Of a stretch of 64,000 nucleotides of DNA, positions 1-64,000 are shown piece by piece. Below the pieces are notes generated by a model. It worked only from the letters and a program-made list of their open reading frames with translations, made no database searches and had not been told where the DNA came from. Source of the DNA: an uncultured bacterium (GTDB lineage: Bacteria; Patescibacteriota; Minisyncoccia; UBA6257; 2-01-FULL-56-20); the NCBI GenBank assembly GCA_963705915.1, contig OY970126.1, forward strand, positions 10,035 to 74,034. The letters run 5' to 3'. Both the position numbers and the translations under genes were made by a program. Numbering within the stretch: position 1 is the stretch's first letter; each line of letters begins with the position of its first letter.

Positions 1-1
1 T

Positions 2-817
2 GACGGGGCAGGATATATTGCAAAGCTTACTGGCTTTATCCATTCACAAAATCCCAGCGTGCCTATCGTCATTTCTTCACACGACGGCCCTCCCAATAAC
101 TACAATTCCGCGTTCGCCGACTCCGAAGCGGTCATGGCGCAAGGCAATGGCATCGGGTTTGGACAAGAAAGCATTACGATCAACGACCCGATCTCATGGA
201 GCGAAAATCTTGTGCCGTCTTCTTATCACGACTGGGCCCTCAATTTTGGCACCTATAGCACAGAGCCTATCGTCCGCTACGCCCAAACCACATGGCCAGG
301 GCCTTTCACGGGGAGTCAGTCGGAAGTATTCGCCATCCAGAATATTAAAGTTGCCGGGAACGGCCTTGCGACCGCAACGTGCAACCAAGATTGCACACCC
401 CTTTGCAATAGCACGGTTTACTTTACGAATCCCAGCAATCCGAACGATCCTTTCAATAACACTACTGTGCAAGACGTTACCGGCGCGGAAAATATCCTGA
501 CGTGCCAGGCAAATGGCAGCACCGGGCAATTCACATTCAATACATCCGCCGTGGTCGGCGGCGTTGGATCGATCAGCCCGGGAACGTATATGACGGGTGG
601 CGACGTCTGGGCGGCGGAATATCTGCCGGTCGTAATACCGTTCGCACAGCAGCATTATGTCACTTCGCTTGAACTTCACGAGTGCACGCTCGATTATGCG
701 TACGGAGCAAGCTCATCCCTCCATTCTTGCACCGGATTGATGCCGACTGGTGGCGACACAACGTACCAGGCCGCAATCAAGGACGCCATCACCGGCACGC
801 TCGATCCTGCGCCATAA
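2..817 (+). CDS. C-terminal part of a secreted hypothetical protein; reading frame stays open to the window start
   Basis: The frame of ORF 59..817 has no stop codon back to position 2. The protein is rich in NxS/T and Cys. No catalytic motif was recognised. Confidence 0.4.
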   Translation, partial: DGAGYIAKLTGFIHSQNPSVPIVISSHDGPPNNYNSAFADSEAVMAQGNGIGFGQESITINDPISWSENLVPSSYHDWALNFGTYSTEPIVRYAQTTWPGPFTGSQSEVFAIQNIKVAGNGLATATCNQDCTPLCNSTVYFTNPSNPNDPFNNTTVQDVTGAENILTCQANGSTGQFTFNTSAVVGGVGSISPGTYMTGGDVWAAEYLPVVIPFAQQHYVTSLELHECTLDYAYGASSSLHSCTGLMPTGGDTTYQAAIKDAITGTLDPAP

Positions 818-853
818 TTTGACTCTCCCGTTCCTGCGTGTATACTGTCCCGT

Positions 854-1072
854 ATGGCTATTGAAGCTCGCAAAAAAGAAGGGGAATCAGGCAATTCATT
901 GCTCTATGCTTTCACGCGCAAAGTGAAGCGCAGCGGCATCTTAAAAGAAGTCCGCCATCGCAAGTTCCGTGATCGGCCCGTGAGCCGGCTCAAACGGCGC
1001 GTTTCTGCGATCCATCGCGAGGCAAAGCGTGCAGACATTGAACGGCAAAAGAAGCTTGGGCTTTTGCAGTAG
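854..1072 (+). CDS. rpsU: 30S ribosomal protein S21
   Basis: 72 aa and very basic. The pattern FTRKVKRSGILKEVRHRKF..RP..RLKRR...HREAKR is typical of bS21. Confidence 0.85.
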   Translation: MAIEARKKEGESGNSLLYAFTRKVKRSGILKEVRHRKFRDRPVSRLKRRVSAIHREAKRADIERQKKLGLLQ

Positions 1073-1107
1073 TATAATGCGGCGCATGCCCGCGTCCACA
1101 CAACCGA

Positions 1108-1554
1108 ATGGCTCTCTTCCAGAACATTAACGACGATCTGAAGACCGCAATGAAATCCGGCGACAAAACTCGCGTGGAAGTTTTGCGTTTCTCGCTCGCG
1201 GGATTGAACAGTGCGCTTAAGGAGAAAGCATTGAAGGAGCCGGGCGCTACGCTCACCGACGAAGAAGTGATTGCGAATTTGCAAAAGGAAGCCAAGCGCC
1301 GCCGCGAATCGGTCGAGCTCTTCAAGCAGGGGAACCGCAACGACCTTGTACAAAAAGAAGAAGGTGACCTCACGATCATCATGGGCTATCTTCCGGAACA
1401 GATGTCGCGCGAAGAAATCGAAAAAGTGGTTGCCGACCTGAAGGAAAAAGGCTTCACAGAATTCAACACGCTCATGCGCGAATCGATGAAAGTTCTAAAA
1501 GGACGCGCCGACGGGAAATTGGTTGGTGACGTTGTGAAGGCCAATGTCGGCTAA
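1108..1554 (+). CDS. yqeY: GatB/YqeY domain protein
   Basis: 148 aa. N-terminal DLKTAMKSGDK.R..VLR and C-terminal GKLVGDVVKA motifs of the YqeY family. It follows rpsU as in many operons. Confidence 0.8.
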   Translation: MALFQNINDDLKTAMKSGDKTRVEVLRFSLAGLNSALKEKALKEPGATLTDEEVIANLQKEAKRRRESVELFKQGNRNDLVQKEEGDLTIIMGYLPEQMSREEIEKVVADLKEKGFTEFNTLMRESMKVLKGRADGKLVGDVVKANVG

Positions 1555-1960
1555 GCCGCGCCGCGCCGCGCCGGGACCCCGCCTCGATCGGCTCGCTCGT
1601 CTCGCAAATAAATTCTTGCGCGAACTCAAGATTCAAGGTGGCATCCTCGATATTTTTTTGCTTCCGAATGCAGAAATGAAAGCGATCAAGAAGAGAATGT
1701 TTCGTGGTAAAGTCCGCTTTAGCGAACCGAACGTCGTTTCGTTTCCCGAACCGGAGCATTTTCCGCATCCCGAACTCCGCCGCGGCAAAAAATATCTCGG
1801 CGAAATTTATTTAAATAAGGACATCATCAAAAAATCTCCCGAACGCGCTGCGCCATTGCTCCTGCACGGCATTTTGCACCTCCTCGGACATGACCACAAA
1901 AAGAAGAACGAGGCTCAAAGGATGGAAAAGCTAGAAAGGAAAATACTGGGGAGGTTCTAG
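1544..1960 (+). CDS. ybeY: rRNA maturation endoribonuclease YbeY
   Basis: Zinc-binding motif HGILHLLGHDH near the C-terminus. 138 aa. Overlaps yqeY by 11 nt. Confidence 0.85.
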   Translation: MSAKPRRAAPGPRLDRLARLANKFLRELKIQGGILDIFLLPNAEMKAIKKRMFRGKVRFSEPNVVSFPEPEHFPHPELRRGKKYLGEIYLNKDIIKKSPERAAPLLLHGILHLLGHDHKKKNEAQRMEKLERKILGRF

Positions 1961-2029
1961 GAGGGGAAAGCATGGCTTTTGAGGCACTTGTTCTTACTGG
2001 GTGATTCAAAAGCCATGCTTCCCCCCTCC
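1960..2029. repeat. Near-perfect inverted repeat: 23-bp arms GGAGGGGAAAGCATGGCTTTTGA / TCAAAAGCCATGCTTCCCCCCTCC with a 23-nt loop
   Basis: Read directly from the sequence. It starts at the ybeY stop codon. No U-tract follows. Confidence 0.85.
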
Positions 2030-2038
2030 TAGTTGTAT

Positions 2039-2066
2039 CCACAGGGTATTTCCACCCTGTTTTCCA
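2039..2066 (+). terminator. Small hairpin (ACAGGGT / ACCCTGT) followed by TTTCC; weak terminator-like element ahead of ftsA
   Basis: Stem-loop plus a short T-run. A TAAAAT -10-like box follows at about 2070. Confidence 0.35.
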
Positions 2067-2083
2067 TGCTAAAATGAGCCTAT

Positions 2084-3331
2084 ATGAAGCTCAAGGGACT
2101 TTCGGGCGGGGGAGATTTTGTGACGGGCCTCGATATAGGCACATCTTCTATTAAGGTTGTTGTCGCTGAATTGCGCGGCAAGCGTCCCGTCATTGTCCAC
2201 GTCCACAAAGAAGTGTGCTCCGGCATGCGCAAGGGTGCCGTGATCGACCTTTCCGAGGCCTCACAAGCGATCAATCGCGCGCTTTCCGAAGTGAAAAAGA
2301 TTTCAAAATCCGCTACGAGGAATATCTATATGAGTATCGGTACGCCGCAAGTTAAAATGCAGGCGTCCCGCGGGATCGTCGCCGTTTCCCGTGCCGACGC
2401 GGAAATTTATCAAGACGATGTTGATCGTGCGGTGCGCGCGTCGCAGGCGGTGAACCTTCCGCAGAACCGGACGATCATCCACACGCTCACCAAAGAATTC
2501 GTCGTCGACGGCGTGGGGGACATCGTTGATCCGCTTGGCCTTTCAGGAAGCCGCCTCGAGGTGCAGAGCCTCATCATCGACGCGTTTTCTCCCCACATCA
2601 AAGCGCTCATGCGCGCCGCAGAACTCGCCGGCGGCGAAATTGGTGGACTCGTATTCGGCCCGCTCGTCGCCGCGCGCGCCGCGCTTTCAAAACGGCAAAA
2701 AGATTTGGGCACGGCGATCGTTGACCTTGGATTCGGCACGACTGGCCTCGCGGTCTATGAAGAAAATCGTCTGGCTGGCACATCAAAGTTTCCGGTGGGC
2801 GCCGGAAATATTTCAAACGACCTCGCCGTCGGCTTAAAGATCGGCGTCGACTCGGCGGAAGAAGTGAAATTGCATTACGGCTACGCGCTTTCCAAAGAGG
2901 TGAGCACCAAAGAGACCGTCGACCTCAAAAAGTTTTCGAGCGAAGCAAAGAGCACGGCATCGCGCCGGTTTATCGCTGAGATCGTTGAGTCGCGCCTCGA
3001 GGAAATTTTTGACCTCGTGAATGCCGAACTTAAACTGCTCCAAAAATTCGGCGAATTGCCCGGCGGCGTGGTCCTCGTCGGTGGCGGCGCAAAGCTCCCC
3101 GGCCTCACTGATCTCGTAAAGCAAGAAATGCGGCTCTCGGCACAAATCGGCTGCACCCTGGCCGAAGCCTGGGAAGGCGGCGGAGGCGCTTTCAAGGAAT
3201 ACCTCGAAGACCCGGAATATGTGACCGCTTTTGGCCTTGTTTTATGGGGGATAACCGGCGAGAGCGGCGGCGACATGCCGGAACCCGAAGGGATGAATAT
3301 TAAAAACTTCTTTAAATACTTCACGCCCTAG
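2084..3331 (+). CDS. ftsA: Cell division protein FtsA
   Basis: 415 aa, actin-like ATPase. N-terminal GLDIGTSSIKVVVAE. Sits immediately upstream of ftsZ. Confidence 0.9.
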   Translation: MKLKGLSGGGDFVTGLDIGTSSIKVVVAELRGKRPVIVHVHKEVCSGMRKGAVIDLSEASQAINRALSEVKKISKSATRNIYMSIGTPQVKMQASRGIVAVSRADAEIYQDDVDRAVRASQAVNLPQNRTIIHTLTKEFVVDGVGDIVDPLGLSGSRLEVQSLIIDAFSPHIKALMRAAELAGGEIGGLVFGPLVAARAALSKRQKDLGTAIVDLGFGTTGLAVYEENRLAGTSKFPVGAGNISNDLAVGLKIGVDSAEEVKLHYGYALSKEVSTKETVDLKKFSSEAKSTASRRFIAEIVESRLEEIFDLVNAELKLLQKFGELPGGVVLVGGGAKLPGLTDLVKQEMRLSAQIGCTLAEAWEGGGGAFKEYLEDPEYVTAFGLVLWGITGESGGDMPEPEGMNIKNFFKYFTP

Positions 3332-3339
3332 AAGGCCTA

Positions 3340-3348
3340 TGGTAAAAT
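3340..3348 (+). promoter_or_regulatory. Extended -10 element TGGTAAAAT in the ftsA-ftsZ spacer
   Basis: TGnTAAAAT lies 28 nt upstream of the ftsZ ATG. Confidence 0.35.
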
Positions 3349-3376
3349 TCGATTAAATTCAAAGCTTTTATTCCCG

Positions 3377-4735
3377 ATGCCAAACGCCAAACGAGAAAAA
3401 TTCCAGCCGCTATCCGCAAATGTCAAAGTGATTGGCATCGGCGGCGGGGGAGGCAATGCGGTGGCTCGTATGTCCCGAAATTTTTTCCGTGGCGTTGACT
3501 TCGTTGCTATCAACACCGATCATCAGGATCTCGACCACTGCGATGTAAAACATAAATTGTATATCGGCAAAGGACTCACGAAAGGTCTTGGCACCGGTAT
3601 GAACCCGGATCTTGGCCGCCAAGCAGCGGAAGAGAATCGTTCTGAAATTAGTGAAACAGTAAAAGGCGCCGACCTCGTTTTTCTCGCCGCTGGCTTTGGC
3701 GGCGGCACGGGCACGGGCGCCACGCCGGTTGTTGCGGAAGCCGCAAAGCAAGCCGGAGCGCTCACGATCGCCGTTGTCACAAAACCCTTCAGTTTTGAAG
3801 GCAGCCAGCGGGAACGGGTTGCGGCGGAAGGCCTCGCCAAATTGCGCGACAAAGTTGATGCGCTCATCGTTGTCCCGAACGACCGCATTTTCACCGTGAT
3901 CAGCAAAGACACGCCGATCGTGAAAGCATTCGAATCGATCGACGATATTTTGCGTAACGCCTTGAAAGGACTCGTCGAGATCATCGCGATGCCCGGCATT
4001 GTGAATGTTGATTTTGCGGATGTGAAAAACATCATGCAAGACGCCGGCGTTGCGATTGTTGGTGTTGGCCTCGCGACCGGCCCTGACCGCGCCGTGAAGG
4101 CCGTTCAATCGGCGCTCCATTCGCCGCTCCTCGAAACGAGTCCCGAAGGCGCAAAGGCAGTCCTTCTTGGCATCACGGGCGGTCGCGACCTCAAGATGAA
4201 CGAAGTAAACGATGCAGCGAAGATCGTCGCGCAAACCGCGGATCCTTCCGCGCGAATCATCTTTGGCGCCTATTACGACCGCAATCTCAAACCGGGCCAG
4301 CTCAAGATCACCGTGGTTGCCGCAGGGTTTAATAATCAGCAAGGAACAGCGCTTTTTGGCGGCGGCGCAGGCAGCCTCTATGGCCGCGGCGAGCCCGTTT
4401 TTGGCGGCCGAACCCCGATGGACGGCAAAAAGGCTTCCACCCCAACCCGCGAACCAATGTCGTATGGAAAAGAAGGATATGCCAAGGAAGTCGTGCGTGC
4501 CCGCGGCGACCGCGGTGACGAATCAGCCGACGAGCTCATGTCTGTCGCCTCGCGCAATCCATCCGCATCGCTTGATCGGAAGCCCATACAAAGCAACCTG
4601 CACGGCTCAAACGGCAGCAACGGTAACAGTGGGAACGGAAATGCAAACGGAAGTGGAGACACGAACTCAAACAGCAAAGAAAAAGAAAGCGACGCGTGGG
4701 ATATCCCCGCATTTCTCCGTAGGAGAAAGAAGTAA
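3377..4735 (+). CDS. ftsZ: Cell division GTPase FtsZ
   Basis: GGGTGTG tubulin signature and VIGIGGGGGNAV. Long N/G/S-rich linker. C-terminal peptide DIPAFLRRRKK that binds FtsA. Confidence 0.95.
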   Translation: MPNAKREKFQPLSANVKVIGIGGGGGNAVARMSRNFFRGVDFVAINTDHQDLDHCDVKHKLYIGKGLTKGLGTGMNPDLGRQAAEENRSEISETVKGADLVFLAAGFGGGTGTGATPVVAEAAKQAGALTIAVVTKPFSFEGSQRERVAAEGLAKLRDKVDALIVVPNDRIFTVISKDTPIVKAFESIDDILRNALKGLVEIIAMPGIVNVDFADVKNIMQDAGVAIVGVGLATGPDRAVKAVQSALHSPLLETSPEGAKAVLLGITGGRDLKMNEVNDAAKIVAQTADPSARIIFGAYYDRNLKPGQLKITVVAAGFNNQQGTALFGGGAGSLYGRGEPVFGGRTPMDGKKASTPTREPMSYGKEGYAKEVVRARGDRGDESADELMSVASRNPSASLDRKPIQSNLHGSNGSNGNSGNGNANGSGDTNSNSKEKESDAWDIPAFLRRRKK

Positions 4736-4825
4736 AAAGATATTAAAAAATTATTAAACAAAACTTGCGCTGCTTATCTGCGGTGGTATTCTTGTCGTAG
4801 TCGAAATAAAAATAATCATAAATGT

Positions 4826-5098
4826 ATGGCAGAAAAAATGACGCTCGACAAGCTTGCCCTCATAACTGCACATGGTTTTGAGGAGCTGCACGGAAAAGTG
4901 GATGAGTTTCGCGGAAAAGTAGATGAGTTGCGCGGGGAAGTGGATGAGTTTCGCGGAGAAATAAAAAGTTTAAAAAAGGAATTGAAAGCGGAAATCAATG
5001 ATTTGCGGAAAGAAGTTCGCGCCGGATTCAAATTAGTGCAAAGCCACTATGACGGCCACGAACGGAGGATCACGCGCCTCGAAGAGAAGGTGCTTTAA
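4826..5098 (+). CDS. Small coiled-coil protein with a three-fold heptad repeat (KVDEFRG)
   Basis: 90 aa, helical and charged. The 21-bp DNA tandem repeats keep the frame. Confidence 0.5.
   Translation: MAEKMTLDKLALITAHGFEELHGKVDEFRGKVDELRGEVDEFRGEIKSLKKELKAEINDLRKEVRAGFKLVQSHYDGHERRITRLEEKVL
4897..4959 (+). repeat. Three tandem 21-bp repeats (GTGGATGAGTTTCGCGGAAAA-like)
   Basis: Direct repeats inside ORF 4826..5098; 2-4 mismatches between copies. Confidence 0.8.
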
Positions 5099-5099
5099 A

Positions 5100-6143
5100 T
5101 CACAGCAACTTCGTCACTTCATCGTCCTCTTCCACGACCTTCCCAATTTTTAATATATCCTTGTCGATTTTGCCGAACTCCTTGAAGGCGGTATTGTAGG
5201 CGTTTGTCGTCGTTGTGAGATGCGTTCCGATTTTCTCAAGATATTCTTCGTATCGTTCCAAATGCCGCTGGAGCTCCATCACATTTTTGCGGATCTGTTC
5301 CGCAGACCTATTGATCTCGATTTGGCGGATGCCCTGGAGCGCCATTTGGAGGTAGGCGTAGAACGTGGTGGGGGAAACGGGATAAACGCGTTTCTCGCCG
5401 GCATAGGCGATGAGGTCGCGTTCCGCAGCGCCGCCGATTTTGTTCACGAGGAGGTCGTAGTAGAGCGCTTCGGACGGGATGAACATAAACGCAAAGTCCA
5501 CGGTGTTCTCCGACGGTTTGATATATTTCGACGTCTCATCGATGCGGGTTTTTAAATCCATTCGTAAGGCGTCTTCCGTGCGCTTGCGCTCGTCGTCGGT
5601 CAACGTCCCGCTTGCGAGGCGGTTATAATTTTCCAAACTGAACTTTGAGTCGATGGGGATCACCTGTTCTTGGTAGAAAATAACGGCATCCACTTTTGTG
5701 CCGTCTGCAAAGGGATATTGCAATTGGTAGGCGCCCGGCGGCAAAACATTTTTTAAAACCGTTTCGAGGAAATATTCGCCGAGCACGCCGCGCTGTTTGG
5801 TGTTTTTCAAAATATCGTTCAAATTTTTAAGCTGATCGTTGAGCGCCGAAACCTGCTTTTGACCTTCAATCACCTTGGTGAGCTCAGAGGTCACCTCTTT
5901 CACAATTTTCGTGCTCTCGCCAGCCTGGGCAAGGACCGTTTTTGTGGAATCATTCAGGCGGGCGTCGAGCGTTTGCGAAAGCCGGTGCATCTGGTCGCTG
6001 ATCTGCTTTTGCTGATCCTGGATCTGGTTTTGGAGGAGAACCAGTGAGCCCTCGTCTTGTTTCTTCTCCGCCGGCGGCTTCCAAAGCCGATAGACGACGA
6101 CGGCGAGCATAATGATGATGAGCGCGAAGAGGATGATGTCCAT
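5100..6143 (-). CDS. rmuC: DNA recombination protein RmuC
   Basis: N-terminal TM helix, long coiled-coil, then the RmuC C-terminal domain (VDFAFMFIPSEALY...). Start taken at the internal Met (MDIILF). Confidence 0.8.
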   Translation of the reverse strand: MDIILFALIIIMLAVVVYRLWKPPAEKKQDEGSLVLLQNQIQDQQKQISDQMHRLSQTLDARLNDSTKTVLAQAGESTKIVKEVTSELTKVIEGQKQVSALNDQLKNLNDILKNTKQRGVLGEYFLETVLKNVLPPGAYQLQYPFADGTKVDAVIFYQEQVIPIDSKFSLENYNRLASGTLTDDERKRTEDALRMDLKTRIDETSKYIKPSENTVDFAFMFIPSEALYYDLLVNKIGGAAERDLIAYAGEKRVYPVSPTTFYAYLQMALQGIRQIEINRSAEQIRKNVMELQRHLERYEEYLEKIGTHLTTTTNAYNTAFKEFGKIDKDILKIGKVVEEDDEVTKLL

Positions 6144-6195
6144 AGATATAGTGTAAGCGCCGTTCACGCTTTTGTCATTCGCACGACAAAACAAA

Positions 6196-6228
6196 AACCG
6201 CGCCGAAGCGCGGTTTTTGTTTTGGGCA
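6196..6228 (-). terminator. Rho-independent terminator (AAACCGCGC..GCGCGGTTT followed by a T-run) after the RRM gene
   Basis: GC-rich hairpin flanked by A- and T-runs, so it can act in both directions. Confidence 0.7.
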
Positions 6229-6239
6229 GTCGAGCCGGT

Positions 6240-6551
6240 TTATTGCCAGCTGCGTCCGCCACCATTCCCGCCGAAGCCGCGGTCGCCGCGAGGCGCACGG
6301 GGTTCGAGAGGCTTGGCTTCATTCACGGTGAGCTTGCGCCCAGCGAAATCTTTGCCATTCCACATTTCGATCGCCGCTTGGGCATCGGAATCGGAACCCA
6401 TTTCGACAAAACCGAATCCGCGTGAGCGGCCGGTCATTTTATCCATGATGATGCTCGAAGAAACAACCTGTCCCGCTTTCGAGAAGGCGTCTTGGAGTTC
6501 GTCTTGGGTCGTCGAGTAGGGAAGACCTCCAACGTATAATTTCGTAGCCAT
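6240..6551 (-). CDS. RRM-type RNA-binding protein with a Gly/Arg-rich tail
   Basis: RNP-2 motif LYVGGL and RNP-1 motif RGFGFVEM. 103 aa. Confidence 0.85.
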   Translation of the reverse strand: MATKLYVGGLPYSTTQDELQDAFSKAGQVVSSSIIMDKMTGRSRGFGFVEMGSDSDAQAAIEMWNGKDFAGRKLTVNEAKPLEPRAPRGDRGFGGNGGGRSWQ

Positions 6552-6672
6552 TAAATCGTTACTAACTTGTTGCTAATTGCTAATGTAAGTCGACCAATTT
6601 ATTTTTTCCTCTGCTTCTCCGACCAACTTGCGTAGGACTTCGAAACTTACGGGAACCCTTACATACCAAGTA

Positions 6673-6702
6673 TTATACCATAAAGTCGCCAAAAAATGCA
6701 AG
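6673..6702 (-). promoter_or_regulatory. Sigma70-like promoter: -35 TTGCAT, 18-nt spacer, extended -10 TGGTATAAT; about 120-nt leader to the RRM gene
   Basis: Hexamers read on the minus strand. Confidence 0.5.
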
Positions 6703-6715
6703 GGGCTCCTTTTAT

Positions 6716-6750
6716 CATATAAAAAGCCCTACCGGTGGCGGTAGGGTGCG
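6716..6750 (-). terminator. Terminator hairpin (CCCTACCG..CGGTAGGG plus T-run) overlapping the stop codon of the 6729 gene
   Basis: Hairpin followed by TTTTTATAT on the minus strand. Confidence 0.55.
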
Positions 6751-7124
6751 AATTCGTTTTCCATAGAGGCGAATACATCAGCAATCTCGCTCTCTATCTC
6801 CCAAATTCGGAAAGTTCGGATAGTCCTCGTTCCGAGGATCCATCCTCCAAGAAAGCTTACGATCGCTATCGTAGGGAGCAGGATGAGCATTCCGAGGAAT
6901 TTTTCCCCGCGGCAGTCGAATAGGTCATTCATAAAGCCGCCCGCAAAACCGATGCATGCGTTAACCGACCCCCAGCAGAAAAGACCTTGCTCTTTGTTGT
7001 ACAAGCCGAACAGGAAGCCACATACGGCACATGCCACGATGTTGTAGCGTGCAGGCGCCGTTATGAGCACGAGAAGCGTTGCCAAAAGAATCATCAAGTG
7101 AACAAAAACAGCCTGTCTGCGCAT
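6729..7124 (-). CDS. Small integral membrane protein (3-4 TM helices)
   Basis: Hydrophobic ORF. Start taken at the internal Met (MRRQAVF) to avoid overlap with the divergent gene. Confidence 0.45.
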   Translation of the reverse strand: MRRQAVFVHLMILLATLLVLITAPARYNIVACAVCGFLFGLYNKEQGLFCWGSVNACIGFAGGFMNDLFDCRGEKFLGMLILLPTIAIVSFLGGWILGTRTIRTFRIWEIESEIADVFASMENEFAPYRHR

Positions 7125-7190
7125 AAAAGCCCTCCGCGAATTCTTTGAAGACTGTAGCACAAGAAAAAGAACTTTGCTACCGTATACAAG

Positions 7191-8075
7191 ATGGAGGCAA
7201 AAGCGTTTAACCAGATCGTAAAGAACTATTATCGCCATCACGGCCGCCACGATCTTCCGTGGCGTAAAACAAAAGACCCGTACCGGATTTTGGTTTCAGA
7301 AATCATGCTACAACAAACCCAGGTGAGTCGCGTTATCCCGTTTTATGAAAATTTCATAAAACAATTCCCGAATTTTACTAAACTCGCGCAAGCAAAGACA
7401 TCCGACGTGCTCCGGACGTGGCAAGGCCTCGGCTACAACCGGCGCGCGATTGCACTCCAAAAATTATCAAGAATTGTTTTAGAAAAATTTAATGGAACAT
7501 TGCCACGCACAAGGGAGGAACTCGAAAGCTTGCCTGGCATCGGCAAGGGAACATCCGGTTCGCTCATGGCGTTTGCGTTTAATCAGCCGGAGATCTTCGT
7601 CGAAACGAATATCCGCCGCGTTTTCATCCATCATTTTTTCCCGGCCCACAGCGCACCCCAAAAAGCACATAAAAAATTCGTAACCGACGCCGAAATCGAA
7701 CGTTGTATCAAAAGGACGATCAACAAGAAAAACCCTCGCGAATGGTATTGGGCTTTGATGGATTACGGATCGTCACTCGCTTCGCGGTCAAAAGTAGAAA
7801 ACCCCAATCGTCGCAGTGCGCACTATGCGCGGCAAAGCAAATTCACGGGATCTGATCGCGAATTGCGCGGGAAGATTCTCAAGTTGCTTTTGGTGGAAAG
7901 CTTTGAAAAGCCGACGATGAAGAACGCAGCGAGAATAGTGATCCAACCAAAAGACATCGCAGCCGAATTCACTGAACCGCTTGCCCGTGTGAAGAAAATT
8001 CTCAAAGGGCTTGTCCGGGACGGATTCATCCAAAACATTGCAACAAAAGGCCAGCAATATTGTATTAATAATTAA
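7191..8075 (+). CDS. HhH-GPD base-excision glycosylase, MutY/Nth-like, without a 4Fe-4S Cys cluster
   Basis: N-terminus LPWRKTKDPYRILVSEIMLQQTQV is MutY-like. HhH motif LPGIGKGTS. No C-x6-C-x2-C-x5-C motif. C-terminal 80 aa not recognised. Confidence 0.7.
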   Translation: MEAKAFNQIVKNYYRHHGRHDLPWRKTKDPYRILVSEIMLQQTQVSRVIPFYENFIKQFPNFTKLAQAKTSDVLRTWQGLGYNRRAIALQKLSRIVLEKFNGTLPRTREELESLPGIGKGTSGSLMAFAFNQPEIFVETNIRRVFIHHFFPAHSAPQKAHKKFVTDAEIERCIKRTINKKNPREWYWALMDYGSSLASRSKVENPNRRSAHYARQSKFTGSDRELRGKILKLLLVESFEKPTMKNAARIVIQPKDIAAEFTEPLARVKKILKGLVRDGFIQNIATKGQQYCINN

Positions 8076-8090
8076 GATCTGAATCTTCAT

Positions 8091-9341
8091 ATGCATATGA
8101 AACGACTGTTCCTCGGCGTTGGAGTCGGAGTCGTAGCCATCACAACGTTTTCCTTTATATCGGCCGCCCGCGGCGGCGTTTTCGGCGCGAAAATGGCGGC
8201 GGCGCCAACGGCCGAGGCGGCCACAACGGGAGCGGCCACCACGGCCTCCACCAAGCTCATCTACGGCGCCTGGGTGCCCTACTGGCAATCCCAGCCGGGC
8301 GAGGAAGATATTGCCATCCATCTCGATAGCCTTAACGAAGTGAGCCCGTTTTCATACGAAATCGGCCAAGGCGGCAGTCTCATCGACGATTTGAACATCA
8401 ACAACGGGTCCTGGGCCGGTTGGTTTTCGGCCATCAGCGAACTGAACGTCAAAATCATCCCGACGATCGCAGACTTTGACGCGACGGCAATTTACAATCT
8501 CCTCTCAAACACGCAAAGCCGCCAGGCGGAAGAAGATAACATTGCAGCGCTCGTGAAGGCGCAGGGCTTTAATGGCATCGACATAGATTTTGAAGGCATG
8601 TCGCCGGCCACCCGCCCGTACTATTCATTATTCATAGAGGGCCTCGCCATTCGTTTGCATCCGATGGGGGACATGCTCACGTGCACCGTCGTTCCGCGCG
8701 TGCCGCCGAGCCAAATTTATAACGTGGTTCCGAGCAATATCGTTTACCCGGAAAGTTATCCGGTACTCAACCAATATTGCGACGAAGTCCGTTTGATGGC
8801 GTACGACCAGGAAACGAGCGACCTCACGCTCGATTCGGAAAAAGGCGATGGCACGCTCTATGCGCCGGTCTCGGATCCCACGTGGGCAAAATCAGTCATC
8901 ACGACGGCGCTCCAATATATAAGCCCAAAGAAGATCATGCTTGGCGTTCCAACGTATGGCTACGAGTACGAAGTCTCGTGGGCAAACGATGAGACCACCT
9001 ATCAGCTTGTGCGGAGCTGGGATTACTTTGGCGCCATGGATCGCGCCGATTCGCTTGGTATCGAGCCAACGCGCGATAATGCCGACGAACTGAGCTTCAC
9101 GTTCGCCTCGAGCACCTACATCGCGGAACCCGCAGACCTTGTGACGACCGTCCAGTCGTCCGAGCCAACGCTCCTCACGCAGCCGAACCCCCAGAACCTC
9201 ACGCAATTCTTCGTTTCATTCCCGGATGCCCAGTCCGTGGCGGACAAAGTGGCACTTGCGAAGGAATATGGTCTCCGCGGCGTTATGCTCTTCAAAGCCG
9301 ACGGCGAGATGGACCCGAACATCTGGAACGTCCTGAACTAA
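8091..9341 (+). CDS. Secreted glycoside hydrolase family 18 (chitinase-like)
   Basis: Signal/TM segment, Ala/Thr linker, GH18 catalytic motif FNGIDIDFEG (DxxDxDxE). Confidence 0.75.
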   Translation: MHMKRLFLGVGVGVVAITTFSFISAARGGVFGAKMAAAPTAEAATTGAATTASTKLIYGAWVPYWQSQPGEEDIAIHLDSLNEVSPFSYEIGQGGSLIDDLNINNGSWAGWFSAISELNVKIIPTIADFDATAIYNLLSNTQSRQAEEDNIAALVKAQGFNGIDIDFEGMSPATRPYYSLFIEGLAIRLHPMGDMLTCTVVPRVPPSQIYNVVPSNIVYPESYPVLNQYCDEVRLMAYDQETSDLTLDSEKGDGTLYAPVSDPTWAKSVITTALQYISPKKIMLGVPTYGYEYEVSWANDETTYQLVRSWDYFGAMDRADSLGIEPTRDNADELSFTFASSTYIAEPADLVTTVQSSEPTLLTQPNPQNLTQFFVSFPDAQSVADKVALAKEYGLRGVMLFKADGEMDPNIWNVLN

Positions 9342-9349
9342 CTAAAAAA

Positions 9350-9408
9350 AGAACCCTCTCTCATGTCACCCAGTAAGAACAAGTGACACGAGAGAGGGTT
9401 CTTTTTTT
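9350..9408. terminator. Bidirectional terminator (19-bp stem GAACCCTCTCTCATGTCAC / GTGACACGAGAGAGGGTTC, flanked by A7 and T7)
   Basis: Lies between the convergent GH18 and 3D-domain genes. Confidence 0.75.
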
Positions 9409-9417
9409 GCTGTTTAA

Positions 9418-9894
9418 CTATTTGACTGCCACTGCCAGTGCAGTTGTTTGCGTGCTTGTGCCCGCCGTTTGCGCAACGCTCGGTCCCGGGGGGATCACGA
9501 CGATCTCCGCGCGATGCACGCCGAAGACGATCGCTTTGCCGACCGAAGGCATCCAGATGTCCACCGAATTTTTGAAGTACGGCGCCATCCGGTCTTCAAC
9601 GGTGAAGACTTTGTTGCCAAAGAGGCTTGGGATCATGACCTCCGTGCCGAACGGCAGGAAGTTGGCTGCGATGATGCCGTTGTGGACCACCGTGCCATTC
9701 GCCGTGATGAACGGCGTACTGTCGGTCTCATCCGCGACGCTCGCATAGGCTGTAATGCGCACATTGAGCGTTGTCGGCGCTCCCGGCACATCGCCGGGGG
9801 TGGTTGGGCCTGAACCTGCTTTGGTGACCGCAAAGGGGAGCAAATATCCTGCAATGGAAAGGAGCGCTGCAATCACTACGATTTTCTTTTTCAT
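9418..9894 (-). CDS. 3D-domain protein (RlpA/MltA-like barrel; cell-wall binding, YuiC-like)
   Basis: Signal peptide. Motif ITAYASVADETDSTPFITANGT is characteristic of 3D domains. Confidence 0.7.
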   Translation of the reverse strand: MKKKIVVIAALLSIAGYLLPFAVTKAGSGPTTPGDVPGAPTTLNVRITAYASVADETDSTPFITANGTVVHNGIIAANFLPFGTEVMIPSLFGNKVFTVEDRMAPYFKNSVDIWMPSVGKAIVFGVHRAEIVVIPPGPSVAQTAGTSTQTTALAVAVK

Positions 9895-10189
9895 AATAAG
9901 GGTAAGAAAAGCGATATGGGCCGTTCACGCGGGCTTCCAACAAAAACGCCCCTCTCGGGGCTATACCATACCGTATTTAATTACCGGGTAATTCTAGCGC
10001 GGTTTGGCCAGGAAGTCAATATGGCCCTGGATAGGCCGTAAAATATGCCTAAAAACGAGCAAAAACAGGGGTTCTAGCCGGAGGGAAACGAAACCTCCGA
10101 AGAGATTTCCCGACTAAGGCCCCTGCTTCTGACCGCTTTTTAGGGAGCTAAAATGTGCCCGGATGATAGCAAATTAGCCAAAAAAAAGA

Positions 10190-10216
10190 AAGCCGCAGGG
10201 TTGGTGCGGCTTTTTG
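10190..10216. terminator. Terminator hairpin AGCCGCA..TGCGGCT flanked by A8 and T5
   Basis: Just downstream of the minus-strand gene at 10236..10739. Also fits a plus-strand transcript from the 9.96-10.18 kb spacer. Confidence 0.6.
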
Positions 10217-10235
10217 GGGAGGGACTACTCAGGCG

Positions 10236-10739
10236 TCAGCGGGAGAAGGTGACATGCTTGATTTCCCAAGCTTGCGGTGGCTTCTTGATCCACTTTTGGC
10301 CCATGTGCTTCCGGATCTTTTTGAGATCCTGGATGTCTTTTACGAGCTGGGAATCTTCGTCGAAATAGGAGACGACGATCCTTCGGTAAGGGTTCTCTGC
10401 GGTGAGGACGATATCCCGTCCTTTGATCGAGAGGTCTGCTTCATCCACCATCTTCATGGAGGCTTGGGAGTTCATCTTGAGGTCGGGGTAGAGACTCAAC
10501 CTATCCAAGTGCCTCCGGAGATCTTCGCGGACGCGCCGATCCTTTTCCACGTAGCGACCTTCGCGGAGATTGTCGTAGGTGCCGGCGTTCTGCGCGAGGT
10601 TTTGCTCGCTTGCCCCGATGCCGAGCGTTTCCCGCTCGAATATATCGTAGCGTAGCTGTAGCACATGGCGAGCAGCCAAGACCACGAGAGCGGCCGTGAA
10701 CATCATGAGCAATACCATAGTGTAAGACATATCGAACAC
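10236..10739 (-). CDS. Membrane-anchored hypothetical protein
   Basis: N-terminal TM helix and a charged soluble domain. No motif recognised. Confidence 0.5.
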   Translation of the reverse strand: MFDMSYTMVLLMMFTAALVVLAARHVLQLRYDIFERETLGIGASEQNLAQNAGTYDNLREGRYVEKDRRVREDLRRHLDRLSLYPDLKMNSQASMKMVDEADLSIKGRDIVLTAENPYRRIVVSYFDEDSQLVKDIQDLKKIRKHMGQKWIKKPPQAWEIKHVTFSR

Positions 10740-10799
10740 TCCTCTATTATTGAGATGTGATATCCGTGGTTCTGAGGTTATTATAACCTAAAAAATAGA

Positions 10800-11285
10800 T
10801 TATTGCAAGGGGGCGGATTTTCGCTTTGCAAGCCACTCGTGGAGGATGAGGCCGATGAGGATAACGTCGAAGACGGTGAGGAGGATGATGAGGAGTGAGT
10901 GGAAATAAACGTAGCTGTAGATCTGATAGAAGGCGAGGGCGCCAAAGACTGCTGCGGCGGCGGGGTAGGCCCAGAGTTTTCCGTAGTATATGGCGATGAG
11001 GGCAGCGATCTTCGCGATGCTGTGAGATACGAGGATGAACGCCCAGAACGATTGCGCCGGGCCGAGGAATGATTGGTAGCCCTGGATGAATAATCCCCAA
11101 AGAAGATCGCGCGGCTGCTCGTTCATTTCTCCGCCGATAAAGAACGCAAGCAAGCCGTTCAAGCTCGCCGCGCTCATCACATACAAAAGGACGCCTCCGA
11201 TGAGTTCAATCACGGTGAGGACCGCTTTGATCCACATCCCTATGTCAAAAAGGAGGTGGTAGCGTTTTTCGGTGAGGGCGGGCAT
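10800..11285 (-). CDS. Polytopic membrane protein (DUF2127-like)
   Basis: Start taken at the MPALTEK Met, which overlaps the upstream stop as ATGA/TAATG. 4-5 TM helices. Confidence 0.5.
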   Translation of the reverse strand: MPALTEKRYHLLFDIGMWIKAVLTVIELIGGVLLYVMSAASLNGLLAFFIGGEMNEQPRDLLWGLFIQGYQSFLGPAQSFWAFILVSHSIAKIAALIAIYYGKLWAYPAAAAVFGALAFYQIYSYVYFHSLLIILLTVFDVILIGLILHEWLAKRKSAPLQ

Positions 11286-11515
11286 TATTTTTCGTGTCGC
11301 AGGATATTCCAAATAAAGAACGAAATCATGGAAACTGCGAATGACAGGGAGCCAAACGTATCTTCGCGCGGCCAATCAACGAAGTGGGTAAGTGGCATGG
11401 ACAGCGTCCAGGGGTGTATGGCCGAATTCAAAACAATATAAAGCCAGCCCAGGAGGCCGAAGACGAATAACGTAAGAAATAATGACTGCCAGATTTTCAT
11501 AGAGTCATTATACAT
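11285..11515 (-). CDS. Small membrane protein (2 TM), translationally coupled to the downstream membrane gene
   Basis: 76 aa and hydrophobic. 4-nt overlap with the next gene. Confidence 0.4.
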   Translation of the reverse strand: MYNDSMKIWQSLFLTLFVFGLLGWLYIVLNSAIHPWTLSMPLTHFVDWPREDTFGSLSFAVSMISFFIWNILRHEK

Positions 11516-11571
11516 GACGTAGCGATAAATGTTCTATTTCTGGACATTTTACGTATTATCTGTTATATTTT

Positions 11572-12918
11572 GTGCTTCATATATCAACTCACATGAGCAA
11601 AAAAATCTGCATCGTGGGCGCGGGCCTCGTGGGATCACTTATGGCTATTTTTTTGGCCGAAGCCGGATTTAACGTTGATGTTTACGAGAAAAGAAAGGAC
11701 CCGACAAAAGACACAAAAACCCGGGGCCGTTCGATCGGATTATCACTTTCCGACCGCGGATGGAAAGCATTGCGCCAAGCTGGCTTGGAAAAAGAAATTA
11801 AGGCACACACCCAGCCTGCGTACGCTCGCGTGGTCCATGAAGAAGACGGAACAACCGTCACGCAATTCTATGGCGATGGCTCTCAGGCAATCTATACGGT
11901 GAACCGAAATTATTTGAATGCCACGCTCATCAAGAAAGCTGCGTCGACCGGCCGAGTTTCGTTCTTCTTTGAACAAGGCAAAGGAAACCTTTCAGACCTT
12001 AAAGACTACGACCACGTGATTGCCGCAGATGGTGTGTTTTCTGAACTCCGCAGCGCGCTGTTTGATGAAGGTGCATTCGAAACATCGCTACTCAGCTTTG
12101 GATACAAGGAGCTGTGCATACCATCAAAGCCAGGGGAGGCGCACGCGCTCAATAAGGAACGTATCCATGTGTGGCCGAGAAAAAATTCTTTCCTCATTGC
12201 GTTCCCCACCATTGAGGGTGAATTTGTTTCAACGCTCTTTCTCCCTGCGGCCGGGCCCGATTCGCTTGAGGCAATAACCACAAAGAAGCAGCTGATGGAT
12301 TTCTTTGCACGGGAATATAAAGAGGTGATCGATCTCGTGCCAAACCTTGAAAAGGAATTTTTCCATAATCCTTTTTCCACAATCACCGAGGTGCAAGGCG
12401 GTCCCTGGAATTTCCAAGATCGCGTGCTCTTTTTAGGAGATGCTGTTCATGCCATAACACCGTTCTATGGTATGGGCATGAACATCGGCTTCGAAGACTG
12501 CACAGTATTTATGGACCATCTCGAGAAAAATAAATTTGATTTTGGGAAAACCTTCAAAGAATTTACCGCCATCCGCAAGCCAGACACCGATGCCATGCGA
12601 GAGCTTTCGTTCAAGAATTTTAAGAGCATCGAGGAAAGCCCCGATCCCTTATATCAAACCAAGTGGCACCTTGAGCGGAGGATTTGGAAGCTTTTTCCGA
12701 ACCAATGGATGCCAGCGTATCCACTCATCACGCTTTCCGAAGTCCCGCTGCGCGTGGTGCCGGAGATCAAAGATCGGCAAGATAGGATCATCGATGAACT
12801 CGTCCGCGACATGCCAGGCATTGGCGAGATTGGTGATAAAGAATTGAAAGATGTGGTGCTGGGGAAGATGAAGGAATACTTGCCCGCCACCAAACTCTAT
12901 GATATACAGAAAATCTAA
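11572..12918 (+). CDS. kmo: Kynurenine 3-monooxygenase-like FAD-dependent monooxygenase
   Basis: FAD-binding ICIVGAGLVGSLMAIFLAEAGFNVDVYEKR. GD motif GDAVHAITPFYGMGMNIGFEDC closely matches KMO. The start could be the internal MSKKIC at 11593. Confidence 0.7.
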   Translation: MLHISTHMSKKICIVGAGLVGSLMAIFLAEAGFNVDVYEKRKDPTKDTKTRGRSIGLSLSDRGWKALRQAGLEKEIKAHTQPAYARVVHEEDGTTVTQFYGDGSQAIYTVNRNYLNATLIKKAASTGRVSFFFEQGKGNLSDLKDYDHVIAADGVFSELRSALFDEGAFETSLLSFGYKELCIPSKPGEAHALNKERIHVWPRKNSFLIAFPTIEGEFVSTLFLPAAGPDSLEAITTKKQLMDFFAREYKEVIDLVPNLEKEFFHNPFSTITEVQGGPWNFQDRVLFLGDAVHAITPFYGMGMNIGFEDCTVFMDHLEKNKFDFGKTFKEFTAIRKPDTDAMRELSFKNFKSIEESPDPLYQTKWHLERRIWKLFPNQWMPAYPLITLSEVPLRVVPEIKDRQDRIIDELVRDMPGIGEIGDKELKDVVLGKMKEYLPATKLYDIQKI

Positions 12919-12941
12919 ACTAAAGACGGATAATATAAAAC

Positions 12942-13934
12942 ATGAAGAGGATACTTATCACTGGGGGAGCTGGCTTTATTGGTCATCATTTTGTTGATTA
13001 TCTTTTGCGAAACACAGACTGGGAAATTGTTTTGCTCGAACGACTGAGTCATTCTGGTAATCTTAACCGCATATCGCAGCTCGACTCATATAAGGCTAAT
13101 CCTGATCGTGTCACTGTGATTCATCACGATCTTCGTTCCCCGGTCAATCAATATGTTACAAAAGGCATTGGCGACGTCCAATACATCGTACACTTCGCCG
13201 CATCTACGCATGTCGACCGGTCGATTGAGGATCCTATGTCGTTCGTGCTCGACAATGTAGTCGGTACCACGAATTTGCTTCAATTTGCACGAACCTTACC
13301 CCATCTTCAGTTAATGGTGAATTTCAGCACTGATGAGGTATTCGGCCCTGCGCCCGCAGGCGTGTACCATAAAGAAGATGCACCACACCATCCTTCAAAT
13401 GCCTATTCTGCAACGAAAAGCGGGCAGGAAAAAATAGCAGAAGCATTTTTTGTGACTTATAAATTTCCCGTGATTAATACGCATACGATGAATAATTTTG
13501 GCGAACGGCAGCATTCAGAAAAATTCATCCCGAAGCTTGTGAAAAATATTTTAGAAGGCAAGCCAATGCCGATCTATGCGACGGTAGAAAATGGCGTTGT
13601 GAAGGATATCGGTAGTCGCGTGTGGATGTATGCCCAGAATACGGCTGACGCGATTTATTTTTTGCTTCAAAATGCGACAGCAGGAGAGGAATATAATGTC
13701 ATCGGATTTGATGAGCTTAATTTGATTCAACTTGGCGACATGATAGCGGAAATTATTGGAAAGCCCCTTATAAAAGAATACGTTGGCTTCTATGGTGCGC
13801 GACCTGGTCACGATCGACGCTATGCACTCGACGGCACTAAGATGAAAAACCTTGGATGGAATCCGCCATCAAATCTTAAGGAGTCTTTGGAGAAAACGGT
13901 CAAATTTACCGTTGATCATCCAGAATGGCGATAA
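12942..13934 (+). CDS. rfbB: NAD-dependent sugar-nucleotide 4,6-dehydratase/epimerase (dTDP-glucose 4,6-dehydratase-like)
   Basis: Rossmann motif ILITGGAGFIGHHF; SDR-type YSATK active site. 330 aa. Confidence 0.7.
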   Translation: MKRILITGGAGFIGHHFVDYLLRNTDWEIVLLERLSHSGNLNRISQLDSYKANPDRVTVIHHDLRSPVNQYVTKGIGDVQYIVHFAASTHVDRSIEDPMSFVLDNVVGTTNLLQFARTLPHLQLMVNFSTDEVFGPAPAGVYHKEDAPHHPSNAYSATKSGQEKIAEAFFVTYKFPVINTHTMNNFGERQHSEKFIPKLVKNILEGKPMPIYATVENGVVKDIGSRVWMYAQNTADAIYFLLQNATAGEEYNVIGFDELNLIQLGDMIAEIIGKPLIKEYVGFYGARPGHDRRYALDGTKMKNLGWNPPSNLKESLEKTVKFTVDHPEWR

Positions 13935-14641
13935 AGGGCATCATCCTTGCGGGAGGATTGGGAACGCGTTTGCGGCCCCTGACTTACATTACCAATAAAC
14001 ACTTGCTTCCGATTTATAACAAGCCGATGATATTGTATCCGCTTGAAACGCTGAAACAGGCTGGCGTGACCGAAATCATGATCGTTTGTGGCAAGGAGCA
14101 CGGCGGAGGATTTATGAATTTTTTAGGATCCGGGAAAGATTACGGGCTAAAACTCTCTTATGCTTTACAGAACGGTTCCGGCGGGATTGCGGAAGCGCTC
14201 TCGCTTGCCGAGGATTTCGCAGCTAACTCAAAAGTCGCTGTCATTTTGGGCGACAATATTTACGAAGATAACTTTGTAGAGCACTTTTCAAAATTTGAGA
14301 AAGCTTCAGGAGCTATGGTTTTTTTGAAGCAGGTCGCTGATGCAAATCGCTTTGGTGTTGCCGAAGTGAGTGGCGAAAAAATCATCAAAGTTGAGGAAAA
14401 GCCTAAAACGCCAAAATCCAATTTGGCAGTCACTGGAATCTATCTCTACGACCCGGATGTATTCCAGAAAATCAAAACGTTGAAGCCTTCGGGGCGTGGG
14501 GAGCTTGAAATAACGGACATTCAAAATCTCTATATTAAGGAAGGAAAATTAAGTTTTGTTGAAGTCAGAGGATTTTGGTCTGACGCTGGGACGTTCGAAT
14601 CACTCTTAAGAACTGCAAATTGGATCGCTAAGAAAGATTAG
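13925..14641 (+). CDS. rfbA: Glucose-1-phosphate thymidylyltransferase, short form
   Basis: GIILAGGLGTRLRPLT nucleotidyltransferase signature. Overlaps rfbB by 10 nt. Confidence 0.8.
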   Translation: MAIKGIILAGGLGTRLRPLTYITNKHLLPIYNKPMILYPLETLKQAGVTEIMIVCGKEHGGGFMNFLGSGKDYGLKLSYALQNGSGGIAEALSLAEDFAANSKVAVILGDNIYEDNFVEHFSKFEKASGAMVFLKQVADANRFGVAEVSGEKIIKVEEKPKTPKSNLAVTGIYLYDPDVFQKIKTLKPSGRGELEITDIQNLYIKEGKLSFVEVRGFWSDAGTFESLLRTANWIAKKD

Positions 14642-15975
14642 TTAGTAGGTTCAATGAGGTTTTTGAGGGTGGTATAGGCGGGCTTAGGAGTACCATCATA
14701 GCGAAGAAGACCGAAAAAGTTTTCGTTAGTGATTGTTGATGTCCCAAGGTCCTGATAGCTGTACCAGAAAAAGGGTCCGGCCCACGGTAGTTGTTCAACC
14801 GAAGTTACTGCTTCGGAAAGCATTTGTGCTTGTAGAGCCTCAGTTACATGATCAGGCATTCCAGAGAAATTCGCTAAACTTCCATCGGTTGCCAGCGGCC
14901 CTGGTCCTCCAGTTGGTGCTCCGTATTCTGTGAGCCAAACTTTTTTTGCCGCGTCGCCATTCGCGAGCATAATACCCCTGATACTTTCAGGTGTGCTCGC
15001 CATTTGCGACCACGCGTTCCAAGGTTGGTAATTTAACGGTAGAGCTGGGAATGAATAAGGATGATCTCCGACGGCGTCAAAATAATTTTTCCCTCCATCT
15101 GCGTAGACGTCGGTCAAAAAATCCAACGGAGCGATGTTGCCATTGCTCGTTGCTGACGGCCCGAGACCTCCTGTTATAACTGTCGACGATGGCTCTACGC
15201 TTTTTATGGCTGCGTAAGTATCTTGAAGAAGTGTCGTATAGGCAGCCGGACTAGGCATGGGCTGCCATGATTCGGTTAAGTTCGGTTCATTCCATATTTC
15301 CCAAGCTGTAATTCCTTCTTGTCCGTAACGTTGGGCGGCCGCCTTGGCGAAAGCTGCAAAGTTTGCTGGATTACTTGGCGCACAGTTATAAGAATAACAG
15401 CCTGCTGGTCTTGCCCATGCTGGTGTATAATGCAATATCGCCAAGATTTTTAGATTCCTTGCATTTGCTGCTGCGACGATTGTATCGAAGAAGCCCCAAT
15501 TGTAATGAGCGCTGTCGGTCGGTTGAACGCCGCTCCACGGCAAGTCAACTCGTATCCAGCCGATGCCTAACGATGTAATATCGCTGAGTTCTTCACCAGG
15601 ATCACTTACGGCCATGAGATCGTCCGTCGCTATACCAAATTGATAGTTCAAACTGCTGCTGGCTGGGGTTATGATAGGAGCGGATGAAGTCGGGATACTC
15701 GTTGTTGGGGTGCTGATCGGTTGCGGATTGTCAATCGGAGGCAATATTGGAGAGATAGGAGGAGTCGTTGTTTGCTCACTTGTTGTACTCACCTGAGTAG
15801 AAGTGGCTTGAGTCGAAGACGAGTTGTTCGGTAGGGTGGTATTTGAATTATTGGAATTGGAACCATTCCAATCGATAGCCAAGCTTACCAAGCCCACTAT
15901 CAATATCGTTATTAACAATAAAAGAATCGCTCGCTGCGTATGCTTTTTTTGATCAGAAATGTATTTTGGTGACAT
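14638..15975 (-). CDS. Membrane-anchored glycoside hydrolase family 5
   Basis: TM anchor, S/T/P-rich linker, GH5 acid/base motif EIWNEPN and nucleophile motif WLTEYGAP. Confidence 0.75.
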   Translation of the reverse strand: MSPKYISDQKKHTQRAILLLLITILIVGLVSLAIDWNGSNSNNSNTTLPNNSSSTQATSTQVSTTSEQTTTPPISPILPPIDNPQPISTPTTSIPTSSAPIITPASSSLNYQFGIATDDLMAVSDPGEELSDITSLGIGWIRVDLPWSGVQPTDSAHYNWGFFDTIVAAANARNLKILAILHYTPAWARPAGCYSYNCAPSNPANFAAFAKAAAQRYGQEGITAWEIWNEPNLTESWQPMPSPAAYTTLLQDTYAAIKSVEPSSTVITGGLGPSATSNGNIAPLDFLTDVYADGGKNYFDAVGDHPYSFPALPLNYQPWNAWSQMASTPESIRGIMLANGDAAKKVWLTEYGAPTGGPGPLATDGSLANFSGMPDHVTEALQAQMLSEAVTSVEQLPWAGPFFWYSYQDLGTSTITNENFFGLLRYDGTPKPAYTTLKNLIEPTN

Positions 15976-16005
15976 AGACTCAATGAGCCCATGATACCAA
16001 ATGAA

Positions 16006-18180
16006 TTACAATCCTTGCAAAAGTAAACTCTTCATCGTTTGGTAAGCCGGCTTAGTGGTTCCATCGTAGCGAATCAAACCAAAAAAGTTTTGATTCGTGC
16101 TCGTGGAGGTTCCGAGGTCTTTATAGCTAAACCAGAACATCGGACCAGCCCAGCTATCTTGGCTAATTGAGGTGACTGCATCAGAAAGCATTTGACTCTG
16201 TAGTGCTTCTGTAACGTGATCGGGCATACCCGGGAAGCTATTTCCAGTGCCATCCGATGCGATATTTCCTGGACCACCGGTTGGTGCTCCGTATTCTGTA
16301 AGCCAGATCCGTTTGGTGGTATCGCCATTCGCAATCATGACACTCCGCAAGCTCGGTGTCGTTGCTGACATCTGCGACCATGCATTCCATGTTTGGAAAT
16401 TACTTGGGAGTGCGGGGAATGAATAAGGATGGAAACCTAAGGCGTCAAAGTAGGGCTCTGCGCCAGCCGCATACATTTGCGTTAAGAAAGTAATCGGGGC
16501 AATATCGCCACCCGTACTCGTTGCCGGAGCCAATCCACCGGATATTATGCCGGCAGCAGGATAAGCAGTTTTTATAGCCTTATAGCTATCTTTAAGGAGC
16601 GTCGTGTAGGCAGTGGCGCTTGCGGCCGGTTCCCATGAACCTGCCAGGTTTGGTTCATTCCAAATTTCCCAATCGATGACTCCTTTTGGAAAATATCTTG
16701 CAACCGCTGTTTCTGCGAAGTTGGCGAATTGTTGAGGGTTGACCGGCGGACATCGATCATCTTGAGCTGTACAATTGGGTGACATTGCCCATGATGGAGT
16801 GTAATCGACAACTGGTAGCGCTCTCAGCCCATGAGCGTTGAGTGCTGCAATAAAGCTATCAACGTAGCCCCAATTATAGGTTGACGAGTTATTAGGTTGG
16901 ACATGGTCCCACTGTATGTCGAACCGAACCCATCCAATGTCGAGCGATACGATGTCGTTAAGGTCATAGTTCAATGTAGCACTGCTCAATCCCATCAAAT
17001 TCTCACCGACTGATATGCCAAACCTGAGGTTTAGTCCGTTTTGTTGAGTAGTCACAATCACCGAACTTGAGATGGGAGAAGTATTTCCCGCTGCATCATA
17101 AGCAGAAACTGCAAATGAAAAAGTGGTACTTGGGGTAAGTCCCGCATCAGTAAAAGACGCCTCTGTAACGGTGCCGATACTGCTGCTTCCTTGATAAACA
17201 TTGTAACCAGCAACACCCACGTTATCTGTTGACGGAGTCCACGATAACGAAACAGAGGAAGTAGTGATTTTTACAATTGATGGCTCCCCAGGTGTCGAAG
17301 GGGGAGTCGTATCAGGAGGAGGCGGAGGACTGCCACCACCCCCACCCCCACCTCCACCTCCACCGCCCCCGCCCCCGCCCCCGCCTGAATAACCTCCACC
17401 CCCTCCGTATTGAGGAGTACTGTTAATAATTGTGATTTGCGAAGAAGACGCTGTCGAAGAAGGCGTAGAGACGGTTGTCGAATTCAGATCTGAATTTTCT
17501 GAAGGTAAAGAAGAATCCGTTTGCGCTTCTGTGTTCAGGCGCTCCATCTCCGCCCGACTTAGTGGTCCAAAGAAACCTGTTTGTGGAAGATCGTTTGTAC
17601 CTTGCCATTCTAAAACCGCGTTTGCGGTCATCTCTCCAAAAAATCCTGTCGGCTTAGTAAGCGAAAGATAATCATTCGCAATAAAAAATGATTGAAGTAT
17701 CGTTACATCCACACCGGAGTCGCCAATGGTGAGGTTGCGGGGATAGATATAACCGGTCGACGATGCGAAAGAGGCGACTGAAGTCGTCGTTCCTACTGAG
17801 GCTGTAGATATGGAGGTCGGCGTCTCTACGCCCGCAGTTTCATCGCCAGTGATTGCGGCGCGGCTCAACGGTCCAAAAAATCCTGTTGCAGGAAGCCCAT
17901 TCGATCCTTGCCATCCCGAAAGTGCGATTGCTGTGAGAGGGCCAAAAAATCCTGTCGGGTTTGGTACGTTAAGAAAGCCTTGTTTAATAAGGAAAGATTG
18001 TAGAGCGGATACATCTGCTCCGGTGCTTCCGACGGTGAGATTTCGTGTATATTCTTCTGAATTTGCTGCTGTCTGGGCTTTGGCTGAATAAAGTGGCAGA
18101 ATAGCAGTAATGGTAAGTGCTCCGATGAATAACAGAAAAACTGGGCGGAGCGTCCCTATGCTTCGGTTGCGTATACTCAT
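16006..18180 (-). CDS. Multidomain cell-surface protein: two peptidoglycan-binding (PG_binding_1-like) repeats, poly-Gly/Pro linker, FN3-like domain, C-terminal GH5 domain
   Basis: Repeated LQSFLIKQGFL...TGFFGPLT motifs. GGGGYSGGGGGGG..PPPPP tract. DWEIWNEPN and WLTEYGAP. The GH5 domain is paralogous to the 14638 gene. Confidence 0.75.
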   Translation of the reverse strand: MSIRNRSIGTLRPVFLLFIGALTITAILPLYSAKAQTAANSEEYTRNLTVGSTGADVSALQSFLIKQGFLNVPNPTGFFGPLTAIALSGWQGSNGLPATGFFGPLSRAAITGDETAGVETPTSISTASVGTTTSVASFASSTGYIYPRNLTIGDSGVDVTILQSFFIANDYLSLTKPTGFFGEMTANAVLEWQGTNDLPQTGFFGPLSRAEMERLNTEAQTDSSLPSENSDLNSTTVSTPSSTASSSQITIINSTPQYGGGGGYSGGGGGGGGGGGGGGGGGGSPPPPPDTTPPSTPGEPSIVKITTSSVSLSWTPSTDNVGVAGYNVYQGSSSIGTVTEASFTDAGLTPSTTFSFAVSAYDAAGNTSPISSSVIVTTQQNGLNLRFGISVGENLMGLSSATLNYDLNDIVSLDIGWVRFDIQWDHVQPNNSSTYNWGYVDSFIAALNAHGLRALPVVDYTPSWAMSPNCTAQDDRCPPVNPQQFANFAETAVARYFPKGVIDWEIWNEPNLAGSWEPAASATAYTTLLKDSYKAIKTAYPAAGIISGGLAPATSTGGDIAPITFLTQMYAAGAEPYFDALGFHPYSFPALPSNFQTWNAWSQMSATTPSLRSVMIANGDTTKRIWLTEYGAPTGGPGNIASDGTGNSFPGMPDHVTEALQSQMLSDAVTSISQDSWAGPMFWFSYKDLGTSTSTNQNFFGLIRYDGTTKPAYQTMKSLLLQGL
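17316..17410. repeat. Low-complexity GC-rich tract (CCCCCG hexamer repeats, GGN codons) encoding a Gly/Pro linker
   Basis: Simple-sequence repeat inside the 16006..18180 CDS. The 6-nt unit keeps the frame. Confidence 0.6.
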
Positions 18181-18230
18181 ATAGAGGAAGGTCGATAATT
18201 ACTACTAGTAATTATAAACGATTCTTTCGT

Positions 18231-19487
18231 TTATAAGGAACGGCTGATCTTCCACCACATTTTGCGGAATATTCTGCGAAAATAGAGATGATCAATCAAA
18301 ATGATATTTTTTAATATCCTCTCTTTCCCGTTGTCATGAATATCGACTACGTTTTGAAGACCTCTCTCTATAGCTTTCTGCAATTCTGGATCGACTTTTT
18401 TTCTTTGTAGATCAGCTAAGTGATGTTTATAGGTAACTTCCGCACCGAATCCCGAGCCGGCGACTGCTTCGGTCACTAATTGGTAATCAAATGTATGCGG
18501 AAATGTTTTTGCTTCGTTCAATTTTCCAGCAATGCGAAGTTCTATCATTGTTCTTATGCACTTTTCACACTCTCCGCAGTTATATTCGCCTTTGAGATTC
18601 ATATAGCAGACTCGCAAATATTCCAACGCAAGAGGGGATTTTGCAATTTGCCATTCAACTTTATCAAGTCGCGTAGCTTCAGCCCCGTCATGTTCGAATG
18701 ATATCTGTTCAGTATTCCAATTTTTATCGATCTCCGGGCTTGAGCCCCATTTCACGTTTTGGGCGCTACTGAATGTTGCAGCGATATAAATCTTTTTGAA
18801 TCCGTTGCGGAGGCACAAGCCAACTCCCGCAAGGAGCCCTCCATGTGTGAAACCCGCATCAAGTATCGGCTCTATGAGATATTGGAAATTTGACTCAACT
18901 TCAACAACTTCTACGCCAGCTTTTTCTGCAATCTTCTCTACGGTTTTTTTGGTTGCCTTCCATAAACTTTCATTATCGAGATCAATATCGTTGCCGTTCA
19001 TCAAGATGAAATGAGTAATACGATCCTTCTCGTCGTGTTGATGTTTTAAATAGGTATAAAAAGAATCAACTCCTCCTGAAAAGAAAGTTGCTACTTTTTT
19101 CGGGTTGCCAGTATCTTGCTTGATCTCTTGCGCCTGGATCTTAATACGATGTAATTTTATTTCCCAATCCCATCCCGCCATCATATCCATAATCCGATGC
19201 ATCCCATCATATAATTCTTTAGAAACAGACCCATCGATAATCAAATCTTCATTGCGGAACATTGATGGAATAAGTAGCGCTGCAGCAAACGGGCTTCCGT
19301 CGCATACAAGATCGTCTTTATATTTTTTGTTGAACTTAAAATAAAGAGTATCCCAGCCGACAGGACGAATTTTACAGTCGGCGGAGAGCGTTATACTGTT
19401 CGAATCTTCTTTTAAATGGATGTTTTTTACTCGCATAGCATTTCCAGAAATCTTGTAATTTATATCAGAAAGTGTAGAATTTGGCAA
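18231..19487 (-). CDS. PP-loop ATP pyrophosphatase family protein with a QueC-like zinc motif; N-acetyl-sugar amidotransferase (WbuX/PseA)-like candidate
   Basis: SGGVDSFY PP-loop about 125 aa from the N-terminus. C-terminal C-x2-C-x2-C (NCGECEKCIRT). Embedded in a glycan gene cluster. Confidence 0.5.
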   Translation of the reverse strand: MPNSTLSDINYKISGNAMRVKNIHLKEDSNSITLSADCKIRPVGWDTLYFKFNKKYKDDLVCDGSPFAAALLIPSMFRNEDLIIDGSVSKELYDGMHRIMDMMAGWDWEIKLHRIKIQAQEIKQDTGNPKKVATFFSGGVDSFYTYLKHQHDEKDRITHFILMNGNDIDLDNESLWKATKKTVEKIAEKAGVEVVEVESNFQYLIEPILDAGFTHGGLLAGVGLCLRNGFKKIYIAATFSSAQNVKWGSSPEIDKNWNTEQISFEHDGAEATRLDKVEWQIAKSPLALEYLRVCYMNLKGEYNCGECEKCIRTMIELRIAGKLNEAKTFPHTFDYQLVTEAVAGSGFGAEVTYKHHLADLQRKKVDPELQKAIERGLQNVVDIHDNGKERILKNIILIDHLYFRRIFRKMWWKISRSL

Positions 19488-20752
19488 TGTGGCAAAATTT
19501 AAAGAATCTGTACGGAGATAGCCTGTTCCGCAACTCTTTTTACTTAATGCTCAATGCCGGCGTTCAAGGAGCGATCGGCTTTTTCTTTTGGCTTATATGC
19601 GCGAGGATATTCACTCCTAGCGATGTTGGGTTAGCGACATCGCTAATTTCCGCAGCTAGCCTTATGTCTGTTTTCAGCATGTTGGGCTTCAATAATGTCA
19701 TCGTTCGTTTTTTACCGACGTCAGGACGAAAGAATGAACAACTCTCAACAGCATTCGTGCTTACGAGCATTGCGAGCATCATAGCAGGCGCAGCTTTTTT
19801 ATTGTGGGCATTTTCTACTCATAATCCTATTGTCCAAACCACCCACCCGCACCTCCTGTCAGTCATTTTCATGGTTTACGTTCTTTTCATAACGCTCAAC
19901 GCCGTTCTTGAGGCCGCTTTCATCGCCTACAGATCAACGGTATACATCCTCATTAAAAATGCGATTCTGAGTTCTTTAAAAATCGTCTTTATTTTTTTTG
20001 TGGTTAGCATAGGCTATATCGGAATCGTAAATTCAGTAACAGGTGCTACAGCGATTGCTTTCCTTCTTGGATATGCGTGGCTCATAAATAAATTTAAGTA
20101 TCGGCCGATGTTGGTCGTCGATAAGGAGACGATTAGTGAGACCAAGAACTTCGCCATCGGAAATTATTTCGGAACCCTATTCGGCGTTTTGCCGACGATG
20201 GCGTTGACGCTCATCGTCGTTTCCAGGCTCGGAGCGCAAGACGCAGCTTTCTTTTATATACCATCAGTAATGGTGACTTTGCTTGGCATCATTCCGAGCT
20301 CAGTTTCGCAATCATTATTTGCAGAGGTTTCGCATGATGAAAATGGCTTTGCAAAGTTTTTTAAGAATGCATTGCGAAATATGTTCACACTTTTAATACC
20401 CGCAGTCGTTATCATGGCGGTTTTTGGGAAATTTATCCTGCGCTTCTTCGGCGCTGGCTACGCTGAAGCAGGTGCTGTGCCCCTCGCTATTCTTGCTGGT
20501 GCAAGCCTTATCAATGCTGCGAATATTTTGGGTGATACATTACTGAATATCAAAAAGATGGCAAGTTTCTATCTTTTTATGAACATACTGAACGCCGTCA
20601 TGGTTGTCGTGCCTGCTTATTTTGCGGCTCCGTATGGTCTGGCTGCCGTTGCGTGGAGCGCCCTGTTTGGTCAGGCTGTCACCGCAATAATATATATCAT
20701 TATGAATTGGCACCTTCTCGCACACTTAGACGAGATTCGTATTCCGACATAG
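19481..20752 (+). CDS. Polysaccharide biosynthesis protein / oligosaccharide flippase (Wzx, MOP superfamily)
   Basis: 423 aa with about 12 TM helices; typical Wzx N-terminal region. Confidence 0.7.
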   Translation: MAMWQNLKNLYGDSLFRNSFYLMLNAGVQGAIGFFFWLICARIFTPSDVGLATSLISAASLMSVFSMLGFNNVIVRFLPTSGRKNEQLSTAFVLTSIASIIAGAAFLLWAFSTHNPIVQTTHPHLLSVIFMVYVLFITLNAVLEAAFIAYRSTVYILIKNAILSSLKIVFIFFVVSIGYIGIVNSVTGATAIAFLLGYAWLINKFKYRPMLVVDKETISETKNFAIGNYFGTLFGVLPTMALTLIVVSRLGAQDAAFFYIPSVMVTLLGIIPSSVSQSLFAEVSHDENGFAKFFKNALRNMFTLLIPAVVIMAVFGKFILRFFGAGYAEAGAVPLAILAGASLINAANILGDTLLNIKKMASFYLFMNILNAVMVVVPAYFAAPYGLAAVAWSALFGQAVTAIIYIIMNWHLLAHLDEIRIPT

Positions 20753-22001
20753 ACGCTTCGTATGTTTGCCTAATGATTTGCGGGAGTTGATCGGCCTGTT
20801 GGACGTATGCTGGCAAAACGAGCATAAGGTGTTTTTGGTAAGCATCATGCTTGTTGATGAGCCCCTGGAAGAGAAGCTCCAATTTTTCGGAAGTCACATC
20901 CTCGATTTTTATAACCCATGTATCCAGCCCTAGGTCCTGCATGATGCCACTCGTTTTATGTTCGTATTCAATGGCAATTGCTGGAACATAACTTGTTATA
21001 GCGAAAATGACGGAATGAAATCGCGTTCCCACCATATAGTCCAGGCTGCCATACATCGCCTTGATAGTCGCATGATCATAGTGTTCCATTAGCACATGCG
21101 TTGACTCTTTATGGGCGATAGATTCGTAGATTTTTGCGCCAGCACTCCGGTCGTCATCTCCGTGATGTTCTGCGGTGACTTGGGGGATGAAAACAACTAC
21201 AGCATTATATTTTTCTATAATGTGATCAGCGAGTTTTGCGATGGATTGTTCGTAAGTCGTTTGCTTTTTACCATCGAGCCATTTTCGCGCTGTAATGCCC
21301 ACTAAAATTTGATCAGGTTGGACGTCAAATCTTTTCCGTAAATCAATTTTTGTATTACTCGAGAAAATAAATCCGCCATCGATAGATCGACGAGCATTTT
21401 TTGTTATCCCTAATGTTTTCAAGAGACGCAGTGAAACATCCTCGCGAACCAGTACGAGGCGCACTCTCTTCAAGGCAAATTTAGCGATCCCTTTTTGGAG
21501 CCAACCGTAAAAAGGACCGACTGACTGTGTATATAATATTGTCGGCTTGCCGATGATATGACTTACGATAAGAGGATGGACCGTGAGCGCCAAATTAATG
21601 GTACTTCCAAAGCCTGGGCCGCCTCGTATGTAGCCACCGCCGACGGGGATGATGAGATCGGTCTCTTTGTAGGCATCGGTGACTTTTCTAAGATATTTTG
21701 GAAGCGGAAAATCTTTTTTTGTTAGTTGATAGGTATAAGCCCATAAGATTGTGACGGTTGCTACAAAAAAAGAGTAGAGTAATTTTACTAGCCGATTTCC
21801 TTTGCGACTGGCCGTATAGTACATGAAGCTATTGCCGACAGGAATGTCTTCGAAGAGTTTTCCGTCCTCAATTTTATCCATGGTCAAAATTTTTATGTCA
21901 GGCGAATCAAAAGCAACCCGGATGTCGCGGATGAGTACGCTCAGCAATGCTGCATCGCCTTTGTTGTCCTCGGAATAGACGTGGGAAATAAGAATTTTCA
22001 T
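20700..22001 (-). CDS. Polysaccharide pyruvyl transferase (CsaB/WcaK family)
   Basis: 433 aa. KGDAALL N-terminal motif; GTRFHSVIFA and PAIAIEYEHK motifs of the pyruvyl transferase family. Confidence 0.7.
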   Translation of the reverse strand: MKILISHVYSEDNKGDAALLSVLIRDIRVAFDSPDIKILTMDKIEDGKLFEDIPVGNSFMYYTASRKGNRLVKLLYSFFVATVTILWAYTYQLTKKDFPLPKYLRKVTDAYKETDLIIPVGGGYIRGGPGFGSTINLALTVHPLIVSHIIGKPTILYTQSVGPFYGWLQKGIAKFALKRVRLVLVREDVSLRLLKTLGITKNARRSIDGGFIFSSNTKIDLRKRFDVQPDQILVGITARKWLDGKKQTTYEQSIAKLADHIIEKYNAVVVFIPQVTAEHHGDDDRSAGAKIYESIAHKESTHVLMEHYDHATIKAMYGSLDYMVGTRFHSVIFAITSYVPAIAIEYEHKTSGIMQDLGLDTWVIKIEDVTSEKLELLFQGLINKHDAYQKHLMLVLPAYVQQADQLPQIIRQTYEASMSEYESRLSVREGANS

Positions 22002-24370
22002 TATCGGTAGACTTCTGCGCCTCCATTGTTATAGATGAGATCTTTATTGTCAGAGAGGAACTGCAAAGGGTACGCATAATTCACAGGATCTGCGTTGTAG
22101 ACCACGGTTGCTCTTTGCCCAATTACCGTAGTTGGATTAAGGAACACGTATGCATCTTTTTGGATCACTCCAGGGAAAATGTCGGTGTCGGCGCCCAGGT
22201 CGGTGAGCGACGCAAATTTATTGTATTTTGTAGTTTGAATTTCAAGACGAACACCGTTTGAGTTCGATGAACTTGCATTTGCAGTTAGCCAGTCCACTCC
22301 ATAAACCTCTGTCGCTTGAATCAGGTAATTGTCATAATACGTTCCGGTATTACTCAAGTGCAGTACGGCAGGTGCGCCACCGATGAGATACGGCATAAAT
22401 GAGGTTGAGTAGAAAAAGAATATTACCGCCAAAGTAAACGAAAACGTTTCACCGGTAAGATATTTTTTCCCGCGTCTCACATACCTCGCGAGTGCCCTGA
22501 AGAGCGCGGCTGCTCCGAGTGCTATGATAGGCGCCATGATAAACATCGCCTGCTGCATAGCCCTATAAATTCCATACTCTGTTGAAAGTACCGGGAGGAT
22601 AATACATGCCAATATAAATATCAGGTAGAAGACCGACATTAGATAAATGTCCCCGTCGATATATTTAATTACGCCCTTGCGGAAAAGTACGTATAGCATT
22701 CCAATCGGAGCCAATATCTCCATGAGTTTTGCCAAAAGTTCCCCGAAGATGGTCATCGCTCCTAGGCCATCGATGCCGATATGTCCCAAAAATGTTCCGA
22801 CCGTTGTGACGGGCACGGTTTCGTCGTTCAACGCAACGAAAGGATATTGGCTGTATGACTGCACACTGTAATAATCTTGAGGATTGCTGTTTCTTATGGG
22901 GTCAACGTCGTTAAGGATATAGTCCTGCAATTCTTGGTTTTGGTTGGGCTTCGTGAACGACAGGAGGCTGGTTGCGTCAATTGACCGGTTGCCGCTTCCT
23001 CCAAAGCCGTTTTCTACCGCCGAGAATGTTTGACTGAAGACATAGGCGAGGTTTCCTCCTGTGTTTGTGATCACCTGCGTCCAAACAAAACTCAATACAA
23101 AGAGGATGACTACCATGAAGATAGTAATCTTTTCTCTTCGAGGAACAGTTCGCTCATCTATTATAAGCGCCGAATCTTTGGACCAATTTCTATTTTTCAA
23201 CCACGTAACAAATTTATTGTATAAAGGCCGCGAAATAACCAAGAGGCCGAAAATCGCGAGAATCGTATACGTAGTCGAATAATGAGATAATATAACGCCG
23301 ATGCCCATTAGCATGAACAATAATTTTCGCATGGATAGCTCCAAATTCGGATTGAAAATGAGATAAAGCATTAACCCATAGAAAAGGAATGCGACTTCTT
23401 GTCGGACCAAAAATGGCATATCTGTAAAGAATGTTGGAAAGGCAATAAAATAAATCGTGGCGAGCAGGGAGATTCTGCGGCTAGTCCAATTTCTCGCAAT
23501 GAGATAAACAAGAACCGGGCAGATTGCGAAAAAGATTTGGAAAAAGAATTTAAAAATATAAGGATCCGGAACATTCAGTAAGTTGAAAAATACGGTTGGT
23601 AAGATGGTGATGCTGAGACATGCATTGTAAGCGTCACGGTATGCGGCGATGTTCCAGAATCCGGCGTTCTTCGCCAATTCGAAAACTTTATATTCATTTT
23701 GTATATCGTGCCCAGTTATATACCAGCCTCGCATGCTCGTCATAAGAAGTAGCGAGAGCGCCATGAAGAATATGGCGGTCGGCGTTGTATTTTCGTCCGA
23801 TTCCTTCACGTGACTTAACAGAAGAATGAGATAAAGTCCCATGCTGCCAAGCATGACCATGGTTAAGATATTGCCCCCACCATCATTCAGGCTGATAGTT
23901 CCAAATATACTTAATATGACAAATACGATCGGGAAAAATGCAATAACGTAATCACGCAAATTATCAAAGAACCAACTACCTTTTACTTTTATATCTATCT
24001 CTTTTACGCGAAACCATGCGAAGGCAGCCAAAACGCCAACCAAAAGATAGAGTTCTATAAGCAGCGGCCCTTTATTAAGTGGCTGAGATATCCCCAAAAA
24101 TGGCAAGAAGGTATTTCCAAGAAGGGCCGTCAACATCAGTTCAAGAAGGCTGAAGCCGACTATAAGCGCTAGATAGCCCCAGAATGTGAGCCCCTTTATC
24201 TTTGCCAATACGACCGTTAAAAGGCCGGGAACAATCGTTAGGAATAAAAATCCGACAATATTTAAAAGTTGAAATTGATTAAAGTTGTAAGCTGACAAAG
24301 CGACGAAAAGCAACCACCAGGCAAGGATGGGTAGGAGTATCTTTTTTTGCGTAAGGTGAATGGTTCTCAT
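22001..24370 (-). CDS. Large polytopic membrane protein with an extracytoplasmic C-terminal domain (DUF2206 / GT-C-like); candidate polymerase or lipid-linked-sugar transferase
   Basis: 789 aa. About 13 N-terminal TM helices and a large C-terminal soluble domain. No STT3 WWDYG motif. Confidence 0.45.
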   Translation of the reverse strand: MRTIHLTQKKILLPILAWWLLFVALSAYNFNQFQLLNIVGFLFLTIVPGLLTVVLAKIKGLTFWGYLALIVGFSLLELMLTALLGNTFLPFLGISQPLNKGPLLIELYLLVGVLAAFAWFRVKEIDIKVKGSWFFDNLRDYVIAFFPIVFVILSIFGTISLNDGGGNILTMVMLGSMGLYLILLLSHVKESDENTTPTAIFFMALSLLLMTSMRGWYITGHDIQNEYKVFELAKNAGFWNIAAYRDAYNACLSITILPTVFFNLLNVPDPYIFKFFFQIFFAICPVLVYLIARNWTSRRISLLATIYFIAFPTFFTDMPFLVRQEVAFLFYGLMLYLIFNPNLELSMRKLLFMLMGIGVILSHYSTTYTILAIFGLLVISRPLYNKFVTWLKNRNWSKDSALIIDERTVPRREKITIFMVVILFVLSFVWTQVITNTGGNLAYVFSQTFSAVENGFGGSGNRSIDATSLLSFTKPNQNQELQDYILNDVDPIRNSNPQDYYSVQSYSQYPFVALNDETVPVTTVGTFLGHIGIDGLGAMTIFGELLAKLMEILAPIGMLYVLFRKGVIKYIDGDIYLMSVFYLIFILACIILPVLSTEYGIYRAMQQAMFIMAPIIALGAAALFRALARYVRRGKKYLTGETFSFTLAVIFFFYSTSFMPYLIGGAPAVLHLSNTGTYYDNYLIQATEVYGVDWLTANASSSNSNGVRLEIQTTKYNKFASLTDLGADTDIFPGVIQKDAYVFLNPTTVIGQRATVVYNADPVNYAYPLQFLSDNKDLIYNNGGAEVYR

Positions 24371-26598
24371 TGTTCTATTTCTTTATAAACCATTTCAAGT
24401 TTTTGTATGAGTTTTTCCCATGAATATTGCTGAGCCTTTTGTAGGCTCTTTCTACGAAGTGCCTGTAACTCATCAGGATTTGAGGCTAAATTATCGATCG
24501 CTTTGGCAAACGTTTCTGGACTTGGATTCTTCACCAAAATGCCGACTCCGTCAACAAGTTCATGGATGCCGAGGACATCGGATCCACAAATCGGAAGGCC
24601 GGTTGCCATTGCCTCTAATAATACGAGAGGCATGCCTTCTCGATCAGAAGGAAGAACGAAAACATCAGCGTTCCTATAGGCGTCGAGTAATTTTTCGCCG
24701 TCTAGTCTTCCGGGGAATACGATATTCGTCAACTTAAAGTTGCTGACCATAAGTTCCAATTTTTGACGATCTTCTCCTTCGCCGACCATGGTAAGCGTTG
24801 CGTCGGATTTGATTAAAGACATTGCTTCAATCAATCGGTCAGGCCTTTTTTGAACCGAGAAACGTGCGACAAAAAGTAATCGTAACGGTTTCTCAAACGT
24901 ACGTTCTTCGTCGCCGATTTTTAGAAAGTTTTCCCCGACGCCATTGCTAATAAAATATATTTGATTGATCGGCTTTCCGTATCGTTCGTTGATGAGTTTG
25001 ACCTGATCAGGGGATAAAGTTATCACCGCCGATGCACCTCTTATAATAGTTGGCTGAATCCAGCGCTTCCATAGATCAAATATAAATCCTAATTTTCCAG
25101 ATCTTTCTACGTCCAAATGGAAATGCACAACATAAGGAACGTTTCTTATCTTTGCTGCAAGCCAAACCATCTCCGGCACATATGCTTGCGCAAGGTGCAG
25201 ATGGAAAATGGCTGGTTTGCGGACGCGAACCAATTGCCACAGCAAACCGGGCATGAATGCGGTGTGGGCAAATTCAAACGACCGCAAGCGCCTTACTGTC
25301 AGGTTTTTTTTGATTTCGACTGCTGGCAAATTTTTTGCATGCAAATTCGACGTGAGGACAATGACATTATAGCCATCGTTTGCCAATTGATTTGCTGTTT
25401 CTTCTGCGACACGTTCTAGCCCTCCCAAGAATGGGGGATAGTGTGCAGAGATATGCACAATCGTCGGCGATGCCAGCGTCTTGCAAAGTGTGTCATAAGA
25501 GCGAGCTCGAGAATTCCATTGAAAATCTTTTACCGCTTTGTCACGCCCGAGTTCGCCGAACTTGGCAGAACGATTTCCGGTCAACGTTTCAATGATATTT
25601 TCTGCAAGTGCCTCCGGGTTATTCGGTGGCACTAGAAATCCTGTTTTTCCATCATCGACGAGCGTCAATAAGCCGCCTACATTTGTTGCGACAACAGGCA
25701 ATCCGGACGACATTGCTTCCAAGACGACCATGCTGAAGCTTTCATTTGAAGAAGAAAGTATAAATGCAGTCGCTCTTTGATATTCTTCTGCAAGAATGCG
25801 TCCAGTTAGGCGTCCCTTAAAATGAACTACATTTCTAATGTCAAGATCTTCGGCAAGTTTTTCATATTCAGACTTCATATCGCCATCACCAACAACCTCC
25901 AATGTCAGTGATGGGATCTTTTTATGCACGATTTGTACGGCGTGCAAAAGGGTATCCAACCCCTTATATTTTTCAGATCGGTTCAACCCAGCGACAAAGA
26001 GAATTACTGGCGACAAGCTCTTTTTACCATTCGGCTTAAAAAATTCACTATCGACTCCCGGTGTTATTGTCGTGCTTTTCTCTAAGTAGTGATCTAGGAA
26101 ATTAAAACGCAGGAAATCTGAAGTGCAGACGATGCGATCGGCACGGTTTAAAAGCGTTTTAAGCAGGCCATGTTCATAGAGCCAAACAAAGATATCCGGA
26201 AGAAGTTTACCTTTCCGCATGCTGCCGGCGTGATACGTAACAATAATCGGGGTTTTTTCGGATACAGATGAAGTGACGTCACCGATGCCTGGAACTGGTG
26301 TGTGTATATTTATGACGCAGGGGTTTTCTTCCCTGAGGATTTTGCGTATTTTTCTACTCCACGAAAAAGAAAACGGTGTATTTGAGAATTTAAAGCTATA
26401 ACTTAAGCGATAAACAATAAGACCGTCCATTTCCTCTTTGATGTCGGTTTTTTGTTCTCCGGATGTGATAATGACAACTCGCCAGCCAAATTCCTTCAAT
26501 AGACGGATCGCGATTTCGTAAGCATATTTTTCAAGCCCGCCACCATAAGGAAGGAAATAAGGAGTCGTTATGACAATGGTTTTCTGGTCGGTCTTCAT
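24367..26598 (-). CDS. Tandem fused GT4 glycosyltransferase (two complete GT-B modules)
   Basis: Two repeats of the GT4 architecture (N-terminal PYF.PY.GG..K and C-terminal E..G.P..EAMA.G.P). Confidence 0.8.
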   Translation of the reverse strand: MKTDQKTIVITTPYFLPYGGGLEKYAYEIAIRLLKEFGWRVVIITSGEQKTDIKEEMDGLIVYRLSYSFKFSNTPFSFSWSRKIRKILREENPCVINIHTPVPGIGDVTSSVSEKTPIIVTYHAGSMRKGKLLPDIFVWLYEHGLLKTLLNRADRIVCTSDFLRFNFLDHYLEKSTTITPGVDSEFFKPNGKKSLSPVILFVAGLNRSEKYKGLDTLLHAVQIVHKKIPSLTLEVVGDGDMKSEYEKLAEDLDIRNVVHFKGRLTGRILAEEYQRATAFILSSSNESFSMVVLEAMSSGLPVVATNVGGLLTLVDDGKTGFLVPPNNPEALAENIIETLTGNRSAKFGELGRDKAVKDFQWNSRARSYDTLCKTLASPTIVHISAHYPPFLGGLERVAEETANQLANDGYNVIVLTSNLHAKNLPAVEIKKNLTVRRLRSFEFAHTAFMPGLLWQLVRVRKPAIFHLHLAQAYVPEMVWLAAKIRNVPYVVHFHLDVERSGKLGFIFDLWKRWIQPTIIRGASAVITLSPDQVKLINERYGKPINQIYFISNGVGENFLKIGDEERTFEKPLRLLFVARFSVQKRPDRLIEAMSLIKSDATLTMVGEGEDRQKLELMVSNFKLTNIVFPGRLDGEKLLDAYRNADVFVLPSDREGMPLVLLEAMATGLPICGSDVLGIHELVDGVGILVKNPSPETFAKAIDNLASNPDELQALRRKSLQKAQQYSWEKLIQKLEMVYKEIEQ

Positions 26599-27293
26599 AT
26601 GAGTGAGCGATTTGTCACATAAGTGGCGTCGGAATCGTTGGCGATATACTTAAAAACGTTTTCGAGCCGCTCCCAATCATTATTCTTTTCAATTTCCCAA
26701 GAATGACCCCAGATATGAAAGACTCCCTTTTCGGTTTTAGCGCGATTAAAAAGATCGATTGCGAGGCCATCCCAATTGAAATAATATTTTAAAAATTTTC
26801 CATTGTGAGAATTTGAGAAAATTGGAGACACATCTGACCAGTGTCGGTAGGCATGTATTGTCGTTGGAAGAGCAAATGGATCGCTGCCAACACTAGTTGC
26901 AAAACGATCTACGGTGCGTCCAAGTGCGAAGCCAGCTTCCTTGACCATGAGTTTATGTTTATCTTCATAGTCGCCACCTGGATAACAAAAACTTGATATC
27001 TCGCGTCCAATGGTATCTTCTAGGTTCTTCTTTGAAAAAGCGATTTCTTCCTTGGCCTCGGCATCATCAATTTTTGATAACCTGGGATGGGTCATGGTAT
27101 GCGCGCCAATTTCAAAATCTTTTGAAAGTTCCACGATTTGATCTTTCCTAAGCCGTTGCTCGAAAGGGATCTCATGATCTGCTGGTGAAATATAAAAAGT
27201 ACCTGCCAAACTATATTTTTTTAACAGTGAGGCAAGTTTTAAGTCGAGGATATGTCCATCGTCCCAGCTCGTTGTAACCAGTATCTTTTTCAT
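26595..27293 (-). CDS. Polysaccharide deacetylase (CE4, NodB homology domain), cytoplasmic
   Basis: NodB motifs TSWDDGH, HTMTHP, YPGG. No signal peptide. Confidence 0.8.
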   Translation of the reverse strand: MKKILVTTSWDDGHILDLKLASLLKKYSLAGTFYISPADHEIPFEQRLRKDQIVELSKDFEIGAHTMTHPRLSKIDDAEAKEEIAFSKKNLEDTIGREISSFCYPGGDYEDKHKLMVKEAGFALGRTVDRFATSVGSDPFALPTTIHAYRHWSDVSPIFSNSHNGKFLKYYFNWDGLAIDLFNRAKTEKGVFHIWGHSWEIEKNNDWERLENVFKYIANDSDATYVTNRSLI

Positions 27294-28453
27294 TAGCTTT
27301 TTTCTTCTATCGCTCTTTTGAATATCGACTCAGTCTTGGCTACGAGGCCATCCCAGCCAAATTCTTTTTCCGCACGGATCGCGCCAGCCTTACCCATTGC
27401 TTCCGCTAATTGCCGGTCGTTATGAAGTTTTTCGATCGCTTCTGCGAGGGCAGGAATATTTTTTGGTTCGACCAGCAGGCCAGTTATGCCATCCTGTATA
27501 GCCTGCGGTATTCCTCCTGCATGTGTGCCGATCACCGGCGTGCCGCAAGCATTCGCTTCGATGAGCACCATCCCAAAGCCCTCTGCGCTTGTCGTTGTCG
27601 GGAGAATAAGTACGTCTGCCCCGGCGTAATATTTTGGCAAATCATCATCACTTACATAGCCAGGCAGCACGATATCGGCAAAGCCCTCTTTCTTCGCATA
27701 TTCTTTATAATATTCTATTGCATCTCCACGGCCTACAGCGATGAGTTGGAGGTCGTAACCTTTCTTTTTGAGAAGAGATGCAGTCGAGATGAGAATGTCG
27801 AGACCTTTGTGAGCGTGCGTTTTGTCCATCTGTGAGACAAATAATATCGTATAGCAGTTCCGATAATTATTTTTGAGCCAAGACGCATCGGCTTCTCTAT
27901 TAAAAAGGTGAAGATCGACACCTGGAGGTACGATATCGATTGGTTTTGGAAGATTCTTAAGATACGGAGAGACGGCTGCATAATATGCTGATGTTGCAAT
28001 CACAGCGTCCGCTTTGCGGAGTGTTTTGTTTGCGCCGAACATATAAGTCATCTTCGCCAACGTTCCCGCGATGAATGTATCTTTTACTAGATCATTATGA
28101 TACGTGACGATAAAAGGAATTGATCCCCGCACTCGTTCTGCAAAGTCGCCCATGAAAGGCCACGGAAGATGAGCGTTGATGACATCTGGCTTTTCCGCCC
28201 GCAAGATTTTTTTAAATTCCTTTCTCCAGGAAATACTCACTGGCGTATTGGAAAGCCGCGCCGTCATTGGGAGTCGATATGTCTTAAGGCCGTTTACATC
28301 TTCTAAGATCGCATGAGAAACGCGCTCGTGATTGAGAGTTATAACCACAATATCGTGCCCGAGTCTTTTTAAACCTAGGGCGATCTGATAGGCGTAATTT
28401 GTTTGTCCGCCCGGCTTTGGGTAGAAATAGGGAACTATAAAGAGTATTTTCAT
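27293..28453 (-). CDS. GT4 family glycosyltransferase
   Basis: N-terminal PYFYPKPGGQ and C-terminal EGFGMVLIEANACGTPVIGT motifs. Confidence 0.85.
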   Translation of the reverse strand: MKILFIVPYFYPKPGGQTNYAYQIALGLKRLGHDIVVITLNHERVSHAILEDVNGLKTYRLPMTARLSNTPVSISWRKEFKKILRAEKPDVINAHLPWPFMGDFAERVRGSIPFIVTYHNDLVKDTFIAGTLAKMTYMFGANKTLRKADAVIATSAYYAAVSPYLKNLPKPIDIVPPGVDLHLFNREADASWLKNNYRNCYTILFVSQMDKTHAHKGLDILISTASLLKKKGYDLQLIAVGRGDAIEYYKEYAKKEGFADIVLPGYVSDDDLPKYYAGADVLILPTTTSAEGFGMVLIEANACGTPVIGTHAGGIPQAIQDGITGLLVEPKNIPALAEAIEKLHNDRQLAEAMGKAGAIRAEKEFGWDGLVAKTESIFKRAIEEKS

Positions 28454-28459
28454 GAAGAT

Positions 28460-30547
28460 CTATTTCCAATACCACCGCTGCCCACTCAGGTAGTCTCGCT
28501 TCACTCGTTTACTGAAAAGCCATTCACTGCGTCCCATCTGGATAGCGATGAAGCGGATCATGTTACGGAAGATCGCTTCGGGGATCAATTTGGCGTTGCC
28601 AGAATTATATAAATCTTTAATTTCCTGAGTGAGAATCTTCAAGCCGCGATTTATAAATGCGGGGAGGTTGGCATTGTGATAAATGCTTCGATATGAAATA
28701 CCGATATCGAAATTACGCTGGAACAACTGTTTCAAAGTGTAAGAGTGTGAGTGCATTACTGTCGCGTCGTTTGCATAGACGATCTTATAGCCGAGTCGTA
28801 ACATTCTTGAAGCCCATTCATAATCTTCGCTCACAATGATCTCGTTCTTATAGGCATGCTCCAGGATCGCACTCTTGCGAACCGCGGAGTTTGCATCAGA
28901 AAAGATGTTATCGCCTTCAGTCCAATTGCCTCCCTCCCAGGTTATTGGTTGGTCGCCATATAAACTCAACTGGAAATGTCGTTCAATGGCTCCATGCTCA
29001 TCTTTTGGAATCTGACGTCCGTAAACACCAACCACTTTAGGATCGGTAAATTTCTGAACAAGATTAGCAAGCCAATCTTCACGCTCTGGCGCAGCGTCGT
29101 GTGAAAGATAAATCACAAACTCTCCCCGGGCGATACGCGCAGCATAATTGCGGGTTTTGCCGTGGCCGAAATCTTCAGGCTTGATTGTGATAATTTGGAA
29201 AGGATATTTTTCGAGAATTTCTCGAGTACCATCAGTTGAGGACGTATCAACACAAAGCACCTCGAAGCTATCGAATTTTTGCTTTGCTATTCCTTCGACG
29301 ACCGGTTTAACGAACCTGATTGAATTGGACGTTAGAAGTACTACGGTCCCCTTGAATAAGTTTTGTTCAGGAACAACTTCCTTCAACGGATACTTATAGA
29401 TGAGGTCGGGACCGTAAACCTGCATAAGTTCTGGGATGATATGGCTCCAGTCATATTTTTCAGCATAACGCACATAAGCCTCTGGACTTTTACGTTTGGC
29501 GAGCGCTGAGTTTATTGCGTTAGCAAAATCTTTTTCGTTAAACTCAGAGAGTTCTCCGTTGCCATTTTTCTGGATTAGCGCTTTTGCTGCATTCTGTGGG
29601 TGATCGATAGTAACCACTGGCAGACCGCAAGCATCGGCTTCGATGACCATAATGCCAAATCCTTCACGCGTTGAAGGAAGTGCAAAAACTTTGGACGCGT
29701 GCATCAAAGCATATAGATCATTATGGTCTTCAAAGAAATCCATAAATGCGACGTTGTTTTCTAGGTATAGGTCCGAAGCAAGCTTTTCTAAATTTTCCTT
29801 CTCGGGTCCTTCGCCGACAATGATGGCTCTTATTCCATCATTTTCTTTCTTGAGTATCTTGATTGCACGCAAAAGGAGATCGACATTTTTATGGGACAAT
29901 AATCGCCCCGCAAAAATTATGTCGGATGTGATTTTCGACGGAGCAATGCTCCGTATCGATTTCACGTCGAGACCGTTTGGTACGGTCACAATTTTGCGCT
30001 TCGTTTCTAATATACGTTGGAGGTCGTAGGTGGTGTGATCTGAGACAGAAATAATAACATTCGGAAGTTTTGCACTGATTTTCTCAATGCGGTAAGCAAT
30101 GGTACCAGCCGGCTTCCCTAGATATTTTTCCCAATACGCTTGTCCCCAGACCTCATGCCATGTCGCAATCATCTTTTTGCGACGAAGAAGGCAAACGAAT
30201 TTTGCTGTAAAAAGAGTTAGCTGAGGAATGTGGTCGACGTCGATTATGTCGAATTCTTCGCCCATGAGCTTTAAGCAATGTAACGAGAAGAGAATTGCTT
30301 GCTTAATGGAACGCCGCTTATCAACGTAAACTGGATAATAAGGACTTATCGCGTAGAATTTTACACCATCTTTTACGAAGGTTGTTTCGCCCTCCCACCA
30401 TCGCATGCAATAAATTGTCACATCGTGTCCCTGAGCGGCGAGGCGAGTGGAGATGTCATAAATACGCTTTTCTTTTCCTCCTTTATTAAAGGGATAGACA
30501 GCGTCGGAAACGATAGCTATTTTCTTTTTGGTTTGTGGGTCGGCCAT
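28460..30547 (-). CDS. Fused GT4 (N-terminal) and GT2 (C-terminal) glycosyltransferase
   Basis: N-terminal half is GT4 (EGFGIMVIEADACGLPVV). C-terminal half is GT2 (VDTSSTDGT, DxD-type YLSHDA). Confidence 0.8.
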   Translation of the reverse strand: MADPQTKKKIAIVSDAVYPFNKGGKEKRIYDISTRLAAQGHDVTIYCMRWWEGETTFVKDGVKFYAISPYYPVYVDKRRSIKQAILFSLHCLKLMGEEFDIIDVDHIPQLTLFTAKFVCLLRRKKMIATWHEVWGQAYWEKYLGKPAGTIAYRIEKISAKLPNVIISVSDHTTYDLQRILETKRKIVTVPNGLDVKSIRSIAPSKITSDIIFAGRLLSHKNVDLLLRAIKILKKENDGIRAIIVGEGPEKENLEKLASDLYLENNVAFMDFFEDHNDLYALMHASKVFALPSTREGFGIMVIEADACGLPVVTIDHPQNAAKALIQKNGNGELSEFNEKDFANAINSALAKRKSPEAYVRYAEKYDWSHIIPELMQVYGPDLIYKYPLKEVVPEQNLFKGTVVLLTSNSIRFVKPVVEGIAKQKFDSFEVLCVDTSSTDGTREILEKYPFQIITIKPEDFGHGKTRNYAARIARGEFVIYLSHDAAPEREDWLANLVQKFTDPKVVGVYGRQIPKDEHGAIERHFQLSLYGDQPITWEGGNWTEGDNIFSDANSAVRKSAILEHAYKNEIIVSEDYEWASRMLRLGYKIVYANDATVMHSHSYTLKQLFQRNFDIGISYRSIYHNANLPAFINRGLKILTQEIKDLYNSGNAKLIPEAIFRNMIRFIAIQMGRSEWLFSKRVKRDYLSGQRWYWK

Positions 30548-30566
30548 GGGTTAGTCGCTTATCTCG

Positions 30567-31346
30567 TTATAACACCACCTTTCTTGTCCGCTTCAGTTTC
30601 TCTTCTTGGGCTTTCTGTTTTTCCTTTTCGTTTTCCGGCCGCCATTTTAAATTGCGGAGGAACATGGCAAGAATGCGCGTGCCGTCATAGATTGGCCGGA
30701 GATTTGTTTGGCCGGAGCGAGGATGGTAGCTAATCGGCACGCAGGTAATTTCTTCACCGAGGCGCGCCATCTTTGTGACCATTTCCATTTCGATCGCAAA
30801 ACCCTCCGAGGTGATATGAGGTCGGAGCCTTTCGAGAGCGTCGCGTTTCCATGCAAAATAACCGGTCAGAACGTCCGTCATGTTGACGCGATAGAAATGG
30901 CGCACAAGATGGGAATACATCCAGTTGCCAAAGCGGTTAAACGCACTCATAGAGCCATCGAAAATTTTTCCACCGAGGCGCGAACCGATGACGACGCTCG
31001 CAAAGCCGGAGTCGAGCGGCTCGATGAGGCGCAAAATCTCATCTGGGCGATACGTGTTATCGCCGTCGAGCATCACCACGTAGTCGGTATCCTCATCAAT
31101 AGACCAAAAACCGCGGCGCATGGCGTTACCTTTGCCTTTGTTCGGTTCGTGGATGACTTTCGCGCCGGCAGCTTTGGCGATTTCGGCGGTTCGATCCTTT
31201 GAGTTATTGTCGATCACAACGACCTCGAGCTTGTAGCCGTGTTTACGGATCTTCTCCAACGGAAAATTATCGATGACGTTGCCAATTCCGCCTGCTTCGT
31301 TATAGCAGGGGATGAGGACTGTTATTTTTTTAGGTGAATTTTTCAT
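30567..31346 (-). CDS. GT2 polyprenol-phosphate glycosyltransferase (DPM1/GtrB-like)
   Basis: LIPCYNEAGGI, VVVIDNNSKDRT and MLDGDNTY (DxD) motifs. Soluble, 259 aa. Confidence 0.8.
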   Translation of the reverse strand: MKNSPKKITVLIPCYNEAGGIGNVIDNFPLEKIRKHGYKLEVVVIDNNSKDRTAEIAKAAGAKVIHEPNKGKGNAMRRGFWSIDEDTDYVVMLDGDNTYRPDEILRLIEPLDSGFASVVIGSRLGGKIFDGSMSAFNRFGNWMYSHLVRHFYRVNMTDVLTGYFAWKRDALERLRPHITSEGFAIEMEMVTKMARLGEEITCVPISYHPRSGQTNLRPIYDGTRILAMFLRNLKWRPENEKEKQKAQEEKLKRTRKVVL

Positions 31347-31358
31347 GAGGGCGCGAGG

Positions 31359-31817
31359 TTAAGGATTGGTATCCGGAAGGATAAAGTCGATCGTCTGATT
31401 CAAATTGGAGAGATCCACGACAACTTGTCCCTCAAGGTTTGACGTGGCGAATGTGTGATAGATCGTGATTGATGAACTTGCGTCGCTCGCAAGGGTGATG
31501 CTGGTTGACGCGAAGACATCTTTTGCGCCATTCGGATAGGCAAAATAGACATTGTAGGGGTAGGTGGTCGTGACCCCTTCAACGTTGTGGATGGTGAATG
31601 AAAAAGCGACTGGCTGTCCTGCGACGGTGTTTTTGGGAAGCGCGGCGTAGTCGTTGAAATAGAGCTCGGTAAAGGCCTCGTTCTGGGGCACTAATTTGAG
31701 GTTATTCATCTCTGCATACACTTTGCCTCGTTCTGCGTATATAAAGATGGCGATGGCCAAAAGGACGACCAATGTCGCCACAAGAAAGATACGGCCGCGA
31801 TTGTTCCGAGTGTCCAT
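31359..31817 (-). CDS. Membrane-anchored hypothetical protein; first gene of the minus-strand glycan operon
   Basis: Single N-terminal TM helix. No motif recognised. Confidence 0.45.
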   Translation of the reverse strand: MDTRNNRGRIFLVATLVVLLAIAIFIYAERGKVYAEMNNLKLVPQNEAFTELYFNDYAALPKNTVAGQPVAFSFTIHNVEGVTTTYPYNVYFAYPNGAKDVFASTSITLASDASSSITIYHTFATSNLEGQVVVDLSNLNQTIDFILPDTNP

Positions 31818-31934
31818 AGGGTAAATACTTGATTATTTCTAGCTTTTGTGTTTATATAAGCCCTGCGAGCGAAAGCACTCGTATTTCTAACATTCTTTTC
31901 AAGATTTGTCTAGTCCCAGGATGCACACTGCTTC

Positions 31935-33476
31935 ATGAATCCAGAACGTAAAAAAGAGCTTAAAATTTTCCTTGTCGCCCTCGCTGCTATCGTGGTGAGT
32001 TTTGCTGGCGGAGTTTTGTATTTGCGCGGGAACTCACTTGAGGGTAACGCCGGTCTCCTTGCCGACGTTTCGGGTGTTGTGTCGGCAGAAACATCATCCA
32101 CATCGCCTTCGCAGTCAATTCCGACGAGTTCCGCGTCGGTGATCCCGCTCGTGGCACCGGCCGCGACGAGCACGTCAAGCGGCGCGTCCGCTCAGTCGTC
32201 TTCCTCGTCCACGCAGCCTGCGCCTATTACGCCGAAGAAGTTGCCGTACGTAACGAAAACATTCGCTGCTGCGGATTGGCTCAATGATTGGGGCGATGTC
32301 TCATTCACCGGTGGCACGTTGAACTACGGTGCTTCTTCCGAAACTGCTGGCGGCGCAGAATATCTTTTGGGTTCAACGGCGTGGACGAATTACAATCTCC
32401 AGGCGAACGTCGATTGGGTGAATGGTGAAGCATTCGATATCGTTGCACGTGAATCGAACGACCAGAACTTTATCTACTGTGAATTTGGTGCCAACTTTAC
32501 AAACATCATTGAACGCGTCGCGGGCACTGACACCGAAATTGCTTCATCAAATAGTACGACTCAGGGGCCTGGTTCCGTTTCAGTGCTTGGCGTCCGCGTA
32601 TATGGCAACGACGTTGCTTGCACCGTTGGGGGCAGTGATGTGCTCACGGCAGCCGTAAAGACTGGTGAATTGTCAACGGGCGGCATTGGATTTATCTCTT
32701 GGGATCAAACAGACAATGTGAGCCAAATAAAGATTTTGGGTGTGAACGTCCAGCCACTTTCGACTGATAACATCGTTATCCCTCCGCCGGCGCCACCTGC
32801 GCCTCCGGCTCCCACGTCAACGGCCCAAACCTCAACGCCGCCAGCGCCGCCTCAGGCACCTCCCATCAGCCTCCCGTATTCCATCGGCACGTTTGGCAAT
32901 GGTTTTGCAAGCGACACCGCCTGGACCGATTGGCAGGGAACCGTCCTTCGCCCTGGTTCGGTGCTCACGATCGCATCGCCGGCTTCTGGTACGACCGGCG
33001 GCGCATTACTCGCGGGCAGTGACGCGTGGACTGATTTTACATTCTCCACAAACATCGATTGGAATTCCGGCGAGGCATTCGGCCTCATTGGCCATTACGT
33101 CGACGACAACGACTACGTGGTCTGCGGGTTTGACCAGGATATTCCGGGTAATATTCACATGACGATCCATGAGCTTGTGAATGGTAGCGATATCGACTTG
33201 GCAGATGGCGATATCCCGAACTATAACGAGGTTGGCGGCGCTGGCATAAACGTCGGTATGTCCGTTCAAGGTAATCAAGCAACGTGTGGATTTAATGGCT
33301 ATGTGATTTCCACGCTCGTTGCGAGCACTAAATTAACTGGACCGTTGCACGGTGAGATCGGTTTCGATACCTACGATCCAGCAAACGGCAACAGCGAGAT
33401 CACCGTCCATACCGTTGGCGTTGTCTCGCAGGCATACAACTTGGGCACGGATAACGTCCAGGATCCGGCGCAATAA
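31935..33476 (+). CDS. Secreted protein with two internally duplicated beta-sandwich-like domains joined by a PPAPPAPPAP linker
   Basis: Signal anchor. Repeated WTNYNLQANVDWVNGEAF / WTDFTFSTNIDWNSGEAF modules. Confidence 0.55.
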   Translation: MNPERKKELKIFLVALAAIVVSFAGGVLYLRGNSLEGNAGLLADVSGVVSAETSSTSPSQSIPTSSASVIPLVAPAATSTSSGASAQSSSSSTQPAPITPKKLPYVTKTFAAADWLNDWGDVSFTGGTLNYGASSETAGGAEYLLGSTAWTNYNLQANVDWVNGEAFDIVARESNDQNFIYCEFGANFTNIIERVAGTDTEIASSNSTTQGPGSVSVLGVRVYGNDVACTVGGSDVLTAAVKTGELSTGGIGFISWDQTDNVSQIKILGVNVQPLSTDNIVIPPPAPPAPPAPTSTAQTSTPPAPPQAPPISLPYSIGTFGNGFASDTAWTDWQGTVLRPGSVLTIASPASGTTGGALLAGSDAWTDFTFSTNIDWNSGEAFGLIGHYVDDNDYVVCGFDQDIPGNIHMTIHELVNGSDIDLADGDIPNYNEVGGAGINVGMSVQGNQATCGFNGYVISTLVASTKLTGPLHGEIGFDTYDPANGNSEITVHTVGVVSQAYNLGTDNVQDPAQ

Positions 33477-33517
33477 CCCTTGCGTTCTTTTGTGTCTTGT
33501 GGTATTCTGCGCACACT

Positions 33518-35152
33518 ATGGAAAGTATGAAAAAATCGCTTATCGCAACTGGTGTGGCCTTTAGCGCCGTTTTGGCGTTTAGCCTGTTTGGCCTCGGGAA
33601 CGGCGGAACGCTTGTCGCCCATGCCGATGGCGCCAATTTGATAGTGAATCCCAGCTTTGAACAGCAGAACGCAAACGGAACGCCGGTTGGTTGGGAGCAA
33701 GGTTCCTGGGGCGATGCCTCAAGTGCCGTCTTCACGTATCCAGTTGCGGGCGAGGATGATAACTTTGCCGCGCAGGTTTCGATCGGCACCTATAATGGCG
33801 TCGGTGAAGGCAACGGCGCGGCGGAATGGTATTTCGACAACGTGCCCGTGACGCCGAATACACTCTATGATTTTCATGATTGGTATCAGTCGAATGCAAA
33901 CAGTTATTTGATTGCGCAATGGACGCTCACCGACGGTTCGTTCGCGTATGATTCGATCACGACGCTTCCGCCGACGGCGAGCGGCACGTGGACCGAAACG
34001 CCGGATGAACTTTTCACGGCACCGGTGAACGCGGTTTCAGTCACGGTTTTGCATTTGCTCCAGAGCGCCGGTTCGCTCACAATCGACAATGCGTTTCTCG
34101 GCACGGCAACGCCGTCCGGCCAGAATACATTCCCGCAGGGGATGGTCACGCTCACGTTTGATGACGGCTACACCTCGCAATACAACAATGCGTTCCCGAT
34201 TTTGACGAAGGCCAATGTGCCGGGCACGTTCTATATCATTACGAGCCTCATCGACACCGCGCCGCCGGACAATCTTTTTGACGACTCAGGCGTTTCGACG
34301 AGCACAGTCACAACCACATCGACCGCCGAATGGGATGGCCTTTATACCGACCCCACATACCAGAACTACGTTTTGTCCGGCATGACGATGGCGACTGCGC
34401 CGGCCACGGTCCAGCTCCACTATCTTTTGAACGGCACGCAAACCACGCAGACGCTCGGCATGGTGCCGGCATCGGCGCCAAAAATGCAGAGCATCAATTT
34501 TATGTTGCCGACGAATAGCGACGGCACAACGGTGAGTCCGATCGACATCACGATGACGCTCACGAAGAAAGGAACGCTTGTGGTGAGCCAGCCGTCGCTT
34601 GTTGAATATCAAACCTATATGAACGTGAGTGATTTGCTCGCGATGCAGGCAGGCGGCGAAGAAATGGATTCGCACACGGAAACGCATCCTGACCTCACGG
34701 CTTTGACGGTTGCCGAAGACACGCAGGAAATCGCCGGTTCACGCACCGCGCTCATCAACTGGGGTCTCGCACCGGTTGACACGCTCGCGTATCCCTTCGG
34801 CGATTACAATACGACGATAGAAGGCATCGTTGCGGGCGCTGGCTATGCCGCTGCCCGTACCGTGGACGTTGGTTACAACGATACGGCGGCGAACGCCTAT
34901 GCTTTGAAGAGCTACAGCGTTGTGGAGTCAACCACGCTCCCGCAGGTTGAAACATGGATCAATACGGCGGCACAGAACCATTGGTGGCTCATCCTCACGT
35001 TCCACGATATCGATCCGGCAAATATTCTCCAGAAGAACGGCGAGATTTACGGCACGACGCCGACGATGCTCCAGCAAATCATTTCGTACTTGAAGCAGAA
35101 CAATATAGAGACGCCAAGCATGGATCAGGCGCTCTCGGTGTGGGGGAAGTAG
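33518..35152 (+). CDS. Secreted polysaccharide deacetylase (CE4) with an N-terminal carbohydrate-binding-like domain
   Basis: Signal peptide. NodB motifs LTFDDGY and HTETHPDL. Start taken at MESMKK (the track ORF begins at 33497). Confidence 0.75.
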   Translation: MESMKKSLIATGVAFSAVLAFSLFGLGNGGTLVAHADGANLIVNPSFEQQNANGTPVGWEQGSWGDASSAVFTYPVAGEDDNFAAQVSIGTYNGVGEGNGAAEWYFDNVPVTPNTLYDFHDWYQSNANSYLIAQWTLTDGSFAYDSITTLPPTASGTWTETPDELFTAPVNAVSVTVLHLLQSAGSLTIDNAFLGTATPSGQNTFPQGMVTLTFDDGYTSQYNNAFPILTKANVPGTFYIITSLIDTAPPDNLFDDSGVSTSTVTTTSTAEWDGLYTDPTYQNYVLSGMTMATAPATVQLHYLLNGTQTTQTLGMVPASAPKMQSINFMLPTNSDGTTVSPIDITMTLTKKGTLVVSQPSLVEYQTYMNVSDLLAMQAGGEEMDSHTETHPDLTALTVAEDTQEIAGSRTALINWGLAPVDTLAYPFGDYNTTIEGIVAGAGYAAARTVDVGYNDTAANAYALKSYSVVESTTLPQVETWINTAAQNHWWLILTFHDIDPANILQKNGEIYGTTPTMLQQIISYLKQNNIETPSMDQALSVWGK

Positions 35153-35156
35153 TTAG

Positions 35157-36323
35157 TTATTGCGCCGTTGACGTGGCCACCGCTGCCTGGAACGCGGCGA
35201 GTGCTGCCGGGTCGGAATTCACGAGCCAATCCTGCTCTTTATTTTGATTGAACCAAATCCAGCCGGCGATGGGATATTCTTGCATACTCGTTGTGAGCGC
35301 GTCGGTTATCCATGCGGCTTTTTGCGGACCCTCGGCTGAAGCCATCGAGAATATATAGATGGGCTTGTCATAGATTTGGAGCTGGCCTATCGCTGGTGCA
35401 AAAACGTCGGCGAACGATTGCCAGGGATCGCCAAAGTTGAACCCGTCCACGCCGACGTAGTCCACGTACGCGCTGCCCGGATAGTAGACCGCGATGCTGT
35501 TTGAGGCGGTGTCCGGTTCTGAAACGTTGTTTACGTCCCATGCAAATTTTACGTTCGCCGTTGGAGATGAGCCCGCAACGCCCGCTGCCTCAAAAATATT
35601 GTAGACATGCTGCCATGCGGCAATGAACGAACTCGGGCTGTTGCCGTTCACGGTGCCATCCCACGGATCCCAGTTGCCGTTCATCTCTTCGAATGGCACG
35701 AGAATAATCGGGCCGTTGTAGGCCTTCGCCGCTGCGGCGAACGATTGGAGATAATGATCCCACGTGCCGCCCGAGATGCTCGCATAGTTGTAGTTCGGTT
35801 CCGTAAGGTTGCCCGATCCGTCGCTCGGCTCCCAGAAGATGACGAGCGTTTTATGCTCGCCCGCAACGGCCTGCTCGAAGTTCGATGGGAATGCGCCGTT
35901 GTTGCCCCAGCCGACGAACACAGCCACCATATCCATCTGTTGGCCGACGAGCGCTTCAAAGTTTGCATCGTCGCTCGGCGTGTCGCCGGCGAATGCGCCC
36001 CAAGAAACGGTATAGGGTGCGACCGTTGCCGGGGGGATGTTGGTTGACGTTGCGAACGGGGTGGTCGTTGTTGAAATGTCGTTTACGCCGAGCGGGCTTC
36101 CGGACACGGACGCTGTGCCCGTGGATGATGCTTCGGCGGACACTGAAGATGACGCCGAAGACGATGCGATGAGTTGTGCGATGTCGGGCGGAAGCGAGCT
36201 TGAACTTGTCGAGGCACTTGCACCAGAAAAGACACCCGGTGGCGCAGAAATGAGCGTAAAAATAATGAGACCTCCCACGAGGACGATGGCAACGATGCAA
36301 ACAAAAAGCAAGAACTTTTTCAT
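35157..36323 (-). CDS. Secreted glycoside hydrolase, GH26 (beta-mannanase)-like
   Basis: TM/signal anchor, Ser-rich linker, FWEPSDG and VPFEEMNGNWDPW motifs resembling the GH26 acid/base region. Confidence 0.5.
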   Translation of the reverse strand: MKKFLLFVCIVAIVLVGGLIIFTLISAPPGVFSGASASTSSSSLPPDIAQLIASSSASSSVSAEASSTGTASVSGSPLGVNDISTTTTPFATSTNIPPATVAPYTVSWGAFAGDTPSDDANFEALVGQQMDMVAVFVGWGNNGAFPSNFEQAVAGEHKTLVIFWEPSDGSGNLTEPNYNYASISGGTWDHYLQSFAAAAKAYNGPIILVPFEEMNGNWDPWDGTVNGNSPSSFIAAWQHVYNIFEAAGVAGSSPTANVKFAWDVNNVSEPDTASNSIAVYYPGSAYVDYVGVDGFNFGDPWQSFADVFAPAIGQLQIYDKPIYIFSMASAEGPQKAAWITDALTTSMQEYPIAGWIWFNQNKEQDWLVNSDPAALAAFQAAVATSTAQ

Positions 36324-36362
36324 ATCTTTTTAATAATACTTAATAATACCGCAACTGGCCTG

Positions 36363-36761
36363 TTATTCGCAGGGATGAACGCGGGTCATCTCGACGATCT
36401 TTGAGGCAGCCGTTGAGGCGTAGGCTACGTTCGTAGTCCCTTGGAATGCTTCGTGCAGCAATTGCCAGCCGACGATGCTGATCATGATGATGAGGGTCGT
36501 CATGATGGAAAAAGCGAGATAGCGGCGGGCCGGGCTCGTGAATATGGGAGGCGGCAACGGGATGGAAATCGGCGCGAGCGTGGGATATTTTTTGAGTTGT
36601 TTGATGATCTGCATGTATCCGGCGACCGGACCGTATTGCGGCCGGCGCAAGACGACCCACTGGATGCGAACCCAAAGTTTTTTGAACTGGTCGCGGATCC
36701 AGCTATAGACGATGATGCCGACGTGGAGGATGAGGGACAAGCCCCCGGGAAGGATGTTCAT
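36363..36761 (-). CDS. Small membrane protein, DUF2304-like, commonly found downstream of GT2 genes
   Basis: 132 aa with 3 TM helices. Position immediately 3' of a GT2 gene. Confidence 0.45.
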   Translation of the reverse strand: MNILPGGLSLILHVGIIVYSWIRDQFKKLWVRIQWVVLRRPQYGPVAGYMQIIKQLKKYPTLAPISIPLPPPIFTSPARRYLAFSIMTTLIIMISIVGWQLLHEAFQGTTNVAYASTAASKIVEMTRVHPCE

Positions 36762-36764
36762 GGA

Positions 36765-37793
36765 TTACATATGGATACGCTGGGGTTGGTGCCAGGACAT
36801 ATCGCGTTCTTTAAAGAATATCTCGCGCACGAACCGTTCGATAAAAACCCAAAGGTTTACGAACATGAGAAAGAGATACGCCGGAGAATAAAAGAAAATG
36901 TCGGGACGTTTGCTTTCAATGGAGGCATAGAGGCCTGAGAGCAGGGTGAATCCCAGTGAGAATACAAGGGTATAGATGAAGTAACGGATATTGATGAATG
37001 GCGTGACAAGAAGGATGACCGAAAAAATAATGCCTTCGGTATACATGAGCGTGAGTTCGAGTGCCGCAAGCGGTGATTCGATCACCCAGAAGTGTTTCAC
37101 GAGATTCTGCCATCCGCCGGCATACCAGCGGCGCACCTGGGCGATATAGGAACCCAATGTTGGCGGATCTTGCGTGTAGACCATCGCTTTTTTATCGTAG
37201 GCAATCTTCAAATTATTTTTATGGAATTTGAAGGTGAAGTCGAGATCTTCGGCGACGGTGTCGTGGTCGAACGTGATATATTTTCTGAAAAGCTCGGTGC
37301 GGAATGCGCCCGAGCATCCTGGAATGACGAACAAAAAGTTGAGATACGATTGCGCACGCTTATGAATTTCCTGGCTCACGCTGTATTCCATCTGGCGCAA
37401 CGCGGTGAGCCAGTTGTAGCGGATGCTTCGGATGCCGCCGCAGACGGCGGCAACCTGCGGGTCGGCAAAGTCGCGCTCGATGTATTCAACGTAGCGCGGG
37501 TCGAGAATGGTGTCGCCGTCGGTGGCGATGAAGATGTCGGTGCGGATAAAGGGGATTGCGCTCTCTTGTACGAAACTTTTATTACCCAAATTCTTTTCGA
37601 GGGCGAGCACTTCCACCTCGAGGCCAAAGCTCCGGGCGATCGCAACGGTGTCGTCGGTCGAGGCATCGTCCACGACGAGGATTTGATCGAGCTTTCTCGT
37701 CTGGGCAAGGCACGATTCGAGGCATGACCGAATGCCCGCGGATTCGTTATGAGCAGGGATGAGGATGCCGATGGTGAGGCGTTTTTCCGGCAT
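36765..37793 (-). CDS. GT2 glycosyltransferase with a C-terminal TM region
   Basis: ILIPAHNE, VVDDASTDDT and ATDGDT (DxD) motifs. C-terminal TM helices. Confidence 0.8.
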   Translation of the reverse strand: MPEKRLTIGILIPAHNESAGIRSCLESCLAQTRKLDQILVVDDASTDDTVAIARSFGLEVEVLALEKNLGNKSFVQESAIPFIRTDIFIATDGDTILDPRYVEYIERDFADPQVAAVCGGIRSIRYNWLTALRQMEYSVSQEIHKRAQSYLNFLFVIPGCSGAFRTELFRKYITFDHDTVAEDLDFTFKFHKNNLKIAYDKKAMVYTQDPPTLGSYIAQVRRWYAGGWQNLVKHFWVIESPLAALELTLMYTEGIIFSVILLVTPFINIRYFIYTLVFSLGFTLLSGLYASIESKRPDIFFYSPAYLFLMFVNLWVFIERFVREIFFKERDMSWHQPQRIHM

Positions 37794-37849
37794 GGTTGAG
37801 TGACAGAGTTATACCAGAAAATTATTGAAAAAGCAAGTGTTTTTGCATA

Positions 37850-37880
37850 AAAAAACGCCACTCAATAATGAGTGGCGGTT
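37850..37880 (-). terminator. Terminator hairpin GCCACTCA..TGAGTGGC preceded by A7 (on the plus strand)
   Basis: Overlaps the stop codon of the 37862..38281 gene. Confidence 0.5.
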
Positions 37881-38281
37881 GTGCGGGGGTCTTCCACGCG
37901 GATAGGGCCTTCGGCACATCCAGGGACGATGTGGATTTCCGGGTTCGCGTCGATAATTTCCCGGAATCGGCGGTCGGCAATTGTTTTGCTGGAGAATATC
38001 TCCCACCTGAGGTTGAACATGTTGGGCGTAGCGAGGGCGGCGTCCGGATCAAAGAAGGGAGCGCTATTCCTTGCGTAGGGTTTGAAAACGAGTTCGGCGT
38101 CTTGCAGGTTGGCAGCCTGGATGCGGATAATCCATGTGCCGGTGTGATGCTCATCGAACAAACAAATGTAATACCGTTCAGCGTGCATATCCATGCCCGT
38201 ACTCCTTTGTATATAATATTGAGAATCTGCTCGCATTATAGTCTTTCGTTGATGCGAATTCAAGAGAGCCTCACGCATCAT
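37862..38281 (-). CDS. Hypothetical soluble protein downstream of the processive GT2 synthase
   Basis: 139 aa. Start overlaps the synthase stop by 11 nt. Confidence 0.4.
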   Translation of the reverse strand: MMREALLNSHQRKTIMRADSQYYIQRSTGMDMHAERYYICLFDEHHTGTWIIRIQAANLQDAELVFKPYARNSAPFFDPDAALATPNMFNLRWEIFSSKTIADRRFREIIDANPEIHIVPGCAEGPIRVEDPRTTATHY

Positions 38282-39671
38282 TCACGCCTTGACGTTGCCA
38301 TCGTTGCCACGTAGCTTCGCGCCGCGTGACGACGGCCCAGAGTGATTTGAGCATCGCATTGTGTTCAACGTACGTTGATATATAGAAGAGAAGCCAGCCG
38401 ATCGGCGCCGCGAGAATGAACGAAGCTTTGCGCGCCTCTTCGCGCTCGCTGAAGAGCTGTACGATGAATATCGAACCAACAACAATCATGCCCGATAAAA
38501 ATATGGAGAAGTTGTTGGTCCAGAAAGAATAGAAATAGAGGAAGATGATAAAGAAGACTTCAACGGCCAGCTGCACGTCGCCAAAAATGGCGACGGGGAA
38601 AATCACCCAGCTCACCAGTTTGTTCATTGTCCCTTCGTTTGAAAAAAATAATGAGCGGTATTTCCAGAATGTCTGCACGCGGCCTTGTCGCCAGCGGGTT
38701 CGCTGGTTCATGAGGCCGCGGATGTCGCTGGCCCCCTCGGTGTAGACGATGGCGTCGGACGCATACACAATTTTCATACCGGCCATTTGGATGCGGATCG
38801 TGAGTTCGAAGTCTTCGGTGATCACATCGGTCGTGTAGCCGCCGAGCTCTTCGAACACTTCGCGGCGGAAGGCTCCTGCTGCGCCTCCGATAATGTAGAT
38901 GGTATTGAAGAGTGAATCGGCTTTCTTGCAGTAGAAGGAGAACATATATTCGAGGTGCTGGATCGTTCCGACGAGCGTGCGGGTGTTGCCGATCTTCACG
39001 TTGCCGACCGCGGCCATCACATTCGGATCGGCAAACCATTGCACAAAATTTTCAATGGCTGTCGGGGCGACATAGCAGTCGGCATCGATCGATATGATGA
39101 TTTCGCCGGACGACAAGCCGACTCCTGCGTTGAGCGCCCGGGCTTTGCCGCCGTTTTCTTTATATTTATAGACGATGGATTTTCCCGGATGAAGATTGGC
39201 TTCATTTTTATATTCTTTCAAGAACTGGCGTATAATGTTGTCTGATTCGTCGGTCGAGCCGTCGTTTACGATCACGACTTCGATGGACTCGTAGGTGTTC
39301 TCAAGCACCGAGCGGATCGTTGCGAGGATACCGACCGCTTCGTTCCAGCAAGGGATAATAACCGACACATTCGGGCGGTAGTTCGCAATGACATCGCGAA
39401 GCTTGCTCTCGCGCCTGGCCTTCACGATGTCGTACACCGGTGAGAGCATCATGTACACAAAATATTTCACGAGAAGAACCGTGGCGAAGATGGCGATCAC
39501 AAAACGTACCGTCGGGAACGTGGTGTGGTCGTTGCTATGCAAAAAGAACGTCGAGGCAATGATGCCGAGCGTGACGATATACAAAAAAATGTAAACCGCT
39601 ATTTTGACCCCGTTGTGCTTTTTTTCTTTGTATGGTTCCATCGGCCATGGTTTTAATGGTTGATACACCAA
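38271..39671 (-). CDS. Processive family-2 glycosyltransferase (PgaC/IcaA/NodC/cellulose-synthase-like polysaccharide synthase)
   Basis: 2 N-terminal and 3-4 C-terminal TM helices. Motifs VIIPCWNE, DGSTDES, DAD, TED and the processivity motif QRTRWRQG (QxxRW). Confidence 0.8.
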   Translation of the reverse strand: MVYQPLKPWPMEPYKEKKHNGVKIAVYIFLYIVTLGIIASTFFLHSNDHTTFPTVRFVIAIFATVLLVKYFVYMMLSPVYDIVKARRESKLRDVIANYRPNVSVIIPCWNEAVGILATIRSVLENTYESIEVVIVNDGSTDESDNIIRQFLKEYKNEANLHPGKSIVYKYKENGGKARALNAGVGLSSGEIIISIDADCYVAPTAIENFVQWFADPNVMAAVGNVKIGNTRTLVGTIQHLEYMFSFYCKKADSLFNTIYIIGGAAGAFRREVFEELGGYTTDVITEDFELTIRIQMAGMKIVYASDAIVYTEGASDIRGLMNQRTRWRQGRVQTFWKYRSLFFSNEGTMNKLVSWVIFPVAIFGDVQLAVEVFFIIFLYFYSFWTNNFSIFLSGMIVVGSIFIVQLFSEREEARKASFILAAPIGWLLFYISTYVEHNAMLKSLWAVVTRREATWQRWQRQGVNDA

Positions 39672-39934
39672 AGCGCATATCGTCCGGTGATATTCGACGC
39701 GGCGATGCAGGCGAGGAAAAGAGTGACCACCTTATACGACGCGTTGAATGGCGTGACGATGAGATACCATACGGTGGCGATCATGCCGAGGCAGAATACA
39801 ATAAACCCAATGGTGAGCGCCACGTGTTTTGCGACGAGTATCGCATACGCTCCGCGCGCCGCTGCCGGCTTTTCTGCCGGACGCGTGCGGGGAGCGTATA
39901 CAACACGAGGTTGTTCGAGCATGTCAGTTTTCAC
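39653..39934 (-). CDS. Small 2-TM membrane protein, translationally coupled upstream of the GT2 synthase
   Basis: 93 aa. 19-nt overlap with the synthase start. Confidence 0.4.
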   Translation of the reverse strand: MKTDMLEQPRVVYAPRTRPAEKPAAARGAYAILVAKHVALTIGFIVFCLGMIATVWYLIVTPFNASYKVVTLFLACIAASNITGRYALWCINH

Positions 39935-39961
39935 TTTGGATCATACGAGGAGGTCACCCGC

Positions 39962-39982
39962 ATTCGTTACGTTTGATTTGTA
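39962..39982. promoter_or_regulatory. Palindrome CGTTAC-N9-GTAACG in the upstream region of the synthase operon
   Basis: 6-bp arms. A TATGAT -10-like box follows on the minus strand. Confidence 0.3.
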
Positions 39983-40015
39983 ACGGATGCCGTCATCGGC
40001 CCGTAGGTCTCGCCG

Positions 40016-40040
40016 TAAAAAAATCCCGGTCTGAACCGGG
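40016..40040 (-). terminator. Terminator hairpin CCCGGTC..AACCGGG with an A8/T8 run, after the HTH gene
   Basis: GC-rich hairpin followed by a U-run on the minus strand. Confidence 0.6.
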
Positions 40041-40125
40041 CTAAAACTTCTTCGAAATTTTATAGAGAATGATCGCGCCGACCACCATGCCGGCTACGAA
40101 GGTGAGGAGATAACCCATATGCTTA

Positions 40126-40536
40126 TCATTTCGATTTTTTCCGCCAGGTGTGTCCGCGCCAAATATCGTAAATATGGGTTGCAGAAACTTTGAATCGCAC
40201 AGCGAGCTCGCGGGCGGTGAGTCGGGGGTTGTCCTCTTTGAGCTTTCTGATAATCTCGACTTCTTGTGGGGTAAGGCGTGATGCGAGGCGGGCGTAGCGG
40301 CGGCGGTCTTCTGCGGTGCCCGTGCCGGCGGAAGACGCTTCAGATGGCCGCCAGGAAAGGCCATTTAAAATATTGCGCATATGGCTGATCGAAACCCCGA
40401 ACCGTTCTGCGAGCTCATGGGGCGTGATCGACGGGTCTTCTTTTTTTATCTTTCTGATAGCCGCGACTTCGTGTTCGTTGAGGCGCGAGGGGATCCGCGG
40501 GAATCGCCTGCGTTCATTGATGTGGTTATCGTCCAT
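40126..40536 (-). CDS. Tandem helix-turn-helix protein (two repeats of an approximately 45-aa HTH module); putative transcriptional regulator
   Basis: Internal repeat: LNEHEVAAIRKIKKEDPSITPHELAERFGVSISHMRNILNGLSWR and LTPQEVEIIRKLKEDNPRLTARELAVRFKVSATHIYDIWRGHTWR. Confidence 0.6.
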   Translation of the reverse strand: MDDNHINERRRFPRIPSRLNEHEVAAIRKIKKEDPSITPHELAERFGVSISHMRNILNGLSWRPSEASSAGTGTAEDRRRYARLASRLTPQEVEIIRKLKEDNPRLTARELAVRFKVSATHIYDIWRGHTWRKKSK

Positions 40537-40584
40537 AACAATGATTGTAAAATATTTTTACGCATATGTACAAGTGAATACGGA

Positions 40585-40600
40585 AATTCAGATCTGAATT
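40585..40600. promoter_or_regulatory. Perfect 16-bp palindrome AATTCAGATCTGAATT in the divergent promoter region between the HTH gene and the sensor/GGDEF-EAL operon
   Basis: Read from the sequence. Flanked by additional TGAAT repeats. Confidence 0.5.
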
Positions 40601-40646
40601 CTACGAACATTGAATGCCCTTCACAACGTGTGCTAGCATTGAACGG

Positions 40647-41189
40647 ATGCAAGGACAGCCGACCATCAGAGGTATTTTTTTGAAGAGTCATATCCGCGCG
40701 GTCGAGCGTGCGAAGGGCAAGCAGGGGCTTGATCAACTTGAGGCTTGCTTCGGAAAGTCGATCGCTTTCAAAAATTCCGACAACGTTCCGATCCGGGATG
40801 AGGTGGCGCTTCTCGAATGTGCCTTGCGCATTATGGGCGACGAATCAATTCCGCCGGATCGCATTGCATACGAAGCCGGCCGCCTGCATTTTGAAAACTT
40901 CGCGACGACGCCGCTCGGCAAAATCACGCTGCCTTTTTTCAAACATAACTACAAAATGATTATGCTCAACGCGCGGTATCTCGGCGTGCACGTGTTCCAT
41001 GGCGTGAAGTTTGCGAGCGAAGAACTTGGTCCATCAGCCGTCTATCTCGTGATGAGCAACGCCGATTATCCCATCGAACACTTTCAGGGCCTCCTCCAGG
41101 CATGGATGGAATATTGCGAGCTCAAGGGTTCCGTCACGGCAAAAAAGATCGAAGAACATGTACACGCTTATACTATCGAATGGCAATAG
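40647..41189 (+). CDS. Putative sensor or accessory protein (about 180 aa), translationally coupled to the GGDEF-EAL gene
   Basis: Start taken at MQGQPTIRGIF. Stop overlaps the next start as ATGGCAATAG. Family not resolved. Confidence 0.45.
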   Translation: MQGQPTIRGIFLKSHIRAVERAKGKQGLDQLEACFGKSIAFKNSDNVPIRDEVALLECALRIMGDESIPPDRIAYEAGRLHFENFATTPLGKITLPFFKHNYKMIMLNARYLGVHVFHGVKFASEELGPSAVYLVMSNADYPIEHFQGLLQAWMEYCELKGSVTAKKIEEHVHAYTIEWQ

Positions 41190-42724
41190 ACCCACTTGAA
41201 GAATATAAAAAAAAGGTGAAAAACCGGCTCGCGTCGTTCGGGAGTATCTTTGCCAAAGCTTCGATCGGCGATTATTCGGAAGATGCCGTGATCCCGGAAG
41301 ACGAGAGCGACGAGTTTTCGGAACTCGCGGCTGGCATTCAGGTGATGATCGAGGTGATCCGCGAGCGTATCGAGGAACTCGAGGCCGAAATTGCGGATCG
41401 CAAAATTATCGAAGAGCGCATCCGGCACCAGGCGCTCCACGATCCGTTGACTGGCTTGCCGAACCGGAAACTGTTCGAAGAGCGGCTCGCGGTGGTGTTC
41501 CCGGAAGCGTTCCGGGAAAATAAAAAGATGGCGGTTTTATATTTCGATATCGATCGCTTTAAACAGGTGAACGATGTATATGGTCATGAAGTCGGCGATT
41601 TACTCCTCAAAGAATTCACCGCGCGCGTCCGCGACTGCCTTCCGAAAGAAAATGTTTTTGCCCGTATAGGCGGCGATGAATTCGTGGCCGTACTTACCGA
41701 CGTGAAAGAGCGCAACGAGGTGATGAAGATCTTGAAGAAAATCGTTGAAGTGCTCGAGTCGTCGATGCCGATCGAATCAAAAACCATTTTTCTTTCCACG
41801 AGTATCGGCGTCGCCATGTTTCCGCGCGACGGTCGCGACCTTCGCTCGCTCCTCGCAAATTCCGATGTTGCGCTTTCGCATGCAAAGCAGGGTGGGCGCA
41901 ACCATTATCGTTTCTACCGCTCAGTCATGAACAAAGAGGCGTCGGCGCGCCTCGCGATCGTGCAGGAACTCCGCCAGGCGGTGATTGCAAATCAGATGGA
42001 GGCGTTTTACCAGCCAGTCATCAATTTGAAAACCAACCGTATCATGAACGCTGAGGCGCTGCTCCGATGGCGCCATCCTGAACGCGGCATTATTGCAGCC
42101 GCCGATTTCATTCCGCTTGCCTATGACCACGGCATCATGCGCGTGCTCGGCGAGGCCGTGCTCACGTCGGTTTTTCAGGATCAACGTATGTGGCAGCGCC
42201 GGGGGATGCCGCGGATTCGCGTGGCAGTGAATCTTTCTTCGCGCGAATTCACCGATCGCGGTTTTGTGGAAAAACTCAAGCGTATGCTCACCGAATATGA
42301 AATTTCGCCGACGCTCCTCGAGTTCGAAATCGTGGAAAGCCTTGCGATGGAAAACATAAGTCTTGCCAAGGAGCGATTCAAAACGTTCCACAAGCTTGGC
42401 ATTACGATTACGATCGACGACTTCGGCATCGGATATTCCTCATTGAGTTATTTAAAGGGCCTGCCTGTCGACAAATTAAAAATCGACCAGTCATTTATAC
42501 GGAATAGCGTGAAGAGCCGCGAGGATCGCGCCATCATCCAAACGATCATTACGCTCGGCCACAATTTAAATTTGAAAGTGATCGCCGAAGGGGTTGAGAC
42601 AAAGGAGCAGCTCAAGCTATTGCAGGAAATGGGCTGTGACGGCGTGCAAGGGTTCCGCGTCGCGCGGCCGATGTCGTCCGAAGCGCTTGTGCATTGGATT
42701 TCCAAGACCGAACCGATCGTGTAG
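41180..42724 (+). CDS. Bifunctional diguanylate cyclase / phosphodiesterase (GGDEF-EAL)
   Basis: GGDEF active site RIGGDEF. EAL motifs EALLRWRHPE, EFEIVES and DDFGIGYSSL. N-terminal coiled-coil. Confidence 0.9.
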   Translation: MAIDPLEEYKKKVKNRLASFGSIFAKASIGDYSEDAVIPEDESDEFSELAAGIQVMIEVIRERIEELEAEIADRKIIEERIRHQALHDPLTGLPNRKLFEERLAVVFPEAFRENKKMAVLYFDIDRFKQVNDVYGHEVGDLLLKEFTARVRDCLPKENVFARIGGDEFVAVLTDVKERNEVMKILKKIVEVLESSMPIESKTIFLSTSIGVAMFPRDGRDLRSLLANSDVALSHAKQGGRNHYRFYRSVMNKEASARLAIVQELRQAVIANQMEAFYQPVINLKTNRIMNAEALLRWRHPERGIIAAADFIPLAYDHGIMRVLGEAVLTSVFQDQRMWQRRGMPRIRVAVNLSSREFTDRGFVEKLKRMLTEYEISPTLLEFEIVESLAMENISLAKERFKTFHKLGITITIDDFGIGYSSLSYLKGLPVDKLKIDQSFIRNSVKSREDRAIIQTIITLGHNLNLKVIAEGVETKEQLKLLQEMGCDGVQGFRVARPMSSEALVHWISKTEPIV

Positions 42725-42816
42725 TAAAGAGCGCGGCCGGGCGGGCTTTACTTTTTTGGGGAAATGATGTATTATGGGTGCGTCCTTTACCATCATAAAA
42801 AAGAGGAGGCAACCAC

Positions 42817-43515
42817 GTGGCAACGTTACCAGTTGAGCTTGCTTTTCGCGGATCCATCGACAAGATCGCAGAGAATACTGAGGGCTTGTACAAGGGGAGT
42901 CTTGAACATTACGTAGCGGCGGTTTTCAACGACGCGAATAACGTCGACCATCCGTACCACAACTTCTGTCACATGGGGTTCATGTTGTGGCGGTGTCACG
43001 ACGCGTGCCGCTTCTATCAAAAGGTACTTTCAAGGGTCCAGATGCGGAACGTGCTCATCGCAGCTGTCATGCACGATTACGACCACACCGGTACCGCTGG
43101 CCCCGATTCCAGGAATATCCGAAGGGCACATGTGGGACTCGGCACCTGCATTCTTCCTGAGGATTTGGATTCATATGACGATATCACGGGCATCATCGAT
43201 GCCAGCGAATATCCTTACCGGGTGGATTCTCCACCTTCGCACGAACTCCCACTCACGTCGCAGATCATCCGCGACGCCGACCTAACCCAGGTGTTCAGTT
43301 CGACCTGGATCCAACAAGTCCCGTTCGGGCTGGCCAAGGAATGGGGGAAGCGTCCGATCGAAGTGCTGCGGATGCAGATACCTTTTTTGCAGAACCTCCG
43401 CTTTGTCACCGAATGGGCGCGTACGTTGTTCCCGCCGAGCGTCATCGATGAGAAGATCGGAGAAGTGCGAGGCCTCCTCCGAGTTGTAGACAGGGAAGCA
43501 AAGACTTCTCGGTAG
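42817..43515 (+). CDS. HD-domain metal-dependent phosphohydrolase
   Basis: H..H...HD..D pattern (HNFCHM ... VMHDYDH). GTG start preceded by an AAGAGGAGG SD. Confidence 0.7.
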   Translation: MATLPVELAFRGSIDKIAENTEGLYKGSLEHYVAAVFNDANNVDHPYHNFCHMGFMLWRCHDACRFYQKVLSRVQMRNVLIAAVMHDYDHTGTAGPDSRNIRRAHVGLGTCILPEDLDSYDDITGIIDASEYPYRVDSPPSHELPLTSQIIRDADLTQVFSSTWIQQVPFGLAKEWGKRPIEVLRMQIPFLQNLRFVTEWARTLFPPSVIDEKIGEVRGLLRVVDREAKTSR

Positions 43516-43525
43516 TCGCCACGGC

Positions 43526-43556
43526 AAAGCCGGTTCATCGAACCGGTTTTTTCTTT
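43526..43556 (+). terminator. Rho-independent terminator (CCGGTTCATCGAACCGG plus T7)
   Basis: Hairpin and U-tract 10 nt after the HD gene stop. Confidence 0.75.
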
Positions 43557-43582
43557 TATATCTGGTACGACAAACCGGACGT

Positions 43583-43897
43583 CTAGCTCTTGATGTCTCC
43601 GCTCGCGCGGCCAATATGCACAACGTTCAGTTTTTGGTTGGGAAGCGGATTGATAAATTGTTTCTCCTGTGCGAATCGCAATGTTCCGCTATTGTCGAGA
43701 CGATAGGAAAGCGTGACTTTTGCTCCGTCTTTCTTTTTGAAGACGAGCTTGGAGATTCCATTAAGGATTGGCGTCTTGCTGATGTAGCTCATGATGCCGT
43801 CTTCCTTCTCTCGGACGAGCCGTTTTATTTCAAAATCAAGTTTTTGATTAAGTCCGTCTAAGGTGACGGGAATATAGCGAGGGTGAGGTTTCCGCAT
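43583..43897 (-). CDS. Hypothetical protein
   Basis: 104 aa. No motif recognised. Confidence 0.35.
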   Translation of the reverse strand: MRKPHPRYIPVTLDGLNQKLDFEIKRLVREKEDGIMSYISKTPILNGISKLVFKKKDGAKVTLSYRLDNSGTLRFAQEKQFINPLPNQKLNVVHIGRASGDIKS

Positions 43898-44004
43898 TGG
43901 ACTCTCAGTATAGCATGTTTTCCAAAGTCGCGTATTCCGCCCGCGGTGACTGGACGACCTTCGATTCGCTGTAGTATGATGCAGGCAGATCTGAAAGGAG
44001 ATGA

Positions 44005-44244
44005 ATGACCGTGGATGCAGACGATTTACGCAGGTTTATTCCCAATAACGATCTTCGTTGTGTAAGCTGCGGGGCGGTGCTTAGGAAAACTTCTCGTGAT
44101 CCCTCTGGCCGGCTGTGCGGTCCGTGTCGACGGAAAGTGAATGAGTCTCCTCTGGTTGAAGATGTTACCAACCAAATGCCGACCTCCGAGGAGTCGATCG
44201 AGCAACTTGAAGTTCGCCTCCGGCTGGCAGGAATCGTTCAATAG
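44005..44244 (+). CDS. Small zinc-ribbon protein (CxxC...CxxC)
   Basis: CVSCG ... CGPCRRK. 79 aa. Confidence 0.4.
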   Translation: MTVDADDLRRFIPNNDLRCVSCGAVLRKTSRDPSGRLCGPCRRKVNESPLVEDVTNQMPTSEESIEQLEVRLRLAGIVQ

Positions 44245-44277
44245 AAAACTGGACAAGCGTCCAGTTTCTTTTTTTAT

Positions 44278-44982
44278 TTAGAGCGGCACGGCTGACCCTT
44301 GAGGCCAACAAGTTTTCGGCGGCGGTTCGTTGGCGGGGATTGGTCCGGCTATCGTGCACACGTCGCCCGCAGGGCAATCGCTATCGGTTTGGCAAATCTG
44401 CTTACCCTGGAAATAACCGAGCGAGGACGACGACGCGTCGAACGCGTGGAGGGGATTGCCTTGTATGATCGTTTCCACTTCTTGCCAACCATTTGGGTAG
44501 GCGTAATCATATCGCGGCGGCAGAGCGAAGACGTAGGTTGTATTTTCGCCGAGCTCCGAAGGTGGGAATGGCGCTGCGCTCACGGTGAGCGTTCCCGAAG
44601 TAACCGCGCTCCATTCGCTATGGGTGAATATCATGATCGGGATATCCTGCCATGGATTTGTTTGTGTCCACTGGGGATTCCGAATGAGGATCTCCGGGCC
44701 GGTCACCGTCGGACATCCGTTCGCCGGACATCCTTCGTTGCTGTTTCCGTTCCAGGTTGAGGTCACGATCGAATATCCCTGCCAATCGGTTGGCAAGGAG
44801 AACGTGAAACCGTAATCATTATTGGTGTACGTCACACTGCCGGCAGGCGTGGACGTGGATACTATTATATTGCCCGGTGGCTGCACGGGTTGGCCTGTCT
44901 TGTAATACCAAACGATACCGACCGCGATAGCAGCCGCAACGATGATGCCCACACCGAGCGAAAAAGAGATTTGCTTCTTCAT
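44278..44982 (-). CDS. Membrane-anchored extracytoplasmic protein with a Cys-rich C-terminus
   Basis: N-terminal TM helix. Trp-rich beta-type domain. Six Cys near the C-terminus. Confidence 0.5.
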   Translation of the reverse strand: MKKQISFSLGVGIIVAAAIAVGIVWYYKTGQPVQPPGNIIVSTSTPAGSVTYTNNDYGFTFSLPTDWQGYSIVTSTWNGNSNEGCPANGCPTVTGPEILIRNPQWTQTNPWQDIPIMIFTHSEWSAVTSGTLTVSAAPFPPSELGENTTYVFALPPRYDYAYPNGWQEVETIIQGNPLHAFDASSSSLGYFQGKQICQTDSDCPAGDVCTIAGPIPANEPPPKTCWPQGSAVPL

Positions 44983-45059
44983 GGCTTAATTGTAGCACGG
45001 GGGAGCGCGGAAGATTTTTTGCGCATGCCGTCCGAGCGGACGGCACTCATTTTTTTACG

Positions 45060-45221
45060 AACGATGCATAAACCTCAAATAGAACGCTCCGAAGATCAAG
45101 ACGATGCCAATGTTCGCCATCAGCCGTTCCCAGACGTAATTTCTAAAGAATAGGATATCCGCGGCGACTATAACGAGGGCCATGAGCACAATGACGATGG
45201 TTAAAACGTAGGGTGAGTTCA
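45060..45221 (-). CDS. Small membrane protein (53 aa, 2 TM); not in the ORF track
   Basis: ORF MNSPYVLTIVIVLMALVIVAADILFFRNYVWERLMANIGIVLIFGAFYLRFMHRS read on the minus strand. Confidence 0.3.
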
Positions 45222-45265
45222 TTAAAGATACGTGTCGATATACTTGTGACGGCCTTTATATGATT

Positions 45266-46744
45266 TTACCACGCCTCGAGATCGAGTGTCTGGTCGATTT
45301 TGATCTGCTGTATAAAACTCGGCACGTGGCTCACGAGTACCATAGCACCTTCATATTTATCGAGCGCTTTTGCGATTACCGGGATATGGCGGAAGTTGAT
45401 GTGATTTGTCGGTTCGTCGAGAATGAGGAGCCCTGGTTTTTCGAGAGAGATCTTTGCAAAAGCTACTAGTCCTTTTTGGCCCTCCGAAAGCGCGCCGACT
45501 TTGGTTTGTAATAGCTCTGCATTGAGGAGGAATCCGGCGGCCGTTGAGCGGAGTTCTTGTTGCGTGCCGCCTTCCATGGCATCGCGGAGCGTGTCGTAAA
45601 CGGTTTTATCAAAATCGAGAGTCGAGAAGTCCTGCCGGTAATAGCTCACGCGAATGCCGGGCGCAATATGTTCGCCTTTGGCATGCCCCGTGGCAAGGGT
45701 TTCAAGGAGCGTGGTTTTTCCAATGCCGTTCGGGCCGGCGAGAAGAAGCCGTTCTTTTTTCTTGAGCACTACCTTCACCTTTTTTATCGTCGGTTTGTGG
45801 TTTTTCATGATAGAGACCGAATCAAGCTCGAGGATCCGGCCGCTTATATCCGGTTGGCAGGGGATAAAGAAATTTCTGATCGTCTTATCTTCCTCGCGGG
45901 TTTCCACGATGTCGCCTTCGAGTTCTTGAATTTTTTCGTTCATTTTGCGGGCAACGTCACGCATGTGCCCTCCTTTCTGTGCAAAGAAATTTGCCTGGTC
46001 TTTGCGGTGCTGGATATCTTTTTCGAGCCGCACGTTTTTCATGCGTTCGCGCTCTAATCGTTTTTTAATCTCTTCGACCACGTTAAAATAATCCCCGGTA
46101 TATTGTTCAACGGTCTTCGTGAAAATATCGAGATAGAGCACGCCTTGGGTGAACGAGTTCAGGAAATCTGCGTCGTGGGAGATCACGATGCAGGTTTTTG
46201 GATAGGCCTTTAAAAACTCCGTGAGGTGCGCAATGCCCTGCTTGTCGAGATTGTTTGTCGGTTCATCGAGGAGAAGGATATCGGGGTTTTGGATTATGGC
46301 TTGAGCGAGAAGCAGTCGCGCCTGTTGGCCGCCTGAGAACGAGCGCAGGGGCTTATCAAGCGGAGCCTTGAGGTGCACAACGTCCAGAATATTTTTTATG
46401 CGCGGTTCGATGTCGTATATTTTTTTGGAAAATGCTTTTGCAAAGAATTCCTGTACGGTGAGATCCATCTGGTCGCGAGGGATAACTTGGCGGCTGATGG
46501 CCATCGTGAGGCCGCGCTCGATGTGAATGGCGCCTTCTTCGGGTTTGAAGTCGCCCACGATCAATTTGAATATCGTCGTCTTGCCTGCGCCGTTCTGACC
46601 CATGAGCGTCACCTTCGAACCTTCGCGCAAAGAAAAATTCGCTTCGCGAAGAATAGGCGTGCGCCCATATTCAAAGGAAACCTTATCAAATCGCACAATA
46701 ACCTTATTGCTCAGCATGTCGCCTAGTATACCAAAAAAAGGCAT
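45266..46744 (-). CDS. ABC-F family ATPase (two ABC domains, no TMD)
   Basis: Two Walker A motifs (GQNGAGKTT, GPNGIGKTT) and two signature motifs (LSGGQQARLLLA, LSEGQKGLV). Confidence 0.85.
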   Translation of the reverse strand: MPFFGILGDMLSNKVIVRFDKVSFEYGRTPILREANFSLREGSKVTLMGQNGAGKTTIFKLIVGDFKPEEGAIHIERGLTMAISRQVIPRDQMDLTVQEFFAKAFSKKIYDIEPRIKNILDVVHLKAPLDKPLRSFSGGQQARLLLAQAIIQNPDILLLDEPTNNLDKQGIAHLTEFLKAYPKTCIVISHDADFLNSFTQGVLYLDIFTKTVEQYTGDYFNVVEEIKKRLERERMKNVRLEKDIQHRKDQANFFAQKGGHMRDVARKMNEKIQELEGDIVETREEDKTIRNFFIPCQPDISGRILELDSVSIMKNHKPTIKKVKVVLKKKERLLLAGPNGIGKTTLLETLATGHAKGEHIAPGIRVSYYRQDFSTLDFDKTVYDTLRDAMEGGTQQELRSTAAGFLLNAELLQTKVGALSEGQKGLVAFAKISLEKPGLLILDEPTNHINFRHIPVIAKALDKYEGAMVLVSHVPSFIQQIKIDQTLDLEAW

Positions 46745-46770
46745 GCGGTGTGGGCGCGTGCCTTTTTTGA
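46738..46770. terminator. Hairpin GGCATGCG..GCGCGTGCC flanked by A7 and T6
   Basis: Probable terminator of the 46932 gene on the minus strand. Confidence 0.55.
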
Positions 46771-46931
46771 TAACGACGTGGCGGCAGATCCTATTTGCGT
46801 CTCTTGCTCTTCTTCGCCTCTAACATAAGCCGCTTTATCTCCAACCGCTTTTTGGTTTTCTTCGAACTCGATTTTTGTCTATTTATCCAATGTCCTCTTT
46901 TTGCCATGGGAAGTGTTTTTTATTATTTTTA

Positions 46932-47801
46932 TTACGAAACAACTATAGAGGTATTTTTTCTTTTAGTCAAAATAGGCAATAGGAATAGCACCAAAAGTGG
47001 TACGGAGTTCGGATCGGTCGCCGTGCCGAAAGGAAACGATAGCATGCCGCCAAAATTCTGACCGATCCACCAGACGACAGCCAGGAAGCCGATGAGTATC
47101 CACGCCAGTTTTTTATGCGGATAGAATGTTAACAATATGCCGAGAAGGAATGCTATAAGAAAAGCAATTATGTTGCCGAGCACACCCCCAGCAATACTAA
47201 GGGAGCCAAGCCAGTTCGATGCCGCGGGGACACTCGCAAGCATTGAAAGCATGGTTGGTTGTGAGAACATGGGAGAGAAGTTCAGCATGGCTGTGCCGAA
47301 GAGAATCACACCGGCGGCAATGGGCAGGTAGTTGATGGACGACGGTTTTTTCTCTGCATGCAGCAAGAATACCGCGAGGATCAGATAAAGAAGCGCTGCA
47401 CCGGGGGCGCCTGTATACAATGTCGCTGATCCCGTGAATAGATTGCCGAGACCCTCGCCAAAGATCCAAACGATGAGTGCCCATGCGATCGAAAGCCACA
47501 ATCCGACGTTACGAAACTCCTTGCGGAATGGAATTATGAGGAGAACACCGATGAATAATTGGATAAGGGCTGCTATGAGATTCGCCCAAACTATATTGCT
47601 GCTGAAAACGCGGATGCCAAAAGCAATGATCGCACTGATGATATACGGTTGATTTTGCATATTGGGAGCAAGAACCGTATTCACAAAAGTGCTCGTAAAC
47701 ATCGCAGGTTGAAATTGCAGGATGCCATCCAAGACCCAAAGGGCGCCGAGGATGACGGAAATTACTCGCGCAATCTTGCTATCGCTCATAGCAGCGATCA
47801 A
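46932..47801 (-). CDS. Polytopic integral membrane protein (8-9 TM)
   Basis: Hydrophobic throughout. No motif recognised. Confidence 0.5.
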   Translation of the reverse strand: MIAAMSDSKIARVISVILGALWVLDGILQFQPAMFTSTFVNTVLAPNMQNQPYIISAIIAFGIRVFSSNIVWANLIAALIQLFIGVLLIIPFRKEFRNVGLWLSIAWALIVWIFGEGLGNLFTGSATLYTGAPGAALLYLILAVFLLHAEKKPSSINYLPIAAGVILFGTAMLNFSPMFSQPTMLSMLASVPAASNWLGSLSIAGGVLGNIIAFLIAFLLGILLTFYPHKKLAWILIGFLAVVWWIGQNFGGMLSFPFGTATDPNSVPLLVLFLLPILTKRKNTSIVVS

Positions 47802-48397
47802 AATGATCCGGTTTGAACCTCTCCGGCGCGTTCATAGTTAGCGAAGATGACTCCTTTTGGCGAGATCTTACTATCGGTCAATGTAAAGGCGGCCGGAATC
47901 GTACCTTCTGCAAAGAGACGCTTGCCCGAACCGAGCGTAATGGGAAATGTCTTGAGCCAGAGCTCGTCAACGAGATCGTTTTTTAAAAGGGTCTGGATGA
48001 GGTTGCCGCTGCCATGCACCTGCAACTCGGGGCCGTCTTGGGTTTTGAGTTTCTTCACCGCTTCGACAACATCGCCCGAGAGAAGTACCGAATTGTTCCA
48101 TGCAGGTCTAAACGATGCATCATGGGACGCAACGTATTTTATAGCCGCATTCACGCCGGGCCAGCCTTGTTCGTGCTGCGGCCAATATCCGGCGAAAATA
48201 TCATACGTTTTTCTTCCCAAAAGCAAACTGAACTTTCGTGACATTTGCTCTCCCATGACTTTACCTGCGAATTCATCAAAATAGGGAACCGTCCAGCCTC
48301 CATATTTGAAATCACCCGAGGTGTCTTCTTCTGGGCCGCCCGGCGCTTGCATTACGCCATCGAGACTTATGAACGATAGGACAATTAGTTTTCTCAT
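47798..48397 (-). CDS. Dihydrofolate reductase-family protein (RibD C-terminal domain, YwjB-like)
   Basis: LIVLSFISLDGVMQAPGGPEEDT N-terminus and GSG motif typical of the family. Confidence 0.7.
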   Translation of the reverse strand: MRKLIVLSFISLDGVMQAPGGPEEDTSGDFKYGGWTVPYFDEFAGKVMGEQMSRKFSLLLGRKTYDIFAGYWPQHEQGWPGVNAAIKYVASHDASFRPAWNNSVLLSGDVVEAVKKLKTQDGPELQVHGSGNLIQTLLKNDLVDELWLKTFPITLGSGKRLFAEGTIPAAFTLTDSKISPKGVIFANYERAGEVQTGSF

Positions 48398-48439
48398 GAG
48401 ATTATTCTACTTAATTTGCACTTTGCCGACAACTTAGGC

Positions 48440-48484
48440 GATTCGTCAAATCCTCAGCTCCGGCGGGTGGAGGATGTTCGGACC
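48440..48484 (+). repeat. Repeat B copy 1 (GCTCCGGCGGGTGGAGGATGTTCGGACC, 48457-48484) with an adjacent degenerate A-like segment GATTCGTCAAATCCTCA
   Basis: 28-bp direct repeat; see the other copies. Confidence 0.8.
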
Positions 48485-48554
48485 TGGATAGAGCAAGTGG
48501 GGGAGAGTTTTTATGTCCCAAGTTTAGTTAGCCCACCAGGCCGCTCACGATAGA
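48485..48554 (+). repeat. Conserved 70-nt element following repeat B; copy 1 (about 85% identical to 53039-53107)
   Basis: TGGATAGAGCAAGTGGGGGAGAGTTTTTATGTCCCAAGTTTAGTTAGCCCACCAGGCCGCTCACGATAG. Overlaps the SemiSWEET stop codon. Confidence 0.75.
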
Positions 48555-48817
48555 TTGGGAGATCTTTGCGAATATCTCTTTTTTAAAACTAATTGCACAA
48601 TCCCAATGACAAAGCCAGCTGCATTCGCAATCATGACAGGCGTTGCGCCAATAAGCCAACCATAGGTGGTCCAGATAGCGGAATTTATACAGTAGAGGAA
48701 TATCATCCCCAGCGATACGTCGTCCGCGTGTTTTGTCTTCGCCATCTTCACGATCTGCGGGATCATGATCGAGACTCCAACCACCGCGCCTATATAACCG
48801 AGGATATCTGAGAGCAT
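48545..48817 (-). CDS. SemiSWEET / PQ-loop sugar transporter (3 TM)
   Basis: 90 aa, 3 TM helices, PQ motif MIPQIVKMAKTK. Confidence 0.75.
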   Translation of the reverse strand: MLSDILGYIGAVVGVSIMIPQIVKMAKTKHADDVSLGMIFLYCINSAIWTTYGWLIGATPVMIANAAGFVIGIVQLVLKKRYSQRSPNLS

Positions 48818-48835
48818 AATTATATTTTACTATAA

Positions 48836-48880
48836 AAATCCCGATTCGGTATATTCGAATCGGGATTGTGAAAAAAAGGC
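48836..48880. other. Stable hairpin (ATCCCGATTCG / CGAATCGGGAT, 7-nt loop) in the SemiSWEET upstream region
   Basis: 11-bp perfect stem flanked by A-runs on the plus strand. Confidence 0.5.
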
Positions 48881-48927
48881 GAGGTTGATCAAGTCAATTA
48901 TTTATTAAAAAAAGAAAACTCGCACAA

Positions 48928-48960
48928 AAGATAAAATCGTGCGAGCTATAAATTAAAACC
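48928..48960 (-). terminator. Terminator hairpin CTCGCAC..GTGCGAG plus a T-run, for the 48946 gene
   Basis: Hairpin followed by a U-run on the minus strand. Confidence 0.55.
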
Positions 48961-49356
48961 ATATTCCCGAAATTGTTGCAATCTTTTTAAATATTCCAAC
49001 TTACGACATCCGTCGCAACAATCATTTGGATCGCGTCCTTTGTTGATGACGCTACTACGCCTTGTTACAAAATCTCCGCAGCTACAGCGAACAACCCAGA
49101 CCGATCCGGTGCTACCTCCTGCTTCCTTCTCGGAAGCAAACAGGCCCACCACCGTGAATCGTCCAAAAGTTCTGCCGGTCAGGTTCGGCATATTTCTCGG
49201 GACCTTTTTCAAGGGTGGTTGATTTTTCCAATGTCTTTGGGCGATCTTGACGTTGGGTTGTTCCGAAAAACCGGGTTTACTGACCCTCTGAGCGACACGG
49301 TTTACCGGATTGATCACTAAAAGCGTTGATTCGAAAATCCGATTCTTTTTTAGCAT
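48946..49356 (-). CDS. MGE-type Cys-rich small protein (LTGRTFGRFTV...W.VRCSCG...CDGC motif family seen in phage and island ORFs)
   Basis: 136 aa. GRFTVVG ... VWVVRCSCGDFVTRRSS ... CCDGCRK pattern. Confidence 0.4.
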   Translation of the reverse strand: MLKKNRIFESTLLVINPVNRVAQRVSKPGFSEQPNVKIAQRHWKNQPPLKKVPRNMPNLTGRTFGRFTVVGLFASEKEAGGSTGSVWVVRCSCGDFVTRRSSVINKGRDPNDCCDGCRKLEYLKRLQQFREYGFNL

Positions 49357-49378
49357 GCTGATCCTCGCTGTGCAGTAT

Positions 49379-49408
49379 TATAATTTGGAAATTATTAATG
49401 TCAAATAT
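49379..49408 (-). promoter_or_regulatory. Promoter: -35 TTGACA, 16-nt spacer, -10 TATAAT, upstream of the 48946 gene
   Basis: Hexamers read on the minus strand. Confidence 0.4.
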
Positions 49409-49441
49409 ATTTTTTCTATCGCTAATGTTAGCAGCGCTAAT

Positions 49442-49529
49442 GGTTCGAATCCTCGCGCGGGTAATAAAAATTGACCGCATAAAACCTATGAATCTTTAGC
49501 TGCTCCGGCGGGTGGAGGACGTTCGGACC
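49442..49529 (+). repeat. Composite repeat unit 2: A (GGTTCGAATCCTCGCGCGGGTA, 49442-49463), 38-nt spacer, B (49502-49529)
   Basis: The A segment looks like a tRNA T-arm plus acceptor 3' end. The unit ends are imperfect inverted repeats (GGTTCGAA...TTCGGACC). Confidence 0.8.
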
Positions 49530-49530
49530 G

Positions 49531-49857
49531 CTATTCGCGACCCATTTCATTCATAAGAGCCTCAGCCTGTTCAAAGAGATTCTCATCGTTCTCATTATGT
49601 GCGGCAACCCTTGCGGCCTCTAAGCTTGCCCATGCTTCTGTTTGAAATCCTGCCGCTCGATATAATTTTGCTTTTTTAAGGTCAAGCTCAATACCAGCCC
49701 GCGAAGTGTTTAATTCGGCCACCCTTGCTTCTTCAGCTGCGCACCATGCAAGGAGTAGCTCTTTTGACTGCGGGTCATCGATTCCGTTTTCTCGAAGTTT
49801 GGAAATCAACGCCAGCTCATTTTCGGAAAATTCAGATTCGGGAGACTTTTCTATCAT
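49531..49857 (-). CDS. Hypothetical acidic helical protein
   Basis: 108 aa. No motif recognised. Confidence 0.4.
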   Translation of the reverse strand: MIEKSPESEFSENELALISKLRENGIDDPQSKELLLAWCAAEEARVAELNTSRAGIELDLKKAKLYRAAGFQTEAWASLEAARVAAHNENDENLFEQAEALMNEMGRE

Positions 49858-49887
49858 GCCATGAATATATCACATTCTAGCAATATC

Positions 49888-49975
49888 GGTTCGAATCCTC
49901 GCGCGGGTAGCAAAAATTGCCCCCATAAAGCCTATGAATCTTTAGCAGCTCCGGCGGGTGGAGGATGTGAGAACC
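49888..49975 (+). repeat. Composite repeat unit 3: A (49888-49909), 38-nt spacer, B (49948-49975)
   Basis: About 90% identical to unit 2. Confidence 0.8.
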
Positions 49976-49982
49976 TTACAGC

Positions 49983-50016
49983 GAAAGACATTGACTCACA
50001 GTGATCTTATGCTATA
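49983..50016 (+). promoter_or_regulatory. Promoter: -35 TTGACT, 16-nt spacer, -10 TGCTATAAT (extended), then an AAGGAG SD for the 50045 gene
   Basis: Hexamers read on the plus strand. Confidence 0.45.
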
Positions 50017-50044
50017 ATAGTCTTCAGCGGTTAAGGAGATCTAC

Positions 50045-50266
50045 ATGGCATCTTTAGCGCAGCTCTCAGGAGTTGATTCTTTCGAGCGTGTAATCGCATT
50101 GCTTGAGAAAAAAGTTGGCACAACCGAAGCATGTGATCTTATCCTCTCGGATTCGCGGCTCATCGAGGCCGAAGAGGTTGACGGGATATTAGCCGACATC
50201 GATGAGAAGATGTATGGTGAGCCGATCGACTTTCGGGAACCGTGGGAAGATTTGATTTCCTACTAG
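50045..50266 (+). CDS. Hypothetical small acidic protein
   Basis: 73 aa with its own promoter and SD. Confidence 0.45.
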   Translation: MASLAQLSGVDSFERVIALLEKKVGTTEACDLILSDSRLIEAEEVDGILADIDEKMYGEPIDFREPWEDLISY

Positions 50267-50437
50267 TACTAAAGAGATCGACGTTTGCGCAAAGGGTCCG
50301 ATAGAGATATCGAACCCTTTTTATTTTGCTCGCTTGAGCAGACGGCTTGCGAACAGTGGATCGCGGCATTCCGGGCCTACGATTGGGAGAAGGCGATACG
50401 AGATCCGGCTGTAGCGTTAAAACAAATAAGGCAATTA

Positions 50438-51283
50438 CTAGCGCTTGTTTGATGCAGATGCTTTGCTGTAAAACTGGAACTGATTGCCGCCCCGCTTTTT
50501 GGCTTGATAAAGAGCCGTATCGGAAAGCCGGAGCAAGTCCGCCGGTTTCTTCCCATTGAGCGGATATAATGCAACCCCGATGCTGACCGAGGTTTTAATG
50601 ACTCTTTTTTCAATGAGGATTGGAATATCGAAAGCTCGCACGATCTTCTTTGCAATACGAATTGCATTCGCTTTACTTTCTAATTGTTTTGCCAGAACAA
50701 CAAATTCATCTCCTCCAAATCGAGCGGCGATGTCGGAACTTCGTACGGCATGACTCAGGCGATGTGCCACTTCTATCAGTACCAAGTCGCCAAACCGATG
50801 GCCCTCTTCGTCGTTAGTGCGTTTGAAGTTGTTAAAATCGAGATAAAGAATCGCGAGCAACTTTCCTCTTTTGGTCCTCTTGATAGATTCAAGAAAATCT
50901 TCCTCAAAAAAACTGCGGTTTGGCAGTCCCGTCAGAAAATCATGGGTTGAATTGTGGACGGCTAGCGTATGAAGATCGTTTTGCTGAGAAACGTCCCTCA
51001 TGATTTTTGAAAATCCCTGACTTGTTCCGTACTTGTTTCTCGTCGAGGTCAGCACGCCGCTGCTCCAAAATTTAGTTTTATTTTTTCGTACGTATTGCCG
51101 TTCATCCAAATACTTGCCTTCACTCACGGCATTTTTCATATCGGAACCGGGAGTGCCTCGTCGAATGTCTTCTTTTGTGAAAAGAATAGAAAAATCCTTG
51201 CCGATAATTTCTGCTCGCTTATAACCGAAGAGTTTTGCCCCCCCCTGGTCCCAGCTGGTAATCTTGCCTTTCTTGTCGAGCAT
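50438..51283 (-). CDS. PAS-GGDEF diguanylate cyclase; the PAS domain appears N-terminally truncated
   Basis: GGDEF site RFGGDEF. A PAS core (ITSWDQGGAKLFGYKRAEIIG) begins about 8 aa from the start. Confidence 0.8.
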   Translation of the reverse strand: MLDKKGKITSWDQGGAKLFGYKRAEIIGKDFSILFTKEDIRRGTPGSDMKNAVSEGKYLDERQYVRKNKTKFWSSGVLTSTRNKYGTSQGFSKIMRDVSQQNDLHTLAVHNSTHDFLTGLPNRSFFEEDFLESIKRTKRGKLLAILYLDFNNFKRTNDEEGHRFGDLVLIEVAHRLSHAVRSSDIAARFGGDEFVVLAKQLESKANAIRIAKKIVRAFDIPILIEKRVIKTSVSIGVALYPLNGKKPADLLRLSDTALYQAKKRGGNQFQFYSKASASNKR

Positions 51284-51465
51284 AAAAATCGCGTAATCTC
51301 GTATGCTTTCAACGAGGGTGCGATAGTTCTGTTCGGTATTGGTCTTTTCTTTGCGACGTTCGATGCTTATGTCGTAAGTATGGACTTATGGCTAGGAATA
51401 GCAATTATTTCTCTGTTTTGCAGGGGGTTTGTTATATTACGACGATTTCTTTATGAGGTTTTTTA

Positions 51466-51492
51466 TTCCGGCGCGTGGAGGATGGTAGAACC
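51466..51492 (+). repeat. Repeat B copy 4 (TTCCGGCGCGTGGAGGATGGTAGAACC)
   Basis: Ends 6 nt before the stop codon of the ICMT gene. Confidence 0.75.
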
Positions 51493-51497
51493 TGTCC

Positions 51498-52064
51498 TTA
51501 CCAGATAAACGGCAAGAGCCGCTTGGTATGCGCTTGATAGGGTGGATACTGGTCAGGGAAAAGATCGAGCATCGCACGCTCCTCTTTGTGGATACGCCGC
51601 AAACAGAAGATGATGCTTATAATAAACAGCGCAACGGCCACGATACTTCCGGTCAATGCGCCGCCAAAGAGCGCGAGTATCGCGCCCGCATAGATCGGAT
51701 GGCGGACATACGCGTATGCGCCGTTCGTTACGAGCTTATGATCTTCTTTCGGATGTGTTCCCCAGTCGCGTCCTAAGTCGTATCGCCCCCAGATCGCGAA
51801 CGCGACACCGATAACGGTTAACAATGCGCCAACCCAACTGACCGCGAGACCGAAATTGAAGAACGCATATTCAAGGACGAACGCATCGCCCTGTAAATTT
51901 CGAGTAAGAGCATACATCAATAGTGCTAACAAAAAGAGTAGTAGGAGTGGAGGAAGGCTCTTTGAGTGGCTCGAAGCGTCGCGCTTGGCGGTAAAAGCAC
52001 CTACCACCCATACTGTTATAAGCACCAACCAACTTGCGATGATGACATAACCATAGTCGTACAT
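51498..52064 (-). CDS. Isoprenylcysteine carboxyl methyltransferase (ICMT) / phospholipid methyltransferase family membrane protein
   Basis: YAYVRHPIYAG motif. 5 TM helices. The track ORF extends to a TTG at 52106 and would translate the A5 repeat, so the start is uncertain. Confidence 0.7.
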   Translation of the reverse strand: MYDYGYVIIASWLVLITVWVVGAFTAKRDASSHSKSLPPLLLLFLLALLMYALTRNLQGDAFVLEYAFFNFGLAVSWVGALLTVIGVAFAIWGRYDLGRDWGTHPKEDHKLVTNGAYAYVRHPIYAGAILALFGGALTGSIVAVALFIISIIFCLRRIHKEERAMLDLFPDQYPPYQAHTKRLLPFIW

Positions 52065-52080
52065 GTGATCATCATACCGC

Positions 52081-52136
52081 AGTTCGAATCCTCGCGCGGG
52101 TAGCAAAAATTAGGGCGGGTGGAGGATGCGAGAACC
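52081..52136 (+). repeat. Composite repeat unit 5: A (52081-52102), 10-nt spacer, B (52113-52136, 5'-truncated)
   Basis: The spacer between A and B is deleted relative to units 2 and 3. Confidence 0.75.
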
Positions 52137-52207
52137 TGTTATAGGGGAAGATTGATATAACTCGGTGGATATGATAATTTCTTGGATAGATCTGGAGGAG
52201 GTCTCCT

Positions 52208-52471
52208 GTGCCGAAAATTGATGAAAATAAGATCTTAAATACCCTCAGCCATACCGTATGGAAAACTCCGTTCGATATCCGGGTAGAAACCGGGCGATCT
52301 ATATCGCTTAGAGAAATCTATCGTCATCTCGAGGCGTTTGAGGTTCGGCAACTTGTCGAACGTCGAGATAAGCAACTGACAGCGACTCAGCTCGCTCTAC
52401 GGGGTGGCAAGCCCGCGATTGAATTTCGATTACTGCCAGCTGGTGTCCGTCGAAAGGGCGAGGTTTCGTAG
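52208..52471 (+). CDS. Hypothetical protein (possibly winged-helix)
   Basis: GTG start preceded by GGAGGAGG. 87 aa. Confidence 0.4.
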   Translation: MPKIDENKILNTLSHTVWKTPFDIRVETGRSISLREIYRHLEAFEVRQLVERRDKQLTATQLALRGGKPAIEFRLLPAGVRRKGEVS

Positions 52472-52572
52472 AAAATCAAAGGGGTATCGATAGGGATGCC
52501 ATGTCCTGTCAGAGCCTAGTCTCGTCGAAACAATCTCCGGGTCAATCCAAAGTGATTGGCCCTTTTATTTTT

Positions 52573-52600
52573 GCTCCGGCGGGTGGAGGATGTTAGAACC
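52573..52600 (+). repeat. Repeat B copy 6 (GCTCCGGCGGGTGGAGGATGTTAGAACC; matches the consensus)
   Basis: Flanked by convergent terminator hairpins at about 52528-52572 and 52613-52640. Confidence 0.85.
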
Positions 52601-52653
52601 CGGATGAAATAAAAACTGCGCGTCCAAAGCCGCGCAGTTCTCGAAGTAATTCT

Positions 52654-52935
52654 TTACTGTTTAATCCCTAGGGCACCCTTGATCTTTGCAGTGACTTCGT
52701 CTGGTTGAGGCAACGCTTTGGAAATGAGTCCTGGGAGTGCCTGCCCGACCAAATCCAGTAAAACCCTTGTGTCGATTTCATACCAATCCTTGCTGGCGGA
52801 CGAAGCAAGAAATTCGACCTCCTGCGTTTCAAGGATGCGTCGAGCAAATGCCTCTTGTTTCTTGTAGACCCTAAGTTTGCAGTAGCTCAACGCAAAAGCA
52901 AAATAGATTTCAACAGTCGGAAAGTTGCTTTGCAT
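52654..52935 (-). CDS. Hypothetical protein
   Basis: Start taken at MQSNFPT, which has a GGAGG SD. The track ORF extends to 52977. Confidence 0.35.
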   Translation of the reverse strand: MQSNFPTVEIYFAFALSYCKLRVYKKQEAFARRILETQEVEFLASSASKDWYEIDTRVLLDLVGQALPGLISKALPQPDEVTAKIKGALGIKQ

Positions 52936-53010
52936 CGACGCCTCCAGATAATCGCATAACTGAGGACAGAATAACACTGCCCCTTTAAAATTTCAATGAC
53001 GAAACGATCT

Positions 53011-53038
53011 GCTCCGAATCGTGAATAAAGTTAGAACC
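53011..53038 (+). repeat. Repeat B copy 7 (GCTCCGAATCGTGAATAAAGTTAGAACC; ends conserved, middle diverged)
   Basis: Same length and orientation as the consensus. Followed by the conserved 70-nt element. Confidence 0.6.
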
Positions 53039-53107
53039 GAGATAGAGCAGGCGGGGGAGAGTTTTTATGTTCCAAGTTTAGATACCCCACCACTCCGTTC
53101 ACGGTAG
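53039..53107 (+). repeat. Conserved 70-nt element, copy 2
   Basis: GAGATAGAGCAGGCGGGGGAGAGTTTTTATGTTCCAAGTTTAGATACCCCACCACTCCGTTCACGGTAG. Confidence 0.75.
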
Positions 53108-53117
53108 TTTCGAAAGA

Positions 53118-53142
53118 AAAAGCCACCGGTTAAGGTGGCTAA
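53118..53142 (-). terminator. Terminator hairpin GCCACC..GGTGGC plus a T-run after the alphaCTD gene
   Basis: Hairpin followed by TTTTTCTTTCG on the minus strand. Confidence 0.6.
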
Positions 53143-53164
53143 CGAGTCGAGGAGTAGGCGATGG

Positions 53165-53557
53165 TTACCACTTGCGTAACGAAAGATTTCTTTCGGTCAG
53201 AACATCTTTGATCTCTCTCAGTGACTTTCTACCAAGAGTCCTGATTCTCAAGAGGTCTAACTCGGTTTTTCCGATAAGCTCGGTGATCGTGTTGATGTTC
53301 CCATTCTTCAAGCAATTGTAGGAACGATTAGAAATATCCAGCTCTTCGATCTTACCAAGGGCTGAGTCGATCGCTGATTCCCTGGTGAAGGTTAGCTTCA
53401 TTCCGAAGATTGGCTCAAATGGATTTTCGGAAACCACAAATCCTTCATTTCGGAGTGCGATCATCTTGTAGATTGCATCCACCAAGCTTTCGAGCTTCTT
53501 GTCTGGTGCAACCTCTACAACTGTAGTAGTTGTCACAGGAATCTTGTTATCGGTCAT
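53165..53557 (-). CDS. Stand-alone RNA polymerase alpha-subunit C-terminal domain (alphaCTD) protein with an unrelated 70-aa N-terminal region
   Basis: [56 protein letters not shown] aligns to the RpoA alphaCTD (R265-like and G296/K298/S299-like residues present). Strong promoter TTGACG-17-TATAAT plus AAAGGAGAAG SD. Confidence 0.75.
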
Positions 53558-53622
53558 CTCGCTTCTCCTTTTCGATTAGTGCCGTACAGATTATATCATT
53601 ATTTAATTATCTCGTCAAATTT

Positions 53623-53651
53623 GCTCAGGTAGGGCGGGGAATGTTAGGACC
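53623..53651 (+). repeat. Repeat B copy 8 (degenerate: GCTCAGGTAGGGCGGGGAATGTTAGGACC), adjacent to an A-like CTCGTCAAAT
   Basis: The reverse complement of the adjacent A-like segment supplies the TTGACG -35 of the alphaCTD promoter. Confidence 0.55.
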
Positions 53652-53710
53652 TTGCTTTCTTAATTTGGCGCGAGTATAAAGAATTTAGATTTATCGGATG
53701 GGAGACTGAT

Positions 53711-53953
53711 GTGAAACGTATAAATGGAGAAAAGTGGTTGACTCCTACGGAAGCAGGAAAGATATTGGGAGTGAGCAAGAGAACCATCATTCGATGGTGT
53801 GCGGATGGCTCGAATCAGGATCGTAAACCCGAAGACCCTCCGAACCTCAATCCTAGGCGAGGACCAAATCGGCGATTATATTTTCGAGAAAGCCACATCA
53901 AATCTCTCGCAAACCATTACTTTGGGATCGGTCAAAATGAGGGCGGCGCATGA
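53711..53953 (+). CDS. Excisionase/AlpA-like HTH DNA-binding protein
   Basis: 80 aa. LTPTEAGKILGVSKRTIIRWCADG HTH segment. GTG start with a GGGAG SD. Confidence 0.55.
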   Translation: MKRINGEKWLTPTEAGKILGVSKRTIIRWCADGSNQDRKPEDPPNLNPRRGPNRRLYFRESHIKSLANHYFGIGQNEGGA

Positions 53954-54074
53954 TTAAAAGCGACGCCCTCTTTTTTTGCTCCCCACCTCGGACTTGAATC
54001 CCGCCAGTGCAAGCCCCACAAGCATCCCAGAGGATCGTCCGGAGAAGGGGAATGACGCCTCTCGGTCAGGGATC

Positions 54075-54123
54075 AAATGAGACAAATGAGACACTTTTAG
54101 CGTGTCTCGGGACGTGTCTCATT
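54075..54123. promoter_or_regulatory. Operator-like array: two direct AATGAGACA repeats and two inverted GTGTCTC repeats (palindrome AATGAGACAC-N19-GTGTCTCATT)
   Basis: Read from the sequence. Lies immediately upstream of a strong promoter. Confidence 0.55.
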
Positions 54124-54163
54124 TGCTCTTTATATAAGGAAAACAGGCCTTCCGGAGGAGCAT

Positions 54164-54192
54164 TGACAATATACTATAAATCGTTGTATAAT
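54164..54192 (+). promoter_or_regulatory. Sigma70-like promoter: -35 TTGACA, 17-nt spacer, extended -10 TGTATAAT
   Basis: Consensus hexamers about 60 nt upstream of the 54261 gene. A leader hairpin GTTGCGT..ACGCAAC lies in between. Confidence 0.6.
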
Positions 54193-54260
54193 ATACCCAG
54201 ATCATTAAATCCAAGGCGGTTGCGTGCCTACTGAAACGCAACACAAGGAGGGTGACTCCA

Positions 54261-54752
54261 ATGGCAAATATCAGAGTGATGTGGTTCCGTTATGCTGGCG
54301 TTGATAGCATCACGCCCGAGTTGCTGGCGAAGTATTCAGGAACGTACACCATCGCGCGCGATATGGGCGCATGCAAACACGTTGGTCGCGACACCGAGTA
54401 TTACACCTTGGAATTCGCGCCGACGCCGCACGTTGACCTGCTGCTTGTTACTCGACAAATCATCGAGGACATTCGCTATCAAGCGCATCCGATGTCGGGA
54501 TTCGGTCACGTGGAACCGTTCCGTAAGTTCGTGCCTTCCAAAGAGGAAGAGACGGGAATTGATCAGATGAACGAAACGTTGACCGCGCTCGACAACACGC
54601 TCGACAGCCTGAAAGAATCCGAAGGCTGGCGCAAACGTGCGAAAGAGTCAGTAAAGATCTCGGCGCAAACTCTGAAAGAGACCCGTTCGATTTTCGGGAG
54701 CAAAGCGATTGCGAGCGTTCGTCGCAGCCTCGAAGCGATTGCCGCAAATTAG
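54261..54752 (+). CDS. Hypothetical protein
   Basis: Start taken at MANIRV, 9 nt after the AAGGAGG SD. The track ORF starts at GTG 54252. Confidence 0.5.
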   Translation: MANIRVMWFRYAGVDSITPELLAKYSGTYTIARDMGACKHVGRDTEYYTLEFAPTPHVDLLLVTRQIIEDIRYQAHPMSGFGHVEPFRKFVPSKEEETGIDQMNETLTALDNTLDSLKESEGWRKRAKESVKISAQTLKETRSIFGSKAIASVRRSLEAIAAN

Positions 54753-54872
54753 ATTCATACCCTTCATACCGAGGGATCTCGTACAGATCCCTCTCCCACT
54801 AAAGTATTTTCAACGAGAATTCTTTAGCGGGAGAAATCCCGATAGTTCTTCAAAACTTCAGAGGAGGATGTT

Positions 54873-55298
54873 ATGAGATATGTTTTTGCGGTACTGGTGC
54901 TGATCGCCTGCGTCTACACAATCGTGATGTTGCCAAAAGATATGCGTCGCACAGAAGAAAACAAGGCAACCGAGGTTCGCGTGGCAGCCGAAAAGGCCGC
55001 TGCTCAGGAGCAGTTCGAGAAGGACATCATCTCTGCAGAGAAACTAACCCGCCCATCCTGTTCCGAAACGCTCGTCGTGGTCGTTTGGCCTCCGGCGAAT
55101 CTCCCAGAAGCAAAACCACGGGTTGTCATCGCAGGCTACAACGTCGAGGACTTCAACTCGATGAGCGTCAATTTCCACAAAAATCATGACGGCGGATTCG
55201 AATTGAGAGCCAACGGCGGCGAGGTGAGTAACAAACTGCCTGTCGATGGAAAATTCTGCCGGACAGAGGCGGAGTACCAACTCAAACATCCCAGGTAG
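54873..55298 (+). CDS. Membrane-anchored hypothetical protein
   Basis: N-terminal TM helix. AGAGGAGG SD. Confidence 0.5.
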   Translation: MRYVFAVLVLIACVYTIVMLPKDMRRTEENKATEVRVAAEKAAAQEQFEKDIISAEKLTRPSCSETLVVVVWPPANLPEAKPRVVIAGYNVEDFNSMSVNFHKNHDGGFELRANGGEVSNKLPVDGKFCRTEAEYQLKHPR

Positions 55299-55325
55299 AA
55301 CATAATTCTCTAGTAGCCAACAACG

Positions 55326-55367
55326 GCGACCCAATTCATATTTTGTATGGGCCGCCGTTTTCTTTTA
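55326..55367 (+). terminator. Rho-independent terminator (CGGCGACCCA..TGGGCCGCCG plus TTTTCTTTT)
   Basis: Hairpin and U-run directly before B copy 9. Confidence 0.65.
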
Positions 55368-55395
55368 CTCCGGCGAGTGGAGGATGTTAGAACCT
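55368..55395 (+). repeat. Repeat B copy 9 (ACTCCGGCGAGTGGAGGATGTTAGAACC)
   Basis: Last copy. Lies between convergent genes. Confidence 0.8.
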
Positions 55396-55482
55396 ATTAT
55401 GTGAAAATAGAAAAATGTCCAGAAATAGTGAGGGCCACGCGATCTTTGGCGTGGCCCCTGTGGTTAATTGGCTATGAAACAA

Positions 55483-56322
55483 CTACTCGGAGGAGGGGCG
55501 CATCACCCAGATTTCTTGTGTCTGGATTTCTTCCGCAACCTCTGAACTAAAAACTGTGCAGTGGATACCCGGCGTGAAATCGATCTGCCGATGCCTTTCG
55601 ACACGAAAGCCAACGTTCTCAAAAAAATGCTGTGCATCTTGGAAATCTTCGAAAAGGTTGTCGTTCATGTTGCGTCCAGTCGTCGTCGCGATTTGCTTCT
55701 GCGCTGGACTACTCGCCATCCTTTTCTCATGATGCTCTTTGATAAGAATGTCTGGAGTGATCCAAACCCCCGAAAAAAGGTTGAGTACCCCAGCAATGCT
55801 TCCGGCCAACTCCCGTTTTTCGTCATTGTTGAGGTACGGCATAAGACCTTCGTGAATGATGGCAACGGGCGCTGTTTTGAAACGAGCAGTAGCCGATTGT
55901 AGTTCGCCCTGCTCCAAGGCGTTAGCGGAAGCGAAGTGGTAGTTCGGCCGCTTCTTTGTTCCGAGCAGTTCCGAAACGATCTCCTGTTTTTCTGCGAGCA
56001 TTCCCGGTAGGTCGGTTTCGACAAATGTGATCTCTGGATTTTCAGTCAAGATCAACCCACGAGGAGAAAGTCCCGAAGCAATTTCAAGCACTTGATTAAC
56101 CCCGACGTGAGGCAGGATGCCGCTCAATGATTTGAAGCGTAGTTCTGCGAGAGGTGCCCTTTTGAGCGCCGCTTCCATGTTGCCGTTGAAGTACGTTTTT
56201 GCGATCGCTTCGGCGTCGCACATGGTGGCGATTTCTCGAGAGTAGGGGATGTCCGACATTGCCCGCATGAAAGCCACGAGCTTTGCGGTTGGACTGATTT
56301 GATGAAAATCGTGTTCGTTCAT
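55483..56322 (-). CDS. Class I SAM-dependent methyltransferase (leucine carboxyl / TcmP-like family)
   Basis: Start taken at MNEHDF, which has a GGAGAA SD. ISPTAKLVAFMRA N-terminal family signature. Confidence 0.65.
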   Translation of the reverse strand: MNEHDFHQISPTAKLVAFMRAMSDIPYSREIATMCDAEAIAKTYFNGNMEAALKRAPLAELRFKSLSGILPHVGVNQVLEIASGLSPRGLILTENPEITFVETDLPGMLAEKQEIVSELLGTKKRPNYHFASANALEQGELQSATARFKTAPVAIIHEGLMPYLNNDEKRELAGSIAGVLNLFSGVWITPDILIKEHHEKRMASSPAQKQIATTTGRNMNDNLFEDFQDAQHFFENVGFRVERHRQIDFTPGIHCTVFSSEVAEEIQTQEIWVMRPSSE

Positions 56323-56369
56323 TTGTTCTCCAGTTAGTGGGATGAGTTGGATGAATGATAACATCCAAA

Positions 56370-56398
56370 ATTGACAAATCGGTTCTGCGGATGTTATA
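56370..56398 (+). promoter_or_regulatory. Promoter: -35 TTGACA, 17-nt spacer, -10 TTATAA(C), for the 56457 gene
   Basis: Hexamers in the divergent intergenic region. Confidence 0.45.
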
Positions 56399-56456
56399 AC
56401 ATAGCCAGCAGTTAGCGTCAATTCAATCGTGGCAGGAAGCCACAAGGAGATGCGTT

Positions 56457-57038
56457 ATGAAGTTCAATATCGTTCTGATGTGCACCGGCCTTGGCCTCCT
56501 CGCCATGGCCTTGTATCGGATGGGCGCGATTAAGATCGACCGAAAGTTCATGGTGGATCTCTTGCCGCTCATCATCGTGACTGCCGTGCTTGCTGGATGC
56601 GCCTATCGAATCGGCGGATCAAAACTTGCTAACGATGGAGCGATCCTTTCAGCAAAGATGATCGCCGCCTATGCACCGCTTCTCACCGTGATGTTTCTTG
56701 CGATGGGTGAGGCGACAGCGATCATCAATCTTTACCGGCCAGCTCTGCTCGCGTACCTCGCAGGCAAGCAAGGTGTCTTCGGCGCACTGGCCGCAGCACA
56801 CCTCATTCCGGGAAGTTTGACGAGTATGCCGATCGTGCGTGAGCTGTGGGATGCGGGAGCCAATCCCGTGCCGTTGCTCACGTTCGTGACGACTTCAACA
56901 CTTGTCGGATGGCAGATCGCCATGGTTCGTCAGCCGATTCTCGGTTGGCGGCTCACATTCATCACGTATTGCCTTGGAGAACTTGCGGCGCTCTCTATCA
57001 CAGGCGTCGGTTGGGTTCTCATGACGGTTCGAGCTTGA
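56457..57038 (+). CDS. Integral membrane protein (6 TM), unknown family
   Basis: AAGGAG SD. Hydrophobic. Confidence 0.5.
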   Translation: MKFNIVLMCTGLGLLAMALYRMGAIKIDRKFMVDLLPLIIVTAVLAGCAYRIGGSKLANDGAILSAKMIAAYAPLLTVMFLAMGEATAIINLYRPALLAYLAGKQGVFGALAAAHLIPGSLTSMPIVRELWDAGANPVPLLTFVTTSTLVGWQIAMVRQPILGWRLTFITYCLGELAALSITGVGWVLMTVRA

Positions 57039-57054
57039 AATCAAAGGAGGCCAT

Positions 57055-57408
57055 ATGCCACCACCACTCATTGCTCACACCCGCGAGGAATTTATCACGA
57101 ATCTGATCTGCATTTTCGTGATTTTGCCCTTCGCGATCTTCTGTATGTTTCATCCACCCTCGACATGGGGCCCGCACATGGACCTGACGGCACTTTCCGG
57201 ACCGCAGGTGCTCGTGAGCGTTGAAAATGGAACAGCAAAATTCAAGGGCACCGACGGAGATGTAATCGTCCTTGAAATCGATACGCGCGGGCTCGAAGTT
57301 GGTGCGACGTATGCGGTGGAAGACCACCCCTTTCGGGGTACGTGGGGATTGCTCCACAACTACTCCTTAAAAAAGTTGCAAAATCCCATGAGCTTCACTG
57401 GTCCTTAG
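57055..57408 (+). CDS. Hypothetical protein with one TM helix
   Basis: AAAGGAGG SD. 117 aa. Confidence 0.45.
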   Translation: MPPPLIAHTREEFITNLICIFVILPFAIFCMFHPPSTWGPHMDLTALSGPQVLVSVENGTAKFKGTDGDVIVLEIDTRGLEVGATYAVEDHPFRGTWGLLHNYSLKKLQNPMSFTGP

Positions 57409-57478
57409 TCGAAAACTAGGACTTGCGTTGCTCGGCCGACCATGAATACGTGGCGGCCTTTTTTGCTAATTGGTTCGT

Positions 57479-58087
57479 TTAGATTTTTAGCCCCAGCTTT
57501 TTGAGGTCGGATTTAAGCTGTTCGTTGTTCTTGAAAAGAATCGGCGCGTAACCGATCTCCGCTGCTTTTTCCAAACTTTTGGCAGAATCGTCCACGAAGA
57601 CGACTTCTTTAGGGCGAACGTCCAGCTTCTTGAATGCAACCTCGAATGCCTCGCGGTGCGGTTTCTGATGGCCGATTTCGCCGGAGACCACAATCTCGTC
57701 CACGAGCTTTGCTATACCTTCGTTTTCCAATCGAGTCCGCAGTTCTGAGGTCGCATTGCTCAAAATGGCGACTTTCAATCCCTGGTTGCGCAGCACCGAA
57801 AACAGAGACAGGAGATCGGTGTTGATCCTGTTTCCCGCGCTATAGGTTTGTATAAATGTTCTGATGCGATCTTTTGTTGCCGCACTATCATCAAATACCC
57901 GCACGACTTCAATGATCATATCTTCCCATCTCACGTTGGTCACATTCGAAAGATGATTGTGTTCGTAATAAGCCTGTTGAAATTTATCGAACGGAACGTC
58001 GAGCATCCGGGCGATCTGCCTCAATATGTTCTCGCCGTCGTTTAACTGGATGACGCCGCCAAAATCAAAAATTACAGCTTTGATCAT
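57479..58087 (-). CDS. HAD-superfamily hydrolase (subfamily IA)
   Basis: Motif I VIFDFGGV, motif II ILSNAT and motif IV FVDDS. Confidence 0.8.
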   Translation of the reverse strand: MIKAVIFDFGGVIQLNDGENILRQIARMLDVPFDKFQQAYYEHNHLSNVTNVRWEDMIIEVVRVFDDSAATKDRIRTFIQTYSAGNRINTDLLSLFSVLRNQGLKVAILSNATSELRTRLENEGIAKLVDEIVVSGEIGHQKPHREAFEVAFKKLDVRPKEVVFVDDSAKSLEKAAEIGYAPILFKNNEQLKSDLKKLGLKI

Positions 58088-58815
58088 ATTGCAAAATCTA
58101 ATGTTACCGCCAAGTGGTCCGAGACCTCATCCGGCAGTACGGTGAAATCGTTGACCTTGATGCCCGGCGTTACGAGGACGTAGTCGGCATATCGGATCGG
58201 ACTTGTCTTATAGAGCGAGCTGCGGGTCGAGGTGATGTCGTGTTCTTTAATAAGGTTACGCATGCCATGTTCGAGAATTCTGATACTTTCGCCATCGGGA
58301 AGGAGGTTGAAATCGCCGCAGATAATTTTTTCGCCGGGGAAGGAGTCTAAAATCTTCCGAATGTGATGCGATTGCTCAATCCGTTCCGGCGTATCTTTCT
58401 TATGGGTATCCTTGATCCACATACCGTGGAAATTGCAGATGGCGAGCGGAGCATTGCCCGCTTGGATCGTCATAAACTGGGCTTTGGCGATCGCATTTTT
58501 CCGCCAATCGTGTCCGGCATCGGAAACGATGTTGAACATCTCGTCATACGAGAGGATGGGGATGCTCTCTTTAATAAAGATAGCGTTGCCGAAATTGATA
58601 TCCTTGCCGATGAAGCCGCTATAGTCGTAGCCCTTTGATTTTGGACTGTGGAAGGCGCGGTAGGACGTGAGAATTTCTGAGATGTCTTCATGCAAGCTCG
58701 CCCGCGCCCCATCGGCGATTTCCATATCAGCATTCGTGCTGAACACTTCTTGGAAGCAGAAGATGTCAATCTCACCATCGAGCCGCTCAATGAGCTTGAG
58801 GAGGGGACCATGCAC
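58084..58815 (-). CDS. Endonuclease/exonuclease/phosphatase (EEP) family protein
   Basis: DIFCFQEV, ICGDFN and SDHLAV motifs. Homology continues about 30 nt upstream of the first ATG with no canonical start codon. Confidence 0.65.
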   Translation of the reverse strand: MHGPLLKLIERLDGEIDIFCFQEVFSTNADMEIADGARASLHEDISEILTSYRAFHSPKSKGYDYSGFIGKDINFGNAIFIKESIPILSYDEMFNIVSDAGHDWRKNAIAKAQFMTIQAGNAPLAICNFHGMWIKDTHKKDTPERIEQSHHIRKILDSFPGEKIICGDFNLLPDGESIRILEHGMRNLIKEHDITSTRSSLYKTSPIRYADYVLVTPGIKVNDFTVLPDEVSDHLAVTLDFAI

Positions 58816-58922
58816 TTTGCCGCCCCACGTGTTGAGCGTCAGGAGTTTTATACGGCAATTATATCAGATTTCTTTGCTGAAATGGTTTGAAAAAGTTATT
58901 ATTGCCCTATATACCTATATAA

Positions 58923-59678
58923 ATGGAGAATTTTTTTGTAACGATAGCGCCTATTGTTGAAGAAGCAGGCAGGGAACTTGCGAGGGATTTTGGCAAGGTT
59001 GACGCGGTTTTGTATAAGACGGCCAATCAGGGTTCTGCCGTCACGGAACTTGATCGAAAGACGGAACGATTCCTTGCCGACCGGTTCCAGAAGCTTTATC
59101 CAGACATTGCGTTTTTCGGCGAGGAATTCGGTGGCAATAAAAACGCCGAGCGATTTTGGCTTGTCGATCCGATCGACGGCACGGGCAATTTCATTCGTGG
59201 CATTCCATTTGCAACGACGATGATTTCACTCGTGCAGAGCGGTCAGGTGACATTCTCGCTTATCTATAACTTCGTCACGAAAGAAATGTATTCGGCTGAA
59301 AAGGGTGGCGGAGCAAAGCTGAACGGCCAATCTATCCACGTAAGCAACCGTTCCGGAAGCCATGCGACTGTGGGCATGGAGACGCATCGGAATAAGAAGG
59401 AGAATCTCGATAAGTTTCTCCTCGTCAATTCAAAATACTCTATCATTACGACCCATAATTCCGGGTTTGAGCACTGCTTGGTCGCAAGTGGAAAAATTGA
59501 GGGGCGGATATGTCTCGATCCCCATGGGGAAGATTGGGATTACGCGCCGGGGAGTTTGCTTATTTCCGAAGCTGGAGGGATTGTGAGGAACATCGGCAGC
59601 GACTCCTATGATTTTCGGAACCACGATTTTATTGCTGCGAATCCGTTGGTGTACGAAGAATTGATCAAATTATTTTAG
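58923..59678 (+). CDS. Inositol monophosphatase family protein
   Basis: WLVDPIDGT and WDYAPG motifs. Confidence 0.8.
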   Translation: MENFFVTIAPIVEEAGRELARDFGKVDAVLYKTANQGSAVTELDRKTERFLADRFQKLYPDIAFFGEEFGGNKNAERFWLVDPIDGTGNFIRGIPFATTMISLVQSGQVTFSLIYNFVTKEMYSAEKGGGAKLNGQSIHVSNRSGSHATVGMETHRNKKENLDKFLLVNSKYSIITTHNSGFEHCLVASGKIEGRICLDPHGEDWDYAPGSLLISEAGGIVRNIGSDSYDFRNHDFIAANPLVYEELIKLF

Positions 59679-59681
59679 CCG

Positions 59682-61754
59682 ATGTCCTACGATCCAACGC
59701 AGCCACGACCGGCAACAAGGGAATCGGATTTCAAGGAAACGATTCACGGTACCGTGATCCGCGATCCCTATCGCTGGCTCGAAGGCGACGCTAAAGAGGT
59801 GAAACAGTGGACTGCAAGGCAGGACAGTTTCGCTCATGCGATGTTGTCGAAGCTACCCCAGCGCCGATGGTTCGAGAACCGTTTCGGCCAGTTATTTAAG
59901 ACCGGCTCAATCGGCGTCCCATATCCGAAGAATGGCTACTATTTCACCATGGATCGAAAACCCAATCAGGATTTGGGTGTGCTCTACGTCCAGAAGGGGT
60001 TGCATGGAAAGAAGCGGGTCCTTATTGATCAGAACAAGCTTTCCAAAAAAGGGACTACCACACTGCGGCAGTGGAGCGTGTCCGAAGATGCGACGCTCTT
60101 GGCATACACGCTTTCCGAAGCAAGTAACGATCAAAGTTCGGTGCATGTTCTCGATATCAGGACCGGCAAAAAATTAAAGGATTTCATCCCGTCCGAATTT
60201 TATCCTGCGATGCATAGCGGCATCTATTGGAATTCGGACGGAAGCGGATTCTGGTATTCGCGCCGACAGGGCAAGGCCGTGAAGGGCGAAGAGAAGTTTA
60301 ATCAAAAAGTGTTCTATCACAAACTCGGCGATGATTATCGAAAAGATAAAATTGTATTCGGCAAAGGCCTTGCCAAAGATCAGTTTCCATCTGCATCGGT
60401 ATCGGAAGACGGCAGATATCTCATTGTGTCGGTGGACATCATAACGGGCAAGATGCGCCACAATGATCTTTACCTAAAAGATTTGTGGGATCCAAAGGGC
60501 GCGTTCAAGACAGTCCTCAAGGGCATCGAAGCCGAGTTTGAACCAAGGATGCATCGCGATATGCTTTTCGTCACGACGAATTATAAAGCCCCAAATTGGA
60601 GGGTCATGGGCGTGCCGCTTGCTAGGGCAACCAAAGGAATAAAACATTGGAAAACGATCGTTCCGGAAAAACGTTTCCCGCACGACTACGTAAGCATTAT
60701 CAAAGACCGGATTTTTCTCCGCTACCTTGAGAACGCACACTCAATCATCCGCATCTTCGATCTGAAGGGTAAATTCATCGATACCATTTCGTTGCCATTG
60801 GGATCGACCGATTATGTTGTAGGGGATGACGAAGGTGATGAAGCATTTTTCGCTTTCACCTCATTTACGGTGCCAAAGCGCATCTATCGCTACGATCTTA
60901 CGAAAAAGAAATTGCAACTTATCAACGAGCTGAAGGTGAAAGGCGTTAATTTCAATAATTTTACAGCAGAACAAGTATGGTACAAGTCGAAAGACGGAAC
61001 CAAAGTGCCGATGTTCCTGGTCCACAAAAAAGGATTGAAGCGCACCGGAAAAAATCCGACACTGCTCTATGGTTATGGTGGGTTTAACAGCAGCATGACG
61101 CCGGGATATGGCGCAACGGTCATGGCGTTCTTGGAGAAAGGAGGTCTCTACGCGGAGCCGAATCTTCGAGGTGGCGGGGAGTTTGGCGAGAAGTGGCACG
61201 AAAGCGGTACAAAAGCCAAGAAGCAAAATGTGTTTGACGATTTCATCGCCGCTGCAGAATGGTTGATACAAAACAATTATACCGACTCGCAGCACCTCGC
61301 CGCATTCGGCTGGAGCAATGGCGGACTTCTTACGGGCGCGATGATCACGCAACGGCCCGAATTATTCAAAGTAGTTGCGGTGGGTGCCCCGGTGATTGAT
61401 ATGCTGCGTTATCACAAATTCCATGGGGGTAAATTTTGGATTCCCGAATATGGAAATCCTGACGACCCGAAAGCATTCAGATATCTTTTGAAATATAGCC
61501 CATATCATCGAGTGAAAGATGGCGTGAAGTATCCCGCAATACTGATCGTCACGGCGGAAGGCGACGATCGTGTGCATCCGGCGCATGCCTATAAATTCGC
61601 TGCGCGATTGCAGAAGGCGAGCGCTTCAGAAAATCCGATCATCATTACGATTGAGCGAAAAGCTGGTCACAGCGGCGGTGCATCCATCTCCAACTACGTG
61701 AGACAACGGGCGGACATTTATGGCTTCATTGCGTGGCAGTTAGGAATGAGATAA
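59682..61754 (+). CDS. Prolyl oligopeptidase (S9A serine peptidase)
   Basis: N-terminal beta-propeller. Catalytic GWSNGG. 690 aa. Confidence 0.85.
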   Translation: MSYDPTQPRPATRESDFKETIHGTVIRDPYRWLEGDAKEVKQWTARQDSFAHAMLSKLPQRRWFENRFGQLFKTGSIGVPYPKNGYYFTMDRKPNQDLGVLYVQKGLHGKKRVLIDQNKLSKKGTTTLRQWSVSEDATLLAYTLSEASNDQSSVHVLDIRTGKKLKDFIPSEFYPAMHSGIYWNSDGSGFWYSRRQGKAVKGEEKFNQKVFYHKLGDDYRKDKIVFGKGLAKDQFPSASVSEDGRYLIVSVDIITGKMRHNDLYLKDLWDPKGAFKTVLKGIEAEFEPRMHRDMLFVTTNYKAPNWRVMGVPLARATKGIKHWKTIVPEKRFPHDYVSIIKDRIFLRYLENAHSIIRIFDLKGKFIDTISLPLGSTDYVVGDDEGDEAFFAFTSFTVPKRIYRYDLTKKKLQLINELKVKGVNFNNFTAEQVWYKSKDGTKVPMFLVHKKGLKRTGKNPTLLYGYGGFNSSMTPGYGATVMAFLEKGGLYAEPNLRGGGEFGEKWHESGTKAKKQNVFDDFIAAAEWLIQNNYTDSQHLAAFGWSNGGLLTGAMITQRPELFKVVAVGAPVIDMLRYHKFHGGKFWIPEYGNPDDPKAFRYLLKYSPYHRVKDGVKYPAILIVTAEGDDRVHPAHAYKFAARLQKASASENPIIITIERKAGHSGGASISNYVRQRADIYGFIAWQLGMR

Positions 61755-61758
61755 GACT

Positions 61759-62316
61759 ATGAAAAACGTAATCATCATTCATGGTTGTTCGTCCGGACCC
61801 GAAGAAAGCAAAGAATATCCCGAAAACAAGCATTGGATGCCGTGGGTTCGGGGACAATTAGTCGCTCGCGGCATATCTGCTACAACGCCGCTTATGCCGG
61901 AGTCGTGGGCACCAGATTATGAACGATGGAAAGCGGAGTTTGAAAAGCAAGATATCAATGGAGAAACGACACTCATCGGGCATAGCTGCGGATGTGCGTT
62001 TTTGGTTCGCTGGCTCGGTGACGCGAAGCGACAAATCGATAAGCTTATTTTAATTGCTCCATGGAAAATCGGCACAACTAGCGAGGCAAAGAAAAAATTC
62101 TACGATTATCCGATAGACGAGACGATCAAACAGCGTGTAAGCAAAATTGTCATGTTCACTGCTGATAACGAAGAGCAAAACGGAAAGAAAAGTATGGAGA
62201 TGTTTAAAAACGCTCTTGGTGGCACAGTCATCGAACTGAAGGGGTGCGGACACTATACCTACGAAGACATGAAGACAGAGGAGTTTCCGGAATTACTAGC
62301 AGAGCTATTGTCGTAA
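61759..62316 (+). CDS. Alpha/beta serine hydrolase (YdeN/RBBP9-like)
   Basis: Nucleophile elbow GHSCG. 185 aa. Confidence 0.6.
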   Translation: MKNVIIIHGCSSGPEESKEYPENKHWMPWVRGQLVARGISATTPLMPESWAPDYERWKAEFEKQDINGETTLIGHSCGCAFLVRWLGDAKRQIDKLILIAPWKIGTTSEAKKKFYDYPIDETIKQRVSKIVMFTADNEEQNGKKSMEMFKNALGGTVIELKGCGHYTYEDMKTEEFPELLAELLS

Positions 62317-62329
62317 TATTTATACAATC

Positions 62330-62677
62330 ATGTCCTTGTTCACCGAAATCCTTCCGCAGCTTCCCGTCTGGCTCCTCGTCACCTTGAGCGCCTGCGGCGT
62401 TGTCTTCGGAGACTATAGTGCGAAAACGTGGTCAACGAACCCAAACCCGTTGTGGCTTGTTCTGGCATTTGCCGGATACCTCATGTCATCATTTTTCTAT
62501 ATCCCTTCATTATTAAAGGAAGGGCTCGTCGTAACGAGTATCTTATGGGATTTGCTTTCCCTCGTTGGCTTCCTCGTGATCGGCCTCATCATCTTCAAAG
62601 AAACGCTTACGCCATGGCAGACGGTAGGAGGCATATTCGGCGTAATAGCCCTCGTCATTCTTATGGCAGGTAAATAA
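62330..62677 (+). CDS. Small 4-TM DMT/SMR-like membrane transporter
   Basis: 115 aa with 4 TM helices. GDYSAK segment resembles the SMR TM1 region. Confidence 0.5.
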   Translation: MSLFTEILPQLPVWLLVTLSACGVVFGDYSAKTWSTNPNPLWLVLAFAGYLMSSFFYIPSLLKEGLVVTSILWDLLSLVGFLVIGLIIFKETLTPWQTVGGIFGVIALVILMAGK

Positions 62678-62719
62678 ACATATTCGAAACGTCCGTCGCT
62701 TATGCGGGAAAAATAAGAG

Positions 62720-62745
62720 GCCGCTGGGTTTGATTCCAGCGGCCA
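62720..62745. terminator. Hairpin GGCCGCTGG..CCAGCGGCC
   Basis: On the minus strand it is followed by TCTTATTTTT. Confidence 0.4.
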
Positions 62746-62749
62746 AGGA

Positions 62750-62947
62750 TTAATCGAGGCGGCGAAGAAATTCGAGAGTTTCCTCTTGGTATTCGTCAGC
62801 TTCTTGTCGAGCGATCTGGACGATGTCACCGGGCCCAAGACCACCGGGATCTCTGCTCAGTTCTTCAATGCGCCTGGTTCTCATTTCCGTGGCTCTCCGC
62901 ACGACTTGTTGTTCATCGCTTTCCCGCATGGCTTCACCTTCCTTCAA
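62750..62947 (-). CDS. Hypothetical small charged protein; may be spurious, antisense to the open frame leading into the recombinase
   Basis: 65 aa. Terminator-like hairpin downstream. Confidence 0.25.
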   Translation of the reverse strand: MKEGEAMRESDEQQVVRRATEMRTRRIEELSRDPGGLGPGDIVQIARQEADEYQEETLEFLRRLD

Positions 62948-62956
62948 GGGTTCCTA

Positions 62957-64000
62957 GCTGAAGCATACCAAAATCGCTCAAAGGTCGCCAAGAAAGAGAG
63001 CTTGAATATCATCGCGGAATTTGAGGAGCGGCAGACCGCCAAGATTCCGGGCCGCCCCGTGTTTAATGAGATGATGTCTCGCATAAGCGCGGGTGAAGCG
63101 CAAGGCATTATCTGTTGGAAGATAGATCGTTTAGCTCGCAATCCGGTGGACGCGGCGCAAATCCAATGGCTCTTACAGAGGGGGACGATAGCGCACATTC
63201 AGGCCTATGACCGAAGCTACTATCCTTCCGACAACGTGCTTCTGATGTCCGTCGAGTTCAGCATGGCGAACCAGTATATCCGCGACCTTAGTTCCAACAC
63301 CTCGCGCGGACTTGAACGAAAAGCGGGACGAGGCGAGTTCCCCTGCGTGGCTCCCGTCGGTTATCTCAATAATCCGCGCACGAAGCTTATTGTGGTAGAC
63401 AAAAAGAAAGCTCCCGTGATAAAGGCGGCCTTTGAGCTGTACGCCAAGGGCGATTCCCGCATCCAAGACGTAGCTAGATTCCTTTTTGATAACGGCGTGA
63501 AAAGTTTGTACGGCAACGAGATGCACGAAGACCGCGTGAAGTTCATCCTCACCAACCCGTTCTACTATGGCCATTTTATCTACAAGGGAGAACTGCTTGA
63601 AGGCAAGCATACGCCGATCATCGAGAAGCGGCTTTGGGACAAAGTGCAGAAAATCATCGTGAAGCGCGGCCATCCGCAGACGGCGACGAAAAACCCGCAA
63701 GCCTTGTGCGATCTGCTCACCTGCGGCGAGTGCCATATGGCGATCACGGCCGAGGAACGGATAAAGCGGCAGAAGAACGGCAACGTCCATCGCTATGTCT
63801 ATTATCGTTGTACCAAAAAGTCGGCGGTTCGCTGTTCGCAACCGTACATCCGAGAAGAAACCCTTGTTGCTGATTTATCTTCGCTCTTGTCCCAATACGC
63901 CATGCCGCCAGTCATCGCCCAATACTACGAGCAGAGGATGAACGAGGACGAACGGGAAGCCGGAAAAATCGCCTCCCAAGCGATCCAATCCCTGCGGGAG
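62957..64000 (+). CDS. Large serine recombinase (resolvase catalytic domain, recombinase domain and zinc ribbon), 3'-partial, with no canonical start codon found
   Basis: GIICWKIDRLARN, PCVAPVGY, LYGNEMHEDRVKFILTNPFYYGHF and CGECHM...YYRCTKK motifs. The frame is open from 62717 to the window end, but no ATG/GTG lies upstream of the YQNRSK catalytic-Ser region. Confidence 0.65.

Follow-up and report, generated by a model that had tools for sequence, protein, structure and literature searches.

The open reading frame (ORF) at positions 53165 to 53557 of the 64-kb stretch of DNA analyzed here (the window) is a true accessory gene whose expression signals follow the consensus. The C-terminal 62 residues of its 130-amino-acid product are a canonical RNA polymerase alpha C-terminal domain (alphaCTD), preceded by a 68-residue N-terminal region that is common to only one other protein among approximately 15 billion. 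The combination of this N-domain with an alphaCTD is a real new small family of two members within an already catalogued kind of protein; what is new is the specific family, and alphaCTDs outside RpoA are already common in databases. On bacterial RNA polymerase, UP elements and many transcription activators dock mainly at the alphaCTD, and this accessory, array-borne protein may act in trans as an alphaCTD mimic, a reading to which we assign a probability of about 0.4. The host chromosome belongs to the Minisyncoccia/Paceibacterota (CPR), and the only other contig found with the gene, the 55.6-kb Logan contig ERR11523672_116595, shows 99.99% identity and represents the same organism.

A canonical alphaCTD behind an orphan N-terminal region

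The gene is monocistronic, lies outside the alpha operon (rpsM-rpsK-rpsD-rpoA-rplQ), and has hypothetical ORFs, an HTH_17 gene, and methyltransferase genes as neighbors. The first-pass annotation, made from the sequence alone, had given it its own promoter, Shine-Dalgarno sequence, and terminator, and each of these was located on the minus strand. The promoter agrees with the consensus at 11 of 12 positions and has a TG preceding the -10 hexamer; inspection of its sequence revealed no A/T-rich UP element. The features of the gene, from promoter to terminator, are as follows.

53590..53618, minus strand: sigma70-type promoter, TTGACG-17-TATAAT with TG-extended -10 (from the sequence)
53565..53570, minus strand: Shine-Dalgarno sequence AAGGAG, 7 nt before the ATG (direct sequence reading)
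53165..53557, minus strand: coding sequence of the stand-alone alphaCTD paralog (P0001), 130 aa (ORF listing, Pfam PF03118, PDB matches)
53354..53557, minus strand: orphan N-terminal region, residues 1 to 68 (no PDB or NCBIfam match; homologous to the N terminus of P0101)
53168..53353, minus strand: alphaCTD, residues 69 to 130, with DNA-contact residues R78, N81, C82, G109, K111, and S112 (Pfam, PDB, alignment, AlphaFold2, Foldseek)
53111..53140, minus strand: intrinsic terminator, a 7-bp stem AGCCACC/GGTGGCT (53140..53121) followed by TTTTTCTTT (from the sequence)

A Pfam search, suggested at the outset as a check, supported the domain assignment: RNA_pol_A_CTD (PF03118) matched residues 69 to 122 (E = 1e-20), covering positions 14 to 67 of the 67-position model with a score of 73.7 bits, above the gathering threshold (cut-off of 23.8 bits). 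The best PDB matches were the B. subtilis alphaCTD chains 3gfk, 3ihq, and 1z3e (E = 4e-17). An earlier description of the C terminus as matching the RpoA alphaCTD almost residue by residue was correct as to homology but overstated its degree, as in an ungapped alignment 35 of 59 residues (59%) are identical to the B. subtilis domain and 29 of 59 to that of E. coli, the overall range of identity to RpoA CTDs being 49 to 62%. The same description placed the UP-element and DNA-contact positions within the match, and this was borne out, with E. coli R265, N268, C269, G296, K298, and S299 corresponding to R78, N81, C82, G109, K111, and S112, respectively, so that all six are conserved. The acidic 261 determinant is retained as E72 and D74, and the 285-290 region is also RpoA-like. 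In E. coli, the acidic patch of the alphaCTD touches sigma region 4.

Modeling with AlphaFold2 from a 40-sequence alignment gave a pLDDT of approximately 90 for residues 68 to 128, whereas a single-sequence run (mean pLDDT, 39) was uninformative. The modeled domain adopts the compact helix-hairpin-helix alphaCTD fold, and Foldseek superposed it on 3gfk and 1z3e with an rmsd of 0.7 to 0.8 Å and on the wider set of 3gfk, 1z3e, 9zum, and 3n97 with 0.7 to 1.0 Å.

The alpha N-terminal dimerization and assembly domains are absent, as the first-pass annotation had stated. No Pfam match to the alphaNTD (PF01000 and PF01193) was obtained in the 130-aa protein, and the RpoA equivalog models (TIGR02027/PRK05182) scored 48 to 80 bits against cut-offs of 228 to 523, with only their C-terminal 70 or so positions matching. 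Neither the 64-kb window nor the contig carrying P0101 (L002) contains an alphaNTD remnant, and tblastn with RpoA found only the CTD in the window. As it lacks an alphaNTD, the protein is unable to enter RNA polymerase by the normal alpha-dimer assembly route. It shares its fold and sequence family with the alphaCTD of RpoA (PF03118; 1COO, 1LB2, 1Z3E, 3GFK) but differs from RpoA in having no alphaNTD (PF01000/PF01193), in being encoded outside the rpoA operon, in carrying an orphan 68-aa N terminus, and in being an accessory gene product known from two genomes.

The N-terminal region on its own (residues 1 to 68) returned zero matches from the PDB and NCBIfam. It was modeled with a pLDDT below 60; residues 1 to 17 are of low confidence, and an amphipathic helix is predicted at residues 18 to 37 in both AlphaFold2 runs. 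No resemblance to known polymerase-binding domains, to the RpoA NTD, or to the RpoA linker was found.

Relatives of the family and alphaCTDs outside RpoA

The phylogenetic distribution of the fusion was determined by scanning 1.84 billion representatives exhaustively and by a profile search, and only two members were recovered, both from the Minisyncoccia/Paceibacterota (CPR). The second member, P0101 (139 aa), is 43% identical to the protein over its full length. The N termini alone aligned by BLASTP at E = 3e-9 (35% identity over 55 aa), and the motif G[FY][VI][VL]S[ED][ND]PF..[FY]G..L.F.RE is conserved in both. The CTD is 53% identical to that of P0101, compared with 59% to the B. subtilis domain and up to 62% to other RpoA CTDs, and P0101 shares 72% identity with RpoA CTDs across its own CTD. 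Because the CTD is as close to bona fide RpoA CTDs as it is to that of P0101, selection appears to keep the canonical alphaCTD surfaces.

The P0101 gene is likewise monocistronic and has a Shine-Dalgarno site and a terminator as well as a promoter close to the consensus; it adjoins a ribosomal-protein operon, and signs of an island are absent there. Close relatives of L002 (defined as genomes with an L3 in the same 90% cluster as that of L002) lack the gene at the matching position. Since it is missing there, the gene is considered accessory and not one half of an essential RpoA that has been split. Searches with N-terminal patterns yielded no more members in genome contigs or in IMG/VR, and a word-index search for relatives returned only the query itself. 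One JGI metagenome match (in L084) was rejected as a chance hit within a 1,094-aa outer-membrane-type protein.

The initial statement that no family of this kind had been described does not hold as written. In total, 9,008 cluster representatives (RpoA included) match the alphaCTD at E ≤ 1e-3, and the name [quoted passage not shown] is in use at NCBI. Fusions of alphaCTDs to sigma70 region 4, to a ResIII helicase domain, and to beta/beta' fragments were found, and the NCBIfam model PRK14906 (beta') includes an alphaCTD-like segment. Proteins of the non-RpoA class, which contain 1 to 12 copies of the domain and are abundant in metagenomes, share with the protein described here the use of the alphaCTD outside RpoA. 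Nearly all of the best 150 of the 9,008 representatives carry at least two copies; the best-scoring class members are arrays of 2 to 12 copies or fusions, whereas here a single copy follows a family-specific N terminus. A literature search for stand-alone or free alphaCTD proteins found no functional study.

A phage protein of similar layout also speaks against that statement. QDP42789.1 of Bacillus phage vB_BmeM-Goe8 (210 aa), annotated as "RNA polymerase subunit alpha," likewise ends in one alphaCTD, placed after an N terminus of unfamiliar sequence; in this domain R265, N268, C269, G296, and S299 have identical counterparts, with R in place of K298. Its gene belongs to a mobile genome and is near the left end of the Goe8 record, among small hypothetical genes. 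The two N termini are unrelated, as no BLASTP alignment was obtained at E ≤ 100, and the phage host belongs to a phylum different from that of our source organism. In joining an unrelated N terminus to an alphaCTD, QDP42789.1 is a viral precedent for an alphaCTD mimic. A small ORF resembling an alphaCTD is present on IMG/VR contig L095. Other plasmid and phage tblastn matches were set aside as mostly host rpoA in mislabeled or contaminated records, leaving Goe8 as the only informative one.

More distant similarity, reflecting the same helix-hairpin-helix module, was detected to a segment of the BREX protein PglW (NF033442, E = 0.0075; PADLOC PDLC02512, E = 0.0026) and to PRK07758, a 95-aa hypothetical protein (E = 0.0016). 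The protein belongs to neither group: it scored 14 against 990 bits for PglW, has no kinase or other PglW domain, and matched the PADLOC model over the alphaCTD-like segment only, and its score for PRK07758 was 18.7 bits against a cut-off of 115.

Genomic context and possible mobility

The gene lies within a region of approximately 7 kb that is punctuated by repeats, and the features bearing on its context are as follows.

48462..55395, plus strand: repeat-punctuated region with seven good and two degenerate copies of GCTCCGGCGGGTGGAGGATGTTAGAACC and three tRNA-3'-end-like fragments
53011..53038, plus strand: degenerate copy of the 27-nt repeat on the 3' side of the gene, where it also forms the beginning of the 103-nt repeat D3
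53623..53651, plus strand: degenerate copy of the 27-nt repeat (D2 family) immediately 5' of the promoter, between this gene and the HTH gene
53711..53953, plus strand: divergent neighboring gene, 80 aa, HTH_17 (excisionase/MerR-like; Pfam PF12728, E = 2.6e-8)

The nine array repeats are 27 nt long and all on the same strand, with no further copy elsewhere in the 64-kb window; they are G+C-rich, not A/T-rich. The GC content of the region is 0.471, compared with 0.50 to 0.51 in the flanks. On either side of it lie a RibD_C-like gene (47798-48397) and an LCM methyltransferase gene (55483-56445). The alphaCTD gene and the divergent HTH_17 gene share a 153-bp control region holding one array repeat copy. 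The HTH_17 product also matched the PHROG excisionase family (E = 4.5e-5), and PADLOC reported a weak mad1 match for it, its only other output being the PglW alphaCTD-like segment; membership in a defense system was accordingly rejected.

The suggestion in the first-pass annotation that the gene is the payload of a mobile element was upheld in part. The repeats, the tRNA-3'-end fragments, and the excisionase-like HTH protein are in its favor; against it stand the homolog without an island and the outcome of a search for an integrase, transposase, or other recombinase, none of which turned up when the ORFs of the array and the larger ORFs of the window were scanned with Pfam, NCBIfam, PHROGs, and PADLOC. 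Mobility of the gene is thus plausible but unproven, because no recombinase was found in the ORFs scanned. There is no intact tRNA.

Identification of the array as integron cassettes was rejected. On inspection, the repeats, approximately 27 nt in length, contain a palindrome of just 4 bp and lack an RYYYAAC/GTTRRRY pair; the genes occur in both orientations, with promoters of their own; and no integrase was found in the window ORFs scanned. The repeats had no match in Rfam even at E ≤ 1. A role for the repeat as a phage att site was likewise rejected, as the single IMG/VR match to its 19-nt core lies in a high-GC, coding-looking stretch and was judged to be due to chance; the tRNA-like fragment had no match in IMG/VR. 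A relative of the prolyl oligopeptidase (L087, 84% identical) has a completely different neighborhood and so says nothing about where the island ends.

Possible functions of the protein

Competition for UP elements or for activators can reasonably be inferred from the conservation of residues in the alphaCTD. In the mechanism we propose, the free alphaCTD would bind to A/T-rich DNA resembling UP elements, to the surfaces of sigma region 4 and of transcription factors that normally dock on polymerase alphaCTDs, or to both. Transcription that depends on UP elements or activators would thereby be weakened or redirected. The conserved N-terminal helix-plus-hairpin region may mediate self-association or bind another partner. 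A promoter this close to the consensus would give high constitutive expression, as needed by a stoichiometric competitor, and the gene would have arrived, or be kept, within the variable repeat-bounded gene array. Running counter to the mimic are the housekeeping neighborhood of the P0101 gene, the result of the recombinase search, and the lack of a UP element in the gene's own promoter. A more elaborate version is possible though doubtful, in which the protein would be a dedicated trans decoy or adaptor, either titrating UP elements, sigma region 4, or activators or being tethered to polymerase via its N terminus, and the accessory, possibly mobile gene would rewire promoter usage in its CPR host.

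By itself, the protein overturns nothing known. Natural polymerase-free alphaCTD genes are plentiful in genomes, in metagenomes, and in at least one phage, and this protein is among the simplest examples, with a single canonical alphaCTD, a short N-terminal region, and near-consensus signals in a reduced-genome CPR bacterium. Its length of 130 aa makes synthesis and reporter assays in E. coli or B. subtilis easy, and the protein could be a tractable entry point to the class. Should the decoy or adaptor reading be true, it would provide the first defined function for the large non-RpoA alphaCTD class, phage members included.

The protein may instead be small and bind DNA with its alphaCTD serving only as a helix-hairpin-helix module for the A/T-rich minor groove. 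It would then be a nucleoid-associated protein or would regulate nearby sequences (the repeat array or the divergent HTH gene, for instance), functionally unlinked to polymerase or activators. The full set of conserved DNA-contact residues fits this role, the module is reused away from polymerase in tandem arrays, the helicase fusion, and BREX PglW, and the control region shared with the HTH_17 gene contains a copy of the array repeat. However, the surfaces that do not contact DNA (the acidic 261 determinant and the 285-290 region) are RpoA-like as well, and identity to true RpoA CTDs equals that between the RpoAs of different phyla, which a generic binder would not need; in addition, the array repeats are not A/T-rich. 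We regard this reading as rather unlikely.

Less likely again is an extra, noncovalent appendage of the polymerase, in which the N terminus would dock on core or sigma and a third alphaCTD would extend upstream contacts or recruit an activator. Conservation of the N-terminal region in both members and its predicted amphipathic helix are consistent with docking, and the alphaCTD fusions with sigma70 region 4 and with beta/beta' fragments indicate that tethering to the transcription machinery by other routes recurs. The alphaCTD-like segment of PRK14906 also fits, but the N terminus is unlike the known polymerase-binding domains, the RpoA NTD, or its linker.

That the ORF is a decaying, functionless remnant of the 3' end of a duplicated or transferred rpoA is improbable. 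Some alignments do reach into the N terminus (PRK05182.2-3 over query residues 10 to 127 and PDB 4noi over 5 to 121), Foldseek alignments to full-length alpha chains span 106 to 120 columns, and by eye the protein looked collinear with RpoA: 57 residues separate the conserved VEV strand from the CTD, close to the 55 that separate the last NTD strand from the CTD in E. coli RpoA. When the N terminus was compared alone with RpoA, nothing was scored: hhalign against the end of the RpoA NTD gave P = 0.41, and 117 of 300 shuffles equaled the real score against the RpoA C-terminal profile, so that the N terminus added nothing. In the same control, P0101 showed a small gain only, from the 12 residues directly before the CTD. 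An origin of the N terminus as the end of the RpoA NTD plus linker (a 5'-truncated rpoA) was accordingly rejected as unsupported, and the early description of it as unrelated stands at the level of sequence. The sequence upstream contains no alphaNTD remnant; a second genome preserves the ORF intact and along its whole length, with an N terminus whose similarity is significant on its own; and in both copies a Shine-Dalgarno site and a terminator accompany a promoter close to the consensus.

Genome reduction and other unusual traits of CPR bacteria lend some room to a split host alpha subunit with the ORF as its essential C-terminal domain and the alphaNTD encoded elsewhere, but this is very improbable. 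An adjacent alphaNTD gene, the finding named beforehand as telling against an orphan domain, is absent, and none lies nearby in the window or in L002; the gene is missing at the same locus in close L002 relatives and lies here within a repeat-bounded variable region; and an essential half would be expected in the many existing relatives with FtsZ identities of 78 to 85%, whereas the only relative among all proteins searched is the 43% identical P0101. A genome with a second alphaCTD-bearing product, and hence nonidentical alphaCTDs in one cell, has a parallel in Francisella, where two rpoA paralogs, alpha1 and alpha2, heterodimerize into polymerase (PMC3294249; PDB 6WMP); those paralogs are full length, whereas the protein described here is without an NTD.

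The gene and its alphaCTD

The 130-aa protein P0001 is encoded by a gene with its own expression signals:

53165-53557, minus strand: P0001 coding sequence, ATG start, TAA stop, 130 aa
7 nt 5' of the ATG, minus strand: AAGGAG, read from the sequence
53618..53590, minus strand: promoter TTGACG-17-TATAAT from a sequence scan, matching the consensus at 11 of 12 positions; TG precedes the -10
53140..53121, minus strand: terminator stem from a sequence scan, then TTTTTCTTT

As it possesses its own promoter, AAGGAG and terminator, the gene was deduced to be monocistronic; these are the consensus promoter, SD and terminator described in the first-pass annotation. The annotation had described the protein as lacking the alpha N-terminal domain (alphaNTD). 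When E. coli RpoA and three fragments of RpoA served as tblastn queries, no sequence encoding this domain was identified upstream of P0001 or elsewhere in the 64 kb; the sole match in the window, at 53138-53359, was to the alphaCTD region.

Pfam RNA_pol_A_CTD (PF03118) matched residues 69-122 of P0001 with an E value of 1e-20 and 73.7 bits, against a gathering score of 23.8 bits. Among solved structures, the alphaCTD of B. subtilis ranked first (chains 3gfk, 3ihq and 1z3e; E about 4e-17), ahead of alpha subunits from many phyla; 1LB2, 3N97 and 1Z3E were all among the structure matches. The alphaCTD match far exceeds chance, and the proposed C-terminal alphaCTD is thereby confirmed. NCBIfam RpoA equivalogs scored 48 to 80 bits, relative to cut-offs of 228 to 523, with the match confined to the last ~70 positions of the models. 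All three defining features of PF03118 that were tested for were found, while the NTD and operon context of RpoA were not; P0001 is a member of the PF03118 domain family and not RpoA.

From an ungapped alignment anchored at the RS.NCLK motif, the alphaCTD of P0001 shares 35/59 residues with B. subtilis, 29/59 with E. coli and 31/59 with its relative P0101. The likeness to RpoA, initially described as almost residue by residue, therefore holds at the six E. coli DNA-contact positions, all of which are kept (R265/N268/C269/G296/K298/S299 = R78/N81/C82/G109/K111/S112), but not for overall identity. The acidic 261 determinant is present as E72 and D74, and the segment at 285-290 (E. coli numbering) reads T-E-L-D-L-L. 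Residues 68-128 were modelled with a pLDDT of about 90 (AlphaFold2, 40-sequence alignment), and Foldseek superposed the modelled domain on 1z3e and 3gfk at an rmsd of 0.7-0.8 A.

The N-terminal region and relatives of P0001

Whether used alone or as a two-sequence profile, the N-terminal region of P0001 (residues 1-68) had no significant match in NCBIfam or among PDB sequences, where the best E was 0.65. By eye and by length it resembles the stretch of RpoA made up of its final strand, final helix and linker, but this was unsupported by tests: hhalign against the corresponding RpoA part gave P=0.41, and 117 of 300 shuffles of residues 1-66 reached the real score against the RpoA C-terminal HMM. 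Foldseek aligned P0001 with full-length alpha chains over 106-120 columns, but at an rmsd of 10-20 A; given the hhalign value and the equally scoring shuffles, these long alignments and the run-on HMM alignments are not evidence of homology, and at sequence level the initial view of an N-terminus unrelated to RpoA stands. Both AlphaFold2 runs predicted a helix at 18-37, the remaining N-terminus being of low confidence.

An exhaustive phmmer search of 1.84 billion cluster representatives returned 9008 matches to P0001 at E<=1e-3, RpoA included; nearly all of the best 150 contained 2-13 matched alphaCTD stretches. Only P0101 (139 aa, 43% identity, query 8-128) matched over the whole length. The two N-termini are alike by themselves (BLASTP E=3e-9, 35% over 55 aa) and have in common the motif G[FY][VI][VL]S[ED][ND]PF..[FY]G..L.F.RE. 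A two-sequence profile searched against 5.8 billion clusters matched only these two proteins over their full length, with 259 and 233 bits (next, 138 bits), and no more members were revealed when GTDB species genomes, JGI metagenome contigs and IMG/VR were scanned for sequence patterns. On these searches, P0001 and P0101 are judged to be a new, very small family of just two proteins, belonging to a kind that is catalogued but not yet characterised.

The P0101 gene, on the 9.3-kb ENA contig L002, is oriented away from an L3-L4-L23-L2-...-S8 ribosomal operon, adjoins LiaF-like genes and has its own promoter (TTGACA-17-TAAAAT), GAGGAG and terminator. Compared with the related contigs L088, L089 and L094, the usual linkage of EF-Tu, S10, two hypothetical genes and L3 is broken at L002 6856-7350; the region upstream of L3 lacks S10 and EF-Tu and instead contains the alphaCTD gene and LiaF-like genes. 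A long inverted repeat occupies about 7150-7270 of the intergenic region.

The initial statement that no family of this kind is described holds for the two-member family but not for non-RpoA alphaCTD proteins, which are numerous and carry a standard NCBI name; in some of them the domain is fused to sigma70 region 4, to a ResIII helicase domain or to beta/beta' fragments. The phmmer matches P0005, P0006, P0012, P0015, P0026, P0033, P0022 and P0023 are large tandem-alphaCTD proteins (4-13 stretches) or fusions, with 10-12 copies in the 1031 aa of P0005. Two further examples are viral records:

L085 1959-2591, plus strand: QDP42789.1 of Herelleviridae Bacillus phage vB_BmeM-Goe8, 210 aa, annotated 'RNA polymerase subunit alpha'
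L095 about 2900-3210, plus strand: IMG/VR ORF of ~100 aa that contains a CPDC motif; its alphaCTD-like domain has an insertion

The Goe8 protein has its alphaCTD at the C-terminus, as does P0001, whereas its N-terminus is unrelated; its gene has small hypothetical genes as neighbours and lies near the start (left end) of the genome record. A full-text search of 8 million papers found no functional study of non-RpoA alphaCTD proteins, tandem arrays included. The nearest published case is Francisella, which has two alpha paralogs (PMC3294249) that, unlike P0001, are full-length. Given the known architectures of the domain, stand-alone alphaCTDs are neither rare nor unexpected. The first-pass observation is confirmed and its interpretation in part supported; the P0001 gene is real, clean and open to experiment.

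Distribution and possible action

The window is chromosomal, as it carries ftsA, ftsZ and mutY together with a large cluster of glycosyltransferase genes; it derives from a contig of 827,485 bp. A 'Candidatus Paceibacterota' MAG protein shares 84% identity with the FtsZ of the window, other matches being named Minisyncoccia, Pacebacteria or Patescibacteria group, and S3 of L002 falls in one 90% cluster with a Minisyncoccia MAG, placing both family members within one CPR class. At least nine FtsZ clusters were found at 78-85% identity, whereas no alphaCTD-family protein exceeded 43%. In genomes whose L3 shares a 90% cluster with that of L002, the order is EF-Tu, S10, two hypothetical genes, L3, and the alphaCTD gene is absent there. 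This patchy distribution indicates that the P0001-type gene is accessory.

The alphaCTD binds UP-element minor grooves via R265, N268, G296, K298 and S299, and contacts sigma70 region 4 via the 261 determinant and activators via the 287 and other determinants. P0001 combines intact DNA- and sigma-contact residues with a private conserved N-terminal region and no assembly domain. Its free alphaCTD would bind the DNA and protein surfaces that are recognised by the two copies tethered to the polymerase, and in doing so P0001 may act as a competitor or adaptor, a tentative reading (probability about 0.4) drawn from residue conservation. It is less probable that P0001, with these DNA contacts, is a regulator or nucleoid protein that binds A/T DNA independently of the polymerase, and a good deal less so that the N-terminal region tethers it as an extra polymerase appendage. 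A dead rpoA fragment is improbable. Least credible is part of a split essential subunit, against which the patchy distribution argues strongly and for which no adjacent alphaNTD gene was found.

The repeat array and other window genes

Seven good copies (<=3 mismatches) of GGCGGGTGGAGGATGTTAGAACC were identified within 48462-55395, where zero are expected by chance, and no further copies elsewhere in the window. All nine copies of the ~27-nt motif (GCTCCGGCGGGTGGAGGATGTTAGAACC) are on the plus strand, and between them lie eight segments, 0.4-1.7 kb long, each with 1-3 small genes in either orientation. Features of the array are as follows:

53011-53038 and 53623-53651, plus strand: two degenerate copies of the array repeat
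49442-49463, 49888-49909 and 52081-52102, plus strand: three copies of GGTTCGAATCCTCGCGCGGGTA, each directly 5' of an array repeat
53711-53953, plus strand: HTH_17, excisionase-like neighbour (profile matches), divergent from the P0001 gene

The two degenerate repeats bound a segment that is occupied exactly by the alphaCTD gene together with its promoter and terminator. GGTTCGAATCCTCGCGCGGGTA resembles a tRNA T-loop and 3' acceptor strand, and its copies may be att-site remnants; the third falls within the 5' end of an ICMT-family ORF as listed. No intact tRNA gene or Rfam family was identified in the window. The GC content is 0.471 in the array, 0.50-0.51 in the flanks and 0.435 in the alphaCTD gene, the glycosyltransferase genes being equally low. 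The repeats, tRNA-like fragments and excisionase-like HTH favour the suggested mobile-element payload, but scans of the array ORFs and of the window's larger ORFs revealed no integrase or transposase, and mobility is not demonstrated. Judged from its sequence, the region is a variable one and perhaps the decayed product of repeated site-specific insertions. On inspection the repeats did not resemble integron attC sites, having no attC-like structure.

A 103-nt repeat (48454-48556 and 53008-53110, plus strand, 78% identity) opens with the array motif and holds GGGGGAGAG, then a four-codon mini-ORF (ATG TCC CAA GTT TAG / ATG TTC CAA GTT TAG); each copy sits immediately past a minus-strand gene, on its 3' side. 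At 54163-54192 (plus strand), TTGACA-18-TATAAT matches 12/12 sigma70 consensus positions ~60 nt 5' of ORF 54252-54752, whose 166-aa product has no family match. A PAS-GGDEF diguanylate cyclase (50438-51283, minus strand) lies inside the array, and a GGDEF-EAL protein (41102-42724, plus strand) is encoded 8 kb from it; cyclic-di-GMP signalling genes are notable for a sub-megabase CPR genome. The prolyl oligopeptidase at 59682-61754 (plus strand) has relatives 83-87% identical, and its top GTDB match is a Saccharibacteria MAG (51%). The one relative checked, on L087, is in an unrelated setting (mraZ-rsmH-PBP-Mur ligase followed by RhuM, and a downstream Fic gene), and the prolyl oligopeptidase gene itself may move between CPR genomes.
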